Positions 1-45,805 of a DNA stretch of 45,805 nucleotides are shown one piece after another. This DNA is from a virus. Location of the stretch: the IMG/VR virus record IMGVR_UViG_3300039454_000299, positions 1 to 45,805 of that record; one strand, 5' to 3'. Below the pieces are notes generated by a model. The model saw only the letters and a program-made list of their open reading frames with translations. It was not told where the DNA came from and ran no database searches. Numbering within the stretch: position 1 is the stretch's first letter; the number at the start of each line of letters is the position of its first letter. A program made the position numbers and the translations under genes.

Positions 1-147
1 ATGCGGCAGACGGTCGATCACCGCGGCAAAAAGCTGCGCATCCCGACCAAGAAGATGATCGTTCCTCCGGCTCTCGAATTTGTAGCGGCCGAGCTTTTGG
101 GCGGAACCGACCGGGCCGACACGGCCAACCGGACGATCAACGCGTTC
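1..147. repeat. Left copy of a 147-bp terminal direct repeat, identical to 45659..45805. Marks circular closure or terminal redundancy of the contig.
   Basis: Base-by-base comparison of window start and end gives 147/147 identical. Unique length is therefore 45,658 bp. Confidence 0.95.
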
Positions 148-390
148 CGGCGCCGCAGCGGCATGCCGAGCTTCGACAGCTGGATGGTCTGGGACTACCT
201 GACCGATCCGCATGCCTGGTTCCTCGAAGGCGAAGTGAGCGATACCGAGCTGCGCTACTACAACCGCGAGAGCTTCAACACGGTGCACGATGTCGATTTC
301 GATTCGCGCGGCGTGAAGACGGCGGGCTGGATGCGGTTCTCCGTGGGCTTCAACGGCTTCTACGGCGTATACGGCGTCCCCAGCAGCTAA
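1..390 (+). CDS. Major capsid protein, 3' part. The gene wraps the window ends; the 5' part is 45128..45805.
   Basis: The frame-1 ORF is in frame with ATG 45128 through the terminal overlap. The joined product is 306 aa. It sits after the scaffold-like and decoration-like genes. The sequence looks HK97-fold capsid-like by eye (no HMM run). Confidence 0.7.
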   Translation: MRQTVDHRGKKLRIPTKKMIVPPALEFVAAELLGGTDRADTANRTINAFRRRSGMPSFDSWMVWDYLTDPHAWFLEGEVSDTELRYYNRESFNTVHDVDFDSRGVKTAGWMRFSVGFNGFYGVYGVPSS

Positions 391-421
391 AGCGACTTAA
401 AAGGAACGAGGCGAACAGACA

Positions 422-949
422 ATGGCATTGCAACCGCAATACACGCGGCCGATCTCCACATTGGTGGAGCGGTCGCGAGTCTCGCCGCGGCGCGTCCCCA
501 AGGACCGCAGCGTGCTCGCGATGACCGCGCCCTATCCGGTCAACAAATCCACCAACGCTGAAAACAAGCAGGTGCTGCCGACCGACCTGGTACTGCAGGC
601 GACCTATAGTCCTTCGGTCGCGCCGACGCAGCTCACCGGCATCACCAACAACTCGGTCGTGGCCTGGAACATCACTTCCAACTGTCCGGGCCGCGCGCCC
701 GATTACTATCCGGGCGACATGTACGAGTTCATGAGCCAGGACAACGTCAACGGGGCGACCACCGATGCGCTCACCGCGCTCAAGCTGTACGTGCTCGGGG
801 TGTATGTGACCGGCTCGGGACCGTACGACCTGGTGATGGTAATGGTGAATCTCTCGGGCAGCACGCAGTCCACGCCCGCGGGCTACATTCCGACTCTGCT
901 GCTCAACCGCTACGACAACCTGAGCACGGATCCGAACGCAATCTACTAA
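422..949 (+). CDS. Hypothetical virion-module protein (175 aa).
   Basis: ORF directly after the capsid gene with high third-position GC. The antisense ORF 350..970 is an Arg-rich shadow. An in-frame alternative start exists at 521. Confidence 0.6.
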   Translation: MALQPQYTRPISTLVERSRVSPRRVPKDRSVLAMTAPYPVNKSTNAENKQVLPTDLVLQATYSPSVAPTQLTGITNNSVVAWNITSNCPGRAPDYYPGDMYEFMSQDNVNGATTDALTALKLYVLGVYVTGSGPYDLVMVMVNLSGSTQSTPAGYIPTLLLNRYDNLSTDPNAIY

Positions 950-963
950 GGGGGCTGAAGCTA

Positions 964-1398
964 ATGGCATTCGGCTTACGCGCCCAGCGGCGCAACCTCT
1001 ATCCGGCTACGGCGCTTTCGGCCCAGACCGTCACCTCGCAGACCGAGAAGGTGACGGTGGGCCGGGGCCTGCGCCTCTATATCTACTGTTCGGCCACCAC
1101 CCAAGGAGCGGGAACCGATTCCATCAGCCTGATGGCCGCCGCTCCGGACGGGGGCGCCAATATTCAGCTGGCTTCGTTTTCGGGAACGCATATGCTTTCG
1201 GCGACCTCGGGGGCGCGGCTGGTATTCGATTTCTATCCGGGGGAGACGGGCTCGATTGCACCGGCGGGAGTGACGTTCGCGGCGGGCTCGAGCTATGCCG
1301 CGGGCGCGATTACGCTGCCGATGCAGTGGGCGGTGCAGATCGTGCTCGGGACGGGCAACTCGGCCACGGTGGCGATCGACGCGGAGATCCTGCCCTAG
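964..1398 (+). CDS. Hypothetical virion-module protein (144 aa).
   Basis: Compact ORF with a purine-rich stretch before the ATG and a Gly/Ala/Ser/Thr-rich, beta-type composition. Confidence 0.6.
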   Translation: MAFGLRAQRRNLYPATALSAQTVTSQTEKVTVGRGLRLYIYCSATTQGAGTDSISLMAAAPDGGANIQLASFSGTHMLSATSGARLVFDFYPGETGSIAPAGVTFAAGSSYAAGAITLPMQWAVQIVLGTGNSATVAIDAEILP

Positions 1399-1707
1399 AT
1401 GGCTTCGGCGCAGCCCAATAACTGGCAGAACAGCCAGATTACGCTTTCGAGCGTGGCGTGGACGGCGGTGGCTCCGCCGAACAACTGCTCGAAGGTGATG
1501 CTGCGCAATGCCACCGGGGTGAACATCTATCTGCGCACCGACCAGGCCGACGGGACCACGCAGGAGACCCTGGGTCCGGGCTCGGAGCTGCTGCTCCAGA
1601 GCTCGAATACACCGGGCGCCTATCCGGCGTTTCCGGGAGGCCAGGCGGTCTGCTATGCCCAGCCCGTATCGGGCACCGGGCCGTTGATTGTGCGGAGTGT
1701 GCGATGA
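1399..1707 (+). CDS. Hypothetical virion-module protein (102 aa).
   Basis: The ATG immediately follows the preceding stop (TAGATG). The composition is plausible. Confidence 0.6.
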   Translation: MASAQPNNWQNSQITLSSVAWTAVAPPNNCSKVMLRNATGVNIYLRTDQADGTTQETLGPGSELLLQSSNTPGAYPAFPGGQAVCYAQPVSGTGPLIVRSVR

Positions 1708-2180
1708 GAGTGAAGATCACGGGCGATTCCGATTGCGCTTGCGCCCTGCGCGGCTATCTGCAGCGGGCGGGCGACGTGGCTCTTACGAAAGAGGGCGACG
1801 GCATCCGGCCGGATTTCGAAGTGATTGTGGAGGAGAGCCGCACCGGCCGTTTCTATTTCGATTCGGTGGATTGCGAGCTCGAGCGGCATCTGTTCCGGCG
1901 GGTGCGCGATCTGTCGGAGAAACCGATTGCCTTTGAGACGGCGGGCGGCATCCGGCGCGACGATACGGTGCGCATCGTATTTCCGCCTTCGGAGGCGCGC
2001 GCGGTCGAACTGGGCGTGCAGATGGGGTTTGCCGATATGGCTGCGCCGCGCTTTGTAGCTCCGCAGGCTCCGGCTCCGCCGGCTGCGCCTGCTCCGATTC
2101 CCGCTGCTCCGGCGGGCGCGGAGCGCTCATCGTCGGCAACTATTGCCTCCAGGCGCGCCTGGTGGCGGTTCCGGTCATAA
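1704..2180 (+). CDS. Hypothetical protein (158 aa) with an Ala/Pro-rich C-terminus.
   Basis: ATG 1704 overlaps stop 1705..1707 of the upstream gene (ATGA). The longer track ORF from 1458 overlaps the better gene 1399..1707 out of frame. Confidence 0.55.
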   Translation: MRVKITGDSDCACALRGYLQRAGDVALTKEGDGIRPDFEVIVEESRTGRFYFDSVDCELERHLFRRVRDLSEKPIAFETAGGIRRDDTVRIVFPPSEARAVELGVQMGFADMAAPRFVAPQAPAPPAAPAPIPAAPAGAERSSSATIASRRAWWRFRS

Positions 2181-2184
2181 ATCC

Positions 2185-3699
2185 ATGAAATGGCTTCTGG
2201 CTCTGGGTCTCGTAATTCCGGGCGCGCTCCTGGCTCAGATGCAGCCGCCGTTCACGTTCGACGGAAGCAGCTATCTGCAGGTGAACTGCACGGTGGGCTG
2301 CAGCGCTTCGAGCGGGCCGGCCTTCGGCGGCGCGTTTCCGTCTACCGGCAATGCCGTCGGGTTCAAGGACAATAGCGGCAACCTGGCGGGCGGCAATCTG
2401 GATTCGGGCGGCAATCTCAAGGTGGACTGCGCATCGGGATGCTCGGGCGCGGCCGACACTACGGCTACCGGCAATCTGACGGCGGCCGGCAGCACGCTCT
2501 CCGTCGCCATGGCGGGCGTCAATTCGGTCTCATTTACCCTGCCCAGCGGCAACAATCTGGTGGGCACCATTACGCCCGAGTTCTCAAGCGACGGCGGCAC
2601 TACCTGGACGGCCACGTATTTGCGGTCGAGCCAGGCGGGCTCGTTCTGGACGGGGACTCTGAGCGTTTCGTCGACCGCGGGAACGTATAACATTCTCGTG
2701 CCGGGCGGAGCGGGCTCGGTGCGGATCCGCCTGTCGAGCTACACTTCGGGCGCGGCGGCGGGCGTGGCGATGCGCGCGGCGGGCCAGCCGGAAGCGCTAT
2801 TTTCGTGGGTGGGCACGGCGGGATCGGCGGCTCCGCCCTATCTGGCGCAGATGGCGGGCACGGACGGCAGCAACCTGCGCGGATTCCTGACCGACAGCTC
2901 GGGACGGCTGTACGTGAATGTGAACGGCACCTTGCCGGTGTCGCAGTCGGGCGCCTGGACGGTGCAGCCGGGCAATACGGCCAATACGACGCCGTGGCTC
3001 ATGACCATCAGCCAGGGCGGCAATGCGGCTACGGTTACGGGCGCGAACGCGCTCAAGGTGGACGGATCGGCGGTGACACAGCCGGTTTCGGGCACAGTGT
3101 CGGTGAATGCATTACCGGCGGGATCGAACACCATCGGGGCGGTGACGCAGGCTTCGGGGCCGTGGACCCAGAATCTCACGCAGGTAAACGGCAACGCGGT
3201 CGCGACCGCGGCTTCGGGCGTGCAGAAGGTGGGGATCACGGGCAATGCGGGCGCGGCGGTGGATCAGGCTCCGGGCAGCGCGGCGCCGGCCAACGCGGTT
3301 CAGGTGGCGGGCACCGATGGGACCAACTCCCGGGTGCAGTATCTGGATCCGTGCGCGTTCCAGTCGTGGAGCTATTATCCGATCAATGTTTCGGCCAACA
3401 CTCAGATCGCGGCCGGATCGACGGGCAAGAACGTGTACCTGTGCCAGATGTTTCTCGCGCCGGTGACGGCCGCGGCCAACGTGAATCTGGTGGAGGGGAC
3501 CGGAACTACCTGCGGGACCGGGACGGCGGGCATGCTGGGTGGGGCGACCGCGGCGCTGGGCGCGCAGCTCTCGGCCAACGGGGGCTTTGTGCTGCCGTTT
3601 CAAAGCCGGGCCTGGGCCAAGACCGCCACTTCGGGCGATGCGCTATGCATCTTCGCTTCGGCGCAGGTGACGGGCGTGCTGGCCTATGTGCAGTTCTAA
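2185..3699 (+). CDS. Fibre-like tail-module protein (504 aa) with a signal-peptide-like N-terminus.
   Basis: Starts MKWLLALGLVIPGALLAQ. The body is Gly/Ser/Thr/Ala/Asn-rich. It has repeated VNCTVGCSAS and VDCASGCSGA motifs. I chose the start 5 nt after the upstream stop; an in-frame alternative Met lies at 2239. Confidence 0.6.
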   Translation: MKWLLALGLVIPGALLAQMQPPFTFDGSSYLQVNCTVGCSASSGPAFGGAFPSTGNAVGFKDNSGNLAGGNLDSGGNLKVDCASGCSGAADTTATGNLTAAGSTLSVAMAGVNSVSFTLPSGNNLVGTITPEFSSDGGTTWTATYLRSSQAGSFWTGTLSVSSTAGTYNILVPGGAGSVRIRLSSYTSGAAAGVAMRAAGQPEALFSWVGTAGSAAPPYLAQMAGTDGSNLRGFLTDSSGRLYVNVNGTLPVSQSGAWTVQPGNTANTTPWLMTISQGGNAATVTGANALKVDGSAVTQPVSGTVSVNALPAGSNTIGAVTQASGPWTQNLTQVNGNAVATAASGVQKVGITGNAGAAVDQAPGSAAPANAVQVAGTDGTNSRVQYLDPCAFQSWSYYPINVSANTQIAAGSTGKNVYLCQMFLAPVTAAANVNLVEGTGTTCGTGTAGMLGGATAALGAQLSANGGFVLPFQSRAWAKTATSGDALCIFASAQVTGVLAYVQF

Positions 3700-4447
3700 G
3701 CGGCTGGGACTGCTGCTGCTGCTCGCGGTCCAGGGCTGGGGCGCGGTGGCTGTGGACGCTACCATGACCGCGGGCAACTCGTCCGACGGCACCGCCCAGG
3801 ACGCAACCAACGTTCAGTCGATCACTTCGACAGGGATTACGGTGGGAGCCTCAGCCACGCTACTCGTGGTGACTATTGGGTTCCAGCGGACATCGGGCGC
3901 CGGAACCAACTCGCCCGGTTCGCTCGCAGTCACGTGGAACGGCACTGCCATGACCGCGCAATCCAACACCACGACAGGCACCGGTATCGATGCGGTGACG
4001 GTGTACATATTTACGCTCGTCAATCCGGCGGCCGGGGCAAAGACCATCTCGGCGAGCTGGACCACTCACATGGATGTGTATATGGGTGCGATATCGTTTA
4101 CGGGCACCGATACCACTACCGGGGTCAAGACCAGCGACAACACCACCGCCCTCGGAGCTACATCGATCACGGTGACTTCCTCGAGCGATGGGGCTACGGT
4201 CGCGAGCTATGTGAATAACGGCGCCACACCCACGACCAACTTCACGCAATTTTGGGACGATGGAGCTTACTCCCCGGGCGGCGCGGGCTCGTACAAGTTA
4301 GGCGGCACGAGCAACAGCCACAGCTTTAGCGGGGGCGGGGGCAGCAATCAGGTGCTGGCCGGAGTGCATGTGATCGCGGGCACGGGCGGCGGCGGGGGCG
4401 GGGGAGGAGCGGCGCACAGCCTGACCCTGACGGGCGCCGGCAAATAG
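3686..4447 (+). CDS. Tail-module protein (253 aa) with a signal-peptide-like N-terminus and a C-terminal poly-Gly tract.
   Basis: Starts MCSSKRLGLLLLLAVQGWGAVA. It overlaps the upstream gene by 14 nt. A G8 run lies near the C-terminus. Confidence 0.55.
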   Translation: MCSSKRLGLLLLLAVQGWGAVAVDATMTAGNSSDGTAQDATNVQSITSTGITVGASATLLVVTIGFQRTSGAGTNSPGSLAVTWNGTAMTAQSNTTTGTGIDAVTVYIFTLVNPAAGAKTISASWTTHMDVYMGAISFTGTDTTTGVKTSDNTTALGATSITVTSSSDGATVASYVNNGATPTTNFTQFWDDGAYSPGGAGSYKLGGTSNSHSFSGGGGSNQVLAGVHVIAGTGGGGGGGGAAHSLTLTGAGK

Positions 4448-4459
4448 CCGGGCGGCCGA

Positions 4460-4469
4460 AGTGTCGAAT
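4460..4469 (+). promoter_or_regulatory. AGTGTCGAAT box (-10-like TCGAAT) 8 nt upstream of GTG 4478.
   Basis: The identical 10-mer with identical spacing to a GTG start recurs at 6161..6170. It is intergenic, with no Shine-Dalgarno between box and start. Confidence 0.35.
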
Positions 4470-4477
4470 ACAAAGGC

Positions 4478-5437
4478 GTGGGCATCTCAACCTGGGGCAA
4501 CCTGCGCTTACAGCTACAGACCGGCGCGCCGGGCATTCCGCTCGATCTGCTGGACGGCTGGCTCAATTCACGCTATGAGCAGGTGCTCGAGGCCAACGAC
4601 TGGCAGGGGCTGAAGTACCACACCACGGTCCAGAGCCAGGCGGCCTACCAGTCCGGAACCGACACCGTTACCTTGACGGTGGGCTCGGCTACGGTAACCG
4701 GCGCGGGCACGGCGTGGACGAGCGGCCAGCTCGGCAATATTCCGCGATTCTACCGGCCCGGCGATACGGTGATCTATACTGCGAGCTATGTCGGCCCGAC
4801 GCAGCTCACTCTCGACCGGCCTTATGAAGGCAACGGGATCGATGCGGCGGGCACGGTGTACAGCGGCTCGGCCTACGTGCTCATGCAGCACATCTACGCG
4901 CTTCCTTCCGACGTCCGCACCATTGTCTCCTGCCTGGACCCCGTCACCAACCAGCCGCTCCACATCTTCACCAAAGACCAATTAGACGCGAGCGCGGGCC
5001 CGCGCACATTAGTCGAGGACCCGGTATATGCGGCGCTCTACGACGACACCAACGAGTCGAGCCAGCCGGTATACCACCAGATCGAGTTTTTCCCGCCGCC
5101 GTTGCATGCGCGCGGCTTCCCGCTCGAGTACGTCCACGGAGGCACGTTTTTCAACGGCTCGAACACTTCGGCGAGCCCGCTGCCTTGGGTGAGCGATTCG
5201 GTGCTGCTCTACGGCGCGCGCGCCGAAATCGCGCTGCACTTGGAGCAGTTCAACAAAGCCAAGGGCTATGAGATGAAGTTCGCCGAGGAGCTCGCGCGCC
5301 TGCTGCGGCTCGAGCACTGGCAGAAGCGGCCGAAGAGGGCGCTCGGGATGACGGCGCGGTTTACCAGGCACCGCACGCAAAGAGCGACCCGCGCGTTATC
5401 GAGGAACTGGGGGCCGGGCCAGGGCGGGCCAAACTAG
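4478..5437 (+). CDS. Structural protein, adaptor-like paralog 1 (319 aa).
   Basis: Shares ordered motifs with 5437..6162 and 8619..9317: a ...LD...W block, a ...Y/F-P-x-P block, and a C-terminal helical ...Y..R/A... block. Confidence 0.6.
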   Translation: MGISTWGNLRLQLQTGAPGIPLDLLDGWLNSRYEQVLEANDWQGLKYHTTVQSQAAYQSGTDTVTLTVGSATVTGAGTAWTSGQLGNIPRFYRPGDTVIYTASYVGPTQLTLDRPYEGNGIDAAGTVYSGSAYVLMQHIYALPSDVRTIVSCLDPVTNQPLHIFTKDQLDASAGPRTLVEDPVYAALYDDTNESSQPVYHQIEFFPPPLHARGFPLEYVHGGTFFNGSNTSASPLPWVSDSVLLYGARAEIALHLEQFNKAKGYEMKFAEELARLLRLEHWQKRPKRALGMTARFTRHRTQRATRALSRNWGPGQGGPN

Positions 5438-6162
5438 TGCAGCTCTCGACCATGCAGGCGCTGGTCAGCCAGCGCTTGAATGAAGGCCAGACCGGCTACA
5501 CGTTTTATCCGCAGAACGAGATTACCGCGGCGCTGAACGAGGCGCAGCGCTTCTTTTGCCTATTGACGCTGGGCCTGGAAAAGACGGCGGCATGGGTGAT
5601 TCCGGCGAACACCACATTTACCCATATGCTGGGCGTATTCAACGACTGGATCGCGTGCCTGCGCATCACCACTTCGGCGGGAGTAAAGATCCGGCCGGCG
5701 CGCCTGGAGGATCTGGCCTCGCTCGATCCGGGCTGGATGGCATCGGCCGCGGCGGGGGCGGTTCCGCCGACGCGCTATGCGGCGCTGGGGGCGGATCTGG
5801 TGGCGGTGTATAAGCAGCCTACGGCCCAGGTGACGGTGAATGTGACCTATGCGCGCGCGCCGGTGGCTCTGGCGAATGCCGCGGATGTGCCCGAGATTCC
5901 GGTGGAGTATGCGCCGCGGCTGGTGGATTACGCGATTTATCGCATGCGGCAGGTGGAGGGGGCGCAGGAGTTCGCCAAGGCAATGCCGCTGTTTCATGGG
6001 TTTTTGGATGGGGCGAAAAACTATGCGGCCTATGTGCGTTCGCGCAATCTGGGCAGCCGCTACGACAAGGTTCCGTTCGAGATCGAGAAGTTCGACCGCT
6101 CGAAGCTGCTGAAGCTGCGTCCGGACCTGGTGCCCAACCGCAAAGTGCCCGTCCAGGGCTAG
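5437..6162 (+). CDS. Structural protein, adaptor-like paralog 2 (241 aa).
   Basis: The GTG start overlaps the upstream TAG by 1 nt. RPARLEDLASLDPGW and EYAPRLVDYAIYRMRQVEG align with paralog 3. Confidence 0.6.
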   Translation: MQLSTMQALVSQRLNEGQTGYTFYPQNEITAALNEAQRFFCLLTLGLEKTAAWVIPANTTFTHMLGVFNDWIACLRITTSAGVKIRPARLEDLASLDPGWMASAAAGAVPPTRYAALGADLVAVYKQPTAQVTVNVTYARAPVALANAADVPEIPVEYAPRLVDYAIYRMRQVEGAQEFAKAMPLFHGFLDGAKNYAAYVRSRNLGSRYDKVPFEIEKFDRSKLLKLRPDLVPNRKVPVQG

Positions 6163-6170
6163 TGTCGAAT
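6161..6170 (+). promoter_or_regulatory. AGTGTCGAAT box 8 nt upstream of GTG 6179.
   Basis: Exact second copy of the 4460..4469 box, with the same N8 spacing to a GTG start. Confidence 0.35.
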
Positions 6171-6178
6171 TCAGGTAC

Positions 6179-8599
6179 GTGAAGACGTTTCGACTCTGCG
6201 CGCTATGGCTTGCGTGCCTCGTAATGGCCCCGGCCCAGACGGCCGTATTTCCGGGGGCCGTAGTTACCGATCAACAGCTCAAGGTGGTAGCGAACAATGT
6301 GCAGACCACCATTACCTTTCCGGTGGCCTCGACCGATACCACCATCCAGGTGGCCAATTCGAGCGGGATCACCGCTAATTCGGTAGTAACACTGGACAAT
6401 GAAAATGTCGCGGTCTGCGCGGTTCCCGACGGCACGCATCTGACAGTGGGCCAGTCGAGCTGTCCTTCTTTGAGCGGGCGCGGATTCGACAGCACCACGG
6501 TGGCCACGCACTCGGCCACCGGAGCCAACTGCAATCCGGGCACGGCCTCGGGCTGCGTGAGCCTGTATATCGACGCCTGGCACCACAACGCGGTACGCGC
6601 CGAAATCGAGGCCATCGAGGGGGCGCTCGGGGCGAATCTGGCGAATGTGCCGAAGTCGCCGGAACTGACTACCGCGGCGTATAACTTCGCGGCGCAGTCG
6701 CCGGGGGGGACGCTGGCCGCGGGCTCAGACGTGATCTCGCTCAACTGCCCCTTGGGGATCAACAGCTACTCGGTCAATAACGCCTACGTGTGGCTGACGG
6801 CCGGTACCGGCGGCACCGCCGAACCGGCGCTCATTACGGGGGGCACCTGCACCTCGGGCTCGTCGAGCGGCACGCTGGTGCTGACGGTCAATCATACGCA
6901 CGGCGCGGGATGGCAGATACAGCCGGCGACCTTCGGGATCCAGGAGGCGGTGATGGCGGCCTGCGTTACCGGAGGCGGCATCGTGACGGTGCCGGCGAGC
7001 ACCATAGGCTCCGTGTGGAACGCCAAAGTGACGATACCGTGTTCGAACATCTGGCTCCAGGGTCCGGGCATCCAGTCGGCCGTGCCGTATACGCGCACCG
7101 CCGATTTCGGCGATTCCATTTATGTGGCGGGGCCGGTAAGCAATGTGCGGATCACCGGATTCTATCTCTCCCAGACGCTCAACTACAGCGCCGGTCCGCC
7201 TTCGAGCATTTCGAACAAGCCGACTTCGGGCGCCCACATTCACCTGTTCGCCTGCTGGGAGTGCAGGGTCGAAGGCAACGCGCTGTGGAACATGCCGTAC
7301 GGCGTGGATGCCGATGGCGTGGGCCGCATGTTCATCGAGTACAACGAGTTCACGAGCATTTGGGACAACGCCAATACCGCGGCGCAGGTCGGCATCGCGG
7401 CGGTATTTCTACACCACTCGGTATCGGGAACCTATGGCTATCCGACCTATGCGTACGTGGAGCACAACGAGATCGTCAATTTCGGTTCGGGATCGGCGCC
7501 GCGGACCATCACCATCAACGGCAACAACATCACCAACCATACCGATGCGGTGGGATCGGAGTACGGCGTGTGGATCGCGTCCTGCGAAGTCTGCGAAGTG
7601 ACCCACAACTCCATTGAATGGACGAACTATAGCGGGGTCCACGTGGCGGCCGTCGCCGCGCACTCGGCTTCCGACGCCCTGCTCGACACGCTGATCGCGG
7701 ACAACTATATGGACTTCAACCGCATGTACGGAGTGGATTTCGACATGACGGCCAACACCAACATGTTCGCGCTCAATTTCCGCGTGGAGCGGAATCGCAT
7801 CGGCAGCCCGGGGGGGCTGATGACGGGGATCTACTTCGCGCCTCCGGCCACTCCGTGGACCTATGTGCGCACGGCGGCCAAGGTCTCGATCGCGGACAAC
7901 CAGATCTTCGGCATGGCCGGAGCGGGGATCTCGATCTTATCGGGCGGGAATATCGACGTACACAACAACCAGATCACGGATTACAACTACTACAATGCAT
8001 TCCCGACCAATTCATTGAGCTGCACCTCGTCCGGCTGCAGCGGGGACGCGCTCGGCAGTTCCGGGATTTATGTGCAGTGGCCGGCGCTCGAGTTGAACAT
8101 CACCGGCAATTCCATCGGCGGATCCTACGTCAATACGTCCTACGGCGGCATCGTATACACGGTCAGCGGCATTACGCTGGGCAACTACAGCACGTATTAT
8201 CCGACTTCGATCACCGCGCCCAATTTCAATACCGGGGTGCAGCCGGTGGGATCGCGAACGCCTCCGCAGTATTTCGATCCGGCCTTTGTCGCGTTTCCGC
8301 CGATCCTGTTCAACGGCAACTTGGCGTCGATGAGCGTAGTCACGTGCGGCACGCTGGGGAGCGGAAGCACGCCCTCTGCCGGGAAGATCGCGAGCACCGT
8401 CACCGGAACGTGCAATGTGGGACTGAGCTTCGGATCGGCGGTGGTGGCGCCCAACGGCTGGGCATGCACGATGCAGAACCTTACGCATACGGGCTCGGCC
8501 AACGCCATGTATGAGAGCGCGAGCTCGGCGAGCGCGGCCAACTTCTCCGGGACCACGGTCTCGGGGGACACGCTGGTGTATACGTGCTCGCCCTACTGA
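6179..8599 (+). CDS. Tailspike with a right-handed parallel beta-helix (pectate-lyase-like); putative polysaccharide depolymerase.
   Basis: Repeated beta-helix rungs: NVRITGFYL, RVEGNALWN, IEYNEFT, VEHNEIVN, VTHNSIEW, IADNYMDF, VERNRIG, IADNQIFG, VHNNQITD, ITGNSIGG. An N-terminal HHNAVRAEIEAIEGALG motif is typical of fibre and spike N-domains. The N-terminus MKTFRLCALWLACLVMAPAQT is signal-like. Confidence 0.7.
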   Translation: MKTFRLCALWLACLVMAPAQTAVFPGAVVTDQQLKVVANNVQTTITFPVASTDTTIQVANSSGITANSVVTLDNENVAVCAVPDGTHLTVGQSSCPSLSGRGFDSTTVATHSATGANCNPGTASGCVSLYIDAWHHNAVRAEIEAIEGALGANLANVPKSPELTTAAYNFAAQSPGGTLAAGSDVISLNCPLGINSYSVNNAYVWLTAGTGGTAEPALITGGTCTSGSSSGTLVLTVNHTHGAGWQIQPATFGIQEAVMAACVTGGGIVTVPASTIGSVWNAKVTIPCSNIWLQGPGIQSAVPYTRTADFGDSIYVAGPVSNVRITGFYLSQTLNYSAGPPSSISNKPTSGAHIHLFACWECRVEGNALWNMPYGVDADGVGRMFIEYNEFTSIWDNANTAAQVGIAAVFLHHSVSGTYGYPTYAYVEHNEIVNFGSGSAPRTITINGNNITNHTDAVGSEYGVWIASCEVCEVTHNSIEWTNYSGVHVAAVAAHSASDALLDTLIADNYMDFNRMYGVDFDMTANTNMFALNFRVERNRIGSPGGLMTGIYFAPPATPWTYVRTAAKVSIADNQIFGMAGAGISILSGGNIDVHNNQITDYNYYNAFPTNSLSCTSSGCSGDALGSSGIYVQWPALELNITGNSIGGSYVNTSYGGIVYTVSGITLGNYSTYYPTSITAPNFNTGVQPVGSRTPPQYFDPAFVAFPPILFNGNLASMSVVTCGTLGSGSTPSAGKIASTVTGTCNVGLSFGSAVVAPNGWACTMQNLTHTGSANAMYESASSASAANFSGTTVSGDTLVYTCSPY

Positions 8600-8618
8600 G
8601 GGCGGGATCTGAAATGTT

Positions 8619-9317
8619 ATGGGATCATCGCTGATCTCCGGACTGTGGCAGCAGACGCTTTGGGGCGGGCGCGGAGCCAATCTCGCGGGCAACCCCAATG
8701 TGCTCGACATCGAAAACTGTCTGCTCGATGTGCTCTACCGGCTGGGATTTCAGGGCGCAAACGATATCGGCCCGAGCTCCTGGGTGACGCCGGCGGAGCT
8801 CTATCAGTTTGCCGACGATGCCGCCAAAAAGATCGCCTACGAGGCGGGAGTGCTGATTACGGTGGACAGCTCCGTCACGGTGACGGCGGGCACGGCGACC
8901 TATAGCCTGCCCGCGGCGCACGTGTTCACGGTGGCGGCGGCGCTGGGCTCGTCTCTCTTGCGGCTGACGAGCGTGCGCGATCTATGGGCGCTCGATGCCG
9001 CCTGGCAGGGGACCGCGGGGGCGGCGGCGCGGGCGAGCCTGGATGCGGGCGGCGTAGGGACGATCACGCTCTATCCCAATCCGAACGCGGGCGGGACATT
9101 ACAGCAGGTGTGCCAGATGTACGCCCAGACGGTGACGCCGGGGACATCGGCGCTGCCGCTTGCGACCGTGCTTCAGGATTACTTTTCCTACCGGATGCTC
9201 GAGGGGGCGCGCTCGAAAGAGAGCGAGGAGCGGATGGAGGAGATGGGGCAGCATTTCCAGGCGAGGGCCGAGATGTACGAGCAGATCATGGAGCAGTATT
9301 GGGGGCCGGGGCAATAG
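8619..9317 (+). CDS. Structural protein, adaptor-like paralog 3 (232 aa), immediately upstream of the nozzle-like gene.
   Basis: Paralogous to 5437..6162 (LTSVRDLWALDAAW, TLYPNP, LQDYFSYRMLEGA). The stop abuts ATG 9318. Confidence 0.6.
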   Translation: MGSSLISGLWQQTLWGGRGANLAGNPNVLDIENCLLDVLYRLGFQGANDIGPSSWVTPAELYQFADDAAKKIAYEAGVLITVDSSVTVTAGTATYSLPAAHVFTVAAALGSSLLRLTSVRDLWALDAAWQGTAGAAARASLDAGGVGTITLYPNPNAGGTLQQVCQMYAQTVTPGTSALPLATVLQDYFSYRMLEGARSKESEERMEEMGQHFQARAEMYEQIMEQYWGPGQ

Positions 9318-12300
9318 ATGGGGTACGAACGCAAGAAGCTCCAGATCGTGGGCGGAGGCCTGAATCTGCTGCCGCCGGGAGACAAGGCGGCGGAAAAAGA
9401 CGCCCTGCTGCTGCAGAACTTCCGCACCGACCGGGACGGCAAATTCACCTCGCGCTACGGCTATACGGGATCGACGCGGTATAACGGCGCGGGCACGCTG
9501 CACTCGGCCATGGTGTTCAATACCGCGATCTACTGGGGCACGAGCTCGGGAAAGCTGTATTACGCGAGCGGCACCTCGCCCGTGGCCACCGGATTCGACG
9601 GCAACCGGCTGGGCATGGTGGGGATGCTCGGGTGGAACTGGATCGTCAACCGGGCGCAGCAGGGGCGGCACAATGTGGGAAGCGGCTATTCGGCATACGG
9701 AGTGGCGGCGCCGGCAAGCGGGCCCACGGCGGCCGCAGGCTCGGCCGGCAATCCCAACGGGACCTACTCGGTGTGGGTGACCTATGTGTATAACGACGCG
9801 GGCACGGGGCTCATGACCGAGTCCGACCCGTTTGCCACCGGCACCTCGATCACCGTAACCAATCAGCAGATCACGCTGACAGCCATTCCTACCTCGAGCG
9901 ACACGCGCGTGAACGGCCGCAATATCTATCTTTCGGGCGGCACTCTGGGGCAGGCCTATCTGGCGATTCCGTATGCATCGGCCTATGCCTCGATCGAAGA
10001 CAATACCACCACCACCGCGACCATCACGCTGAGCGATCTGGCGATCACCAACATGGGGATCGTGATGTCCATAACCAACGATCTGCCGCCCGCGGCATCG
10101 GGAGTGGGCGGGCCGTATTTCGACCGGCTGATCGCCTGGTCGACGGCGGACAATGTGAACCGGCTGTTCTGGACACCGGTGGGGCAGCCGCAATACTGGC
10201 CGGGCGCGGCCAATCCGGTGCAAGGCAATTGGGTGGATGTGGGCGCCGACGGAGAGGCCATTCTTTGGTGCACCTTCCACACCAACATGGTGGTCATCTA
10301 CAAGCAGCGCTCGATCTGGCGGCTGATCGGCGACGTGCTTACGGGGACGCTCGAGTGCATGGATCCGGGCATCGGGCTGACCAATGCGTTCGCGGTGGCT
10401 CCGGCCAGAAACGCGGACTACTTCGTGGGCCCGAACGGGCTCTACCGCAACAACCTGGATGTGGTCCAGGATGTGACCGGAGATATCCGGCCGCTGTTCC
10501 AGACGATTTCGCAGAACTCCTATCTCGACCAGCCTCCGGGCAACATCACCACGCAGGTGGTGACGGGGCCGGTGACCTCGTACAAGTGCGCGCTCGGCTA
10601 TGCCATGGGCAAGCTGTATCTGGGCTATACCGAAAACTCGACCGCGGGCATAGCGGCGCCGATTCTGGTGCTGCACGAAGCGAGCGGCCGCTGGAGCTAT
10701 TTCCGTTCGGGGCTGATGAGCACGGCGGTGGCGGGATTCCTGTTCGACGGCTCATCGATCTCGGCGCTGGGCACCGACGGCTCGGGCAACGGAGTGGCTT
10801 ACGGACTGGACGACTTCGCGGCCTGCGCCACGGCGGACGGGCCCAACGGCATCGATGTGGTGTACGGCTCGCACTATGAGGACGCGGGCATGCCCGACAA
10901 CCAGAAGAACTGGCTCGAGTGCGTGGTGGACTGCGAGGTGTCCTCGCCCGATTCGCTGACCGTATATGCCACCTTCGATACCGGCACGGCCACGGTGAAT
11001 CTGGCGGCCGCGGCGGGAGCTTCGCCGGCCTATCTGCCGCTCGGATCGATCGGCGGCGCGGCGGGCGCGGCCAAGCGCGTGCAGGCCAGCTTCCCGATCG
11101 GCCCTTACGTAAGCGGAGCGGTGCAGCCGGACGGGTATCTGGCCAAGAACATTGCGATCCGCATCGTGGGCTACGCCGCGACCAAGCAGGTGGTGATCCA
11201 CAACGTGTACCTCTACTACTACGTAGAGGCGCGCCTGGCGGCCGCGGCATCCACCCTGCCGAGCGACCTGGGCGTGGGCAAGGTGAAGCAGTGCAAAGAG
11301 CTCGAGCTCGATATCGATGCCTCGCTCGGAGCCGTGAACTGCAATATCTATAGCGATCTGCCGGGCAACCAGCTGGCGGTGCGGCAGACGCCGGCGATCG
11401 CGCAGAACAACGGCCGGGCCATCTGGAAGTTTCCGTTTCCGGTGACCGAAGGGTATCTGTGGCGGGTGGCGCTCACCACGGCCACGGCGGGCGGAGTGGG
11501 GATGTATGCGGGCGCGTTCCGCCTCTATTCGGCGCGCCTGCTGATGCGCGTCATGGGCGTGTATGTGGAGGCGTACGAGGCGGCGAACGGATTCGTTTGG
11601 GATTCGCAGGAGATGACGTTCGATAGCGGCCTGACGCATACGCCCCGCATGTACGCCATCGCGCTCACCGCGCTGCCGATCAAACGCTTCCGCGAAATTT
11701 CGCTGCAGATCGAGACCTTCGGCTCTCCGGTGACGCTCAATTTTCTGACGGATCTGCCGGGCAATGCGCAGGCGGTGCGCTTCACGACCACGGTGAATAC
11801 GGGAAGCGCGGGCCGAAGGTTCTACCGCATTCCGCTGCCCGCGGGCACGAGTGCGCCGATCGAGGGCCGCATGTGCCGCATTCAGCTATCGGGGGCGGCC
11901 AAGTTCATTCTGTACGAGGCCGCGGTCGAAGTGCTCGCGGTGGGCGTGTATGTGGAGGCGTACGAGGCGGCGGGCGGAGCGGTGTACGATTCGCGGGAGC
12001 AGGACTTTTCGACGCCGAAGGTAAAAGAGGCGCGCGAGCTCGAGCTCGATATCGAGACCACGGGCGCGGTCACGGCGCAGCTCTTGAGCGACATTACGAC
12101 CGCTCAGACATTTACGGCCGTGACCAGCGGACGGCAGAAGGTGATGCTGCCGCTCACGCTGAGCGCGGGGGGAGAGCAGTTCGTGGAAGGACGCCTGCTG
12201 CGGCTGATTCTTTCGGGCACGAACGCATTTCGCCTGTACGGCGCGCGGCTGAAGATCCGGGCCTTCGGCGAGTATCTGCTCGCGGCCGAGACTTCGGCGG

Positions 12301-13562
12301 GAGCGCTGTGGGATACGACCGATCTGGATCTGGGGATGCAGACGGTGAAGCAGCTGCGCGAGCTCGAGCTCGATATCTGGGCTTACGGCGGCTACACGGT
12401 GACGGTATATACCGATTTGCCGGGCAATGCCATGAGCGCGCGGGTGATCACGGGCGGGGCGGCCACCAACGGCCGCACCGCGGTCCAGATACCGCTGCCG
12501 CAGGGATGGGTGCCGGGCAACTACATCTTCGGCAGGCTGGTGCGGGTGACGATTACGAGCGCGTCGAACTTCAAGCTGTTCGGGGCGCGCATCCATGCCA
12601 GGCCCATCGGGGTATATGTGGAGAGCTATGAAGCGGCGGGCGGGGCGGTTTGGGACTCGATGGAGCAGGATCTGGGGTCGCCGCTCGATAAGTGCTTCGA
12701 CGAGGTGCGATTCGAGCTCGATACGGACGGGGCGGCGAACGTAGCCATCTACACCGATCTGCCGGGCGAGGCCATGACGGAGCGGGTAGGCGGGGCATTG
12801 ACCGCGGGCGCGACCGGACGCCACTGGGCCACCGTGCCCCTGGCCAATTTGGCGAGCGCTACACCGCCGTGGACGGTGGAGGGCCGCTCGATCCGCATGG
12901 TGGTATCGAGCGCGGCGGGATTCCGCATCTACCGGGCGCAGGTGCGGGCGGCGCGGGTGGGCCGGTATCTGGCGGCGAGCACGCTCAACGGGAACGACTC
13001 GCTGACTACGCTCGAATTCGATTTTGCAAGCGAGCGCGTGAAGCAGTACAAGAAGCTGGAGCTCGATGTGCGCGCCGACGGCGCTCTCACGCTCGAGCTA
13101 TTCACCAATCAGAGCGGGCAGATGGCGCTCGAGTATACGACCCAGGTGGTCACTCCCAACGGGCGGGCGACTTTTTATCTGCCGCTGCCGCCGGGTCTGC
13201 GGGGCCGGCTGCTGCGCATCAATGCGCAGAGCGCGAGCGCGGCGCGGATCTATAAGCTGCGGGTGTGGGCGAGGCCGCTCAACGAGCCCAAGGCCGATTG
13301 GGGCTGGACCGAATATCCGCTTGAGGGAAGCGAAGAGCTGCCGGCATGGAAAGACATTCCGGTACCGGAGACGCCTTCGGAGTTCAAATGGGCGGAACTG
13401 CCGGTAGAGCCGACCAAGCCGGAATGGACCTGGGCGCCTTTGCCGGTAGCTCCCACGGCGGGGCAGGATCCGGCGCAGTGGTTTTGGGCCAAGGTTCTGA
13501 CGGTGGATGAGACTCCGGATACGTGGAGTTGGGTAGACGTTCCTTTCGAGGTGAGCCAATAG
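9318..13562 (+). CDS. Large tail protein (1,414 aa). The N-terminal ~510 aa is nozzle/tail-tubular-B-like, followed by 6-7 tandem ~105-130-aa domain repeats and a Trp-rich C-terminal array.
   Basis: Largest tail-module ORF. The repeats are visible by eye (VYVEAYEAAxGxVWDS ... ELELDI ... DLPGN ... GR ... RLY). The nozzle assignment rests on position and size only. Confidence 0.7.
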   Translation: MGYERKKLQIVGGGLNLLPPGDKAAEKDALLLQNFRTDRDGKFTSRYGYTGSTRYNGAGTLHSAMVFNTAIYWGTSSGKLYYASGTSPVATGFDGNRLGMVGMLGWNWIVNRAQQGRHNVGSGYSAYGVAAPASGPTAAAGSAGNPNGTYSVWVTYVYNDAGTGLMTESDPFATGTSITVTNQQITLTAIPTSSDTRVNGRNIYLSGGTLGQAYLAIPYASAYASIEDNTTTTATITLSDLAITNMGIVMSITNDLPPAASGVGGPYFDRLIAWSTADNVNRLFWTPVGQPQYWPGAANPVQGNWVDVGADGEAILWCTFHTNMVVIYKQRSIWRLIGDVLTGTLECMDPGIGLTNAFAVAPARNADYFVGPNGLYRNNLDVVQDVTGDIRPLFQTISQNSYLDQPPGNITTQVVTGPVTSYKCALGYAMGKLYLGYTENSTAGIAAPILVLHEASGRWSYFRSGLMSTAVAGFLFDGSSISALGTDGSGNGVAYGLDDFAACATADGPNGIDVVYGSHYEDAGMPDNQKNWLECVVDCEVSSPDSLTVYATFDTGTATVNLAAAAGASPAYLPLGSIGGAAGAAKRVQASFPIGPYVSGAVQPDGYLAKNIAIRIVGYAATKQVVIHNVYLYYYVEARLAAAASTLPSDLGVGKVKQCKELELDIDASLGAVNCNIYSDLPGNQLAVRQTPAIAQNNGRAIWKFPFPVTEGYLWRVALTTATAGGVGMYAGAFRLYSARLLMRVMGVYVEAYEAANGFVWDSQEMTFDSGLTHTPRMYAIALTALPIKRFREISLQIETFGSPVTLNFLTDLPGNAQAVRFTTTVNTGSAGRRFYRIPLPAGTSAPIEGRMCRIQLSGAAKFILYEAAVEVLAVGVYVEAYEAAGGAVYDSREQDFSTPKVKEARELELDIETTGAVTAQLLSDITTAQTFTAVTSGRQKVMLPLTLSAGGEQFVEGRLLRLILSGTNAFRLYGARLKIRAFGEYLLAAETSAGALWDTTDLDLGMQTVKQLRELELDIWAYGGYTVTVYTDLPGNAMSARVITGGAATNGRTAVQIPLPQGWVPGNYIFGRLVRVTITSASNFKLFGARIHARPIGVYVESYEAAGGAVWDSMEQDLGSPLDKCFDEVRFELDTDGAANVAIYTDLPGEAMTERVGGALTAGATGRHWATVPLANLASATPPWTVEGRSIRMVVSSAAGFRIYRAQVRAARVGRYLAASTLNGNDSLTTLEFDFASERVKQYKKLELDVRADGALTLELFTNQSGQMALEYTTQVVTPNGRATFYLPLPPGLRGRLLRINAQSASAARIYKLRVWARPLNEPKADWGWTEYPLEGSEELPAWKDIPVPETPSEFKWAELPVEPTKPEWTWAPLPVAPTAGQDPAQWFWAKVLTVDETPDTWSWVDVPFEVSQ

Positions 13563-14549
13563 ATGCCTAGTGTGATACCGCCGCTGGCGCCGATCGCGGG
13601 CGTGCCGCAGCCGTTGATCGACGCGCTCAACGATCGCTTGCGCGTGATCGGAAACCTGACGGCGCCCTCTTCGGCGGGCGCTCTGATTTCGGGCACGCAC
13701 GTCCAGCGTGTGAGCGACTATCCTCCGGCCAAGCAGGTGCTTGGGACGCAGTTCGCGGAAAAGGACCGCGGCAATGTGGTGTACGAGGTGCAGAACCGCC
13801 AGGGAGCGCAGTATTGGGTGTATGTGGCGGGGCGCATGACGGGCACCATTTCGCCGGATCAGAGGCCCAAGGACCTTTCGCAGTACGATGCCGGATTCAG
13901 CTTTTTCGCCACCGATTCGGAGGCCAGCTATCACTGGACGGGATCGGCCTGGTCGAACGACAGCGCCAACGTGGTGATGGGAGCGAGCGCGCTCACCACG
14001 CTGAATACGATTCCGAAAGTGACGGCCAACGGAACGCTGGGCAATAGCGCGGTGACCGACGACGGAACCAATGTGAAGGTGACGGGGCGGAACGTAGGCA
14101 TTCTGACCACGCCGAGCGCTCCGCTGCACGTCAAATATGCGGCCGCCAATACTACCGGGACGACGGCGGCGCTGATTATTGATAACCCTTCAGGCGGCAC
14201 GCAGACCTCGCTCAGCCTGCGGATCAACGGCACAGCCGAGTGCGTGTTCCGGGCCGACAACTCAGGGAACGTGGCGCTTGCGCCCGGATCCGGCGGCAGT
14301 ACCTATCTTGGCTGGAGCGACCTGGGGACCCCGGGGTTCATCTATCTGCGCACCACTTCGAACTATGTGGATACCTCGAACAACCTGACGATGGCAGGCA
14401 ACGTGAATACCGGCGGGGTGTTCGAGGTGAACGGCGTACAGGTGGTGCGGGGACGGCAGACGGGGCCGGGATCGGCGCCTTCCACCTACAGCCAATCGTG
14501 GTGCAACAGTCTGCTGGCGGTGCTGCAGAATCACGGGCTCTGCACGTAG
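13563..14549 (+). CDS. Tail fibre protein (328 aa).
   Basis: Abuts the stop of the large tail gene. It is Gly/Ser/Thr/Asn-rich. The C-terminal ...SLLAVLQNHGLCT resembles the conserved ending of many phage tail-fibre proteins (from memory). Confidence 0.55.
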   Translation: MPSVIPPLAPIAGVPQPLIDALNDRLRVIGNLTAPSSAGALISGTHVQRVSDYPPAKQVLGTQFAEKDRGNVVYEVQNRQGAQYWVYVAGRMTGTISPDQRPKDLSQYDAGFSFFATDSEASYHWTGSAWSNDSANVVMGASALTTLNTIPKVTANGTLGNSAVTDDGTNVKVTGRNVGILTTPSAPLHVKYAAANTTGTTAALIIDNPSGGTQTSLSLRINGTAECVFRADNSGNVALAPGSGGSTYLGWSDLGTPGFIYLRTTSNYVDTSNNLTMAGNVNTGGVFEVNGVQVVRGRQTGPGSAPSTYSQSWCNSLLAVLQNHGLCT

Positions 14550-14609
14550 GCGAAGTTAGGCGACTTCGGCATCGAGGAAAAGCGGTATCCGGTAAACGGA
14601 CCGTACGGC

Positions 14610-14615
14610 TAGGCT
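14610..14615 (+). promoter_or_regulatory. -10-like TAGGCT 6 nt upstream of ATG 14622 (leaderless-type context).
   Basis: CTAGGCTGGGGGCATGAGC matches the start context of gene 29012 (CTAGAATTCGGGCATGAGC) at 15 of 19 positions. Confidence 0.3.
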
Positions 14616-14621
14616 GGGGGC

Positions 14622-15449
14622 ATGAGCCCTATCGAGTTACTCGAGCCTTTTCCTGAATATGCCTGGCCGCTGGCGTGGCAGTGGCTCGTATCTAGTTGGA
14701 ACTACGTAGCGGACGATTTCACGCCGCGCACTCCTCAGGCGTTTGTCGAATACTCTCTCAGGCGTTACCAGCGCACCTTTGGGATATGCAGAGACCATCA
14801 GATCGGCGGGGTAGTGGGGTTCGAGCTAATGAACGAGCATCTGGCCATCGCGCATTTTCTGTTCGCCAAGTGGTTTCTGCGGCAGGGCCGGTTCACGGCG
14901 GCCGAGGGTGTGTACGAGGCCTGCGCGCGGCTGTTCGCGACTTCGAAGACATACAAGATTCTCGGGTTGGTACCGGAGCACAACCGGCTCGCGATCGGGA
15001 TGCTGGCGCGTCACGGGGTGCGGATCGAGGGAGTGCTGACGGGCTATTCGCGGGTCGAGGGCCGGCCGGTGAACGCGGTGGCGCTGGGCGCGACGAGGGA
15101 GGAATTTAGTGGGATTCAGCATGGGCGGCGCGTACGGCCAGGCGCAGCAGTCGTCGACCGGCAACCAGCAGAACACGTACAACCTGCCGGGGCAGAGCGG
15201 CCTGCAGGGGGCGCTGGCGGATTACTTCACGAGCCTGGTGCCGAGCCTGACGAGCGGGACACTGAGCCCGGACGTGCAGGCGATGAAGACGGCGAGCGCG
15301 GACCAGATCAACCAGAACGCGGCGAGCTCGACCGACCGGACGAACAGCTTCCTAGCGAGCCGCGGGTTCGGGCAGAGCGGACTGGTGGGACAAAACGCGC
15401 TTCAGACCGAACTCGGAAGGCAAGGCGACCTCGCGGCCAACGAGAGTAG
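14622..15449 (+). CDS. GNAT-family N-acetyltransferase (RimJ/RimL-like domain, ~165 aa) with a long out-of-frame overlapping tail.
   Basis: GVVGFELMNEHLAIAHFLF ... ILGLVPEHNRLAIGMLARHGVRIEGVLTGYSRVEGRPVNAVALGATREEF fits the acetyl-CoA-binding core of Acetyltransf_3-type GNATs. There is no stop until 15449, so the last ~340 nt overlap the next gene. Confidence 0.7.
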   Translation: MSPIELLEPFPEYAWPLAWQWLVSSWNYVADDFTPRTPQAFVEYSLRRYQRTFGICRDHQIGGVVGFELMNEHLAIAHFLFAKWFLRQGRFTAAEGVYEACARLFATSKTYKILGLVPEHNRLAIGMLARHGVRIEGVLTGYSRVEGRPVNAVALGATREEFSGIQHGRRVRPGAAVVDRQPAEHVQPAGAERPAGGAGGLLHEPGAEPDERDTEPGRAGDEDGERGPDQPERGELDRPDEQLPSEPRVRAERTGGTKRASDRTRKARRPRGQRE

Positions 15450-15588
15450 CTACGCCGGGCTGCAGCTGAACCAGAACACGCAATCGCTGCTCGCGGCCTT
15501 GAATTTCGCAACCAATCCGACCGGCTATACCCAGGCGCAGAACACCAATGGAAGCCAGTGGGGCGTGGCCGCGGGAGTCTCAGTCTAA
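15109..15588 (+). CDS. Internal virion (ejection-type) protein candidate (159 aa), Gln/Asn/Ser/Gly-rich.
   Basis: A strong GGAGG sits 7 nt upstream of GTG 15109. The composition is plausible, unlike the overlapping GNAT-frame tail. Confidence 0.55.
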   Translation: MGFSMGGAYGQAQQSSTGNQQNTYNLPGQSGLQGALADYFTSLVPSLTSGTLSPDVQAMKTASADQINQNAASSTDRTNSFLASRGFGQSGLVGQNALQTELGRQGDLAANESSYAGLQLNQNTQSLLAALNFATNPTGYTQAQNTNGSQWGVAAGVSV

Positions 15589-15589
15589 T

Positions 15590-15961
15590 ATGTTTCCTAC
15601 CTCTCTCCAATTTCCGACCCTGGTGAGCGCGTCGAGCGCGGTGGATGCCGCCTCCGGCGCGGCCGACGCCGCGAGCGGAGCACTCGCCCAGAAAAAAAAG
15701 AAGAAGCAGGACCAGCAGCAGCAGCAGCAGACGGGCGCCCAGCAGATGGGCGCGCCCGCGGTGGCGGCGCCTACGCCCACCCCAACGCCCGTGGCTACGC
15801 CTTACGGCAACGCGGTTTCGGCATTCAATAGCGGATCGCTATTGAACGCGCTTGCGCTCCAGAGCAACCAGAGTCCGATGCATTCCAACGCGCTGTCGCT
15901 ATTGGGCGCGCTGAATATGGCGATGTACGGCGCCAGTCTCGGAGGGGGCGGGGGGCAGTAA
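15590..15961 (+). CDS. Internal virion protein candidate (123 aa) with an FPTLVSA N-terminal motif and a poly-K/poly-Q tract.
   Basis: ATG lies 1 nt after the upstream TAA. The N-terminal motif is shared with the next gene. Contains A8 and (CAG)6 runs. Confidence 0.55.
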   Translation: MFPTSLQFPTLVSASSAVDAASGAADAASGALAQKKKKKQDQQQQQQTGAQQMGAPAVAAPTPTPTPVATPYGNAVSAFNSGSLLNALALQSNQSPMHSNALSLLGALNMAMYGASLGGGGGQ

Positions 15962-17337
15962 TGGATTTTCCGACGCTCGTGAGCGCGGGCTCGGCGGCCG
16001 GTTCGGCTTCGGGGGCCGCGAATGCCGCATCGGCGGCGCTGGGGACGAAGATCCGGCATGCGCAGGCGATCCAGCAGGCCATGCAGCAGCAGGCCAAGCA
16101 GGACGAGGAAGACCGGATCCGGCAGTTCGAGCTGCGCTTGCGGATGCAGCAGGATGGCTGGATTCCGGCGGACACGCCCCAGGGCGGCACGATCGCCAAG
16201 GGCGGACTGGGCTCCCGGCTCGATAATCCGGCAGCTCAGGGGCCGGGGCAGACCATGGCCGACCCGTGGGGGCAGAAGTGGTTCAAGCCGGAGCAAAAAG
16301 CAGTCACGCCGCAGCAGAGCTTCACCGATCTGCAGAGCGCGCTCGAGCATCATGCCCAGGTTTTAAATCCCGACGGATCGACCTTTCACGATCCCAACAC
16401 GGGCACGCCGGTGGCGCCTCCGCCGGGCAGAGTGGTGCAGGTGCCGGGCGGGCCTAAGGTCTACTTCCCGAGCGATGACGAACTGGCGGCCGACAAGGAC
16501 CGCGCGGAGAGAACAGCGGCGGCGAATAAGCCCGACAAGGCCGAACGATACACCTACAACCACTCGACCGACGCGCAGGGGAACGTGAACATCACGCGGG
16601 TGGGGCCGGACCAGACGCCCGAGGCGTGGAACGGCAAAGAGTGGGCCACGCTCGGAGCGGACAACCGGCTGGCGGCCAAGCAGGAGACCGGCGGGTATCA
16701 CTACTCCGACGACGATCAGGGCAACGTGCATGTGATCCGCGACGGCAAAGAGGTCGGGCTGATCAAGGGCGCGGGCAAGGCGAAAGACAACAGCGCGGCC
16801 GAAGAGCGGCGCCAGGACCGCGCGGAGCGGATCGAGCAGGGAAGGCGCGACCGGACCCAGAGACAGATCGAGACGCTGCAGATCAAAGAGCAGGAGCAGC
16901 ACGAGCTGCGGCGCAAATACGGAGACAAGCTCAATACCCCGGACGGCGAGCAGCTGATAGACCCCGACACCAAAAAGAGCGTGACGATGAACGCGGCGCG
17001 GCGCGAGCAGTATCAGCGCCAGTTCGAGCGGGCGACCGACATGGTGGGCGTGTATCAGGCGCAGCAGCGCAGCGCGCTCCGGTCGGTGAACGGCGGCGAG
17101 CAACAGCAGCCGCAGCAGCCGCAGACGCAGCCGCAGCAGCAGCCGCAGGCGGCGGCGCCCACAAGGCAGCCGCAGTACCGGCCGGGGCCGATGACGCGGG
17201 CGCGGGACCAGGCGGAGAAGACAGCCTCATCAAAGAAGCTCACTGACAAGGGCAAGGCGCTCGAATATATCCAGAAGGCCGGCGGTGATAAAGACAAGGC
17301 GCGCCAACTGGCGAGGGCGGATGGCTGGGAGTTCTAA
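15961..17337 (+). CDS. Internal virion protein candidate (458 aa), highly charged and Gln-rich.
   Basis: TAATG overlap with the upstream gene. Starts MDFPTLVSAGSAAGSASGAANAASAAL. Has an internal duplicated motif (YTYNHSTDAQGNVNITRVG and YHYSDDDQGNVHVIRDG). Confidence 0.6.
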   Translation: MDFPTLVSAGSAAGSASGAANAASAALGTKIRHAQAIQQAMQQQAKQDEEDRIRQFELRLRMQQDGWIPADTPQGGTIAKGGLGSRLDNPAAQGPGQTMADPWGQKWFKPEQKAVTPQQSFTDLQSALEHHAQVLNPDGSTFHDPNTGTPVAPPPGRVVQVPGGPKVYFPSDDELAADKDRAERTAAANKPDKAERYTYNHSTDAQGNVNITRVGPDQTPEAWNGKEWATLGADNRLAAKQETGGYHYSDDDQGNVHVIRDGKEVGLIKGAGKAKDNSAAEERRQDRAERIEQGRRDRTQRQIETLQIKEQEQHELRRKYGDKLNTPDGEQLIDPDTKKSVTMNAARREQYQRQFERATDMVGVYQAQQRSALRSVNGGEQQQPQQPQTQPQQQPQAAAPTRQPQYRPGPMTRARDQAEKTASSKKLTDKGKALEYIQKAGGDKDKARQLARADGWEF

Positions 17338-20300
17338 TGCCGGACATCTTCGATCAGGCCGCCTCAGAGCCGGCGGCTAGACCGGCGGGGAAACCGGCTC
17401 CGGCCGGAGACATCTTCGATCAGGTCGCGCCCGCGCAAGCAGTCAATCAGCAGCGAGTCCAGCCGCTGACCATGGACCCGAACCAGAAAACCGTGCGCGG
17501 ACTGGTGGCGCCCGGCACCCGGCTGAAGCAGTCGCAAATTCTGCCTTCGCCGCAGGCGGTAGATCAGGGCACGACGAATGTTGCGCAGGCGATGGTGCAG
17601 CCGACAGCGCCGCCGCCGATGCCGTTTCGCGTATTCGTGCCGCCGGGGCTGCGCAGTCCGGACGAGAACCGCGGAGAGCCGCTCCGAGGAAACAGCGATG
17701 CCGACCAGTTGGCCGCATTGCTGCGCTTTCCGTTTGTGGGGACAGGCATCGGGAACATCGCGACGGGTTTCGGCGATATGCAAAAGCCGGGCCTGCGGAA
17801 CAAGGCGGGAGGCGCCTCAGAGATCATCCGCGGCGGACTGGATGTGGCTACCCCGCTCCTACCGGATGCCATAGCCAAGGCGCCGCTCGAGACGATGCTG
17901 ACCATGGGTACCGGCATAGCCGCGCAGGCCGGGACGGAAAAGCTATTGAAGGCCGCGGGTGTGCCGCCGGAATACGCCGCTCTCGGCAGTGATCTGGTCG
18001 CCGTCTTCGGGGCGGGCGGCGCTTATGCCAAATTGCGGGCGCTCTCCAAGCTCCCCTTGGTGGCGGAAGCGAACACCTACGCCGGAAAGTTACGCACGGC
18101 TCTCGAGCGCGCCAAAGACACCAAGCTGTCCGCGAATGACCGAGCGGGAGCGCGGGCGCAGGCCGACTCGCTCATCGAGGGCCTGCGGAAGACCGAGCAG
18201 GGCAAGGCGCCGGCGGTCGCTGTAATCGCCCGGCCGCAGCAAGAAGATATTTTCGATCAAGCCGCAAAATCACAGGAGAAACCGCATGTCACTCAGCCGA
18301 CAACTGGCCGAGGCCAGACCCAAGAAAAGACCGGCAGCGCCCAAGGGCAGCCTGCTGCAGGCATTGAACAACGCCAACCCGGACCGGCCGGGAGCGCATC
18401 CCATACCGCAGCCGGCGCGCCGGCGTCCGCGAACGTAGAACCGAGCGGCACGGAGTGGACCCGCGGCGCCTGGGATATCGAGCCGCTCGAGGAGAAAGTG
18501 CGCAAGATCCGCGCAGTGGATGCCGAGCGGAACCGCGGCCGCGTGGACCGCATCGTGGCGGGCACGCTCGGGCGGCACCAGCTCACCGCCCAGGCCTATG
18601 CGGAGACCAATCCGCAGGCGGGGGCGGTCGAATCCGATCCTGCCTTCAATCCGATGGCGCTCGGCAAACACGAAGGCCGGGAGGTGACCCCGGACCTGAC
18701 GGCCGAGATCTCGCGGCACATGCGCGAGACCCCCGAAAAGCCGCTGGGGGGCGTGGGCCGGTTTTCGGGCGAGGCCGGAGAGGCGCCGCAGCAGTGGATC
18801 GGGCGGCTGATCGACGGGGTGCGCCGGGAGAGCGCCCGGCTCAAGCCGGGCCAAAAGACCCTGATCGTCACGAGCGGGCGCGATATGCAGGCGATCCGCG
18901 CGTGGGCGGCGGCGGGGCGGCAGGGCCACACGGTCGACCAGGATGTGCTCGCGGCCCGGTGGAAGAGCCAGCCGGGCGAGATGATGAATCTCGACCCGCG
19001 CACGGGCAAGATCACCGAAGTCACAACTGCCCAGGAGGGACTGAATTTCGTCCGCCATGCCGAGACCCCGGCCAACAAAAACGAGCATGTGCCGCGGGAG
19101 ATCAGAGAAGAGCGGCGGACCGAAGAGCGGCGCAACTACTACCGCGCGCTGCCGGTGACCGGAATCACGGCGGGCGATGAGCACGCCGGGCCGAACCAGC
19201 GCATCCGGCAGGTGCCGCTCGCGGATCTGGAGCCGACGCAGCCGCGCGAGGAAACGCTCGGGCCGGCCAAAGGGCGGGATGTGGAGCGCTACCGGGAGAT
19301 GCTGCGCGCGGGCTCGGAGCCGCCGCCGCTCGCGGGCGCGTTTAATTCCGAGACCGGCAAAGTGGAGCTGAGCGAAGGGCACCGCCGGTACGAGGCGCTC
19401 AAAGCGGAAGGGCGCACGCATGCGCCGGTGGTGATCGGAGGATTGGGAGAGCCGCCGGTGCGCGGGGCGGGTGGGGGTGAGGCAATCCAAGGGCTCAAAC
19501 CCGGGGAGCCGGGCTGGGTAGGCAACGTGCCGCTATCCCAGCTCACCGTGGATGCGCCGCGGTTTCAGTTCAAGCGCAACGTGGGACAGGGCGGCGCGGG
19601 CGAAGAGTTCCGCGAGGTGCGGCGCTGGGACGCGGAGAAAGCCGGGGTAGTGAGCGTATGGCGCGATCCTCGCGACGGCAAGGATTACATCGTCAACGGG
19701 CATCACCGTTTCGAGATGCGCTCGCGCATTCCGCTCGGGCCCGAAGACGGGCCGGAGAAGACACTCACCGTACGCTACCTCAAAGCGGAGACGGCCGAGC
19801 AGGCGCGCGCCAAGGGCGCGTTCATCAATATCGCCGAAGGGCGGGGCGAGTCGACCGACGCCGCCAAGGTATTCCGCGATTCCGGCATGACCATGGCCGA
19901 CCTCGAACGCGAGGGTGTATCGCTCAAAGGCAAAGTCGCGAGCGAAGGGCTGGCCATTTCGAAGTTGGCGCAGCCGCTGTATGACGGCGTCATGTCGGGC
20001 GAGATTGCCACCGCACGCGGCGCGATCCTCGGGCAGATCGAGAATCCGCAGCAGCAGCTCGCGGTGTGGGACCTGATGAAGCAGCGCGAGCGCGCCGGCA
20101 AACGGCTCACCAACGACCAGGTGGCCGAACTGATCCGGCTGCAGGCGCCGGCGCGGGAGGAGACCCAGGAGAACCTGTTCGGCGTGGAAGAGATGACGCG
20201 CTCGCTATTGCCGGAAAAGGCGGAGGTCTCCGAGTACGTACGCAAGCAGCTGGGCGGCGAAAAGCGGCTGTTTTCGGCGGTAGGGACGCAGGCCGCGGCG

Positions 20301-23300
20301 GAGAAACTGGGCGAGGCGGGAAATGTCATCAAGGCCGATGAGAATGCCAGTACCGCGCAGCGTGCCAGCCAGGCGCAGCTACTTTACGATAAGTACAGCA
20401 CCACCGCGGGGCCGATCGGCACGATGCTCGACCGCGCGGCGGAAAGGATCGCAGATGGAGAAGACCCCAACCGAGTCAAGCAAGAGACCTACCGGCAAAT
20501 CCGGGCCGCCCTCGGGGCCCAAGCCGATAAACTCACCGGAGTTCCGCAAGGAGATGCTGGACGAGTTGAAGGACTGGGCAGCCAAGGGGCACCTGAAACT
20601 GGCCGAGGGGAACGAAATCCGGAAGGCGTAGGCGCGGCGCCTACACCGGAGCCTGCCGGATCCGGGGGCGAGTACGGGCACAGCGCTCAAGACCTGAGCG
20701 TGCCTTTTGACGGCTCCAAACCGCGTAGCAGGGAAGAGACATTCCGGGAGGCGCGATGGGAAGCGGTTCCGCCGCGCCGCGGCGGGCCGCCGGTAATTCG
20801 CATGAACCGCCAGGCGCTCGACGCCATCAACGACGCGCTCGGATCCGCCCGCGGCGGAATACAAATGACAGCGGGGCAGGCCGACGCCTTGGCGGGCATT
20901 CTGGAAGGCCACGCGCGGCGGCTGGAGGAAGGCGGGGAACTATCGCCGGAAACCGCCCGGCATCTCCGCGCAATGGCGAGTGCCATTCGGTCCCATGGCG
21001 CCTCGCATGGCGCGGCGATATACCTTGCGGACGGAAGCATACCGCTCACGAGGCGCGGTCAAATTTTGATGGAAGAGCACGTGCACTCTGAGCAGGCCAA
21101 GCTCGGTGAAGACTTGCCGGCGGGTCCGGAGAGGGACAAAAAGGCCGCCAGAGTTCTTGCGGCGGTGGTGCAACATCCGGCCTTTTCCAAAGCGAGCGCC
21201 GCGCTCAGGACCGATCCGCTGTACCGCAACTTAGGGGCTCGAGAGATCGCGAACGAGATCACGGCGAAGCTGATAGCAGGAAGGCGCGGCGAAACGGGGC
21301 TGTCCCTTTCCGAGGGATGGAGCATACTGCGGAACTATTTCAGCGCGATCCGAAATGAATATGGAACAGAAGCTGCCAAAAGGATGACGCGCTATGCTGA
21401 CAATGAAAGGATAATTGAACGCCGTGCCGAAAGAGACCGAAGAGTTCAGGCCAAAATTCAGCGGACCTCCCTTGAAACCGGGACCGATGGAAAGCGCGTA
21501 CCTAGCCTGGGAGAAGGGCGGGGACGCAGGTCTTCTCAAACACCTTCTGAAGGTGGAGAGGTTGTGGAAGGCGAAGACCCGCCGAGCGCAACCCTCGACG
21601 TCTCCGGAAATGACGCCGCCCCCCAATCGCAAGTAGGCCCGCAACGCGACGCGGATAAACTCCGCGATCAGCAGAATCTACTCTTCCCCTCAGCTACCCT
21701 GCACGGCGGTATTCCACTCGACGTTGTCGGCGCCATCTTCAAGGCCGACATGCGCGAGATGCTCGAGCTGAAGGCCAAGCGGGACGCGGCGCGCGAGGCA
21801 CTCGAAAAATCCAAAGAGACGCCCGAGGACAAACGATTCGGCGCGAAGGTGCTCGCCTATTTCACCGGCGAGCGCGACGTGTGGGGGGCGCGCGTCAACC
21901 AGGTGATGGCGCGGCTGCGCAAGCTGGTGCCGGACGCGGTGGAGCAGGAAGCGCTGTCACTGATGCGCGACTTCAAGGGGCGCGAACAGGAGCTGACCCA
22001 GTTCCTGCAAGGCACACACCCGGCGCTGTTCGAGCAGGACGAGAATACACCTTTGCTGCGGGGGAGCCCCGGCTCGGGATATGCCGCGGCCATGGAGCAG
22101 ATCGCGAAAATGCGCCCCGCGATCCTGAAGGCTCTCAACCCCACGCCGCGCATGCTCGAGGCCGACCAGGCCCTGACGCGGATCGCGGCGGGCACGCTCA
22201 AAGAAGGCCAGCGGCTGGGCTTCCTCGATTCGCGCTGGACGGAGGAGCAGTACAATCCGCACATCCTCAACCGCAAGGGCGAGGGGGAATTCGCGACGCC
22301 CGCGCGCGACCGCTGGGGCAAGGCGCTGGGCGGGAAGGTCGGCAAGTATTTCGGGTTCGCGGAACGGCGCGAGTATCCCTCGCTATTGCACGCGGTGGCC
22401 GAAGGGCTGCGGCCGAAGACGCTGAACGCCTTCGACGCGTTCACCATTCATGGGGATAACTTCGCGACCGCGCGCGCCACACACCTGCTCGAGAAGCAGC
22501 TCGCCGAGACGGGCGTAGGCCGGTATGCGGCGCAGGGGCGGGCGCCCAAAGGCTGGGTGCGGCTGGCCCCGCATTCGAACGAATTCCGCAAGCTGGTGCC
22601 GTATCTGCGCGAAGGTCCGCCAGGCGGGAGCGCCGAGGCGGCGGCGGAAGTGGCGGCGCGCAAGATTGCCGGCATGCGCGCGGGCCAAAGCTACCACGAG
22701 GTCTCCGCGGCCGAGCAGGAGCGCGTAAGCGCGCTGATGGACGGCAAGACCGTGGAGCCGGATGTGGCGGAGCTCGGTCTGTGGGTGCCGCCGCACGTAG
22801 AAAAGGCGCTGCGGCCGGTTACGGATCCGGACTACCTCGGCCGGATTCCCGCATTCAAATGGATGCGCCACACCCAGAGTTATCAGAAGGCCGTGCAGTT
22901 GGGCCTTTCCATGTTTCATGCCGCGAGCGAGAACTACATGGCGCTAGCCAACATGGGACCGAAGGGCTGGGCCAAGGCGCTCAAGGCGGATGCGTTCGAT
23001 CCGGAGTTTGAGAAGGCGGAGCGCGACTTCATCGCGCACGGCGGCACCACCGCGATCCAGGGCAAGACGGTGGAAGCGTACAAAGCGCTCGAGCCGGGCT
23101 CGATCCCGTCCTGGACGGATATCTGGCGCAAAGCGCCGGTGATTCACCAGGCGGACGAACTGGCCGGCAAGATCACCGAGTTCACGTTCGGCAAGCTGCA
23201 GCGGCAGTTCAAGGTGACCGATTATCAGCTGCACATGGCGGCCTGGATGGCGGAGCATCCGGGGGCCACCACGGCGGAAGTGACCGCGGCCAAGGCATCC

Positions 23301-24086
23301 GTGGCCAAAGAGATCAATGCCGTGTATGGAGGGTTGCATACCGAGCTGCTGGGGATGAACCGGGCCACCACGGAGGTGGCGCGGGCGCTGTTGCTCGCGC
23401 CCGATTGGACCTTCTCGAACGTGTTCAACGTGAAGTATGCGCTCGAGCGCGGGACCGAAGGCGGGAAGCTGGCGCGCATGTTCTGGATCCGGCAACTGGC
23501 GGGCGGGGCGATCGCGACCCAGCTATTGAGCCTGGCGCTCTCCAAGCGGCTCTCGCCCAATCCCACGCAGGTGTATTTCGGCAAAGACAAAGAGGGCCAG
23601 GACATTTACCAGAACGTCTTTTTCAAGGGCGCGGCGGGCGACGCCATCAACCTGGTGCATAACGTATACGACTACGGCGCCGTGGAGGGCCTGGCGCGGA
23701 CGCTGCAGGCGAAGAGCGCGGGCCTGGTGCGCACCGGAGTGCAGGCGCTGACTAACCGCGATTACCTGGGGCACACGGTGGTATCGAAGGATCTGAACCC
23801 GATCGCGGCCACCGTCCGCGGGGCCTACAAGATCGGGGAGTCGCTGGCGCCGGTTCCGTTCTCGGTGGCGAACCTGAAGAACATGCTGATCGGGCCGCAT
23901 GCCGACGACTATACGGTTCCGGAATTTCTGACCACCTTCGTGGCGGGCAATCCGCCGCGGCATGAGCCGCCGCCCGGCTTCCGCATGGGCGAGGACGGTC
24001 TGGAGGAGGCGCCGGAGCCGGGGGAAGACGAGAACTCGATCTGGCGACAGATGCTGACGAACAAGCGATACGGGGGGACTCATTAG
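17337..24086 (+). CDS. Giant polyvalent virion protein (2,249 aa) with two ParB/Srx-like domains.
   Basis: TAATG overlap with the upstream gene. ParB-like motifs are VPLADLEPTQ...SEGHRRYEAL (nt ~19200..19436) and VPLSQLTVDAPRFQFKR...IVNGHHRFEM (nt ~19518..19727). DIFDQ occurs three times. It occupies the position of a T7 gp16-type core protein. Confidence 0.8.
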   Translation: MPDIFDQAASEPAARPAGKPAPAGDIFDQVAPAQAVNQQRVQPLTMDPNQKTVRGLVAPGTRLKQSQILPSPQAVDQGTTNVAQAMVQPTAPPPMPFRVFVPPGLRSPDENRGEPLRGNSDADQLAALLRFPFVGTGIGNIATGFGDMQKPGLRNKAGGASEIIRGGLDVATPLLPDAIAKAPLETMLTMGTGIAAQAGTEKLLKAAGVPPEYAALGSDLVAVFGAGGAYAKLRALSKLPLVAEANTYAGKLRTALERAKDTKLSANDRAGARAQADSLIEGLRKTEQGKAPAVAVIARPQQEDIFDQAAKSQEKPHVTQPTTGRGQTQEKTGSAQGQPAAGIEQRQPGPAGSASHTAAGAPASANVEPSGTEWTRGAWDIEPLEEKVRKIRAVDAERNRGRVDRIVAGTLGRHQLTAQAYAETNPQAGAVESDPAFNPMALGKHEGREVTPDLTAEISRHMRETPEKPLGGVGRFSGEAGEAPQQWIGRLIDGVRRESARLKPGQKTLIVTSGRDMQAIRAWAAAGRQGHTVDQDVLAARWKSQPGEMMNLDPRTGKITEVTTAQEGLNFVRHAETPANKNEHVPREIREERRTEERRNYYRALPVTGITAGDEHAGPNQRIRQVPLADLEPTQPREETLGPAKGRDVERYREMLRAGSEPPPLAGAFNSETGKVELSEGHRRYEALKAEGRTHAPVVIGGLGEPPVRGAGGGEAIQGLKPGEPGWVGNVPLSQLTVDAPRFQFKRNVGQGGAGEEFREVRRWDAEKAGVVSVWRDPRDGKDYIVNGHHRFEMRSRIPLGPEDGPEKTLTVRYLKAETAEQARAKGAFINIAEGRGESTDAAKVFRDSGMTMADLEREGVSLKGKVASEGLAISKLAQPLYDGVMSGEIATARGAILGQIENPQQQLAVWDLMKQRERAGKRLTNDQVAELIRLQAPAREETQENLFGVEEMTRSLLPEKAEVSEYVRKQLGGEKRLFSAVGTQAAAEKLGEAGNVIKADENASTAQRASQAQLLYDKYSTTAGPIGTMLDRAAERIADGEDPNRVKQETYRQIRAALGAQADKLTGVPQGDAGRVEGLGSQGAPETGRGERNPEGVGAAPTPEPAGSGGEYGHSAQDLSVPFDGSKPRSREETFREARWEAVPPRRGGPPVIRMNRQALDAINDALGSARGGIQMTAGQADALAGILEGHARRLEEGGELSPETARHLRAMASAIRSHGASHGAAIYLADGSIPLTRRGQILMEEHVHSEQAKLGEDLPAGPERDKKAARVLAAVVQHPAFSKASAALRTDPLYRNLGAREIANEITAKLIAGRRGETGLSLSEGWSILRNYFSAIRNEYGTEAAKRMTRYADNERIIERRAERDRRVQAKIQRTSLETGTDGKRVPSLGEGRGRRSSQTPSEGGEVVEGEDPPSATLDVSGNDAAPQSQVGPQRDADKLRDQQNLLFPSATLHGGIPLDVVGAIFKADMREMLELKAKRDAAREALEKSKETPEDKRFGAKVLAYFTGERDVWGARVNQVMARLRKLVPDAVEQEALSLMRDFKGREQELTQFLQGTHPALFEQDENTPLLRGSPGSGYAAAMEQIAKMRPAILKALNPTPRMLEADQALTRIAAGTLKEGQRLGFLDSRWTEEQYNPHILNRKGEGEFATPARDRWGKALGGKVGKYFGFAERREYPSLLHAVAEGLRPKTLNAFDAFTIHGDNFATARATHLLEKQLAETGVGRYAAQGRAPKGWVRLAPHSNEFRKLVPYLREGPPGGSAEAAAEVAARKIAGMRAGQSYHEVSAAEQERVSALMDGKTVEPDVAELGLWVPPHVEKALRPVTDPDYLGRIPAFKWMRHTQSYQKAVQLGLSMFHAASENYMALANMGPKGWAKALKADAFDPEFEKAERDFIAHGGTTAIQGKTVEAYKALEPGSIPSWTDIWRKAPVIHQADELAGKITEFTFGKLQRQFKVTDYQLHMAAWMAEHPGATTAEVTAAKASVAKEINAVYGGLHTELLGMNRATTEVARALLLAPDWTFSNVFNVKYALERGTEGGKLARMFWIRQLAGGAIATQLLSLALSKRLSPNPTQVYFGKDKEGQDIYQNVFFKGAAGDAINLVHNVYDYGAVEGLARTLQAKSAGLVRTGVQALTNRDYLGHTVVSKDLNPIAATVRGAYKIGESLAPVPFSVANLKNMLIGPHADDYTVPEFLTTFVAGNPPRHEPPPGFRMGEDGLEEAPEPGEDENSIWRQMLTNKRYGGTH

Positions 24087-24097
24087 GAGTTTGGGCG

Positions 24098-24340
24098 ATG
24101 TATTGGACTGTGGTCATCAGCGGCCTGGCCGTTGGCGGGCAGCTGCTCAACGTAATCCTGAATCTGAAACTCCGGGCGGCAGTGCTCGAGAGTGAACAGC
24201 GGGTGCTCGAGAAGGTGGAGCGCAAGTATCACTCGAAGGAGGCCTGCGAGGGAGAGCGCAAGGCCATGGAGCAGCGGCTTGAGCTGCTGACACTGAGCCC
24301 GGTGATGCTGGGGAAGAACCGACCGGGGAAGAGCAGGTGA
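24098..24340 (+). CDS. Small membrane protein (80 aa): one N-terminal TM helix plus a coiled coil. Holin- or spanin-like candidate.
   Basis: AGGAG lies 8 nt upstream. WTVVISGLAVGGQLLNVILNL is a hydrophobic helix. It sits at the end of the late operon. Confidence 0.55.
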   Translation: MYWTVVISGLAVGGQLLNVILNLKLRAAVLESEQRVLEKVERKYHSKEACEGERKAMEQRLELLTLSPVMLGKNRPGKSR

Positions 24341-24456
24341 GGCGCGGCGCGCGGCGGGCGCGGTATTGGGTGGTGGAGCCGGAGGGGGAGCTGTACGAGC
24401 TCGTGAGCTGGGATCTGTGCGGCGGGCGTCGTTCACAAACTCCGCAGTCGTACTAA
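24337..24456 (+). CDS. Possible 39-aa ORF translationally coupled (GTGA) to the membrane protein gene.
   Basis: GTG 24337 overlaps TGA 24338..24340. Too short to evaluate by composition. Confidence 0.25.
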   Translation: MRRGARRARYWVVEPEGELYELVSWDLCGGRRSQTPQSY

Positions 24457-24493
24457 GTAGATCTGCCTTAACGAAATCAGCGCTTCAGCGTAT

Positions 24494-24522
24494 TTGAATA
24501 GTATCATTCCGTGATATCATTC
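24494..24522 (+). promoter_or_regulatory. hicAB promoter/operator: TTGAAT (-35-like), two direct TATCATTCC repeats, and TATCAT (-10-like) 6 nt before GTG 24527.
   Basis: TATCATTCC occurs at 24502..24510 and 24514..24522. The -10-like hexamer is 24515..24520. No Shine-Dalgarno is present (leaderless-type). Confidence 0.4.
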
Positions 24523-24526
24523 CCCT

Positions 24527-24787
24527 GTGGACAAGCACCAGCGAACGCTGGAAGCGATTTTTGAAAAACAAGCAAATATCCCATGGTCGGAAATAGAGAG
24601 AATGCTAAAGAGCTTCGGCGCCGAGATCAGCGAGGGCCGGGGGTCGAGAGTGCGTATCGCGCTGAACGGGGTGCGCGCCGTGTTTCACCGGCCCCATCCG
24701 CAGAAGGAGACGGACCGGGGCGCAGTGGCTTCGATGAGACGCTATTTGGCGGAAGCAGGGTTCAAGCCGGAGGGTTTCCAACGATGA
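24527..24787 (+). CDS. hicA: Type II toxin HicA-family mRNA interferase.
   Basis: RTLEAIF...IPWSEIERMLKSFGAEISEGRGSRVRIALNGVRAVFHRPHPQKETDRGAVASMRRYL matches the HicA-family pattern as I remember it. It is paired with HicB through an ATGA overlap. Confidence 0.85.
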   Translation: MDKHQRTLEAIFEKQANIPWSEIERMLKSFGAEISEGRGSRVRIALNGVRAVFHRPHPQKETDRGAVASMRRYLAEAGFKPEGFQR

Positions 24788-25122
24788 ATTACAAGGGATA
24801 TGAGGCCGTAATCGATTTGGATGAGCACGCCGGTATTCTTCATGGAGAGGTGATCAACACCCGTGACGTGATCACGTTCCAGGGAAAATCCGTGAAGGAG
24901 CTGAAACGAGCTTTCGAAGGTTCGGTGGAGGATTACCTGGAATTCTGCGCTTCCCGGAACGAGGAGCCGGAAAAGCCGTTCTCGGGAAAGCTGATCGTCC
25001 GCATGTCTCCAGATCTGCATCGTCAAATTGCACTCGAAGCCCGGCGTCTAGGACAGAGCCTGAACTCGTACATCGTCGGCCGCTTAAAGGGGAATGCGCT
25101 TAAGGCCAAATCCGCCTCCTAG
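24784..25122 (+). CDS. hicB: Type II antitoxin HicB family, with a C-terminal ribbon-helix-helix-like DNA-binding region.
   Basis: MNYKGYEAVIDLDEHAGILHGEVINTRDVITFQGKSVKELKRAFEGSVEDYLEFCASRNEEPEKPFSGKLIVRMSPDLHRQIALEA is typical HicB architecture. Confidence 0.85.
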   Translation: MNYKGYEAVIDLDEHAGILHGEVINTRDVITFQGKSVKELKRAFEGSVEDYLEFCASRNEEPEKPFSGKLIVRMSPDLHRQIALEARRLGQSLNSYIVGRLKGNALKAKSAS

Positions 25123-25261
25123 CTGCTCAACCACGTGCCGGGCTGTTCGCGCTACGCGGGATCGAGATCGGCGGCAAGTCGGGGAGATAAGCGGCGCACC
25201 GCGCGCTGCCACAAAACAGGCACGCCGCAAGTGATGGGTCGCTAGAGGTTCTAGCGCTCTG

Positions 25262-25654
25262 CTACTGCACCTTGGGCGGTTCCACTTCGACCGATTGGCC
25301 GCAGTGGCGGCAAACGAACAGCAACAGTTCGTCCATAGGGGTGGGGTGCGGCGCGCCGCAATGCGGGCACCGGACGGACTGGCCGGTCTTGGGCGGCAGG
25401 AAGACGCGATTCCGGGCGCGCTCTTTCACTTCCGGGTCAAGCGATTTGGCGTAGGCGCTCTGGGGGTAAAAGTGCGCGATCGCTTCTTGCAGCCAAGGAA
25501 CAATCTCGCTGAACGACCTGACATTCTCTTCGGCCTCGAACCCGTTCATCTCGTCGCCGAGCCGCACGTCGATTCCGCCGTCCCATAGCCAACTGATCTG
25601 GACGTTGATTTCGCTGTCGTAGATACGCAGCAGTTCGACGGCTAGATCGGCCAT
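25262..25654 (-). CDS. Hypothetical protein (130 aa) with a C-terminal zinc ribbon (CPHC...CRHC).
   Basis: I chose the start at MADLAVELL. Upstream of it the track ORF is Ser/Arg-rich filler. Confidence 0.6.
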   Translation of the reverse strand: MADLAVELLRIYDSEINVQISWLWDGGIDVRLGDEMNGFEAEENVRSFSEIVPWLQEAIAHFYPQSAYAKSLDPEVKERARNRVFLPPKTGQSVRCPHCGAPHPTPMDELLLFVCRHCGQSVEVEPPKVQ

Positions 25655-25670
25655 GCGTCTTTCCGCTTCA

Positions 25671-26006
25671 TCATCGGGCCTTCTCCCAGAGGATGACCCA
25701 AACCGGGAGAGCGATGATCCCGGCGACAAACATGGCAGTGAATTGGCAAAACGAGAGTGCGGGAAGAGAGATGCCGCAGTCGTAGCCGTGATTGACTAGA
25801 GTCCAGGCAAGAAGCAGCGGTGTGAGGAGAAGCCAAAGGACTCCGGCGGCCCAATATGGCCAGGAGGGTTGGGACGGCGGAGGGCCCTCGGGGGCGGACC
25901 ACACAGTGACATAGCCGCCCTCGGTGGACTCGACAACGCGCGCGGTCCAGCCGGGCTCCGGCTTCCAATCGGGATCGAGCGGGAAGGTTTTGATAAACGG
26001 GATCAC
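25671..26006 (-). CDS. Membrane protein (111 aa) with two C-terminal TM helices.
   Basis: GTG 26006 overlaps TGA 26005..26003 of the upstream 48-aa gene (GTGA). WAAGVLWLLLTPLLLAW and FTAMFVAGIIALPVWVILW are hydrophobic helices. Confidence 0.55.
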   Translation of the reverse strand: MIPFIKTFPLDPDWKPEPGWTARVVESTEGGYVTVWSAPEGPPPSQPSWPYWAAGVLWLLLTPLLLAWTLVNHGYDCGISLPALSFCQFTAMFVAGIIALPVWVILWEKAR

Positions 26007-26149
26007 GAACCCGTTCGCCCCGATGAAGCGGCCGCCTTCCACCGCGCGCGCGCTGCTTTGCGCGCAATCTCGGTGCGCTGCTCGGGAGTGAGTTTGCGGT
26101 TGCGCATGGCCGTCAGCGCTTGAGCCATCGCGTTCTTTTTCTTTGCCAT
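26003..26149 (-). CDS. Small basic protein (48 aa) with a KLTPEQRTEIARKAARARW motif. Candidate switch regulator.
   Basis: Absent from the ORF track (under 60 aa). ATG 26149 was translated by hand: MAKKKNAMAQALTAMRNRKLTPEQRTEIARKAARARWKAAASSGRTGS. It sits next to the operator cluster. Confidence 0.5.
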   Translation of the reverse strand: MAKKKNAMAQALTAMRNRKLTPEQRTEIARKAARARWKAAASSGRTGS

Positions 26150-26171
26150 CCTGATCAATGATCATAGCTCA

Positions 26172-26241
26172 CGAAAGCATACTCATGCTTTCGATAGTAT
26201 CATGCTTTCGGAAGCATTGACACACATGCTCTCGAAAGCAT
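26172..26241. promoter_or_regulatory. Operator cluster: six ATGCTTTCG-type half-sites forming three inverted repeats between divergent TATGAT -10 boxes.
   Basis: IR1 CGAAAGCAT-ACTC-ATGCTTTCG at 26172..26193. IR2 ATGCTTTCGGAAGCAT at 26202..26217. IR3 ATGCTCTCGAAAGCAT at 26226..26241. TATGAT is at 26241..26246 (+) and 26166..26161 (-). Confidence 0.6.
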
Positions 26242-26261
26242 ATGATTGGCTAGGGGCAAGT

Positions 26262-26948
26262 ATGGCTATCACCTACGAGTACGACGACCAGCCGGTTAAC
26301 GGGCGCCGGGCGCCGGCGGGGGAGGCGCGGCCGCCGCGGGATGCAGTGGAGTTCGAGACCAATGTGCCGGTGAAGGTGGCGATCAAGTTTTCCGAGCCGC
26401 GCAAGGTCAACGGCAGGTGGGGTGAGCGGTGCATGTATACGCTGGTGGACGGACGCGTGATGTTCGTCGACCGCGAAGTGGCGGCCTCGATCACCGTGAT
26501 GGAGATTCAGGTGCGGGAGCCGTTCTGGATCTGCCGGAGGGCGGCGGCGGGTGGGAAGAAGGGGCGGTGGGATGTGTGGCTGGATATCGAGGCGGAGCGG
26601 GCGAGGGCGAAGCGGGAGGCGCCCGCGGTCGCGGCCGAGATGCGGCGGTCGATCGGCGAGGCGAGTGAGCAGCGGCGGGGCGGTTTGGCGGGATCGCCAG
26701 TACCGGCACCGGCCGCCTCCCCCGAAGCTGCGCCGGCACCGGCAACTGCAGGAGGTGTACCAGTGTCCCAGTCACATCATAGCGGGATTGATCCGGGCTG
26801 GGCCCAGTTCGTGATCTCGCAGGTGAACGCGCTCACCGATGTGTATGCCGCGGCGCTGAGTTACGCGCGCGAGAAGCATGGGGAGGCGGTGAAGCCGGAA
26901 GATGTGCGCACGTTCGTGGTGTCGGTAGCGGGGGCGCGCGGGAGGTAA
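26262..26948 (+). CDS. Hypothetical early protein (228 aa).
   Basis: I chose the start at MAITYEYDD, because the earlier ATG 26202 lies inside the operators. Central Ala/Pro-rich linker; function unknown. Confidence 0.6.
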   Translation: MAITYEYDDQPVNGRRAPAGEARPPRDAVEFETNVPVKVAIKFSEPRKVNGRWGERCMYTLVDGRVMFVDREVAASITVMEIQVREPFWICRRAAAGGKKGRWDVWLDIEAERARAKREAPAVAAEMRRSIGEASEQRRGGLAGSPVPAPAASPEAAPAPATAGGVPVSQSHHSGIDPGWAQFVISQVNALTDVYAAALSYAREKHGEAVKPEDVRTFVVSVAGARGR

Positions 26949-26989
26949 GATCGAGACAGTCGACACGAGTGCTGATTGCTTGCCGTTTG

Positions 26990-27331
26990 TCAGCGCCCGC
27001 TCTGCTTCGGTGGGGCGGGCTTTTTTGCGCGCCGACGCGCGGCGGCGCCCATGCGGGCGATGGCCAGGCGCCGCTTGGGCGGCACCTTGAGGCGCGCGGC
27101 GCGGCGGAGCTCGGGATTGCCGCGCAGGGCGCCGCAGGAGACCTGGCCGCCCGCGCGGAGCAGCTTACCGCGCACGGTAACCCGTCCCTTGCAGGCGGGC
27201 TCGCCGCAGCTGCACTGGCAAAGCCAGCGGGCATGGCCGGCAGTCTCTTCGCGGCCGGCATACTCGAGCACCTCGAGCGCTCCGTAGACGTGGCCGGTCT
27301 CATCGACAGTGTTGGGCGGTAGGGGGATCAT
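26990..27331 (-). CDS. Hypothetical Cys-rich protein (113 aa) with a basic tail.
   Basis: Start chosen at MIPLPPNTV. GHVYGALEVLEYAGREETAGHARWLCQCSCGEPACKGRVTVRGKLLRAGGQVSCG resembles a common small phage Cys-motif family (from memory). Confidence 0.55.
   Translation of the reverse strand: MIPLPPNTVDETGHVYGALEVLEYAGREETAGHARWLCQCSCGEPACKGRVTVRGKLLRAGGQVSCGALRGNPELRRAARLKVPPKRRLAIARMGAAARRRAKKPAPPKQSGR
26995..27026 (+). terminator. Rho-independent terminator candidate (GCCCGC stem, GCGGGC, then T6).
   Basis: Left arm 26995..27000, right arm 27015..27020, T-run 27021..27026. It is embedded in the 3' end of the convergent gene 26990..27331. Confidence 0.55.
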
Positions 27332-27413
27332 GGGGAAACTTTCTGCCGGGACTTGCCTATCCCGGCGGGCGGGTTTCAAGCCCGCAGGCTCCGCGCCACG
27401 CGGAGAAACGCGG

Positions 27414-27674
27414 CTATTGCGGAGGTTGTATGAGCTTGGTCTCAATCTCGCGTAACCGGCGCTCGGCCTCGGCCATGCGCTCATCGAGCGTTCCTAGGCG
27501 TGACTCCTGTGTGCGGTAGCGCGACTCGTGTGTGCTGTCGCGCCGTTCATTGGCCACCTGAAAGTTGGTCATGCCGGTAAGCAGTTCGGTCTGCATTTTC
27601 CGCATGGCCTCGAGGAGAGAATCCACGATGCTTTTCTCCATCCCCTCGAGATATTTGCGTAGATCGTCATCCAC
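27414..27674 (-). CDS. Coiled-coil protein (86 aa).
   Basis: The GTG start overlaps the upstream gene by 8 nt. The charged heptad-like composition is clearly not an Arg-rich shadow. Confidence 0.55.
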   Translation of the reverse strand: MDDDLRKYLEGMEKSIVDSLLEAMRKMQTELLTGMTNFQVANERRDSTHESRYRTQESRLGTLDERMAEAERRLREIETKLIQPPQ

Positions 27675-28065
27675 GGCTGGACACCTTGCCTTCGGCAGCG
27701 GCGTTACGTCGAGTATCGCAGCCGGTATCGAACCACAGGCGTAGGGCCGCGGGCGAGGCCGCAGCCAACGCCTGCTTGTAGTCGTCCTCGAACTCGGCCG
27801 GACACCAGCAGTCGAGCGAATCGCCGACCGGCCAAGTGTCGGAGTAGGTATCGATGGCGCCGGCTACTCCCCTGGTGCCGTTATGGGTCAGGTTGTTGTA
27901 CTCGCCGCGCCTCCAGTCGGGAATTCCGGCGGCGAGCCATACATCGGCCGTCACGCCGTCATCGCGGCGCAGAGTGACTACGGCTGTGATCTCGTAGGGA
28001 CTCGCGTACTCGGGCTCGTCCGGGTCTTCCACTCGTGAATCGATGATCTCGTATGTGTTCTGCAT
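27667..28065 (-). CDS. Hypothetical acidic protein (132 aa).
   Basis: Start chosen at MQNTYEII, preceded by GAGGAGAAGAAA. Confidence 0.55.
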   Translation of the reverse strand: MQNTYEIIDSRVEDPDEPEYASPYEITAVVTLRRDDGVTADVWLAAGIPDWRRGEYNNLTHNGTRGVAGAIDTYSDTWPVGDSLDCWCPAEFEDDYKQALAAASPAALRLWFDTGCDTRRNAAAEGKVSSRG

Positions 28066-28092
28066 TTTCTTCTCCTCGGCCGTTTGAATGTT

Positions 28093-28131
28093 CGGCCTAA
28101 TTGAAGTATAGCCCACGGCCTAATTGAAGTA
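28093..28131. repeat. Two exact 16-bp direct repeats, CGGCCTAATTGAAGTA, 23 bp apart, in the divergent promoter region upstream of the recombinase gene.
   Basis: Copies at 28093..28108 and 28116..28131. They are AT-rich relative to the genome. Confidence 0.85.
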
Positions 28132-28171
28132 AAGAGGTATTTTGCAAAAGCCGCGTTTTTTCGGCTGGCCG

Positions 28172-28177
28172 TCGAAT
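28172..28177 (+). promoter_or_regulatory. TCGAAT (-10-like) 10 nt upstream of ATG 28188.
   Basis: GCCGTCGAATACTGGAGTGCATG shares the core of the 4460, 6161 and 44503 boxes. Confidence 0.3.
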
Positions 28178-28187
28178 ACTGGAGTGC

Positions 28188-28769
28188 ATGATCCGTGCCT
28201 ATATCTATGCCCGCGTGTCGAAGGATGCGCAAGACAATGCGATGCAGCTCCATGACCTGCGGAATTACGCGAACCGCAACGGCTGGACAGTGACGGAGTG
28301 GACCGAGAAGGAGTCGAGCGTGAAGCGCCGTCCCGTGTTTCAGTCGATGCTCGAGGAGGCGTCGCGGGGCAAGTGCGATGTGATTCTGGTATGGCGGCTC
28401 GACCGGTTCGCGCGCTCGATGAAGGATTTCGTGCTGATCACGCAGCAGCTGGATGCGTGGGGCGTGCGGCTCATCAGCGTGACCGAGGGCATGGACACGG
28501 GCGACGCCAATCCGTTCGCCGAATTTCAACGGGGCCTGCTCGCGCTGCTCGCGCAGCTCGAGCGTAAGATTATCGTGGCGCGGGTGAAGGCGGGAGTGGC
28601 GGAGGCGAAGCGGCAGGGCAAGCACTGCGGCCGGCCTACTCGCGTGTGGCGGCGGGACGAGGCCGCGGCGCTGCGGCGGGCGGGCATGAGCTGGCGCGGG
28701 ATCGCGCGCAAGATCGGGGTGCCGGAAGCCACTATCCGGTTGGCCCTGAATGGTGCGCAGAAAGTCTGA
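28188..28769 (+). CDS. Small serine recombinase (resolvase/invertase family) with a C-terminal HTH.
   Basis: Has the catalytic N-terminus MIRAYIYARVSKDAQ, then VWRLDRFARS, the E-helix LLAQLERKIIVARVKAGV, and the C-terminal HTH MSWRGIARKIGVPEATI. Confidence 0.9.
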   Translation: MIRAYIYARVSKDAQDNAMQLHDLRNYANRNGWTVTEWTEKESSVKRRPVFQSMLEEASRGKCDVILVWRLDRFARSMKDFVLITQQLDAWGVRLISVTEGMDTGDANPFAEFQRGLLALLAQLERKIIVARVKAGVAEAKRQGKHCGRPTRVWRRDEAAALRRAGMSWRGIARKIGVPEATIRLALNGAQKV

Positions 28770-28824
28770 TTGCGCGGCGCCCGTTGGGCGTTGCAACGAT
28801 AGGGGCTGGACTACTCATTTTCGG

Positions 28825-28852
28825 TGCGCAGCAACCAAAAGGTTGTTGCGCA
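28825..28852 (+). other. 12-bp-stem hairpin TGCGCAGCAACC-AAAA-GGTTGTTGCGCA downstream of the recombinase gene.
   Basis: One G.U-compatible position. No following T-run, so it is not a canonical terminator. It could be a protein-binding palindrome. Confidence 0.4.
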
Positions 28853-28999
28853 GCTAAATCACTGAAAAATCTGCGGATGACGCCGATGGCCGGCTTTTTG
28901 GGCTGTGCCGGGGCCGTAGTGCACGATCGTGCGGGCTCGGGGCAGCTTACGTCGGTGAGCGTTTCCATAGGGCAAAAATCGGGCGCGGGCGCCGGGCGC

Positions 29000-29005
29000 T
29001 AGAAT
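29000..29005 (+). promoter_or_regulatory. TAGAAT -10 box 6 nt upstream of ATG 29012 (leaderless-type).
   Basis: One mismatch to TATAAT. No Shine-Dalgarno between the box and the ATG. Confidence 0.35.
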
Positions 29006-29011
29006 TCGGGC

Positions 29012-29560
29012 ATGAGCACTGTTACTACGTCGGCGACGCTGTCGCAGGATCAGATCGATGGGCTGATCCGGAGTCAGCTCGGGATCGATCCGGCGGCGCC
29101 GGTGGCGCCCAATCCGCTGGTGGCCGTGGCGGAAGCTAACTCGGCTGCGTCCGTCGCGATGGATGTGGTCGGGATCAATCAAAATCTGCAGTACAACTAC
29201 ACGGTGGGATTTAACAACTGGGCGGCCCAGGTGACGGCGGGTCGGATCGATCCGGCGGCGGTGCCGCCTCCGGCGCCGCCGAACGCGATGATCGCGGCTA
29301 AGGCATCGGACGGCTGGACGTACATGGTGACCGGTCCGGATCCGGTGTGCCCGCCGCTGCCGGTTCCCGCGGTGACGGCCGCCGCGCCGCCGCCGGCGTA
29401 TGTGCCCGCGGTGGGCCAGGCGGTGCAGGCGCCGGCCGGGGTCAACTATGCGGCCGGGTATAAGTTCACGGAGATGGTCGGGGGCACGGCGATGGGGTTT
29501 GTGGTCGAGCAGGACACTACACCGTGGGGCTCGGTGGTCGTGTGGCGCCGCACGAGCTGA
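29012..29560 (+). CDS. Hypothetical Pro/Ala-rich protein (182 aa).
   Basis: Plausible composition; the antisense ORFs are shadows. Confidence 0.55.
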   Translation: MSTVTTSATLSQDQIDGLIRSQLGIDPAAPVAPNPLVAVAEANSAASVAMDVVGINQNLQYNYTVGFNNWAAQVTAGRIDPAAVPPPAPPNAMIAAKASDGWTYMVTGPDPVCPPLPVPAVTAAAPPPAYVPAVGQAVQAPAGVNYAAGYKFTEMVGGTAMGFVVEQDTTPWGSVVVWRRTS

Positions 29561-29596
29561 AGCTCGGGGCTGGGATGACGGTAGGTCTGGGTGGCG

Positions 29597-29893
29597 TTAG
29601 TCCGCCGCTCTCCATTGCGCGGACCACTGCGGCAGCGTGCCGCGGGGCGCGTGCTCGGGACTGGCGGCCAGCAGCAGCGCTTCGGCCAGCGCATTACTTT
29701 CGGCGTGGCTGAGATCGGGGCGGAGCGCCATTAGCGCTTCGCGGAGGAACCAACGAGCTTCCAGGATCTTGTCCTCGTGGAAACGGCTGCAGCGGCCGCA
29801 GTATCGCTGCCGCACATCGTTGGCGCAGTACGAGACCGAGCCGCAGAGCAGGCAGCGGATGCCGGTGTGGTCGGGGAGGAGTTCATAGGTCAT
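29597..29893 (-). CDS. Zinc-finger protein (98 aa; CLLC...CGRC).
   Basis: Last gene of a four-gene cassette. ATGA overlap with the upstream gene. Confidence 0.55.
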   Translation of the reverse strand: MTYELLPDHTGIRCLLCGSVSYCANDVRQRYCGRCSRFHEDKILEARWFLREALMALRPDLSHAESNALAEALLLAASPEHAPRGTLPQWSAQWRAAD

Positions 29894-30132
29894 TGGACCC
29901 TCTGCAGCTCGTAACCGGCCTCTTGCATCGCCGTGAGCAAGGCCTGCAATCCCTGCTCGAATCGGTCGTTATGCGGGTGGAGCAGCACCCAACAGAGCGT
30001 GTCCAGCGCCGCCTGCAAGATTCTACGCTCGTGGTGCTCCAGATCAACCTTCACCTCACCCCGCAGCACGGCCGTGATGACATCGTGCGCTTTTGTGATC
30101 TCTGCGCGATAGCGGACTTCAGATCTATTCAT
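29890..30132 (-). CDS. Hypothetical protein (80 aa).
   Basis: Start at MNRSEVRYRAEI, with ATGA overlap to the upstream stop. Confidence 0.5.
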   Translation of the reverse strand: MNRSEVRYRAEITKAHDVITAVLRGEVKVDLEHHERRILQAALDTLCWVLLHPHNDRFEQGLQALLTAMQEAGYELQRVQ

Positions 30133-30380
30133 GCGATCAACCCGTTCTTGCGCGCGGTCTCTTCGTTCATTCCGGTCATGCGGAGGATCAGCTCCTGGGT
30201 GGTCATGCGCTGCCACTCGCTCAGAGCGAGATTGCCTTTGTGGAGGAGGTCGACGAGCTGGGTGGCGTGCAGCATGATCTCGATCTTGGTGCCTTCCTGC
30301 GACGTCAACTTCAAGCCGAAGCAGTGGAACGCGCTCGAGTCGGTGATCTCGATCTGGATAGCGGAATCGTTGTCGCTCAT
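30129..30380 (-). CDS. Hypothetical protein (83 aa).
   Basis: Start at MSDNDSAIQIEI, preceded by AGGAG. ATGA overlap with the upstream stop. Confidence 0.5.
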   Translation of the reverse strand: MSDNDSAIQIEITDSSAFHCFGLKLTSQEGTKIEIMLHATQLVDLLHKGNLALSEWQRMTTQELILRMTGMNEETARKNGLIA

Positions 30381-30580
30381 TTTGCGCTCCTGACTAACGG
30401 GGCTTTGGCCGTTTGTCCCCAGACATTGCTGCGGTACAGCGTAGCAGCGGCCAATAGGCAGTCTTTGTGGGCCCACTCGAGCGGGTGGTAGACCTGACCT
30501 TGTGAGTCCATCTCCTCAAACTTGAGACGGACACACCACTCGGCGGAGAGCGGGTGGTGACAGAAATAGCAGTTCTTCAT
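30377..30580 (-). CDS. Hypothetical Cys/His-rich protein (67 aa).
   Basis: Start at MKNCYFCHHPL, with GGAGG 7 nt upstream. First gene of the cassette. Confidence 0.5.
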   Translation of the reverse strand: MKNCYFCHHPLSAEWCVRLKFEEMDSQGQVYHPLEWAHKDCLLAAATLYRSNVWGQTAKAPLVRSAK

Positions 30581-30604
30581 AGCAGACCTCCAATTAGGCT
30601 CCGG

Positions 30605-30610
30605 TATAAT
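30605..30610 (+). promoter_or_regulatory. Perfect TATAAT -10 box 10 nt upstream of ATG 30621.
   Basis: Intergenic, in the divergent region between the cassette and the Nudix gene. Confidence 0.4.
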
Positions 30611-30620
30611 TCTGGTAACG

Positions 30621-31178
30621 ATGACAACCGCGGCACTTCGCAAGCCTGTGGTTTCGGCTCGCAGCAGCCGAACACGGGAGCATAATGGCGTGGTGGCGGT
30701 GCGCGAGACACACTGCGAGCGGATCGAGATGCACGTCGCTGGTGCTTGCCTGCGACTCAATGGTGACCGGTGGCAACTTCTCGCCGGAAGGCGCACCGGC
30801 GAACGCTCCCTGTTCCCGTCCAAGTGGGAGTGCGGCGGCGGCCACGTGCAGCCCGGGGAGGATCTGCGCGCGGCGGTCAAAAGGCAGATCTTCGAGGAGT
30901 TCGGGTTGGACATTGTTCCGCAATATATAATCGAGGACTACTCGATTCATGTGCCGAGAGGCATCATTCCTGGGGTGCGCTTCCTCTGCATAGCCAAAGA
31001 AGGCAATGTCCGTCTCGACCCGCGCGAATTCTCTGAGTGGCGCTGGCTGGATATTCCGATTCCGGCCGACCTGGACTGGATCCCGGGAGTGAAGGACGTG
31101 TTGGATACCGCGCTGCCGGCATTTCTCAGCTCCCTCGTCGACAATTCCTCTTCCAGGACACCGGGCTTCATCCGCTAG
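30621..31178 (+). CDS. Nudix hydrolase.
   Basis: The Nudix box GHVQPGEDLRAAVKRQIFEEFGL fits Gx5Ex7REUxEExGU, except that RE is replaced by RQ. Confidence 0.85.
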   Translation: MTTAALRKPVVSARSSRTREHNGVVAVRETHCERIEMHVAGACLRLNGDRWQLLAGRRTGERSLFPSKWECGGGHVQPGEDLRAAVKRQIFEEFGLDIVPQYIIEDYSIHVPRGIIPGVRFLCIAKEGNVRLDPREFSEWRWLDIPIPADLDWIPGVKDVLDTALPAFLSSLVDNSSSRTPGFIR

Positions 31179-31195
31179 CAGTAAGCAGGCCCTCC

Positions 31196-31567
31196 TCAAC
31201 GCGCCCAGGCGCACCCGGGCAAAGCTCCATTCTTGGCGTCGCAGCGGCGCGCGAATTCCGGATCGGGCCAGCAGATCGGGCCTATGCGCTCGACATCGGC
31301 GAGCTCGAACCGCACCCAGGCCTCGCGGCAGCCGCCGCGGTGTGGACGCAGCAAGAATCCGCGCAGTTCGTTCGGGATCACCTGGCAGACCCATATCAGC
31401 ATCCCGCCAAATCCACGATCGGCCCGCGGGTGAATCTGGACCACATCGCCCGCCGCTATCGGGGGCGGGGCATAGGAGGAGTCGGCGGATGATGGGGGAT
31501 TCGCGCCGCGCGCCAGTAACTCGCGTAAGACGCGCGTCTCTAGGGAGGTGAGCATGAGGGAGACCAT
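31196..31567 (-). CDS. Hypothetical protein (about 123 aa); start uncertain.
   Basis: The body composition is plausible. Candidate starts are 31630 (GTG), 31567 and 31555. The 340-aa ORF 30594..31616 in another frame is Arg-rich junk despite a good Shine-Dalgarno. Confidence 0.45.
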   Translation of the reverse strand: MVSLMLTSLETRVLRELLARGANPPSSADSSYAPPPIAAGDVVQIHPRADRGFGGMLIWVCQVIPNELRGFLLRPHRGGCREAWVRFELADVERIGPICWPDPEFARRCDAKNGALPGCAWAR

Positions 31568-31616
31568 GCAACGAAAAACGGCGCAGGTAAACCCGCAGTA
31601 CGTTCGGTAGATGCAT

Positions 31617-31880
31617 TCAGTCCTCCTCACGGGACACGCCGTAGTACTCGGGCAGCGGCAAGCCGCGGTTCTCGACGCGCTGCAAATCGCGGCCGAGCGC
31701 GCAGGTGCAGTAGGCCTCGCCGAGGATCCGGCCGGTGCCGTTGCACCGGGCGCACCGGGCGAAGGTCTTGTCCGCAGGCCGGCCGCGGGTCAGGAGCTCC
31801 GTAGCAATAAACTCCTTGAGCGTTTCGATCTGGTCCACTGTCAGAAACGGGAGTTGGGCGATCAGGTGATCGATATCCAT
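31617..31880 (-). CDS. Hypothetical Cys-motif protein (87 aa).
   Basis: GGAGG lies 5 nt upstream of ATG 31880. Contains CARCNGTG...CTC. Confidence 0.55.
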   Translation of the reverse strand: MDIDHLIAQLPFLTVDQIETLKEFIATELLTRGRPADKTFARCARCNGTGRILGEAYCTCALGRDLQRVENRGLPLPEYYGVSREED

Positions 31881-31895
31881 CGGAACCTCCAAAGC

Positions 31896-33176
31896 TCACC
31901 CACCAGCCCGTCCGATTTCCTCTTCATCCTCGTCTGGAAGGTCCAAGACTTTCCGCGCCCACATTCGGTCCAACGCTCCTGATTTTGGGTCGGCCAGGAT
32001 GCCGACTGCTTCCACGTGTTGTTCCGGGCTGTAACGCTCACGACGAGGTTCGGGTTGCTTCTGTTCTTCCTGAGAATGCTTTTGGGCGAGCTTTGCGGGC
32101 ACCTGCTGAAGCAAGATGCCTGTGGGGTTTCGCACTGACCTCCGGTTGATCGTGCGGTCCACCTGGTGGATGGTTTCCAGGATCTCCTGTGTCGACACGC
32201 CTGGTTTGGCCTGCCGGCACGTAGCCACGAACTTTTCTGCCGCGGCGTGTTTGACTCCCAGCCGGTCCTTAACAACAACAACATCCACCTCGGAAACACT
32301 CAGATCTTCCGGATTTACAGAGGGGTCTTTGTTGTTGTTGTTCTCTGTTGTAGTTCTCTGTAACTCTGCTTCCTTATTAGCACTGGTATGCGCATAGCCG
32401 TTTTGGGCTTTGCGCGAACCGGAATCCTGGGATTGCGCAGAGTCAATGCCGGCATGCGCAGAGCCTGTCTGCGCAGAGTAGTTCGGCCAGAGCAGTAACT
32501 GTACTTCTAGCGATTCGGGAGCTGGTCGGCGTTTCTTGCCGTTGCGGAGCTGGAGACCAAACTCTCCGAACAACCGCGCGGCCTCCTGCTCCTGAATGGC
32601 GCGGATCGCCGCGTCCGCATCGGCACGCAGCTGCTTCGCCCAACGCTCGTATTCCTGGTAACGGGCATCGAAGTCGCGGGCCTTTTCTTCGGGCAAATTC
32701 TCGACTTCGGGGCGGAGATAGGGCTTCTCTTCTACCAGTATGCGCAAAGTTTCTGACCAGTTTGCGCAGACTGGTGACATCTCTGTATCTTGCTGTTTTT
32801 TTATACCCTTAAGTTGGGTGCTGCGGGAGGGGACGTTACCGCATAAATATAACTTACCCTCTCCATCCCTGGCAACCAGTTTCTGTGCCGCCGCGGCTTC
32901 AAAGGCCCGGTTCGCGTTCGCCCAATCGCCGTTGTAGCGTTCGTTTGCGAAGTCCTGGATGGTGAGCTGGTTTCCCTGTTGGTCAACCGCGTAATTACGA
33001 CGGTGGCCTCTCCGGATGGTCTTGGACCGCACCCAGGCTACCGCGCTTTGCACCGGATCCGGATCATCGAGGAAGTACAGGTACTGTGACGGCGGAATGG
33101 GATCGAAGCCGTGAGGCGACCCCATCTCCTTCATTAGGTCGGTGGCTCTTTGCAGGTCGGCATTGGGAGGCGTCAT
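31896..33176 (-). CDS. Rep-like or DNA-binding early protein (426 aa); function tentative.
   Basis: GGAGG lies 7 nt upstream. The C-terminal ...RSVRNPTGILLQQVP resembles the xNPxGyL motif of DnaD/phage-replication-initiator-type domains (from memory). It lies next to the iteron region and has lower GC with a low-complexity middle. Confidence 0.5.
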   Translation of the reverse strand: MTPPNADLQRATDLMKEMGSPHGFDPIPPSQYLYFLDDPDPVQSAVAWVRSKTIRRGHRRNYAVDQQGNQLTIQDFANERYNGDWANANRAFEAAAAQKLVARDGEGKLYLCGNVPSRSTQLKGIKKQQDTEMSPVCANWSETLRILVEEKPYLRPEVENLPEEKARDFDARYQEYERWAKQLRADADAAIRAIQEQEAARLFGEFGLQLRNGKKRRPAPESLEVQLLLWPNYSAQTGSAHAGIDSAQSQDSGSRKAQNGYAHTSANKEAELQRTTTENNNNKDPSVNPEDLSVSEVDVVVVKDRLGVKHAAAEKFVATCRQAKPGVSTQEILETIHQVDRTINRRSVRNPTGILLQQVPAKLAQKHSQEEQKQPEPRRERYSPEQHVEAVGILADPKSGALDRMWARKVLDLPDEDEEEIGRAGG

Positions 33177-33738
33177 CGCGCGCCTCCGGCACCGGATTTG
33201 GCTTCGCCGCTCGCGCCGGTTCGTCTACTGGGTCTGTTTCTGCCGGGCATCCCAACGTTCCTGTTTCACTCGGGTTTCGGCCCTGTGAAATCACAACTAC
33301 GGTTGGATTTGCGCTGGGGAGTGCGGCAGAAAACCTTGTAGAATGAAGGCTGGCCGTGCCCTCCGGCGCGGTACTGTTGCAACCGAAGTTCTGTCGCGGA
33401 AGCTGTTAGGCCTAGGAAACTTAAGCAGCAACCGTTTCAGGCTTCGGATAAAAGCCGATTGAACCGGAGGTGCTCTTCCACGGCTGTAGTGCGGCCGTCC
33501 CTGACGGGGACGACCGTCTTTCCAAAATAGTTTACATAAATGGAGTTCGCGGAAGAAAAACGGCGATGGGCTATGCGTCCGCGCACCGGCCAGTATTGGG
33601 TTCGGCGCGGAACGGACCGGCAGAAATCGCCTCAAATACCCCAGCACGCACAAGCCGTACTGGAATGCCCAGTAAAGAGTTAGGCTTCTAGTCCTATTGG
33701 CGCTGGGCCGTGAATCTGATACGCTGCCAGAGATCATA

Positions 33739-33847
33739 GACGTATCCGTTGAGCGTCCTTTCTTGTGGCGTTTGGCGTTTGCGTTGGACGTATCCGTTGA
33801 GCGTCCTCCTTTCTTTTTTGGGTGGCGTTCGGCGTTTGCGTTTGTTG
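33739..33847. repeat. Two tandem iteron-like units, each GACGTATCCGTTGAGCGTCCT plus GGCGTT(T/C)GGCGTTTGCGTT.
   Basis: Unit 1 is 33739..33786 and unit 2 is 33787..33847. Each 21-mer contains a GACG...CGTC inverted repeat. Confidence 0.85.
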
Positions 33848-34028
33848 ATGTCCTCCGGGTGACAGTAATCGGTTTCCGGTGGGCATTTTCTCGTTGCTCA
33901 TGACTGGCGCGCAGAGATCGCGGCCTACGCTTACTGCTCTGGAAAAGAAATAAGCGGAGGTCAAATCTTTGCGCCGCCGGCGCCTATCGATTAGAATTGG
34001 AGAGGCAAACCTGTACATTTGTGTTTTC

Positions 34029-34070
34029 ACCGGGCTGCTCCCCAATACGGCAGCCCGGTTGCTGTTTATA
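34029..34070 (+). terminator. Perfect 10-bp stem hairpin (ACCGGGCTGC, 11-nt loop, GCAGCCCGGT) followed by TGCTGTTTATA.
   Basis: The T-rich tail is on the + strand only. No annotated + strand gene lies upstream, which implies an unannotated + transcript or a non-terminator role. Confidence 0.4.
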
Positions 34071-34200
34071 CCCTTCCTCCCCATTTGAATTGGGGGCAAA
34101 ATTCAGAAGTAATCCAAAGGAACAAATCCGAGGTTACACCCGTCCCGCGCCCGCCGGAAGGTTCAATCGGATCTAGCCTAACCTTCGCTTAGTATTCGCC

Positions 34201-34650
34201 TTAGGCCGATTGCGGAATCATTTTGATCATCGCCTGCGGCTCCTGGCGGGCGCCGCGCAGTGCGTCGAGATCGGCGCGGTGGACGCGCCACGGGTCCCGC
34301 CGGCACGCAAACTTGCGCGCGGGTAAGTCGCCGGCGCGGATCAATGCCAGCACCGCGCCCTCGCTGACGTCCCACAGCAATGCCACCTCCGAGAGGCGCA
34401 GCCAGGCGCGGCCGCTATCCGAGGTCGGCACTGTGGGTAACTGCGTAGCCTTGGGACGCGGCCGCCGCTCCATAGCCAGGCGCTTTACGTCACGAGTCAG
34501 GAGGACGGTCTGGCGCCGCCTGGTTTCGGGGTTGTAGCTTTCGAGTTTTCGAATCTTGCCCTCGTCGGCGAGTTCGAGCGCGCGCCGCGGCATGACGCCA
34601 AGAAGTTTCGCGGCGATGTCTTTGGTGATGTATTCTGGCTGTGTATCCAA
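34201..34650 (-). CDS. DNA-binding protein (149 aa) with two excisionase/MerR-type HTH domains.
   Basis: Start reassigned to TTG 34650 (GGAGA 7 nt upstream). The 5' part of track ORF 34201..34728 covers a TATAAT box and a perfect inverted repeat. The HTH motifs are YITKDIAAKLLGVMPRRALELADEGKI and LRLSEVALLWDVSEGAVLALIRAGDLPA. Confidence 0.65.
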   Translation of the reverse strand: MDTQPEYITKDIAAKLLGVMPRRALELADEGKIRKLESYNPETRRRQTVLLTRDVKRLAMERRPRPKATQLPTVPTSDSGRAWLRLSEVALLWDVSEGAVLALIRAGDLPARKFACRRDPWRVHRADLDALRGARQEPQAMIKMIPQSA

Positions 34651-34671
34651 TCTGTACTCTCCTTGATTCAC

Positions 34672-34702
34672 GAGTACGTGCAGGCCCAAAAGGCACGTAC
34701 TC
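34672..34702. promoter_or_regulatory. Perfect 10-bp inverted repeat GAGTACGTGC-N11-GCACGTACTC, between the - strand TATAAT (34719..34714) and the Xis-like start.
   Basis: Arms at 34672..34681 and 34693..34702. Either an operator or a 5'-UTR hairpin. Confidence 0.6.
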
Positions 34703-34784
34703 GCTTCAAGGGGATTATAGAGGCCCATCCTTGCGCCACGCTATTTAAATCACTCGCGAGCGGTCCCAGAGGTACCGTGTCGTT

Positions 34785-34937
34785 ATGGAAGCAACAGTCC
34801 CCGAGGGCGAGCGCTCCGAGCGTATCCGGCGCATGATCGACTCGCTTCTCGAGCATCAGCAGGTGCTCGATGAGGCCATCCTGCTGCTCGAAGAGATCGC
34901 GGCGGAACGGCAGGAGCAAGCGCGCGGAATGCCATAA
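34785..34937 (+). CDS. Possible 50-aa acidic coiled-coil ORF, divergent from the Xis-like gene.
   Basis: Hand translation: MEATVPEGERSERIRRMIDSLLEHQQVLDEAILLLEEIAAERQEQARGMP. Third-position GC is high. A TTAAAT -10-like box lies at 34745..34750. Absent from the track (under 60 aa). Confidence 0.4.
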   Translation: MEATVPEGERSERIRRMIDSLLEHQQVLDEAILLLEEIAAERQEQARGMP

Positions 34938-34946
34938 GCCATCCGC

Positions 34947-35115
34947 CGGTGGTGGTATGTGTGGAGCGTGTCGCACTAATCACGCTCACCGCAATCCTGC
35001 GCGGCGGCGGTAGTGGTATGTGCGGAACTCGCCGCACGTATCACGCCCGTGGGCTAGGCGGCGCCGATACGAGTGGGCGGTAGTGGTATGTGCGGAGCGT
35101 GTCGCACTAATCACG
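34947..35115 (+). repeat. Three 38-nt stem-loop repeats (R1 34947..34984, R2 35008..35045, R3 35078..35115).
   Basis: R1 vs R3 is 36/38 identical and R2 vs R3 is 32/38. The conserved flanks are CGGT(A/G)GTGGTATGTG and ATCACG. The stems tolerate G.U pairs only on the + strand. Confidence 0.85.
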
Positions 35116-35135
35116 TCTCAGACGTAGATCTCTCG

Positions 35136-35426
35136 TTAGGCGGCGGGTGCCCTCAGTTCCCGCCACACCCACCATAGAGCCAGTTGCACGCGGTTCTCAA
35201 GGCCGACCTTGAACAGCGAATGCTTGATGTGAAGTTTGACCGTGCCCGGGCTGATCCGGAGCGCCGCGGCGATCTCTTTGTTGGCTAATCCTTGCGCGAC
35301 CAGGCGCGCGACTTCGAGTTCGCGCGCGGTGAGGCGCACTCCGGGGCTGAAGTCGAGGGAGCCCGGCCAGGCCGGGCGCTTGCCGGTCTGGGGCTCTAAA
35401 CTCTGACCGCAACGCGCGCAGGTCAC
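35136..35426 (-). CDS. LuxR/GerE-type HTH regulator (97 aa).
   Basis: LTARELEVARLVAQGLANKEIAAALRISPGTVKLHIKHSLFKVGLENRVQLALW. GTG 35426 overlaps TGA 35425..35423 of the upstream gene (GTGA). Confidence 0.75.
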   Translation of the reverse strand: MTCARCGQSLEPQTGKRPAWPGSLDFSPGVRLTARELEVARLVAQGLANKEIAAALRISPGTVKLHIKHSLFKVGLENRVQLALWWVWRELRAPAA

Positions 35427-35608
35427 TGGAGCTGGGTGGCGTGGTTCGACGGATCCTCCCGGTGGCTCCAGAGCGCCAGTTCGACCCGATTTCGGCACTC
35501 GAGAATGCGCAAAAGCCCGCTCACGTAATTGCTTACGGTGCTCTCCGAGAGGCCGAGCTCCCATGCAATCTCTTTGTTCAACTTCCCTATGGCCAACAGC
35601 CGCAACAC
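35423..35608 (-). CDS. LuxR/GerE-type HTH protein (61 aa from the first canonical start). The domain homology continues upstream of that start.
   Basis: VLRLLAIGKLNKEIAWELGLSESTVSNYVSGLLRILECRNRVELALW. In-frame VTRRQSQ, the usual first helix, precedes GTG 35608. There is no ATG, GTG or TTG back to the stop. Confidence 0.5.
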   Translation of the reverse strand: MLRLLAIGKLNKEIAWELGLSESTVSNYVSGLLRILECRNRVELALWSHREDPSNHATQLQ

Positions 35609-35748
35609 TTGGGATTGCCGCCTGGTAACCCGGCGGCAAGCCGTATAAGCAGATTTGATAATTGCACCGCCGGAATCGATCGCGCCTATAGAGGTAGTGG
35701 GAAATTACGTATGTTTTTATACCTCCGGGTCCGAAATACTGGTCGTAG

Positions 35749-36159
35749 ATGCCCGCCTCCCCCAAAGCCCAGGGTCTCGAAACGACGATTGACCGCTACG
35801 GCGAGCTGGACACGCAGATCCAGCAGTTCGCGCCGGTAGTAGCGGAGCACAAAAGACTCAAGAAAGAGATCGAGAGCTGGTACGAGTCGCTTCCGGCCGG
35901 CCAGCCGCAGCTCGCCAAAGGCGCGCGGTACACGATCCAGCTGGGCGCGCGCGAGAACGAGCGCACCGTGGTTCATCCGGGAAAGGCGTTTGCCGCGCTG
36001 AAGAAGGCCGTGGGCTCGCTCGACGCCGCGGTGGCGCTGGTGACCATTCCGTTCGGCGCGGCCATCGACAAGTTCATTCCCAAGTCGCTACACCCGAGCT
36101 TCGTGGTTGAGGAGCGCACGGGATCGCGGACGTTCAAGTGCGTCCGCAACGATGTTTAG
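35749..36159 (+). CDS. Hypothetical early protein (136 aa).
   Basis: First gene of the rightward operon. GTCCGAAATACTGG upstream resembles the box upstream of the recombinase gene. Confidence 0.6.
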   Translation: MPASPKAQGLETTIDRYGELDTQIQQFAPVVAEHKRLKKEIESWYESLPAGQPQLAKGARYTIQLGARENERTVVHPGKAFAALKKAVGSLDAAVALVTIPFGAAIDKFIPKSLHPSFVVEERTGSRTFKCVRNDV

Positions 36160-36352
36160 CTTCCATCGCGACACCCTGGCCGAGATCGATTTCGCGGGCC
36201 AGGTGGAGGACGCGATTCCGCATCTGCGCCGCTGGCGCAGGTCGGAATACTACACAGACGACTATCCGGTTTTTTTGAAACGAAACTATGCCGACGCGGT
36301 GATCCGCGCGGCCGCGGAAAAACTTGATGCCGAAAGGAACCAAGGCCAGTAA
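36152..36352 (+). CDS. Hypothetical protein (66 aa).
   Basis: ATG 36152 overlaps the end of the upstream gene by 8 nt. Confidence 0.5.
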   Translation: MFSFHRDTLAEIDFAGQVEDAIPHLRRWRRSEYYTDDYPVFLKRNYADAVIRAAAEKLDAERNQGQ

Positions 36353-36752
36353 AGAGGCCAAGCGCCGGGTGGTGGCGCGGGGCGTAATCGCGGGCCAGAC
36401 GCCGAAGCAGATCGCGGCCGAGGCGCAGGCTTCGGTGCGTCATGTGGAGCGCCTGGTGAGCGAGCCCGAAACGCAGCTCATCATCGCGGACATGATGCGC
36501 CCGCACCGCAGAACGCTCGAGGCGCTAACGGTCAAAGCTCTCGATGCGGTCGACCGCGCGCTCGATGCCCAGCGCGATGACGGCAATGCCAATCACGAGA
36601 TCCAACTGCGCGCGGTGGGGCGGCTGAAGACGATGCTCGAGCTCGCGCAGGGACGCAAAGAGGTCGAGGCGCAGGAGCCGGGACTGGTGACGTGGGAACA
36701 GTTCGTGATGCTCTATGCCAAGCGCGCGGAGGTGGTCCATGCCGGTCATTAG
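36324..36752 (+). CDS. HTH protein (142 aa); possible small terminase subunit or regulator.
   Basis: N-terminal IAGQTPKQIAAEAQASVRHVERLV is an HTH, followed by a helical region. It lies upstream of terL but is separated from it by the sigma gene. Confidence 0.5.
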   Translation: MMPKGTKASKEAKRRVVARGVIAGQTPKQIAAEAQASVRHVERLVSEPETQLIIADMMRPHRRTLEALTVKALDAVDRALDAQRDDGNANHEIQLRAVGRLKTMLELAQGRKEVEAQEPGLVTWEQFVMLYAKRAEVVHAGH

Positions 36753-37365
36753 ACTGACGCAGCGGCAGTGGGACCGCTACCACCGGGGATTGGCGGGCGC
36801 GGTGGCGCAGCGCCTGGCCAAGCGGCGCGAAGCGCTGATCCTCGAGCACCTGCCCATGGCCGAGCGCCTGGCGCGGCATCTGGCGCACAAGTTCGCCAGT
36901 CACCTCGATATCCGCGATTTGGTGCAGGAGGGGCGCGTGGGGCTGATTCAGGCGGCCGACCGCTACCGATCCGAAGACGGAGCCTTTCCGCGGTTTGCCT
37001 ATCTGCGCGTGCGCGGCGCCATCATCGACGCGAATAAACGGCGCGCCTATAAAGAAGAGCAGCACGCATCGCTTGAAGCCATCGAAGAGCGCTTGGGCTA
37101 TCTGCCGGCGAAGCTGCATACCGATCCCGGCCCGCAGCCGGATGAGATCGCAGCCGACGCGGAGCGCATGCGCCGTCTCGAGCAAGCCATGAGCTGCCTG
37201 ACGAGCGAGGAGCGCGCGGTGTTTCGGCGGGCGGTGGCGGGCGAAAGGCCGGCCGCGATTGCGGCCTCTTATGGGCGCGCCTCCAACTGGGCGCGGGTGC
37301 GGCTCTATAGCGCGCGCGAAAAGATGGCGGCCGAGCTCGCTTTATCCCCCGCGGAGGCGGCGTAA
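36739..37365 (+). CDS. Sigma-70-family RNA polymerase sigma factor (208 aa).
   Basis: Region 2 is DLVQEGRVGLIQAADRYRSEDGAFPRFAYLRVRGAIID. Region 4 is LTSEERAVFRRAVAGERPAAIAASYGRASNWARVRLYSAREKM. GGAGGTGG precedes ATG 36739. Confidence 0.85.
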   Translation: MPVIRLTQRQWDRYHRGLAGAVAQRLAKRREALILEHLPMAERLARHLAHKFASHLDIRDLVQEGRVGLIQAADRYRSEDGAFPRFAYLRVRGAIIDANKRRAYKEEQHASLEAIEERLGYLPAKLHTDPGPQPDEIAADAERMRRLEQAMSCLTSEERAVFRRAVAGERPAAIAASYGRASNWARVRLYSAREKMAAELALSPAEAA

Positions 37366-37373
37366 CAGGTTTT

Positions 37374-37526
37374 ATGGACGAAATCGTATCCCGTGTATAT
37401 CAGCCGGCGGCCGACCAGTGCTGCCAGGCCTGCGTGTTCGGCTCGGGCGATCATGCCGAGTTCTGCACCGCGCTCGAGCAATATTGGATGAAGCTCGTGC
37501 GCCGGTTCTACTCCGAGAGCGACTAA
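37374..37526 (+). CDS. Possible 50-aa Cys/His-rich ORF immediately after the sigma gene.
   Basis: Hand translation: MDEIVSRVYQPAADQCCQACVFGSGDHAEFCTALEQYWMKLVRRFYSESD. Absent from the track (under 60 aa). Confidence 0.4.
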   Translation: MDEIVSRVYQPAADQCCQACVFGSGDHAEFCTALEQYWMKLVRRFYSESD

Positions 37527-37623
37527 GCTGAAGCCGGAGGAGATCTTCCGCGGGTTCCAGGACCATGCGGTCTTTGCCCGCGAGTCGCTGACCGTCGAGA
37601 CCGAGGCACGCGAGCTGATCCCG

Positions 37624-39264
37624 ATGAACTACGCCGATCCGGCGGATCCGGCGTACTCGCCCGGCCAGGTGCGCCTGGAAGAGGCGATCCAGAAACAGCG
37701 CAAGCTGGGCAAGCCCGCGCGCATCGTGTATCTCAAATCGCGCCGCATCCGGGCCACGACCGGCACCGCCGCGCGCTTCTTCCACGACACCGCCTTTCAG
37801 GCGGGCGTACACACCGTGGTGCTCGCGCACGACGAGACTTCGGTGAACAACATCTTCAGCATCTACGAGCGGTTCCACAAACGCTATGAGCCGTTCGGCA
37901 AAGTTATCAAGCTGCCGCCGGCGCGGCTGCTGAGCGACCGCATCTACTACGAGTACGCGGGCGATCCGGAGTCGAGCTTCATCCAGATCCATACCGCGGG
38001 CAGCGCCAATTTCGGGCGCAGCTTCCGCATCACCAACGCTCACTTCTCGGAGTTTCCCTACTACCCCAATCCCGCCTCTACGCTCGCCGCGGTGATGTCC
38101 GCGGTGCCCAAGACACCGGACACCACAGCCATCATCGAAGGCACCGCCAAGACCATCGGAGACTACTTCCATAAGCTGTGGCAGCAGGCCATGGATCCGG
38201 CATCGGCGAGCGAATGGCTGGGCCTGTTCCTCGGCTGGTGGGAGCATCCGGGGAACCGCATGCGGCTTGAGATCTCGGCCGACCGGTTCCAGGGCATGCT
38301 CACGAAGGAAGAGTGGGAGCTAAAGCAACGCTTTAACTTATCGCTCGAGCAGTTGTACTGGCGGCGCTGGACCATAGCCAACGATTTCGCGGGCGATCTG
38401 GCGCGCTTCAAGCGCGAGCATCCGGCGGCTCCGGAGGAGGCCTTCACCGCCAACTCGCGCAACCGGTTCTCGATTCCGCATATCGCGCGCATGCCGATCC
38501 AGCGCGAAGCCATCGTGGGCGAGCTGCAGATCGAGCAGGTGGGCATTGAAGAGCGGCCGGTGTTTCTGCCGGGGGAGCACGGAGCGCTGCGCATCTACCG
38601 CATGCCCGAGCGGGGACGCTACTATGCGGCGGGGGCCGATCCTTCGGGCGGGGCGGACGCGAGCGGAGGCGAGGGCGAGCCCGATCCCGATTGGGCGGTG
38701 TGCCATATCTTCGACCGCGATACGGGGGAGCAGTGCGCGGTGCTGCGGGCGCGCATGATGCCGGGGGAGTTCGGGCGCTATGTCTACCGGCTGCTGCGGT
38801 TCTATCACAACGCGCAGGTCTGTCTCGAGCGTACCGGCGCGGGCATCGGCTCGCTCGAGGCGCTGCTCAATCTGAACTATCCGCCGGCGCTGATCTACCA
38901 TCGTCCCGTCCAGCCGGATCAGGATCCGGCAGTGCGCTCCGACAAGATCGGCTGGAATACGGATCCGGTATCGCGCGAGCAGGCTTTGTCGCTGCTCGAC
39001 GAGGCCATACGGCAGTCCGCCATCTTCGTGCATGACCCGATCACGCAGCAGGAGCTGCTGACGTTCGTGATCACGCCGCGGGGCAAGGCGGAGGCGCAGT
39101 CGGGATGCCATGACGACACCGTGCTCGCGCTCGCGTTCGCGGTGATCGTGATGAGCCGCATGCCGAAGCCGCGATTGCCGGAGGCGCGGCCGGCGCCCAA
39201 GATCACGCATTACGGCCGCCCCGGTGTCGAAACAGAGGACAGAGGCAGGAGGTTGATCCGTTGA
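37624..39264 (+). CDS. terL: Terminase large subunit.
   Basis: 546 aa. Has a Walker-B-like VVLAHDE, a nuclease half with YAAGADPSGG and a C-terminal GCHDDTVLALAFAV motif. The portal gene follows downstream. Confidence 0.9.
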   Translation: MNYADPADPAYSPGQVRLEEAIQKQRKLGKPARIVYLKSRRIRATTGTAARFFHDTAFQAGVHTVVLAHDETSVNNIFSIYERFHKRYEPFGKVIKLPPARLLSDRIYYEYAGDPESSFIQIHTAGSANFGRSFRITNAHFSEFPYYPNPASTLAAVMSAVPKTPDTTAIIEGTAKTIGDYFHKLWQQAMDPASASEWLGLFLGWWEHPGNRMRLEISADRFQGMLTKEEWELKQRFNLSLEQLYWRRWTIANDFAGDLARFKREHPAAPEEAFTANSRNRFSIPHIARMPIQREAIVGELQIEQVGIEERPVFLPGEHGALRIYRMPERGRYYAAGADPSGGADASGGEGEPDPDWAVCHIFDRDTGEQCAVLRARMMPGEFGRYVYRLLRFYHNAQVCLERTGAGIGSLEALLNLNYPPALIYHRPVQPDQDPAVRSDKIGWNTDPVSREQALSLLDEAIRQSAIFVHDPITQQELLTFVITPRGKAEAQSGCHDDTVLALAFAVIVMSRMPKPRLPEARPAPKITHYGRPGVETEDRGRRLIR

Positions 39265-39419
39265 CGCATATACGGCCGATACCGGAGTCCGTACCGGAAA
39301 AGCTGCTGGTGGAGCAGTTCGCCTTTCTGGTGCACCACGGCTCCGATTGCGAAGAGGAATGCGCGGAGTGCCGGCGGCTCGGCCGAGTGATGGACATTCT
39401 GCTCGAACGATTCCAATGA
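39261..39419 (+). CDS. Possible 52-aa Cys-motif ORF coupled between the terminase and portal genes.
   Basis: TTG 39261 overlaps the terL TGA (TTGA). AGGAGG lies 9 nt upstream. Its TGA overlaps the portal ATG (ATGA). Sequence: MTHIRPIPESVPEKLLVEQFAFLVHHGSDCEEECAECRRLGRVMDILLERFQ. Confidence 0.45.
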   Translation: MTHIRPIPESVPEKLLVEQFAFLVHHGSDCEEECAECRRLGRVMDILLERFQ

Positions 39420-41575
39420 ACCAGAGCGACTTTCAACTGAAATGGCCCCAGCCGGAGCTGGACCGCATCGGCAACCGCGTGCAGAGCGATTACCGCAACG
39501 CGATTGCCGATCACAACTCGCGCATCAACCGCTGGCGTGAGTATTACCGGCGCTTCCGCGGATCGGTGGATATGCCCGAGATGGGCGAAGAGAACGCCTC
39601 CAATCTGCCGGTGCCGTACTGCCGCTGGAACCTGCTGACCAAGTGGTCGAAGGAGATGGATTCGCTGTTCGGCGACGATGCCGAGATCGTGGCGGTGCCG
39701 GTGGGAGCTTCCGATTTCCGGCGGGACAAGAAGATCTCGAAGTACATGAGCTGGCGCGTGTTCAACTCGATGAAGCTGATCAAGCCCTTCTGCGAGTTCG
39801 TCAACCGCAAGCTGATCTTCGGGCGCAGCGTGGCCGAATCGCGCTGGAGGCGCGACACCTTCACGGTGCGCGATCAGGAAGTGGTGGACTACGAAGGTCC
39901 GGGCTTTGAGCCGCTCTGGCCCGACGATTTCATCGTGCCCGCCGAAGAGGTCCATTCGCTGCACGAGTTCTCCTACTGCATCCGGCGGAGGCGCGTTTCT
40001 CCCGATGAGCTATTGCGGGGCGAAGAGCAGGGCCGCTACCAGAACATCAAGAAGAACTGGAAGCAGATCCTCAATATCGCGCAGCACGGACAGCAGCGCG
40101 ATTTCGAGGGCGAAGACATCAAGCGCGAAAAGGACGAGGCCGAAGGGATCCTCTACCAGCGTCCGCTCAGTTCGGGCGAGTGGGTGATGGTGCTCGAGTG
40201 GTACGGCAAATGGAGGCCGCTCAAGAAGGGCAAGAAAGACGCGGGCGAGTGGGACTTCGATAAGCGCGAGACCTATCAGCGCGAGTTCTGCGTGAAGTTC
40301 CTGTGGGACCTGCGGCTGGTGATCGGGGTGCAGGATCTGGAGGATCTCTATCCGACCAAAAAGAACCGGCGGCCGTTTGTCGAGTCGTCGATGTTCGCGG
40401 ACGGAACCTACTGGTCGCCGGGGCTGATCGAGCTGCTGGTGGATCTCGAGGACGAGCTGCGCGCGAACCACAACCAGGCAACCGAAGCGGGACAGATGGC
40501 GATGAATCCGCCGATCGGCTACCGGCCGGCGAGCGGCATGAATCCGGAGAGCTTCAAGCTCGAGCCCGGCCTGGCGATTCCGCTCGATAATCCGGCGACG
40601 GATATGCGGCAGATCGAGATCCGCGCCGATATGGGTCTCGCGAGTTGGAAAGAGCAGGTGATCCTGGCGTACGGCGAGAGGCTGACCGGGATGAGCGATA
40701 TGCATCTGGGCCGGCAGAGCGACCGGCCCAACGCGCCGCGCACGGGCGTGCAGACGCAGCAGCTGCTCGAAGAGGGCAATGTGCGGATCTCGCTCGACAC
40801 CAAGGTGCTGCGCGAAGACATGAGCGATGTGCTGGCTCACTTCTGGGATCTGGAGTATATGTTCTCGCCCGAGCAGGTGTTCTTCCGGGTGACCGAGGAG
40901 GACGCGGACGGGCTGTTTCCGGTGAACAACGGAGCGTCCATTTTGACGCTCGAGGACCGCGACGGCCGCTACGACTTCAAGCTGCAGTTCGCGAATTCGG
41001 TGTATAGCCGCGAGGCCAAGAAGCAGCAGGCGCTCGCGCGCTATCAGCTCGATCTGCAGAATCCGCTGATCGTGCAGAACCCGCGCGCGCTATGGCAGGT
41101 GACGCGGGAGGCGCACGAGGCGCTGGGCGATCCCAATTTCGAGCAGTTGGTGCCGGAGCCTCCGGCGCCCGACATGCCGGTCGATCCCAAGCTCGAGTGG
41201 CTGAATCTGCTGCATGGCGAAGAGATTCACGTCAATCCGCTGGATAACGATCTGCTGCATTTAACGCGCCACATGAAGGACCTCAAAAGGGCTGAAAGCG
41301 ATCCGAGCGGAGCGACGGCGGATCCGGAAGCGATTCAGAAACTGGTGCTGCATTATCACGATCATATCCTGCAGCTGCAGCAGAAGAAGCTGCAGCAGGC
41401 GGTGGTGGAGCAGGCGGTGCAGGCGGCGGGCCAACTGCTGGGGCAGGGGAAGCCGCTCGCGTTTCCGGGAGGCCTGTTCGGCGGGCAGACGGTGACCCAG
41501 CCGCCGGGCAATCCGCAGGCGGCGGGTCCGTTCCTTTATAGCGGGCACGACGAAGGCCTCCACGGGAACTCCTGA
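39416..41575 (+). CDS. Portal protein (719 aa).
   Basis: Size and position directly after the terminase gene. Start chosen at MNQSDFQLKW. The family was not verified by profile search. Confidence 0.7.
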   Translation: MNQSDFQLKWPQPELDRIGNRVQSDYRNAIADHNSRINRWREYYRRFRGSVDMPEMGEENASNLPVPYCRWNLLTKWSKEMDSLFGDDAEIVAVPVGASDFRRDKKISKYMSWRVFNSMKLIKPFCEFVNRKLIFGRSVAESRWRRDTFTVRDQEVVDYEGPGFEPLWPDDFIVPAEEVHSLHEFSYCIRRRRVSPDELLRGEEQGRYQNIKKNWKQILNIAQHGQQRDFEGEDIKREKDEAEGILYQRPLSSGEWVMVLEWYGKWRPLKKGKKDAGEWDFDKRETYQREFCVKFLWDLRLVIGVQDLEDLYPTKKNRRPFVESSMFADGTYWSPGLIELLVDLEDELRANHNQATEAGQMAMNPPIGYRPASGMNPESFKLEPGLAIPLDNPATDMRQIEIRADMGLASWKEQVILAYGERLTGMSDMHLGRQSDRPNAPRTGVQTQQLLEEGNVRISLDTKVLREDMSDVLAHFWDLEYMFSPEQVFFRVTEEDADGLFPVNNGASILTLEDRDGRYDFKLQFANSVYSREAKKQQALARYQLDLQNPLIVQNPRALWQVTREAHEALGDPNFEQLVPEPPAPDMPVDPKLEWLNLLHGEEIHVNPLDNDLLHLTRHMKDLKRAESDPSGATADPEAIQKLVLHYHDHILQLQQKKLQQAVVEQAVQAAGQLLGQGKPLAFPGGLFGGQTVTQPPGNPQAAGPFLYSGHDEGLHGNS

Positions 41576-41808
41576 TGGACCGGTTCGACGCGCTCGAGCG
41601 CGAGGCCTTCGAGAACATGGTCCGGTCGGGCGCGTTTCAGCTGTTTGGCGAGCGCATCAGAAAAGCGCTGCAGGTGGCGGGCGCGGACTGTGAACGGGCC
41701 GATGACGAATTGAAGCTGCGGCGCGCGCAGGGGCAGGCGGCGGCGCTGCGCATGGTGCTGGCGCTGCCGGAGCAGATTTTGACGGAGATGAAAGGACCGA
41801 AAAAATGA
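41575..41808 (+). CDS. Hypothetical head-module protein (77 aa).
   Basis: The ATG overlaps the portal stop. Helical, charged composition. Confidence 0.55.
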   Translation: MDRFDALEREAFENMVRSGAFQLFGERIRKALQVAGADCERADDELKLRRAQGQAAALRMVLALPEQILTEMKGPKK

Positions 41809-41975
41809 GTAACGACTGGAAAGCGATTCTACAGAACGTGCTGGTGGCGGCGATGAATGCCGGGCTGGCGATCCTGGTGAACAAGTACGGCGGGCCGGCC
41901 GCGGCCGCGGGCACGGTGCTGGCCGGCACGGCCGCGGCGCACGCGATGCGGAGCCCGTACACCAATCAGCATTGA
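41805..41975 (+). CDS. Possible 56-aa hydrophobic/Ala-rich protein.
   Basis: ATGA overlap with the upstream stop. Sequence: MSNDWKAILQNVLVAAMNAGLAILVNKYGGPAAAAGTVLAGTAAAHAMRSPYTNQH. Confidence 0.4.
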   Translation: MSNDWKAILQNVLVAAMNAGLAILVNKYGGPAAAAGTVLAGTAAAHAMRSPYTNQH

Positions 41976-42331
41976 GCCTCGCCCTGTTCACCGAGACGCA
42001 CCGGTGCAACTGGTGCTCGCGAGAGAGGCCCCGCCACCGGGTCCATCAGCTGCGCGGCCATTCGGGCATTATTTGCGAATACTGCCTGGAGTGGCATCTA
42101 CACGCGCTCGATTTTTTGGGAGGCGCGCTGCCCAACGGGTGCCAGGGCTGTGATGCCACGCGCGCCGAGCTCGCCGAGCGGCATCCGCTCGAGATGGCCG
42201 TCCGCATGTATGTGGTGCCCAAGGACGGCATTCTGCAGATGCTCTGCGGCGACTGCGCCGGTCCGTATATCGGCAAGCGCAGCGACCTCTACCGGGGCAC
42301 CCAGTTCGGACACAACCAACTTCATTTATGA
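41972..42331 (+). CDS. Cys-rich zinc-finger protein (119 aa) inside the head module.
   Basis: Four CxxC pairs (CNWC, CEYC, CQGC, CGDC). The TTG start overlaps the upstream stop. Confidence 0.55.
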   Translation: MSLALFTETHRCNWCSRERPRHRVHQLRGHSGIICEYCLEWHLHALDFLGGALPNGCQGCDATRAELAERHPLEMAVRMYVVPKDGILQMLCGDCAGPYIGKRSDLYRGTQFGHNQLHL

Positions 42332-43131
42332 ACGGAACCGAAATCACACCCAATCCGGGTAGTGAAGATCAGGCGCAGCCATCCGTAGACGTGGCCGCGC
42401 TCCAAAAAGAGCTGGACACGCTCAAATCGCAGGCCGCCGAGGCCCAAAAAGCCACGCAGTTCTGGTACGAGAAAGCTACCGCCGCGGGCGGCGGCAAAGG
42501 CGCCGATAAGGCGGCGGACAAGCCCGCGGAGAGCGACGAAGAGGTGGATGTGCTCGATCTCGCCGCCAAGGGCGGCAAAGAGTTCGACAAATACCTCAAC
42601 AAGTGGGCCCGCAAAAACGGCTATGTTTCGCGGGACGAGGTGGAGTCCACGGTCAACACCAAGGCGGCCACTCTCGCCAAAGAGAGCGAACTGCTCGAGA
42701 ACTTCCCCGACCTGAAGGACCGCAAGTCGGAATTCTTCAAAGCGACGGCGGAGGCCTATGGCGAACTGAAGCGTAACGGGGTGCCGGAGACGATGGCGAT
42801 GGAACTGGCGGCCAAGCAGGTGGACCGGGACTGGCTGCGCTCGGGCAAGGCGAAAACGCCGCAGCAGCAGAGCGAAGAGCGCAAGGCGCAGCGGGAGCAG
42901 GATCGGCTGGCGCGGATTCAGGCGCAGGGCAGCGACCGCGGCGGACGGCGCGCGGCCGATCTCGACGACGAAGACGACGATTCCATATCGCCTGAAGAGC
43001 AGCGCATCATCTCGGGGATGCTGGTGGGCCAGCCGGGCAAGGACGGCAAGCCGATGAGCTACGAGCAGGCGGTTGAGGCGTTCAAAGCGCGCGCCAAAGC
43101 GGGCGTGAAAGTCAGCAGGAGGAGCCGGTAA
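42328..43131 (+). CDS. Scaffolding-like protein (267 aa).
   Basis: Highly charged, helical, Ala/Glu/Lys/Asp-rich. Lies between the portal and capsid genes. ATGA overlap upstream. Confidence 0.5.
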   Translation: MNGTEITPNPGSEDQAQPSVDVAALQKELDTLKSQAAEAQKATQFWYEKATAAGGGKGADKAADKPAESDEEVDVLDLAAKGGKEFDKYLNKWARKNGYVSRDEVESTVNTKAATLAKESELLENFPDLKDRKSEFFKATAEAYGELKRNGVPETMAMELAAKQVDRDWLRSGKAKTPQQQSEERKAQREQDRLARIQAQGSDRGGRRAADLDDEDDDSISPEEQRIISGMLVGQPGKDGKPMSYEQAVEAFKARAKAGVKVSRRSR

Positions 43132-44060
43132 TGGCGATCAATAAAACAAGGCGGCCGGCACCGGCGGCAGATCCGGTGCAGGCCGCCAACGAGCAGGTAC
43201 TCAAGATGCGCGAGGAGCGCATCCTCAATTCTATTCCCGAGCCCGTGGATCTGGGCCTGGACCTGAAAGACAAAGAGCCGGCGGGGAATGCGGCCGAGTT
43301 CATCGACGAGTGGGACCGCAAGGCCTTCGGGGATCCGGTAGCCACGATTACGCGCGTGGTCTACGGGCCCGATCCGCTGGTCGATTCCAATCCGCATATG
43401 CGGCTGATGCTCGAAAGGCACGGCCTGGTGGACTATGCCGCGGCCACCTTCGACGCGGTGATGACCAAGGGCGCGGGCGCGTTTCAGGACGAGATGCTGA
43501 AGCGGGGCGCGCGGGCGGCGATCGCGCGCTTCGGCAAAGAGGCCTTTGCCAACGCGCTGCGCGAGCGCATTCTGAAGATCCCGTGCCGTACGGTGGAGAT
43601 CGACAGTTCCGATACGCTCGATCCGATGATTATGGGAGGCAACGTGCTGCGCGATACGGTGCAGCGGTACGAGCGTCCGGGATTCGCCTACAAGTTCCTG
43701 AGCGAGCGCTGCATGGATACGCTCGGGATGCGGGGCTATACGCTCGTGACCGATCCGCACACGGGAGACAAGGTGAAGGCGGGAACGCTCTATCTGGGCG
43801 AGATCCGGCAGGAGATCGCGGATGCGCGGCGGGAGCGGTTCGCGGCCGAATCGGAGACCGAAGTCCGGGAGATCGAAGAGGCCTACCGCGAGAGCCTGGC
43901 GCGGGAGATTCCGCGCGGCATGCGCGGCGGGATCGCGCCTCTGGGCGCGGGCGACCAGATCACCGCCAACGCTACCGAGACGGAGGGCTGGGTGGGCGAG
44001 ACCCGCTCGGCGGGCGTGCGGATCGAGCGCCAGCAGCGCGTCGAGCAGCGCGTAGGCTGA
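43131..44060 (+). CDS. Hypothetical head-module protein (309 aa).
   Basis: TAATG overlap with the scaffold-like gene. No motif recognised. Confidence 0.6.
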   Translation: MAINKTRRPAPAADPVQAANEQVLKMREERILNSIPEPVDLGLDLKDKEPAGNAAEFIDEWDRKAFGDPVATITRVVYGPDPLVDSNPHMRLMLERHGLVDYAAATFDAVMTKGAGAFQDEMLKRGARAAIARFGKEAFANALRERILKIPCRTVEIDSSDTLDPMIMGGNVLRDTVQRYERPGFAYKFLSERCMDTLGMRGYTLVTDPHTGDKVKAGTLYLGEIRQEIADARRERFAAESETEVREIEEAYRESLAREIPRGMRGGIAPLGAGDQITANATETEGWVGETRSAGVRIERQQRVEQRVG

Positions 44061-44062
44061 AG

Positions 44063-44458
44063 CTAACGGTGGCTGCCGCCCGCGGCCTGTCCCTGCTGCG
44101 TGTTGCTTCTCGATTGCGCGGCTCCGGTCGAACGCTGGGCGGTGGCCACCGGCTTTCTTTTGGCGGTATTCGCAGAGCCGGACTTGGACTTCTGAGCGCG
44201 GTTCGGCTGCTGGCTCCGGTTCTGCTGCTGGGTGCGGTTCTGCTGCTGCGGCGTCCGGTTCTGCCGGCCGCTGCCGTAGCTTGTTCCGAGGAACTGGCGG
44301 CGCCACTGCACCAGCGACTCCTCGAGCTCGCCCATGCGATCGGTGATGCCGGGCATGGCGAGGACGAGCGTGCGCATGCTGCGCCCGTCGACCACCTCGA
44401 TATGCACCTCCTCGGGAGCTGTTCCCCGTTGCGTGTTGCTGCTGTGATTAGTCGGCAT
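44063..44458 (-). CDS. Reverse-strand gene inside the head module (131 aa from ATG 44458): a small N-domain plus a Gln/Asn/Arg-rich tail.
   Basis: Third-position GC is high on the - strand. The + strand ORF 43310..44512 over this interval is an Arg/Gly-rich shadow. Its stop lies 2 nt from the stop of the convergent + gene. Confidence 0.6.
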   Translation of the reverse strand: MPTNHSSNTQRGTAPEEVHIEVVDGRSMRTLVLAMPGITDRMGELEESLVQWRRQFLGTSYGSGRQNRTPQQQNRTQQQNRSQQPNRAQKSKSGSANTAKRKPVATAQRSTGAAQSRSNTQQGQAAGGSHR

Positions 44459-44502
44459 GTTCACATCTTAGACCCGGGCGGAGCACTTTTTCACCCAAGC
44501 TG

Positions 44503-44508
44503 TCGAAT
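44503..44508 (+). promoter_or_regulatory. TCGAAT (-10-like) in GCTGTCGAATAT, restarting + strand expression after the reverse gene.
   Basis: Intergenic, 35 nt upstream of GTG 44543, which has its own GGAGGGG Shine-Dalgarno. Confidence 0.35.
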
Positions 44509-44542
44509 ATAGGCGCAGGACCCGTGGAGGGGTAAAGACTCA

Positions 44543-45112
44543 GTGGCAAATCAGAATTCTCCTTTCGGCTTCCGTCCTGTGATCCGGCTCGGCGGCGCGC
44601 CGTGGGCCACGCAGGAATACGGGAAGCCTGCTAGCGACGCAAACGCGATCTTCATGTTCGACGCGGTGAAGAAAGTCACCGGGGCCGTGACGCTCGCCGA
44701 ATCACCGACCGGCTACAATCTGCCGACCATCCAGACCGGATACCAGGGAACACCGGGAACCACGTTGTGGCAGGGTGTGAGCCTCAACTACGGCGCGGCT
44801 TCGACCGCCACCCCGCACATGGTGACCGACGAGATCGACGTAATCTACATCGGCCAGGCCAAGACCGGGACCAGTATCGCGACCGGCTCGCATATCGGCA
44901 AGAACGCCAATATTTCACTAACGACGGCCGGCTCGACCACCACAAGGCAGAGCGGGATGAGCGTAGACGGCGCGACCATCGCGACCACCGCCACGCTCGA
45001 TCTGCGCATCAGCCGCGTGGCTATGATCTCGCCCAACGCGGAGGGCGATTCCGCGATTTTAGAAGTTTTGATCAACAAGCACGAACTCGGCCAGCAGACC
45101 GCAGGCGTGTAA
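44543..45112 (+). CDS. Head decoration/cement-like protein candidate (189 aa).
   Basis: Immediately upstream of the capsid gene. Beta-rich and Gly/Thr/Ala-rich. The assignment is based on position only. Confidence 0.5.
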   Translation: MANQNSPFGFRPVIRLGGAPWATQEYGKPASDANAIFMFDAVKKVTGAVTLAESPTGYNLPTIQTGYQGTPGTTLWQGVSLNYGAASTATPHMVTDEIDVIYIGQAKTGTSIATGSHIGKNANISLTTAGSTTTRQSGMSVDGATIATTATLDLRISRVAMISPNAEGDSAILEVLINKHELGQQTAGV

Positions 45113-45127
45113 GGAGGACAAGGGACA

Positions 45128-45805
45128 ATGTTTGTAAGAACGATTCTTCCCGACCTCTATCTGCAGAGCATGCTGCCTGCGATCGACGAGGTCGTCATGA
45201 CGAAGTACTCGAGATTTCCGCAAGAGTTTTCGGAAGTCTTCCGCATGGAGACGAGCTCCCGTTCCATCGAGCAGACCACCGAAGTGACCGGCTTCGGACA
45301 GTTCGCGCTGGTGCCCGAAAACGACACCACGCGCTACGACGATCCGCTGCCGGGCTTCAACAAGACCTACGTGCATGCCCAGTATTCGCTGGGCTTCAAG
45401 GTCTCGCGCGTGGCGGTGGACGATGACAAGTTCGGGGTAGTGCGCAAGCTCGCAACCGAACTGGGGCGCAGCGCCTACGAAACGCAGGAAGTGGTTGCCG
45501 CCTCGATCTTCAATACCGGCTTCACCACCGGCACCGGCCCGGACGGCGTATCGCTGTTCAATACGGCCCATCCGCTGGTGGGCGGGGGCACGCAGACCAA
45601 CCGGCTCTCCTATGCCACCGATCCCGACGTGACCAGCATTCAGCTGGCGCTGACGGATATGCGGCAGACGGTCGATCACCGCGGCAAAAAGCTGCGCATC
45701 CCGACCAAGAAGATGATCGTTCCTCCGGCTCTCGAATTTGTAGCGGCCGAGCTTTTGGGCGGAACCGACCGGGCCGACACGGCCAACCGGACGATCAACG
45801 CGTTC
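45128..45805 (+). CDS. Major capsid protein, 5' part. Open at the window end; continues at 148..390 in circular coordinates.
   Basis: AAGGAGG lies 10 nt upstream of ATG 45128. No stop occurs before the window end, so the ORF is absent from the track. It is in frame with 1..390 through the 147-bp overlap. Confidence 0.7.
   Translation, partial: MFVRTILPDLYLQSMLPAIDEVVMTKYSRFPQEFSEVFRMETSSRSIEQTTEVTGFGQFALVPENDTTRYDDPLPGFNKTYVHAQYSLGFKVSRVAVDDDKFGVVRKLATELGRSAYETQEVVAASIFNTGFTTGTGPDGVSLFNTAHPLVGGGTQTNRLSYATDPDVTSIQLALTDMRQTVDHRGKKLRIPTKKMIVPPALEFVAAELLGGTDRADTANRTINAF
45659..45805. repeat. Right copy of the 147-bp terminal direct repeat, identical to 1..147.
   Basis: Same comparison as the left copy. 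The repeat lies inside the capsid coding sequence. Confidence 0.95.

Follow-up and report, generated by a model that had tools for sequence, protein, structure and literature searches.

The question raised by this locus is what a single phage protein of 2,249 aa does at the end of a run of structural genes. The window, i.e., the whole stretch of 45,805 nucleotides that was analyzed, has a 147-bp terminal overlap and the assembly is therefore circular. The gene (nt 17337..24086, +) is one uninterrupted frame that takes up 14.8% of the ~45.66-kb genome, close to the ~15% of the preliminary description, and an identical 2,249-aa protein is encoded on independent metagenome contigs. The genome is that of a short-tailed phage of ~45.7 kb with an SU10-type portal and adaptor, and the host is probably a member of the Acidobacteriota. 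We propose, with a probability of about 0.65, that this polyvalent protein is a gp16-slot ejection protein which serves as an effector-delivery chassis and is the largest internal protein of the phage.

The region that defines the protein family is the C-module (aa 1461–2243; nt 21717..24065, +), a conserved and mostly helical region of ~790 aa (AF2 pLDDT 73.7, pTM 0.75). It is found in 567 representative clusters at E<1e-3 and in 280 at E<1e-30. Its position is almost always C-terminal in phage proteins of 907–4,141 aa, with a median of 20 aa remaining after the module. No Pfam family matches the C-module in the query or in 44 relatives, and its model has no fold match in the PDB, T7 gp16 and any solved ejection protein included. 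In BFVD, 44 matches at E≤1e-3 are to the C-terminal parts of phage “large polyvalent protein” entries, whose fusion partners are LT_GEWL, Zeta toxin, RelA/SpoT, helicase or ART domains. An ~800-aa C-terminal region with a hydrophobic segment had been noted previously; the region corresponds to this module, while the hydrophobic segment (aa 2049–2069) is weak, staying below 1.1 in Kyte–Doolittle 19-aa windows. With a maximum of 1.23 in these windows, the protein has no strong transmembrane segment.

Across more than 150 relatives, the architecture is modular, with a chassis and cargo. The conserved chassis consists of a disordered N-terminal leader with two DIFDQ copies, a Gly-rich N-module with a third DIFDQ, and the C-module. 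The parts between them are exchangeable cargo, in the query a permuted histidine phosphatase, a solitary ParB/Srx domain, a ParB N-domain with an HTH, and a module with the motif EExxHxxQ. The span from the N- to the C-module ranges from 83 to 2,278 aa. The cargo found among the 44 scanned relatives includes His_Phos_1 (10) and ddrB-ParB (8), as well as Zeta toxin, Sno-type helicase, SNF2, radical SAM, MTases, GNAT, 2H, GGDEF, RelA/SpoT, PBECR1, and FtsK-gamma. Phage polyvalent proteins draw on this same set (PMC5512222), and such textbook cargo in the C-module relatives bears out the polyvalent-protein concept of the preliminary description. The relative P0078 has an SLT transglycosylase at its N-terminus. 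Profile and motif searches of the query detect neither a peptidoglycan hydrolase nor a zincin processing peptidase (HExxH), in agreement with the earlier remark that no lytic transglycosylase motif could be recognized.

The N-module (aa 115–292; nt 17679..18212, +) is Gly/Ala-rich and weakly hydrophobic (GTGIGNIATGFG, AVFGAGGAYA) and contains the highest hydropathy windows of the protein. It is common to ~25–28 relatives, where it lies near the N-termini, and is detected in only 28 of 157. The pentapeptide DIFDQ occurs three times, at the positions given previously. Copy 1 (aa 3–7; nt 17343..17357, +) and copy 2 (aa 25–29; nt 17409..17423, +) are identical at 15/15 nt and form the N-terminal pair, while copy 3 (aa 304–308; nt 18246..18260, +) lies shortly past the N-module. 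No additional copies are present in any of the six frames of the window. Copy 3 differs from copies 1 and 2 by three changes, all of them synonymous, and is therefore conserved at the protein level. When the protein is shuffled 2,000 times, 36 of the shuffles contain some 5-mer three times, and the DIFDQ triple by itself is therefore only mildly unusual.

The family-wide pattern is decisive, and DIFDQ is a single instance of an aromatic peptide that is doubled within the first ~60 residues throughout the family. An aromatic-containing 4-mer is doubled in the first 60 aa of 45 out of 126 relatives, compared to 0–2 for 60-aa windows elsewhere and 0.7 on average after shuffling (full ranges: 45–62 of 126, 0–4, and 0.7–2.5, respectively). 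The doubled motif recurs in an independent IMG/VR set. The spacing between the N-terminal copies has a median of 18.5 aa across the family, and the aromatic center is F (60%), W (27%) or Y (13%). The peptide varies strongly among proteins, yet the copies match inside each protein. An extra copy is present in 25 of the 77 relatives having the N-terminal pair (5.9 expected), and in 6/7 such proteins with a detected N-module it is located ~10–70 aa past this module. A third copy after the Gly-rich N-module often recurs in the family.

The first cargo module (aa 373–590; nt 18453..19106, +) is, judged by its sequence, a circularly permuted histidine phosphatase with a predicted activity. It matches PF00300 (His_Phos_1) at E 2e-8 with 34.5 bits, exceeding the gathering cut-off of 21.7, as do the matches in 10/44 relatives. 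Like the branch 1 histidine phosphatases (PF00300: dPGM, SixA, CobC, PhoE), the query has the RH(G/A)ET nucleophile motif and a second Arg (LGRHQLTA). Unlike in these enzymes, the β-strand and RHG motif are C-terminal instead of N-terminal, and the domain forms part of a giant protein of virion type. The RHAET catalytic strand (aa 573–577; nt 19053–19067) is located at the C-terminal end of the module, and in an alignment of 17 sequences (the query and 16 relatives) a conserved GIYFxRHGETxxN ends the module. After in-silico re-permutation, the Pfam match reaches profile positions 1–3 and gains 7–10 bits in 4/4 proteins. A further difference from branch 1 is Ser513, which takes the place of the second catalytic His. 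At this position, VTSGRD is present in the query and the relatives closest to it versus VTHYRD in the others, and RHG reads RHA in the query.

The second and third cargo modules are the two tandem ParB/Srx-like domains of the preliminary description. Both calls hold, domain 2 by fold and domain 1 by profiles only, and the motifs had been placed correctly (VPLADLEPTQ 626–635, GHRRYEAL 681–688, VPLSQL...RFQFK 731–746, NGHHRFEM 787–794). Domain 1 (aa 619–700, VPLADLEPTQ...GHRRYEAL; nt 19191..19436, +) matches phrog_1033, “ParB-like partition protein”, at E 2.4e-6, and hhalign aligns it to the domain-2 family with a probability of 88.9% (P 2.4e-6). The homologue in P0096 reads DGHHR. The AF2 pLDDT of domain 1 is <50, and its fold is therefore not confirmed.

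Domain 2 is part of module D (aa 720–1075; nt 19494..20561, +). Module D is formed by a ParB/Srx N-domain (~725–835, with NGHHR and INIAEGRG), an HTH-type DNA-binding domain (~836–945) and a helical extension. It matches phrog_21 at E 6e-66 over the profile’s last 355 positions only and has homologues in gp16-slot proteins of Prochlorococcus phage P-SCSP1. AF2 models domain 2 (aa 720–945) with a pLDDT of ~90. The top 29 Foldseek matches in the PDB are all ParB/Noc/Spo0J/KorB and cover the N-domain and the HTH over ~220 aligned columns (probability 1.0, best E 5.8e-6), with TM-scores of only 0.33–0.45 on target length. Like these CTP switches, module D keeps the G-x-x-R motif and the box III Asn in sequence. 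Unlike them, neither domain matches the Pfam ParBc HMM, the check proposed in the preliminary description, even at E≤10, and a PDB sequence-profile search is also empty; the ParB call is based on the PHROG profile and the fold comparison. Box II of the query is GHHR or GHRR, not GERR, and module D has its own conserved DPxRFQ(F/Y)K motif. In an in-register, non-significant alignment with a Spo0J sequence, box III of domain 2 is INIAE versus ENLQR in Spo0J, and the box III Glu is absent.

The last cargo module, module E (aa ~1140–1445; nt 20754..21671, +), is recurrent, being found in 14 relatives by jackhmmer, and has a conserved EExxHxxQ (aa 1246–1253). Pfam, PHROG and NCBIfam searches give no match to it. 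Most of the protein had been described as having no nameable domain. This now holds in part, as the histidine phosphatase and the ParB N-domain with HTH have been named, and three recurrent modules are unnamed; together these cover most of the globular sequence.

The substitutions listed above have a bearing on whether the cargo is active. Given Ser513, RHA and GHHR/GHRR, the cargo may be catalytically compromised. The protein could then be packaged and ejected with degenerate middle modules that act as DNA/nucleotide-binding or spacer elements and not as catalytic anti-defense effectors, for example by securing or shielding the leading end of the genome or by forming part of the conduit. The altered box III of domain 2 points the same way, and the HTH that this domain keeps would suit DNA-end binding. 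On the other hand, 16 relatives at only 25–50% identity retain RH(G/A)ET, the second Arg and the strand around them, an argument that the active site is under selection, and relatives bear cargo of clearly enzymatic nature (SLT, Zeta toxin, radical SAM, helicases) at the same position. We consider degenerate modules unlikely.

The gene order bears on where the protein resides. The gene is the final one of the structural operon, after the adaptor, the nozzle- and needle-position genes, and proteins of 155, 137 and 458 aa. The SU10-type adaptor (nt 8619–9317; SU10_adaptor Pfam match, E 1.2e-9) is followed by genes for 1,414 aa, at the SU10 nozzle position, and 328 aa, at the tail-needle position (nt 9318..14549, +). 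This region contains a match to the virion structural protein profile phrog_3287 and, in the needle-position context, a weak match to the tail-needle profile phrog_1219 (E 0.016); the 1,414-aa gene product is nozzle-like by position only. In SU10, whose gene order was used for comparison, the five genes past the nozzle and needle encode ejection proteins as determined by proteomics (PMC9509320). Here, a Gly/Ser/Gln-rich 155-aa protein called on public contigs (nt 15121..15588, +) is the gp14-position partner, and its orthologues (MGLSFGG...SPNVQA...) hold the same position in related loci. The gp15-position partner is the 458-aa protein (nt 15961..17337, +), whose stop overlaps the start of the big gene; related loci have a 420–740-aa gene directly 5′ of the big gene. 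Its assignment uses size and synteny only, by which gp14/15/16-type homologues are usually matched (PMC8954989). In 43 IMG/VR loci the order is a protein of 150–250 aa, one of 410–740 aa and the big protein, as in T7 gp14/15/16, and more distant family members have an 850–1,240-aa gene farther upstream. The T7 gp16-type slot closing an internal-virion-type run, as first suggested, is thus borne out by an order kept in 40+ related loci.

A location in a structural operon beside tail genes would also suit an external or tail-associated protein (a fibre, a tape-measure-like ruler or a decoration) that is retained on the particle and not ejected, as would the very long, extended low-complexity linkers, which were noted earlier and are P/Q/A/G-rich. 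This is quite improbable, since domain searches find no beta-helix, collagen, fibre or receptor-binding signature in the query, tailspike and fibre functions are already assigned to 4478–8599, the order matches gp14/15/16, and phosphatase, ParB, helicase, toxin and ppGpp/c-di-GMP-type cargo is sensible only inside the cell. A role outside the virion, in the maintenance or partition of a plasmid-like or temperate phage, with ParB modules for segregation or element silencing, would fit the serine recombinase, HicAB and LuxR-type regulator encoded in the genome, the relative integrated in a Thermoanaerobaculia chromosome and the full N-domain and HTH layout of domain 2, but is highly improbable given that, unlike for ParB-family proteins, neither a ParA partner nor a C-terminal dimerization domain was found for the query, that the ParB modules lie inside a 2,249-aa protein co-oriented with the preceding structural gene and overlapping its stop, and that numerous family members without any ParB domain keep the C-module.

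For the proposed ejection protein, we infer the following sequence of events. The chassis would bring the protein into the procapsid and, at infection, would take it out through the nozzle to help build or extend a trans-envelope DNA conduit. The cargo would enter the cytoplasm with the leading DNA end, before any phage gene expression, and could act on nucleotides, phospho-substrates or DNA in anti-defense or takeover functions. A precedent is phi24B gp47, an analogous polyvalent protein of 2,811 aa that is present in purified virions and for which a role as an ejection protein has been proposed (bioRxiv 10.64898/2026.04.10.717836).

Among known systems, the polyvalent proteins (Iyer, Burroughs, Anand, de Souza & Aravind 2017, PMC5512222; P1 DdrB/DarB, N4 vRNAP-type, phi24B gp47) are likewise giant chains of unrelated enzymatic and DNA-binding domains on low-complexity linkers. 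As in these systems, the query gene is located among late virion genes and has a ParB/Srx domain, and its relatives bear ddrB-ParB, PBECR1, 2H, RelA/SpoT, SNF2/Sno helicases and MTases. Unlike them, the query gives no Pfam match to LPD, MuF, zincin MPTase or ddrB-ParB and contains no HExxH, and its C-module is outside the Pfam families. Compared by HMM and hhalign to phi24B gp47, which is known in virions by proteomics, and to the P-SCSP1 2,571-aa protein, the C-module gives no match. Text searches of PMC5512222 found no mention of histidine phosphatase, phosphoglycerate mutase or phosphatase, and a description of a doubled N-terminal motif was not found in it.

Like T7 gp16 and the podovirus gp16-like proteins (Swanson, Hou & Cingolani 2022, PMC8954989), the query belongs to a small/medium/large trio at the end of the structural module, in which its gene is both the last and the largest. 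The family is mosaic and fast-diverging, and the N-terminal SLT of P0078 is placed as in gp16. At 2,249 aa, the query is far larger than the gp16-like proteins listed at 609–1,337 aa (PMC8954989). Also unlike T7 gp16, to which it has no sequence or fold similarity, it lacks both a lytic transglycosylase and a clear membrane-spanning helix.

T4 capsid-targeting sequences, encapsulin cargo-loading peptides and colicin Tol/Ton boxes are short peptides in disordered termini, sometimes present in multiple copies, which direct a cargo protein to a shell or a translocation partner. No sequence relationship to the doubled motif is claimed. The family motif differs from these peptides in being N-terminal, aromatic-centered and doubled ~18 aa apart, and its targeting role is putative. 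The doubled N-terminal peptide could make the targeting of such ejection proteins testable.

The ORF of the giant protein (17337-24086, plus strand) is real and uninterrupted and encodes 2,249 aa. The two ends of the window (1-147 and 45659-45805) share an identical 147-bp overlap, so that the window represents a circularly closed assembly and a complete genome of ~45.66 kb. The GC content of this genome is 63.7%, and the giant gene makes up 14.8% of it. An assembly or fusion artefact is ruled out, since the identical protein is recorded on independent metagenome contigs and its architecture is common to relatives. The best-supported reading is that the product is an ejection protein in the gp16 slot, in which the conserved ends form a delivery chassis and the middle consists of exchangeable effector cargo. 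Packaging and ejection are suggested by synteny, by the architecture of the family, and by analogy with gp47 of phi24B, which is virion-borne by mass spectrometry; the activities of the cargo domains of the giant protein are likewise predicted ones.

Scanning against Pfam in pieces of ~300 aa, together with comparison with relatives, resolves the giant protein into seven parts. On the full-length protein (17337-24083), hmmscan returns no Pfam hits even at E<=1 and misses the His_Phos_1 domain that is found with E 2e-8 when a 321-aa piece is scanned; in long proteins of biased composition, genuine domains can escape a whole-protein scan. NCBIfam gives a single sub-threshold match (CobC-like), and PDB sequence searches with the whole protein, the module D profile, the His-phosphatase piece and ParB-like domain 1 yielded nothing useful. 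A first whole-protein homologue search returned three hits and was swamped by low-complexity words. The low-complexity linkers noticed in the preliminary description are indeed present and are rich in P, Q, A and G. The hydrophobic segment reported alongside them is weak, with no 19-aa hydropathy window above 1.23, and there are no convincing transmembrane helices. A self-processing peptidase of the zincin type (HExxH or HxxEH) was also considered and is absent from the protein.

The C-terminal part of the chassis is the C-module (aa 1461-2243, ~790 aa). In an exhaustive HMMER search, this module is found in 567 representative clusters at E<1e-3 and in 280 at E<1e-30. Among 157 full-length-like relatives, ranging from 907 to 4,141 aa, it ends a median of 20 residues before the C-terminus. 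Pfam does not cover the module in the query or in any of 44 scanned relatives. AlphaFold models it as mostly helical (pLDDT 73.7, pTM 0.75), and no PDB counterpart was found by Foldseek, which gave no match below E 0.9 and hence no connection to T7 gp16 or to any other ejection protein of solved structure. In BFVD, 44 viral entries named 'large polyvalent protein' have C-terminal pieces that resemble the module, with LT_GEWL, Zeta-toxin, RelA/SpoT, helicase or ADP-ribosyltransferase domains as fusion partners; E. coli phage PTXU04 and Arthronema virus TR020 are among the viruses represented. HMM and hhalign comparisons detect no similarity between the C-module and either phi24B gp47 or the 2,571-aa protein of P-SCSP1.

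The distance between the N-module and the C-module varies from 83 to 2,278 residues, and the domains carried there are diverse. Among the 44 scanned relatives, ddrB-ParB occurs in 8 and His_Phos_1 in 10, and the remaining cargo includes Zeta toxin, Sno/SNF2 helicases, radical SAM, methyltransferases, GNAT, 2H, GGDEF, RelA/SpoT, PBECR1, FtsK-gamma and DnaJ. The cargo of the C-module relatives corresponds to the repertoire of polyvalent proteins (PMC5512222).

At the other end of the protein, the leader (aa 1-114) is rich in proline and glutamine and contains two copies of the pentapeptide DIFDQ. It is followed by the N-module (aa 115-292), which is rich in Gly and Ala, has glycine-zipper-like stretches, and is common to about 25-28 relatives, near their N-termini; the third DIFDQ stands after it. 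The three copies, at aa 3, 25 and 304 (17343, 17409 and 18246), are the only ones in the six frames of the window. Copies 1 and 2 are identical in 15 of 15 nucleotides, while the three differences in copy 3 are all synonymous, indicating that the peptide is held at the protein level.

The doubling of such a peptide is a property of the family. Counting exact 4-mers, 45 of 126 relatives have an aromatic-centred peptide twice in their first ~60 residues; counting 5-mers with one mismatch, 62 of 126 do. Other windows of the proteins give 0-4 and shuffles a mean of 0.7-2.5; the pattern recurs in an independent IMG/VR set. The first copy has its median start at residue 5, and the second follows at a median spacing of 18.5 aa. 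At the anchor position, F stands in 60%, W in 27% and Y in 13%, and Asp is common at +1. A further copy is observed in 25 of 77 proteins (5.9 expected), and in 6 of the 7 such proteins with a detectable N-module it lies ~10-70 residues past this module, an arrangement to which the query conforms. The peptide is the same within each protein and different between proteins (for example DIFDQ, PDSFM, GWKMEDADA, LLGYD, SWAVSPEDFL, ITRWDASGNP and HGPWEDY). Match within proteins combined with divergence between them points to recognition by a co-evolving partner, which may serve packaging, exit or processing.

Similar peptides are seen in neighbouring genes. The 137-aa (15548-15961) and 458-aa (15961-17337) ORFs have FPTLVSA(S/G)S in common as an N-terminal peptide; if translated from an internal Met, the 137-aa protein would start MFPTSLQFPTLVSA, giving an FPT doublet. 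Orthologues of the 458-aa protein begin with similar F-(A/P)-x motifs (MAQFAPMMSA and MGSFPALPSG). The ejection proteins of the phage studied here may in general carry aromatic peptides at their N-termini.

The first cargo domain is a histidine phosphatase (aa 373-590) matching PF00300 with E 2e-8, above the gathering cut-off (34.5-35.8 bits vs 21.7). Matches in relatives are as strong as E 6e-24. The native match of the query starts only at profile position 30-31, and the canonical N-terminal beta-strand with the RHG nucleophile motif is absent from the N-terminus of the module. In an alignment of 17 sequences (the query and 16 relatives), the first strand and the nucleophile motif are found instead at the C-terminal end of the module, as GIYFxRHGETxxN in the alignment and LNFVRHAETPANK in the query, whose nucleophile motif is RHAET. 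In the relative P0014, the C-module begins within ~35 residues after the nucleophile motif, leaving no room for a second phosphatase domain. Re-permutation in silico extends the match to profile positions 1-3 and adds 7-10 bits in 4 of 4 proteins. Since RHAET stands at the C-terminal end and re-permutation restores positions 1-3, the domain is read as a circular permutant and not a canonical PF00300 member. The query keeps Arg573-His574 and the second Arg (LGRHQLTA). The second catalytic His, of the vvsHG motif, is missing from the query, which reads VTSGRD with Ser513 at this place; other relatives read VTHYRD.

Two ParB-like motif pairs are present at aa 626-688 and 731-794, where the preliminary description had placed them by eye. 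The Pfam ParBc HMM (PF02195) proposed there as a check matches neither domain at E<=10. ParB-like domain 1 (aa 619-700) matches phrog_1033, 'ParB-like partition protein', with E 2.4e-6. Aligned together with its sole homologue, P0096, which reads DGHHR, it matches the domain-2 family by hhalign with 88.9% probability (P 2.4e-6). The alignment available to AlphaFold (AF2) contained this one homologue, and the pLDDT is below 50 over the domain. Domain 1 is missed by the domain-2 HMM even in an unfiltered search at E<=100, indicating that the two domains are not a recent duplication. DdrB-like ParB (PF18763) has no match in the query; in relatives, ddrB-ParB is a separate module that aligns with neither of the query domains.

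Domain 2 (aa 725-835, with an HTH to ~945) is the core of module D (aa 720-1075, window 19494-20561), which is modelled by AF2 with a pLDDT of ~90. The top 29 Foldseek matches of module D in the PDB are all Noc, ParB, Spo0J or KorB, with alignments of ~220 columns covering the N-domain and the HTH DNA-binding domain. In the model, the predicted ParB/Srx alpha+beta fold thus precedes an HTH DNA-binding domain. At the sequence level, a profile search of the PDB found nothing, no solved ParB included, and phrog_26387 is a weak match (E 0.005). Box II of domain 2 reads NGHHR (aa 787-791), with GHHR in the consensus of 11 sequences and GSNR in one fragment, and module D has conserved motifs of its own, DPxRFQ(F/Y)K and NIAEGRG. 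A Spo0J sequence aligns with module D in register at an hhalign probability of 0.2% and was used as a motif map only; in this non-significant alignment, NGHHR pairs with the GERR of Spo0J. The ParB modules keep the arginine of G-x-x-R and, by the same non-significant mapping, appear to be without the GERR and ENLQR signatures of CTPase-type ParB.

Module D is the only part of the giant protein with BLAST-level relatives in sequenced phages, among them the 2,571-aa gp16-slot protein of Prochlorococcus phage P-SCSP1; in the cryo-EM paper on P-SCSP1u, its giant protein has no proteomic support. Module D also matches phrog_21 ('portal protein') with E 6e-66. This label can be rejected for the giant gene, as the match is limited to the last 355 profile positions (1006-1360 of 1362). 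It reflects portal-cargo fusion proteins and would mis-annotate the gene.

The last cargo part, module E (aa ~1140-1445), occurs in 14 relatives, and no family or structure match was found for it. Its conserved EExxHxxQ (aa 1246-1253, window 21072-21095) might be a metal-binding or catalytic site.

The giant gene is the last of the structural operon in this complete ~45.7-kb phage genome. The portal (39347-41575) is a weak match to the SU10 type, and putative scaffold and capsid genes lie at 42328-44060. Downstream of the nozzle position, filled by a 1,414-aa protein, and of a 328-aa protein with weak likeness to a needle, the operon continues with proteins of 155, 137 and 458 aa and the giant protein. 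In SU10, the five genes past the nozzle and needle (gp20-24) encode ejection proteins, as established by proteomics. The order of a 150-250-aa protein, a 410-740-aa protein and a big protein is kept in 43 IMG/VR loci, whose contigs are for the most part 28-49 kb long, and more distant members have an extra 850-1,240-aa gene further upstream. This order mirrors T7 gp14/15/16.

Several further observations concern the neighbouring genes. A 275-aa ORF (14622-15449) overlaps the 155-aa ORF (15121-15588), which is the choice of public gene calls and has conserved orthologues (MGLSFGG...SPNVQA); the longer ORF may be spurious, or the region may contain overlapping genes. Two SU10_adaptor-like genes (4478-5437 and 8619-9317) flank a beta-helix tailspike gene (6179-8599). 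The first of the two has a further match, to tail-fibre PHROGs over their N-terminal ~80 residues. The adaptor fold appears to have been duplicated, or put to new use as a module for docking fibres. Between the giant gene and a HicA/HicB toxin-antitoxin pair (24602-25122, ~500 bp downstream; Pfam precomputed, public contigs) lies an ORF of 80 aa (24098-24340) whose N-terminus is hydrophobic and which could be a holin or membrane protein.

In Acidobacteriota, C-module relatives are found in Bryobacterales/Bryobacteraceae MAGs and Thermoanaerobaculia (loci L050, L051 and L052), with 62% and 43% identity in the Bryobacterales MAGs. The L052 relative is integrated in a complete Thermoanaerobaculia chromosome (OY970284.1, 2,375,239-2,389,281) and is a candidate inducible prophage. 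These relatives indicate Acidobacteriota hosts and temperate members. The non-structural half of the genome encodes a serine recombinase (Resolvase), a NUDIX hydrolase and a LuxR/GerE-type HTH regulator (28188-28769, 30621-31178 and 35136-35765, minus strand), which together with the integrated relative suggest a temperate lifestyle.

A more specific proposal, to which we would give about three chances in ten, is that the doubled aromatic peptide is a new targeting signal and defines, in podoviruses that infect Acidobacteria and related hosts, a programmable chassis for effector delivery, with the permuted phosphatase as an injected effector. Through the doubled peptide, the giant protein would dock to a co-evolving partner, which could be the portal, the scaffold, the capsid interior or a neighbouring ejection protein during packaging, or an envelope component during exit. 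Whatever cargo stands between the N- and C-modules would then enter the host as well. Here, the cargo would include the first histidine phosphatase with a circular permutation, which would be injected and serve in anti-defence or takeover.

Polyvalent virion proteins and the ParB domains inside them are already known, and the giant protein is not new in kind. As far as searches show, the unannotated chassis-defining C-module family, the doubled co-varying N-terminal motif, the circularly permuted histidine phosphatase as cargo and the complete ParB N-domain + HTH module missed by standard models are new. The loading of ejection proteins into the procapsid of short-tailed phages, and their exit, are poorly understood. 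In this family, a peptide signal that is invariant in position but variable in sequence is combined with a conserved chassis and, across >150 proteins, with natural 'cargo swaps', making the rules of packaging and translocation testable by co-variation, peptide-docking prediction and mutagenesis. The catalogue of injected effectors would gain the permuted histidine phosphatase and the ParB N-domain + HTH module, neither caught by standard Pfam models, and the C-module adds a large family without a Pfam or PDB counterpart. For the phages of Acidobacteriota, which are understudied hosts, this provides a first functional picture of what is probably a virion protein.

Compared with T7 gp16, the giant gene is likewise the largest, follows gp14-like and gp15-like genes and closes the structural module. 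No similarity to gp16 in sequence or fold was detected (Pfam and PHROG searches; Foldseek of the C-module against the PDB), and the N-terminal lytic transglycosylase of gp16 is missing from the query, whereas the relative P0078 carries an SLT transglycosylase at its N-terminus (aa 17-124, E 3.8e-26). Compared with the polyvalent proteins (Iyer et al. 2017), the giant protein has at least two disparate domains, His_Phos_1 and two ParB/Srx domains, as well as two to three further recurrent modules, and its gene is likewise phage-encoded beside late/virion genes. At the Pfam level, the query has none of the catalogue domains (zincin MPTase, LPDs, MuF, ddrB-ParB, PBECR and others), but C-module relatives do carry them, with ddrB-ParB in the same 8 of 44, PBECR1, 2H and RelA/SpoT. 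By analogy with phi24B gp47 and SU10 gp20-24, the giant protein would reach the recipient cell along with the DNA.

Follow-up and report, generated by a model that had tools for sequence, protein, structure and literature searches.

Quasi-palindromic repeats of an uncultivated soil phage as candidate operators of a tandem winged-helix protein

Three 38-nt repeats (R1–R3) in the genome of an uncultivated soil phage belong, on comparison with other loci, to a family of ~34-bp quasi-palindromic elements that is linked to the gene for a small protein with two winged-helix domains, and that is consistently placed relative to a promoter-like box and the ribosome-binding site of this gene. We consider it probable that R1–R3, together with a fourth site (I4), serve as operators to which the tandem winged-helix protein binds, in autoregulation or as a roadblock, and R1–R3 are most likely DNA sites rather than structured RNA. 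The region is thus most likely a control region of an ordinary kind, in which the protein/site pair is previously undescribed and which involves no new kind of biology.

Genome context and repeats

The window (the whole stretch of DNA analyzed here, 45.8 kb) is a complete phage genome, given that its first ~147 nt reappear at its end, a recurrence best explained as the assembly overlap of a circular genome. The same phage is present on two ENA metagenome contigs, with one mismatch each over 9–11 kb. Structural and packaging genes are encoded rightward, including the large terminase subunit (37624–39264), as is a sigma factor (36715–37365). An early-looking block on the minus strand runs leftward, in the order of two LuxR/GerE-type genes, a 485-nt gap, a gene with HTH_17 domains, a 1-kb non-coding gap, and a 426-aa ORF. 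R1–R3 lie inside the 485-nt gap that separates the LuxR-type genes from the winged-helix (HTH_17) gene, and the LuxR-type pair lies 5' of the repeats on the strand that it shares with the winged-helix gene. The features of this region are as follows:

R1, 34947–34984: 38-nt repeat with a 32-bp quasi-palindrome, half-sites on the minus strand CGTGATTAGTGCG and GGTGGTATGTGTG (repeat search; site model)
R2, 35008–35045: best-formed copy, GTGGTATGTGCGG-N6-CCGCACGTATCAC, 79% identity to R1
R3, 35078–35115: 95% identity to R1, ending 20 nt short of 35136, where the second LuxR-type gene has its stop codon
I4, 34671–34703: fourth site, perfect palindrome CGAGTACGTGC-N11-GCACGTACTCG (inverted-repeat search and position)
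Tandem winged-helix gene, 34201–34650, minus strand: 149 aa, two Xis/BldC-type domains (Pfam HTH_17, E = 1.2e-11; PHROG excisionase/regulator)
Promoter-like region of the winged-helix gene, 34714–34751, minus strand: box GATTTAAATAGCGTGGC (34751..34735) and TATAAT (34719..34714)
orf50, 34785–34937, plus strand: small orphan ORF of 50 aa between the promoter-like box and R1, with a gene call on the ENA contigs
Two tandem small LuxR/GerE-type HTH genes, 35423–35608 and 35136–35426, minus strand (GerE, E = 2.9e-17 and 3.5e-13; gene calls in locus L012)

The repeat search recovered the three 38-nt repeats of an earlier note on this DNA, at 34947, 35008, and 35078; their starts are 61 and 70 nt apart, which leaves spacers of 23 and 32 nt, and each of the three is quasi-palindromic. 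Within the 45.8-kb window, the 18-nt left flank CGGTRGTGGTATGTGYGG has exact matches at R1, R2, and R3 only, and with up to three mismatches allowed it has five matches, versus 0.11 expected (none of 100 shuffles gave five). The half-site octamer GTAYGTGC occurs six times in the window, four of these occurrences being in the repeat/I4 region. The same note had proposed a transcript through the repeats that converges with the LuxR operon; the 20-nt distance was borne out, while the functional convergence was not, as the LuxR-type and Xis-type genes are both on the minus strand.

The sole recombinase found in the window is a 193-aa serine recombinase (28188–28769). Searches of the window (tblastn) with three integrases of related loci revealed no tyrosine integrase (nothing below E = 0.37), there is no recognizable attP in the window, the 1-kb non-coding gap contains no integrase remnant, and a tRNA/tmRNA search gave no match.

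Tandem winged-helix protein and its promoter-like region

The ORF at 34201–34728 (175 aa) is better taken as a protein of 149 aa with a TTG start at 34650, since an AAGGAG (34664..34659) is located 8 nt upstream of this codon and the alignments of homologues begin there. The AlphaFold2 model of the protein (mean pLDDT 83.7) comprises two winged-helix domains, at residues 7–62 and 83–135, joined by a disordered linker. Foldseek superimposes each predicted domain on two known structures, mycobacteriophage Pukovnik Xis (4j2n) with a target-normalized TM-score of 0.80 and DNA-bound BldC (6amk) with one of 0.84 and an rmsd of 1.7; in sequence-profile comparison with the PDB the similarity is marginal (4j2n, E = 0.0016; 6amk, E = 0.07). 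The modeled structure gives the 149-aa protein a DNA-binding fold, and the fold and profile matches together identify it as a tandem Xis/BldC-type DNA-binding protein. The two domains are unlike in sequence although the half-sites of the proposed operators are alike, which counts against the operator reading.

Upstream of this gene, the 17-nt box GATTTAAATAGCGTGGC occurs once in the window, and 24 nt separate its TTTAAA (34744–34749) from the TATAAT on the minus strand. The box, in the form (G/A)TTTAAATAGCGT(T/G)GC, is common to five loci (the window, L039, L042, L031, and L034), and exactly 24 nt after TTTAAA each of them has a hexamer of the type TATAAT, TATTCT, TACGAT, or TATGCT. Box and hexamer may therefore be part of a leftward promoter, as far as can be judged from their conservation. 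The 'TTAAAT box' from which rightward transcription had been proposed is present in the sense that TTTAAA occupies 34744–34749, but it is part of this conserved leftward box. This analysis corrects two assignments, the regulator gene's start codon and the 'TTAAAT box', now a leftward promoter-like element.

The 50-aa ORF of the earlier note, orf50, is present at its described position, is antisense to the LuxR-to-winged-helix transcription unit, and ends 9 nt from R1. Its GC content by codon position (0.78/0.35/0.75) is coding-like, as is that of the antisense frame. A search of 5.8 billion proteins returned only an identical copy, and the ORF is absent from every other motif-bearing locus; being an orphan that is absent elsewhere with the motif, it is placed outside the conserved module. 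With a coding-like plus-strand ORF adjoining the repeats, transcription across R1–R3 is plausible, an observation that we count against the operator reading.

A site family linked to the winged-helix gene

Homologues of the winged-helix protein are rare (six in a single-sequence search and 41 in a profile search), and their contigs, oriented on the winged-helix gene, are the loci compared here. The same element is found directly upstream of the ribosome-binding site in eight independent loci (L033, L039, L042, L031, L034, L045, L046, and the window), a small sample that comes from metagenomes only. It is a ~34-bp quasi-palindrome with the consensus GCGGATAnGTGCG-N7-8-CGCACnTATCCGC, exemplified by the L033 element, GCGGATATGTGCGAAcaacTCCGCACGTATCCGC. 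Across 20 half-sites, most positions of GCGGATAnGTGCG are 75–100% conserved; position -5 is unconstrained, and there the bases of the two arms always differ. The spacers are nearly constant in length (7–8 nt) and unrelated in sequence. R1–R3 have GTGAT/GTGGT in the outer half-site in place of GCGGAT. The L046 element has a 14-nt spacer and a 16/17 stem; a spacer of this length suits an RNA loop more than a fixed protein footprint, and is counted against the operator reading.

A site model was built from sequence only, using eight sites from other loci with the window excluded, and the window was searched on both strands with filters off. R2 is the top match (20.7 bits, E = 1.9e-5 on the plus strand; 15.8 bits on the minus strand), followed by R3 (13.5 bits, E = 0.0035) and R1 (11.1 bits, E = 0.021, minus strand). 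The five best-ranked matches (E = 1.9e-5 to 0.13) all fall on the three repeats, each matched in one orientation or in both, and the next match has E = 0.61, such that R1–R3 are the only matches with E < 0.5 in 45.8 kb. In 183 kb of loci, every model match is upstream of a winged-helix homologue, with one inside (L046:1316–1351). The L045 match is a site that was not used for training and is in reverse orientation, and R2 likewise differs from R1 and R3 in its best-scoring orientation. For a palindromic DNA site orientation should be irrelevant, whereas for an RNA it would matter.

In six of the eight loci (the window, L039, L042, L031, L034, and L045), a -10-like hexamer precedes the site and the ribosome-binding site follows it; the sites of L033 and L046 directly precede the ribosome-binding site and have no recognizable promoter-like element, the L033 element being inside a 51-nt gap between two co-directional genes. 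L039 has one extra upstream copy and L042 has two, just upstream of the conserved TTTAAATAGCGTTGC box and thus presumably outside the transcript. The truncated L042 copies (c1 and c2) have kept a full half-site and lost the outer hairpin.

The site of the window that corresponds in position to those of the homologous loci is I4, which, unlike R1–R3, has the -10-like TATAAT of the winged-helix gene on one side and the ribosome-binding site of this gene on the other. The spacer of I4 is 1 nt longer, and against the family model I4 scores weakly (3.1 bits), a weak match that is counted against the operator reading. R1–R3 are 297–465 nt upstream of the gene start at 34650, and their counterparts are the extra upstream copies of L039 and L042; here, they are farther off, and orf50 intervenes before the promoter-like region.

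The winged-helix gene is the only gene common to the motif-bearing loci, its neighbors being an integrase (L039 and L031), LuxR-type genes (the window), or genes of unknown function elsewhere. This co-occurrence suggests that the tandem winged-helix protein, rather than another, is the binder.

Proposed regulation

In the reading that we prefer, the tandem winged-helix protein would bind the quasi-palindromes. Occupancy of I4, which spans about +4 to +36 from the putative transcription start, just downstream of the -10-like hexamer, would prevent initiation or halt elongation early, with negative autoregulation as the outcome. R1–R3, where the LuxR-type operon ends, have centers about 280 bp upstream, at distances of 260–410 bp; they would add cooperative occupancy, perhaps through looping to the promoter site, and could also roadblock both read-through from the LuxR operon and antisense transcription from orf50. 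Binding by this protein, the direction of regulation, the looping, and the roadblock are inferred. Duplex DNA recognition is favored by several properties of the family taken together: the conservation of half-site sequence where the centers are unpaired, the mixed strand preference and orientation, the copies beyond the promoter, and the half-sites without a hairpin. The earlier note had listed iterated binding sites among its candidate roles, with the Xis-type protein one of those to be assayed for binding, and the comparative evidence favors this alternative.

RNA structure and other candidate binders

The main proposal of the earlier note was an RNA element transcribed rightward. According to this explanation, R1–R3 would be structured plus-strand RNA in the 3' UTR of orf50, with a role as terminators or stabilizers, as antisense to LuxR read-through, or as a protein sponge; we regard it as unlikely. 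Folding of the plus strand agreed with the stems described before: the stem of R2 has 13 bp (-22.0 kcal/mol, z = -5.3), and R1 and R3 each form an outer and an inner stem with a 2x2 internal loop between (-11.6 and -13.3 kcal/mol, respectively). The minus-strand folds are weaker in all three copies (R1 -4.5, R2 -13.1, and R3 -9.5 kcal/mol), which speaks for a plus-strand RNA and is counted against operators, as do the coding-like GC of orf50 and its end immediately before R1. The described strand asymmetry stands for the window, but R1 and R3 are near-identical, and the G.U asymmetry of the plus strand thus amounts to about two independent observations; among the loci, the hairpins are without consistent strand bias, the sense strand being preferred in three, the antisense strand in three, and neither in two.

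The wider context is also less favorable to RNA hairpins. In a 206-nt context, the minimum-energy fold (z = -2.4 on the plus strand and -1.1 on the minus strand) pairs repeat with repeat, and the three local hairpins are lost. The sequences 3' of the stems (CTCACC, CCCGTG, and TCTCAG) have no T tract, and a consensus scan of 34100–35800 found no terminator-like site on either strand; the suggested terminator role is not supported. Rfam gave no match in the window at the gathering score, and at E up to 1 only one miRNA model (E = 0.87) in 33100–35300. A consensus scan found no sigma-70-like plus-strand promoter for orf50, and the box proposed as its promoter is the conserved leftward element described above. 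Moreover, copies of the element occur beyond presumed transcripts and in both orientations, and orf50 is missing from the other motif loci; a rightward-transcribed RNA element is not what these results indicate.

Pairing within the family can be compared at 13 'stem' pairs across 10 elements, in which 78.5% of the pairs are formed and the covariation score is above that of shuffles. Three of the 13 pairs are invariant, and both-sided changes occur at two outer pairs only, in two lineages. One of these is the lineage of the window, a point in favor of the plus-strand RNA, although the same pattern of outer-pair changes would be expected of a palindromic operator co-evolving with its protein. 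The stem center is mostly unpaired (pair 5 in four of the 10 elements, pair 7 in five, pair 8 in eight, and pair 9 in four), and what the relatives keep is the sequence of the half-sites, which does not support the description of a conserved structure with changing sequence.

R1–R3 might instead serve, as DNA, some other protein or process, such as the LuxR-type proteins, a host factor, a replication initiator (iterons), or a recombinase, which we consider improbable. GerE-type proteins are dimers that bind inverted repeats, and the LuxR operon ends 20 nt from R3; an integrase often adjoins the winged-helix homologues (L031, L039, and L050), and the window itself contains the serine recombinase and, near the repeats, the 1-kb non-coding gap. 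No GerE-domain gene, however, adjoins the motif in L031, L033, L034, L039, L042, L045, or L046, whereas in L001 a LuxR gene is found beside a divergent winged-helix gene and the motif is absent. The window lacks a tyrosine integrase, and the motif goes with the winged-helix promoter rather than with the integrase or with element ends. A replication iteron and a packaging site were likewise set aside, as the motif follows the promoter of one gene in unrelated contexts.

A combined role is also conceivable, in which the palindromes of R1–R3 double as nucleic-acid hairpins besides being duplex sites (i.e., a DNA operator plus an RNA sponge or antisense), and to this we give only a small chance. 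A plus-strand RNA of orf50 might, for example, contain three hairpins that act as decoys and titrate the tandem winged-helix protein; alternatively, its hairpins might pair with read-through RNA of the LuxR operon. If true, such a dual DNA/RNA element would give this uncultivated soil phage a small bistable switch.

Minus-strand RNA hairpins, located in the leader of the winged-helix mRNA or in LuxR read-through and affecting stability, processing, or translation, possibly through recognition by a protein, seem quite doubtful. In most loci one copy is at what would be the 5' end of the mRNA, the L033 copy lies between co-directional genes without a box, and the long loop and 16/17 stem of L046 would suit such a hairpin. 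R1–R3, however, fold poorly on this strand, with A.C clashes, the upstream copies of L039 and L042 precede the promoter box, the L045 copy is reversed, and it is the half-site sequence that is conserved while the center is unpaired.

A mini-array resembling CRISPR, or a repetitive extragenic palindrome of the host type, suggested by the geometry of a 38-nt repeat with 23- and 32-nt spacers, has a negligible probability: it is refuted by the identity of just 79–95% between copies, the irregular spacing, the absence of cas genes among the window proteins scanned (neighbors of the repeats), and the single homologous copies at gene promoters of other loci, and an exact-pattern scan of 185,579 species genomes found no copy, with the metagenome matches being chance ones without the flanks.

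Comparison with known regulatory systems

Several Xis-type winged-helix proteins also regulate transcription via arrays of sites, including Apl (PMC7498355), Cox (PMC3936717), BldC (PMC5859096), Gp36 of phage D29 (PMC12266134), and RdfS (PMC11963761). The sites of the known regulators of this type are direct repeats approximately one helical turn apart (PMC7498355; PMC3936717; PMC5859096; PMC12266134). The elements described here do not share this arrangement, as they are inverted repeats of 32–34 bp with centers 61 and 70 bp apart.

Apl of phage 186 and Cox of phage P2 resemble the protein of the window in being small phage proteins of the excisionase-type winged-helix class, and their sites are arrays at early promoters that are bound cooperatively (PMC7498355; PMC3936717). 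In addition, homologues of the window gene are often beside an integrase (L031, L039, and L050). Apl and Cox differ in being single-domain proteins that bind short direct repeats, where the putative binder here has two fused domains and 34-bp inverted repeats 61–70 bp apart, and also in that the window is without a tyrosine integrase or recognizable attP.

The predicted domains are similar in fold to Streptomyces BldC (TM-score 0.84) and to Pukovnik Xis (0.80), and in this respect the protein is comparable to BldC and D29 Gp36, the latter being an Xis-type repressor in a phage without known integration (PMC12266134). BldC and Gp36 are monomers of one domain each and multimerize head-to-tail on direct repeats (PMC5859096; PMC12266134). 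The pair in the window differs from them in the palindromic architecture of its sites, and the sequence similarity is marginal. If the operator reading is true, the range of excisionase-type winged-helix proteins would be widened: besides filaments on short direct repeats, it would include the binding of long inverted repeats by a fused two-domain protein. The reading would also provide a function for an unannotated cis-element and for a small protein family of uncultivated soil phages and prophages whose members have two Xis/BldC-type domains, and the 34-bp site and the 149-aa protein would be a candidate pair, perhaps reusable as an orthogonal repressor and operator.

The operators of phage lambda CI are organized in the arrays OR1–3 and OL1–3. 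The likeness to the region described here is one of layout, without homology: imperfect palindromic operators, one of them at the regulator's own promoter and the others a few hundred bp off. A layout with distant sites and a promoter site allows cooperative or looped autoregulation. CI differs in having the lambda-repressor HTH rather than a MerR/Xis-type winged helix, and the sites here are twice as long. Intrinsic terminators and CRISPR repeats are similar in being G+C-rich, intergenic, hairpin-forming repeats; the elements of the window differ from them in the lack of a U tract, the unequal repeats, the irregular spacing, the absence of cas, and the placement of homologous copies at promoters.

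Distribution in related phages and databases

The relatives found through the large terminase subunit of the phage comprise 11 loci (61–73% amino-acid identity), none of which has the repeats, and a part of the regulatory module recurs in only two of them, L001 and L010. A blastn search of INPHARED phages gave no close DNA relative. An exact scan of IMG/VR for the repeat pattern found nothing, a scan of GTDB (185,579 species genomes) and IMG/VR for the family-consensus pattern found no copy, and a metagenome scan for the strict, exact window-type pattern gave 17 matches, all of them chance matches in which the repeat flanks are missing. Using the winged-helix protein as query, IMG/VR and GTDB yielded two distant loci only, both without the motif. 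The closest homologue of the protein (P0002) has 63% identity and is encoded on a 546-nt contig that includes only 16 nt of upstream sequence. The same protein as that of the window (P0001) is also encoded on a 21-kb JGI contig.

Start codon of the winged-helix gene

The winged-helix gene (34201-34650, minus strand), the product of which is the proposed binder of the repeats, likely starts at TTG 34650, with AAGGAG located 8 nt upstream; this start is matched by the 149-aa copy of the same protein on a JGI contig (P0001) and by all homologues. Mechanical calling yields a 175-aa ORF whose ATG, at 34728, precedes the -10-like TATAAT of the gene itself, and thereby adds the following segment:

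34651-34728, N-terminal extension of the 175-aa ORF

In metagenome loci L034-L038, the called winged-helix gene likewise extends across the putative operator, resulting in a false N-terminus.

Putative operators and their relatives

The three 38-nt repeats (R1, R2, and R3, at 34947, 35008, and 35078), read here as putative operators, are identical between the window and an 11.5-kb contig of the same phage (L012), and the sole difference between the two sequences is a G to A change at 35052, in the R2-R3 spacer. Among the other loci, a unit consisting of a half-site, CCGCAGG, and a TTGAAATAG/TTTAAATAG box is duplicated at L042:531-681, with the copies 43 nt apart and upstream of the full operator, which suggests that operator and promoter modules expand through local duplication; the same duplicated unit is present in L043 and L044. 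In L046, the upstream copy of the operator combines a 16/17 stem with a spacer of 14 nt. A further sequence in this locus (L046:1316-1351) matches the operator family well, at 17.8 bits on either strand, and lies within the winged-helix homologue's own coding sequence, in a lineage-specific insertion located in the linker.

Different palindromes occur in some other loci. The GCGGATA palindrome is absent from L050 and L047, loci whose winged-helix homologues are more distant (36% identity) and read SVRRVLELS in the N-terminal domain; at the operator-equivalent position (L050:3925-3950 and L047:3443-3465, in locus coordinates), both have GCGGGCG-N7-CGCCCGC, preceded by AAG. This palindrome may reflect a shifted specificity, or may simply be a terminator for the upstream 51-aa gene. 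In L001, the closest terminase relative of the window phage, two copies of another palindrome, GATTACCCACACGGCAGTGTGGGTATT, occur 58 nt apart (L001:1183-1267), inside a 406-aa ORF and 2 kb from that locus's divergent winged-helix gene. These may represent an origin embedded in an initiator gene, or else sites at which the L001 phage's own regulator acts.

Other features of the phage genome

Further regulators are encoded at the following positions:

35136-35608, tandem pair of minimal LuxR/GerE helix-turn-helix proteins of 61 and 96 aa
36715-37365, sigma factor, directly preceding the terminase genes

The LuxR/GerE proteins are without receiver or ligand domains, and this regulatory set, sigma factor included, is partly common to L001 and a second terminase relative, L010.

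Between the winged-helix gene and a 426-aa ORF is 1 kb (33177-34200) of lower G+C (0.57) without a credible ORF, in which neither an Rfam match nor an integrase remnant was found. It contains a tandem duplication (33739-33842) in which GACGTATCCGTTGAGCGTCCT occurs twice at a distance of 48 nt, with GTGGCGTTYGGCGTTTGCGTT after each copy. The region could serve as an origin or attachment site, or encode a non-coding RNA.

The only recombinase found in the window is a serine recombinase:

28188-28769, plus strand, serine recombinase of 193 aa with a Resolvase domain (E = 3.6e-37) and a helix-turn-helix

No tyrosine integrase was found in the window, although winged-helix homologues frequently adjoin one. 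A 193-aa resolvase is also present in L034-L038, along with a gene with a Mu-transposase C-terminal domain.

The first ∼147 nt of the window (1-147) recur exactly at its end (45659-45805), an overlap of the kind that assembly of a ∼45.66-kb genome, circular or circularly permuted, is expected to leave.
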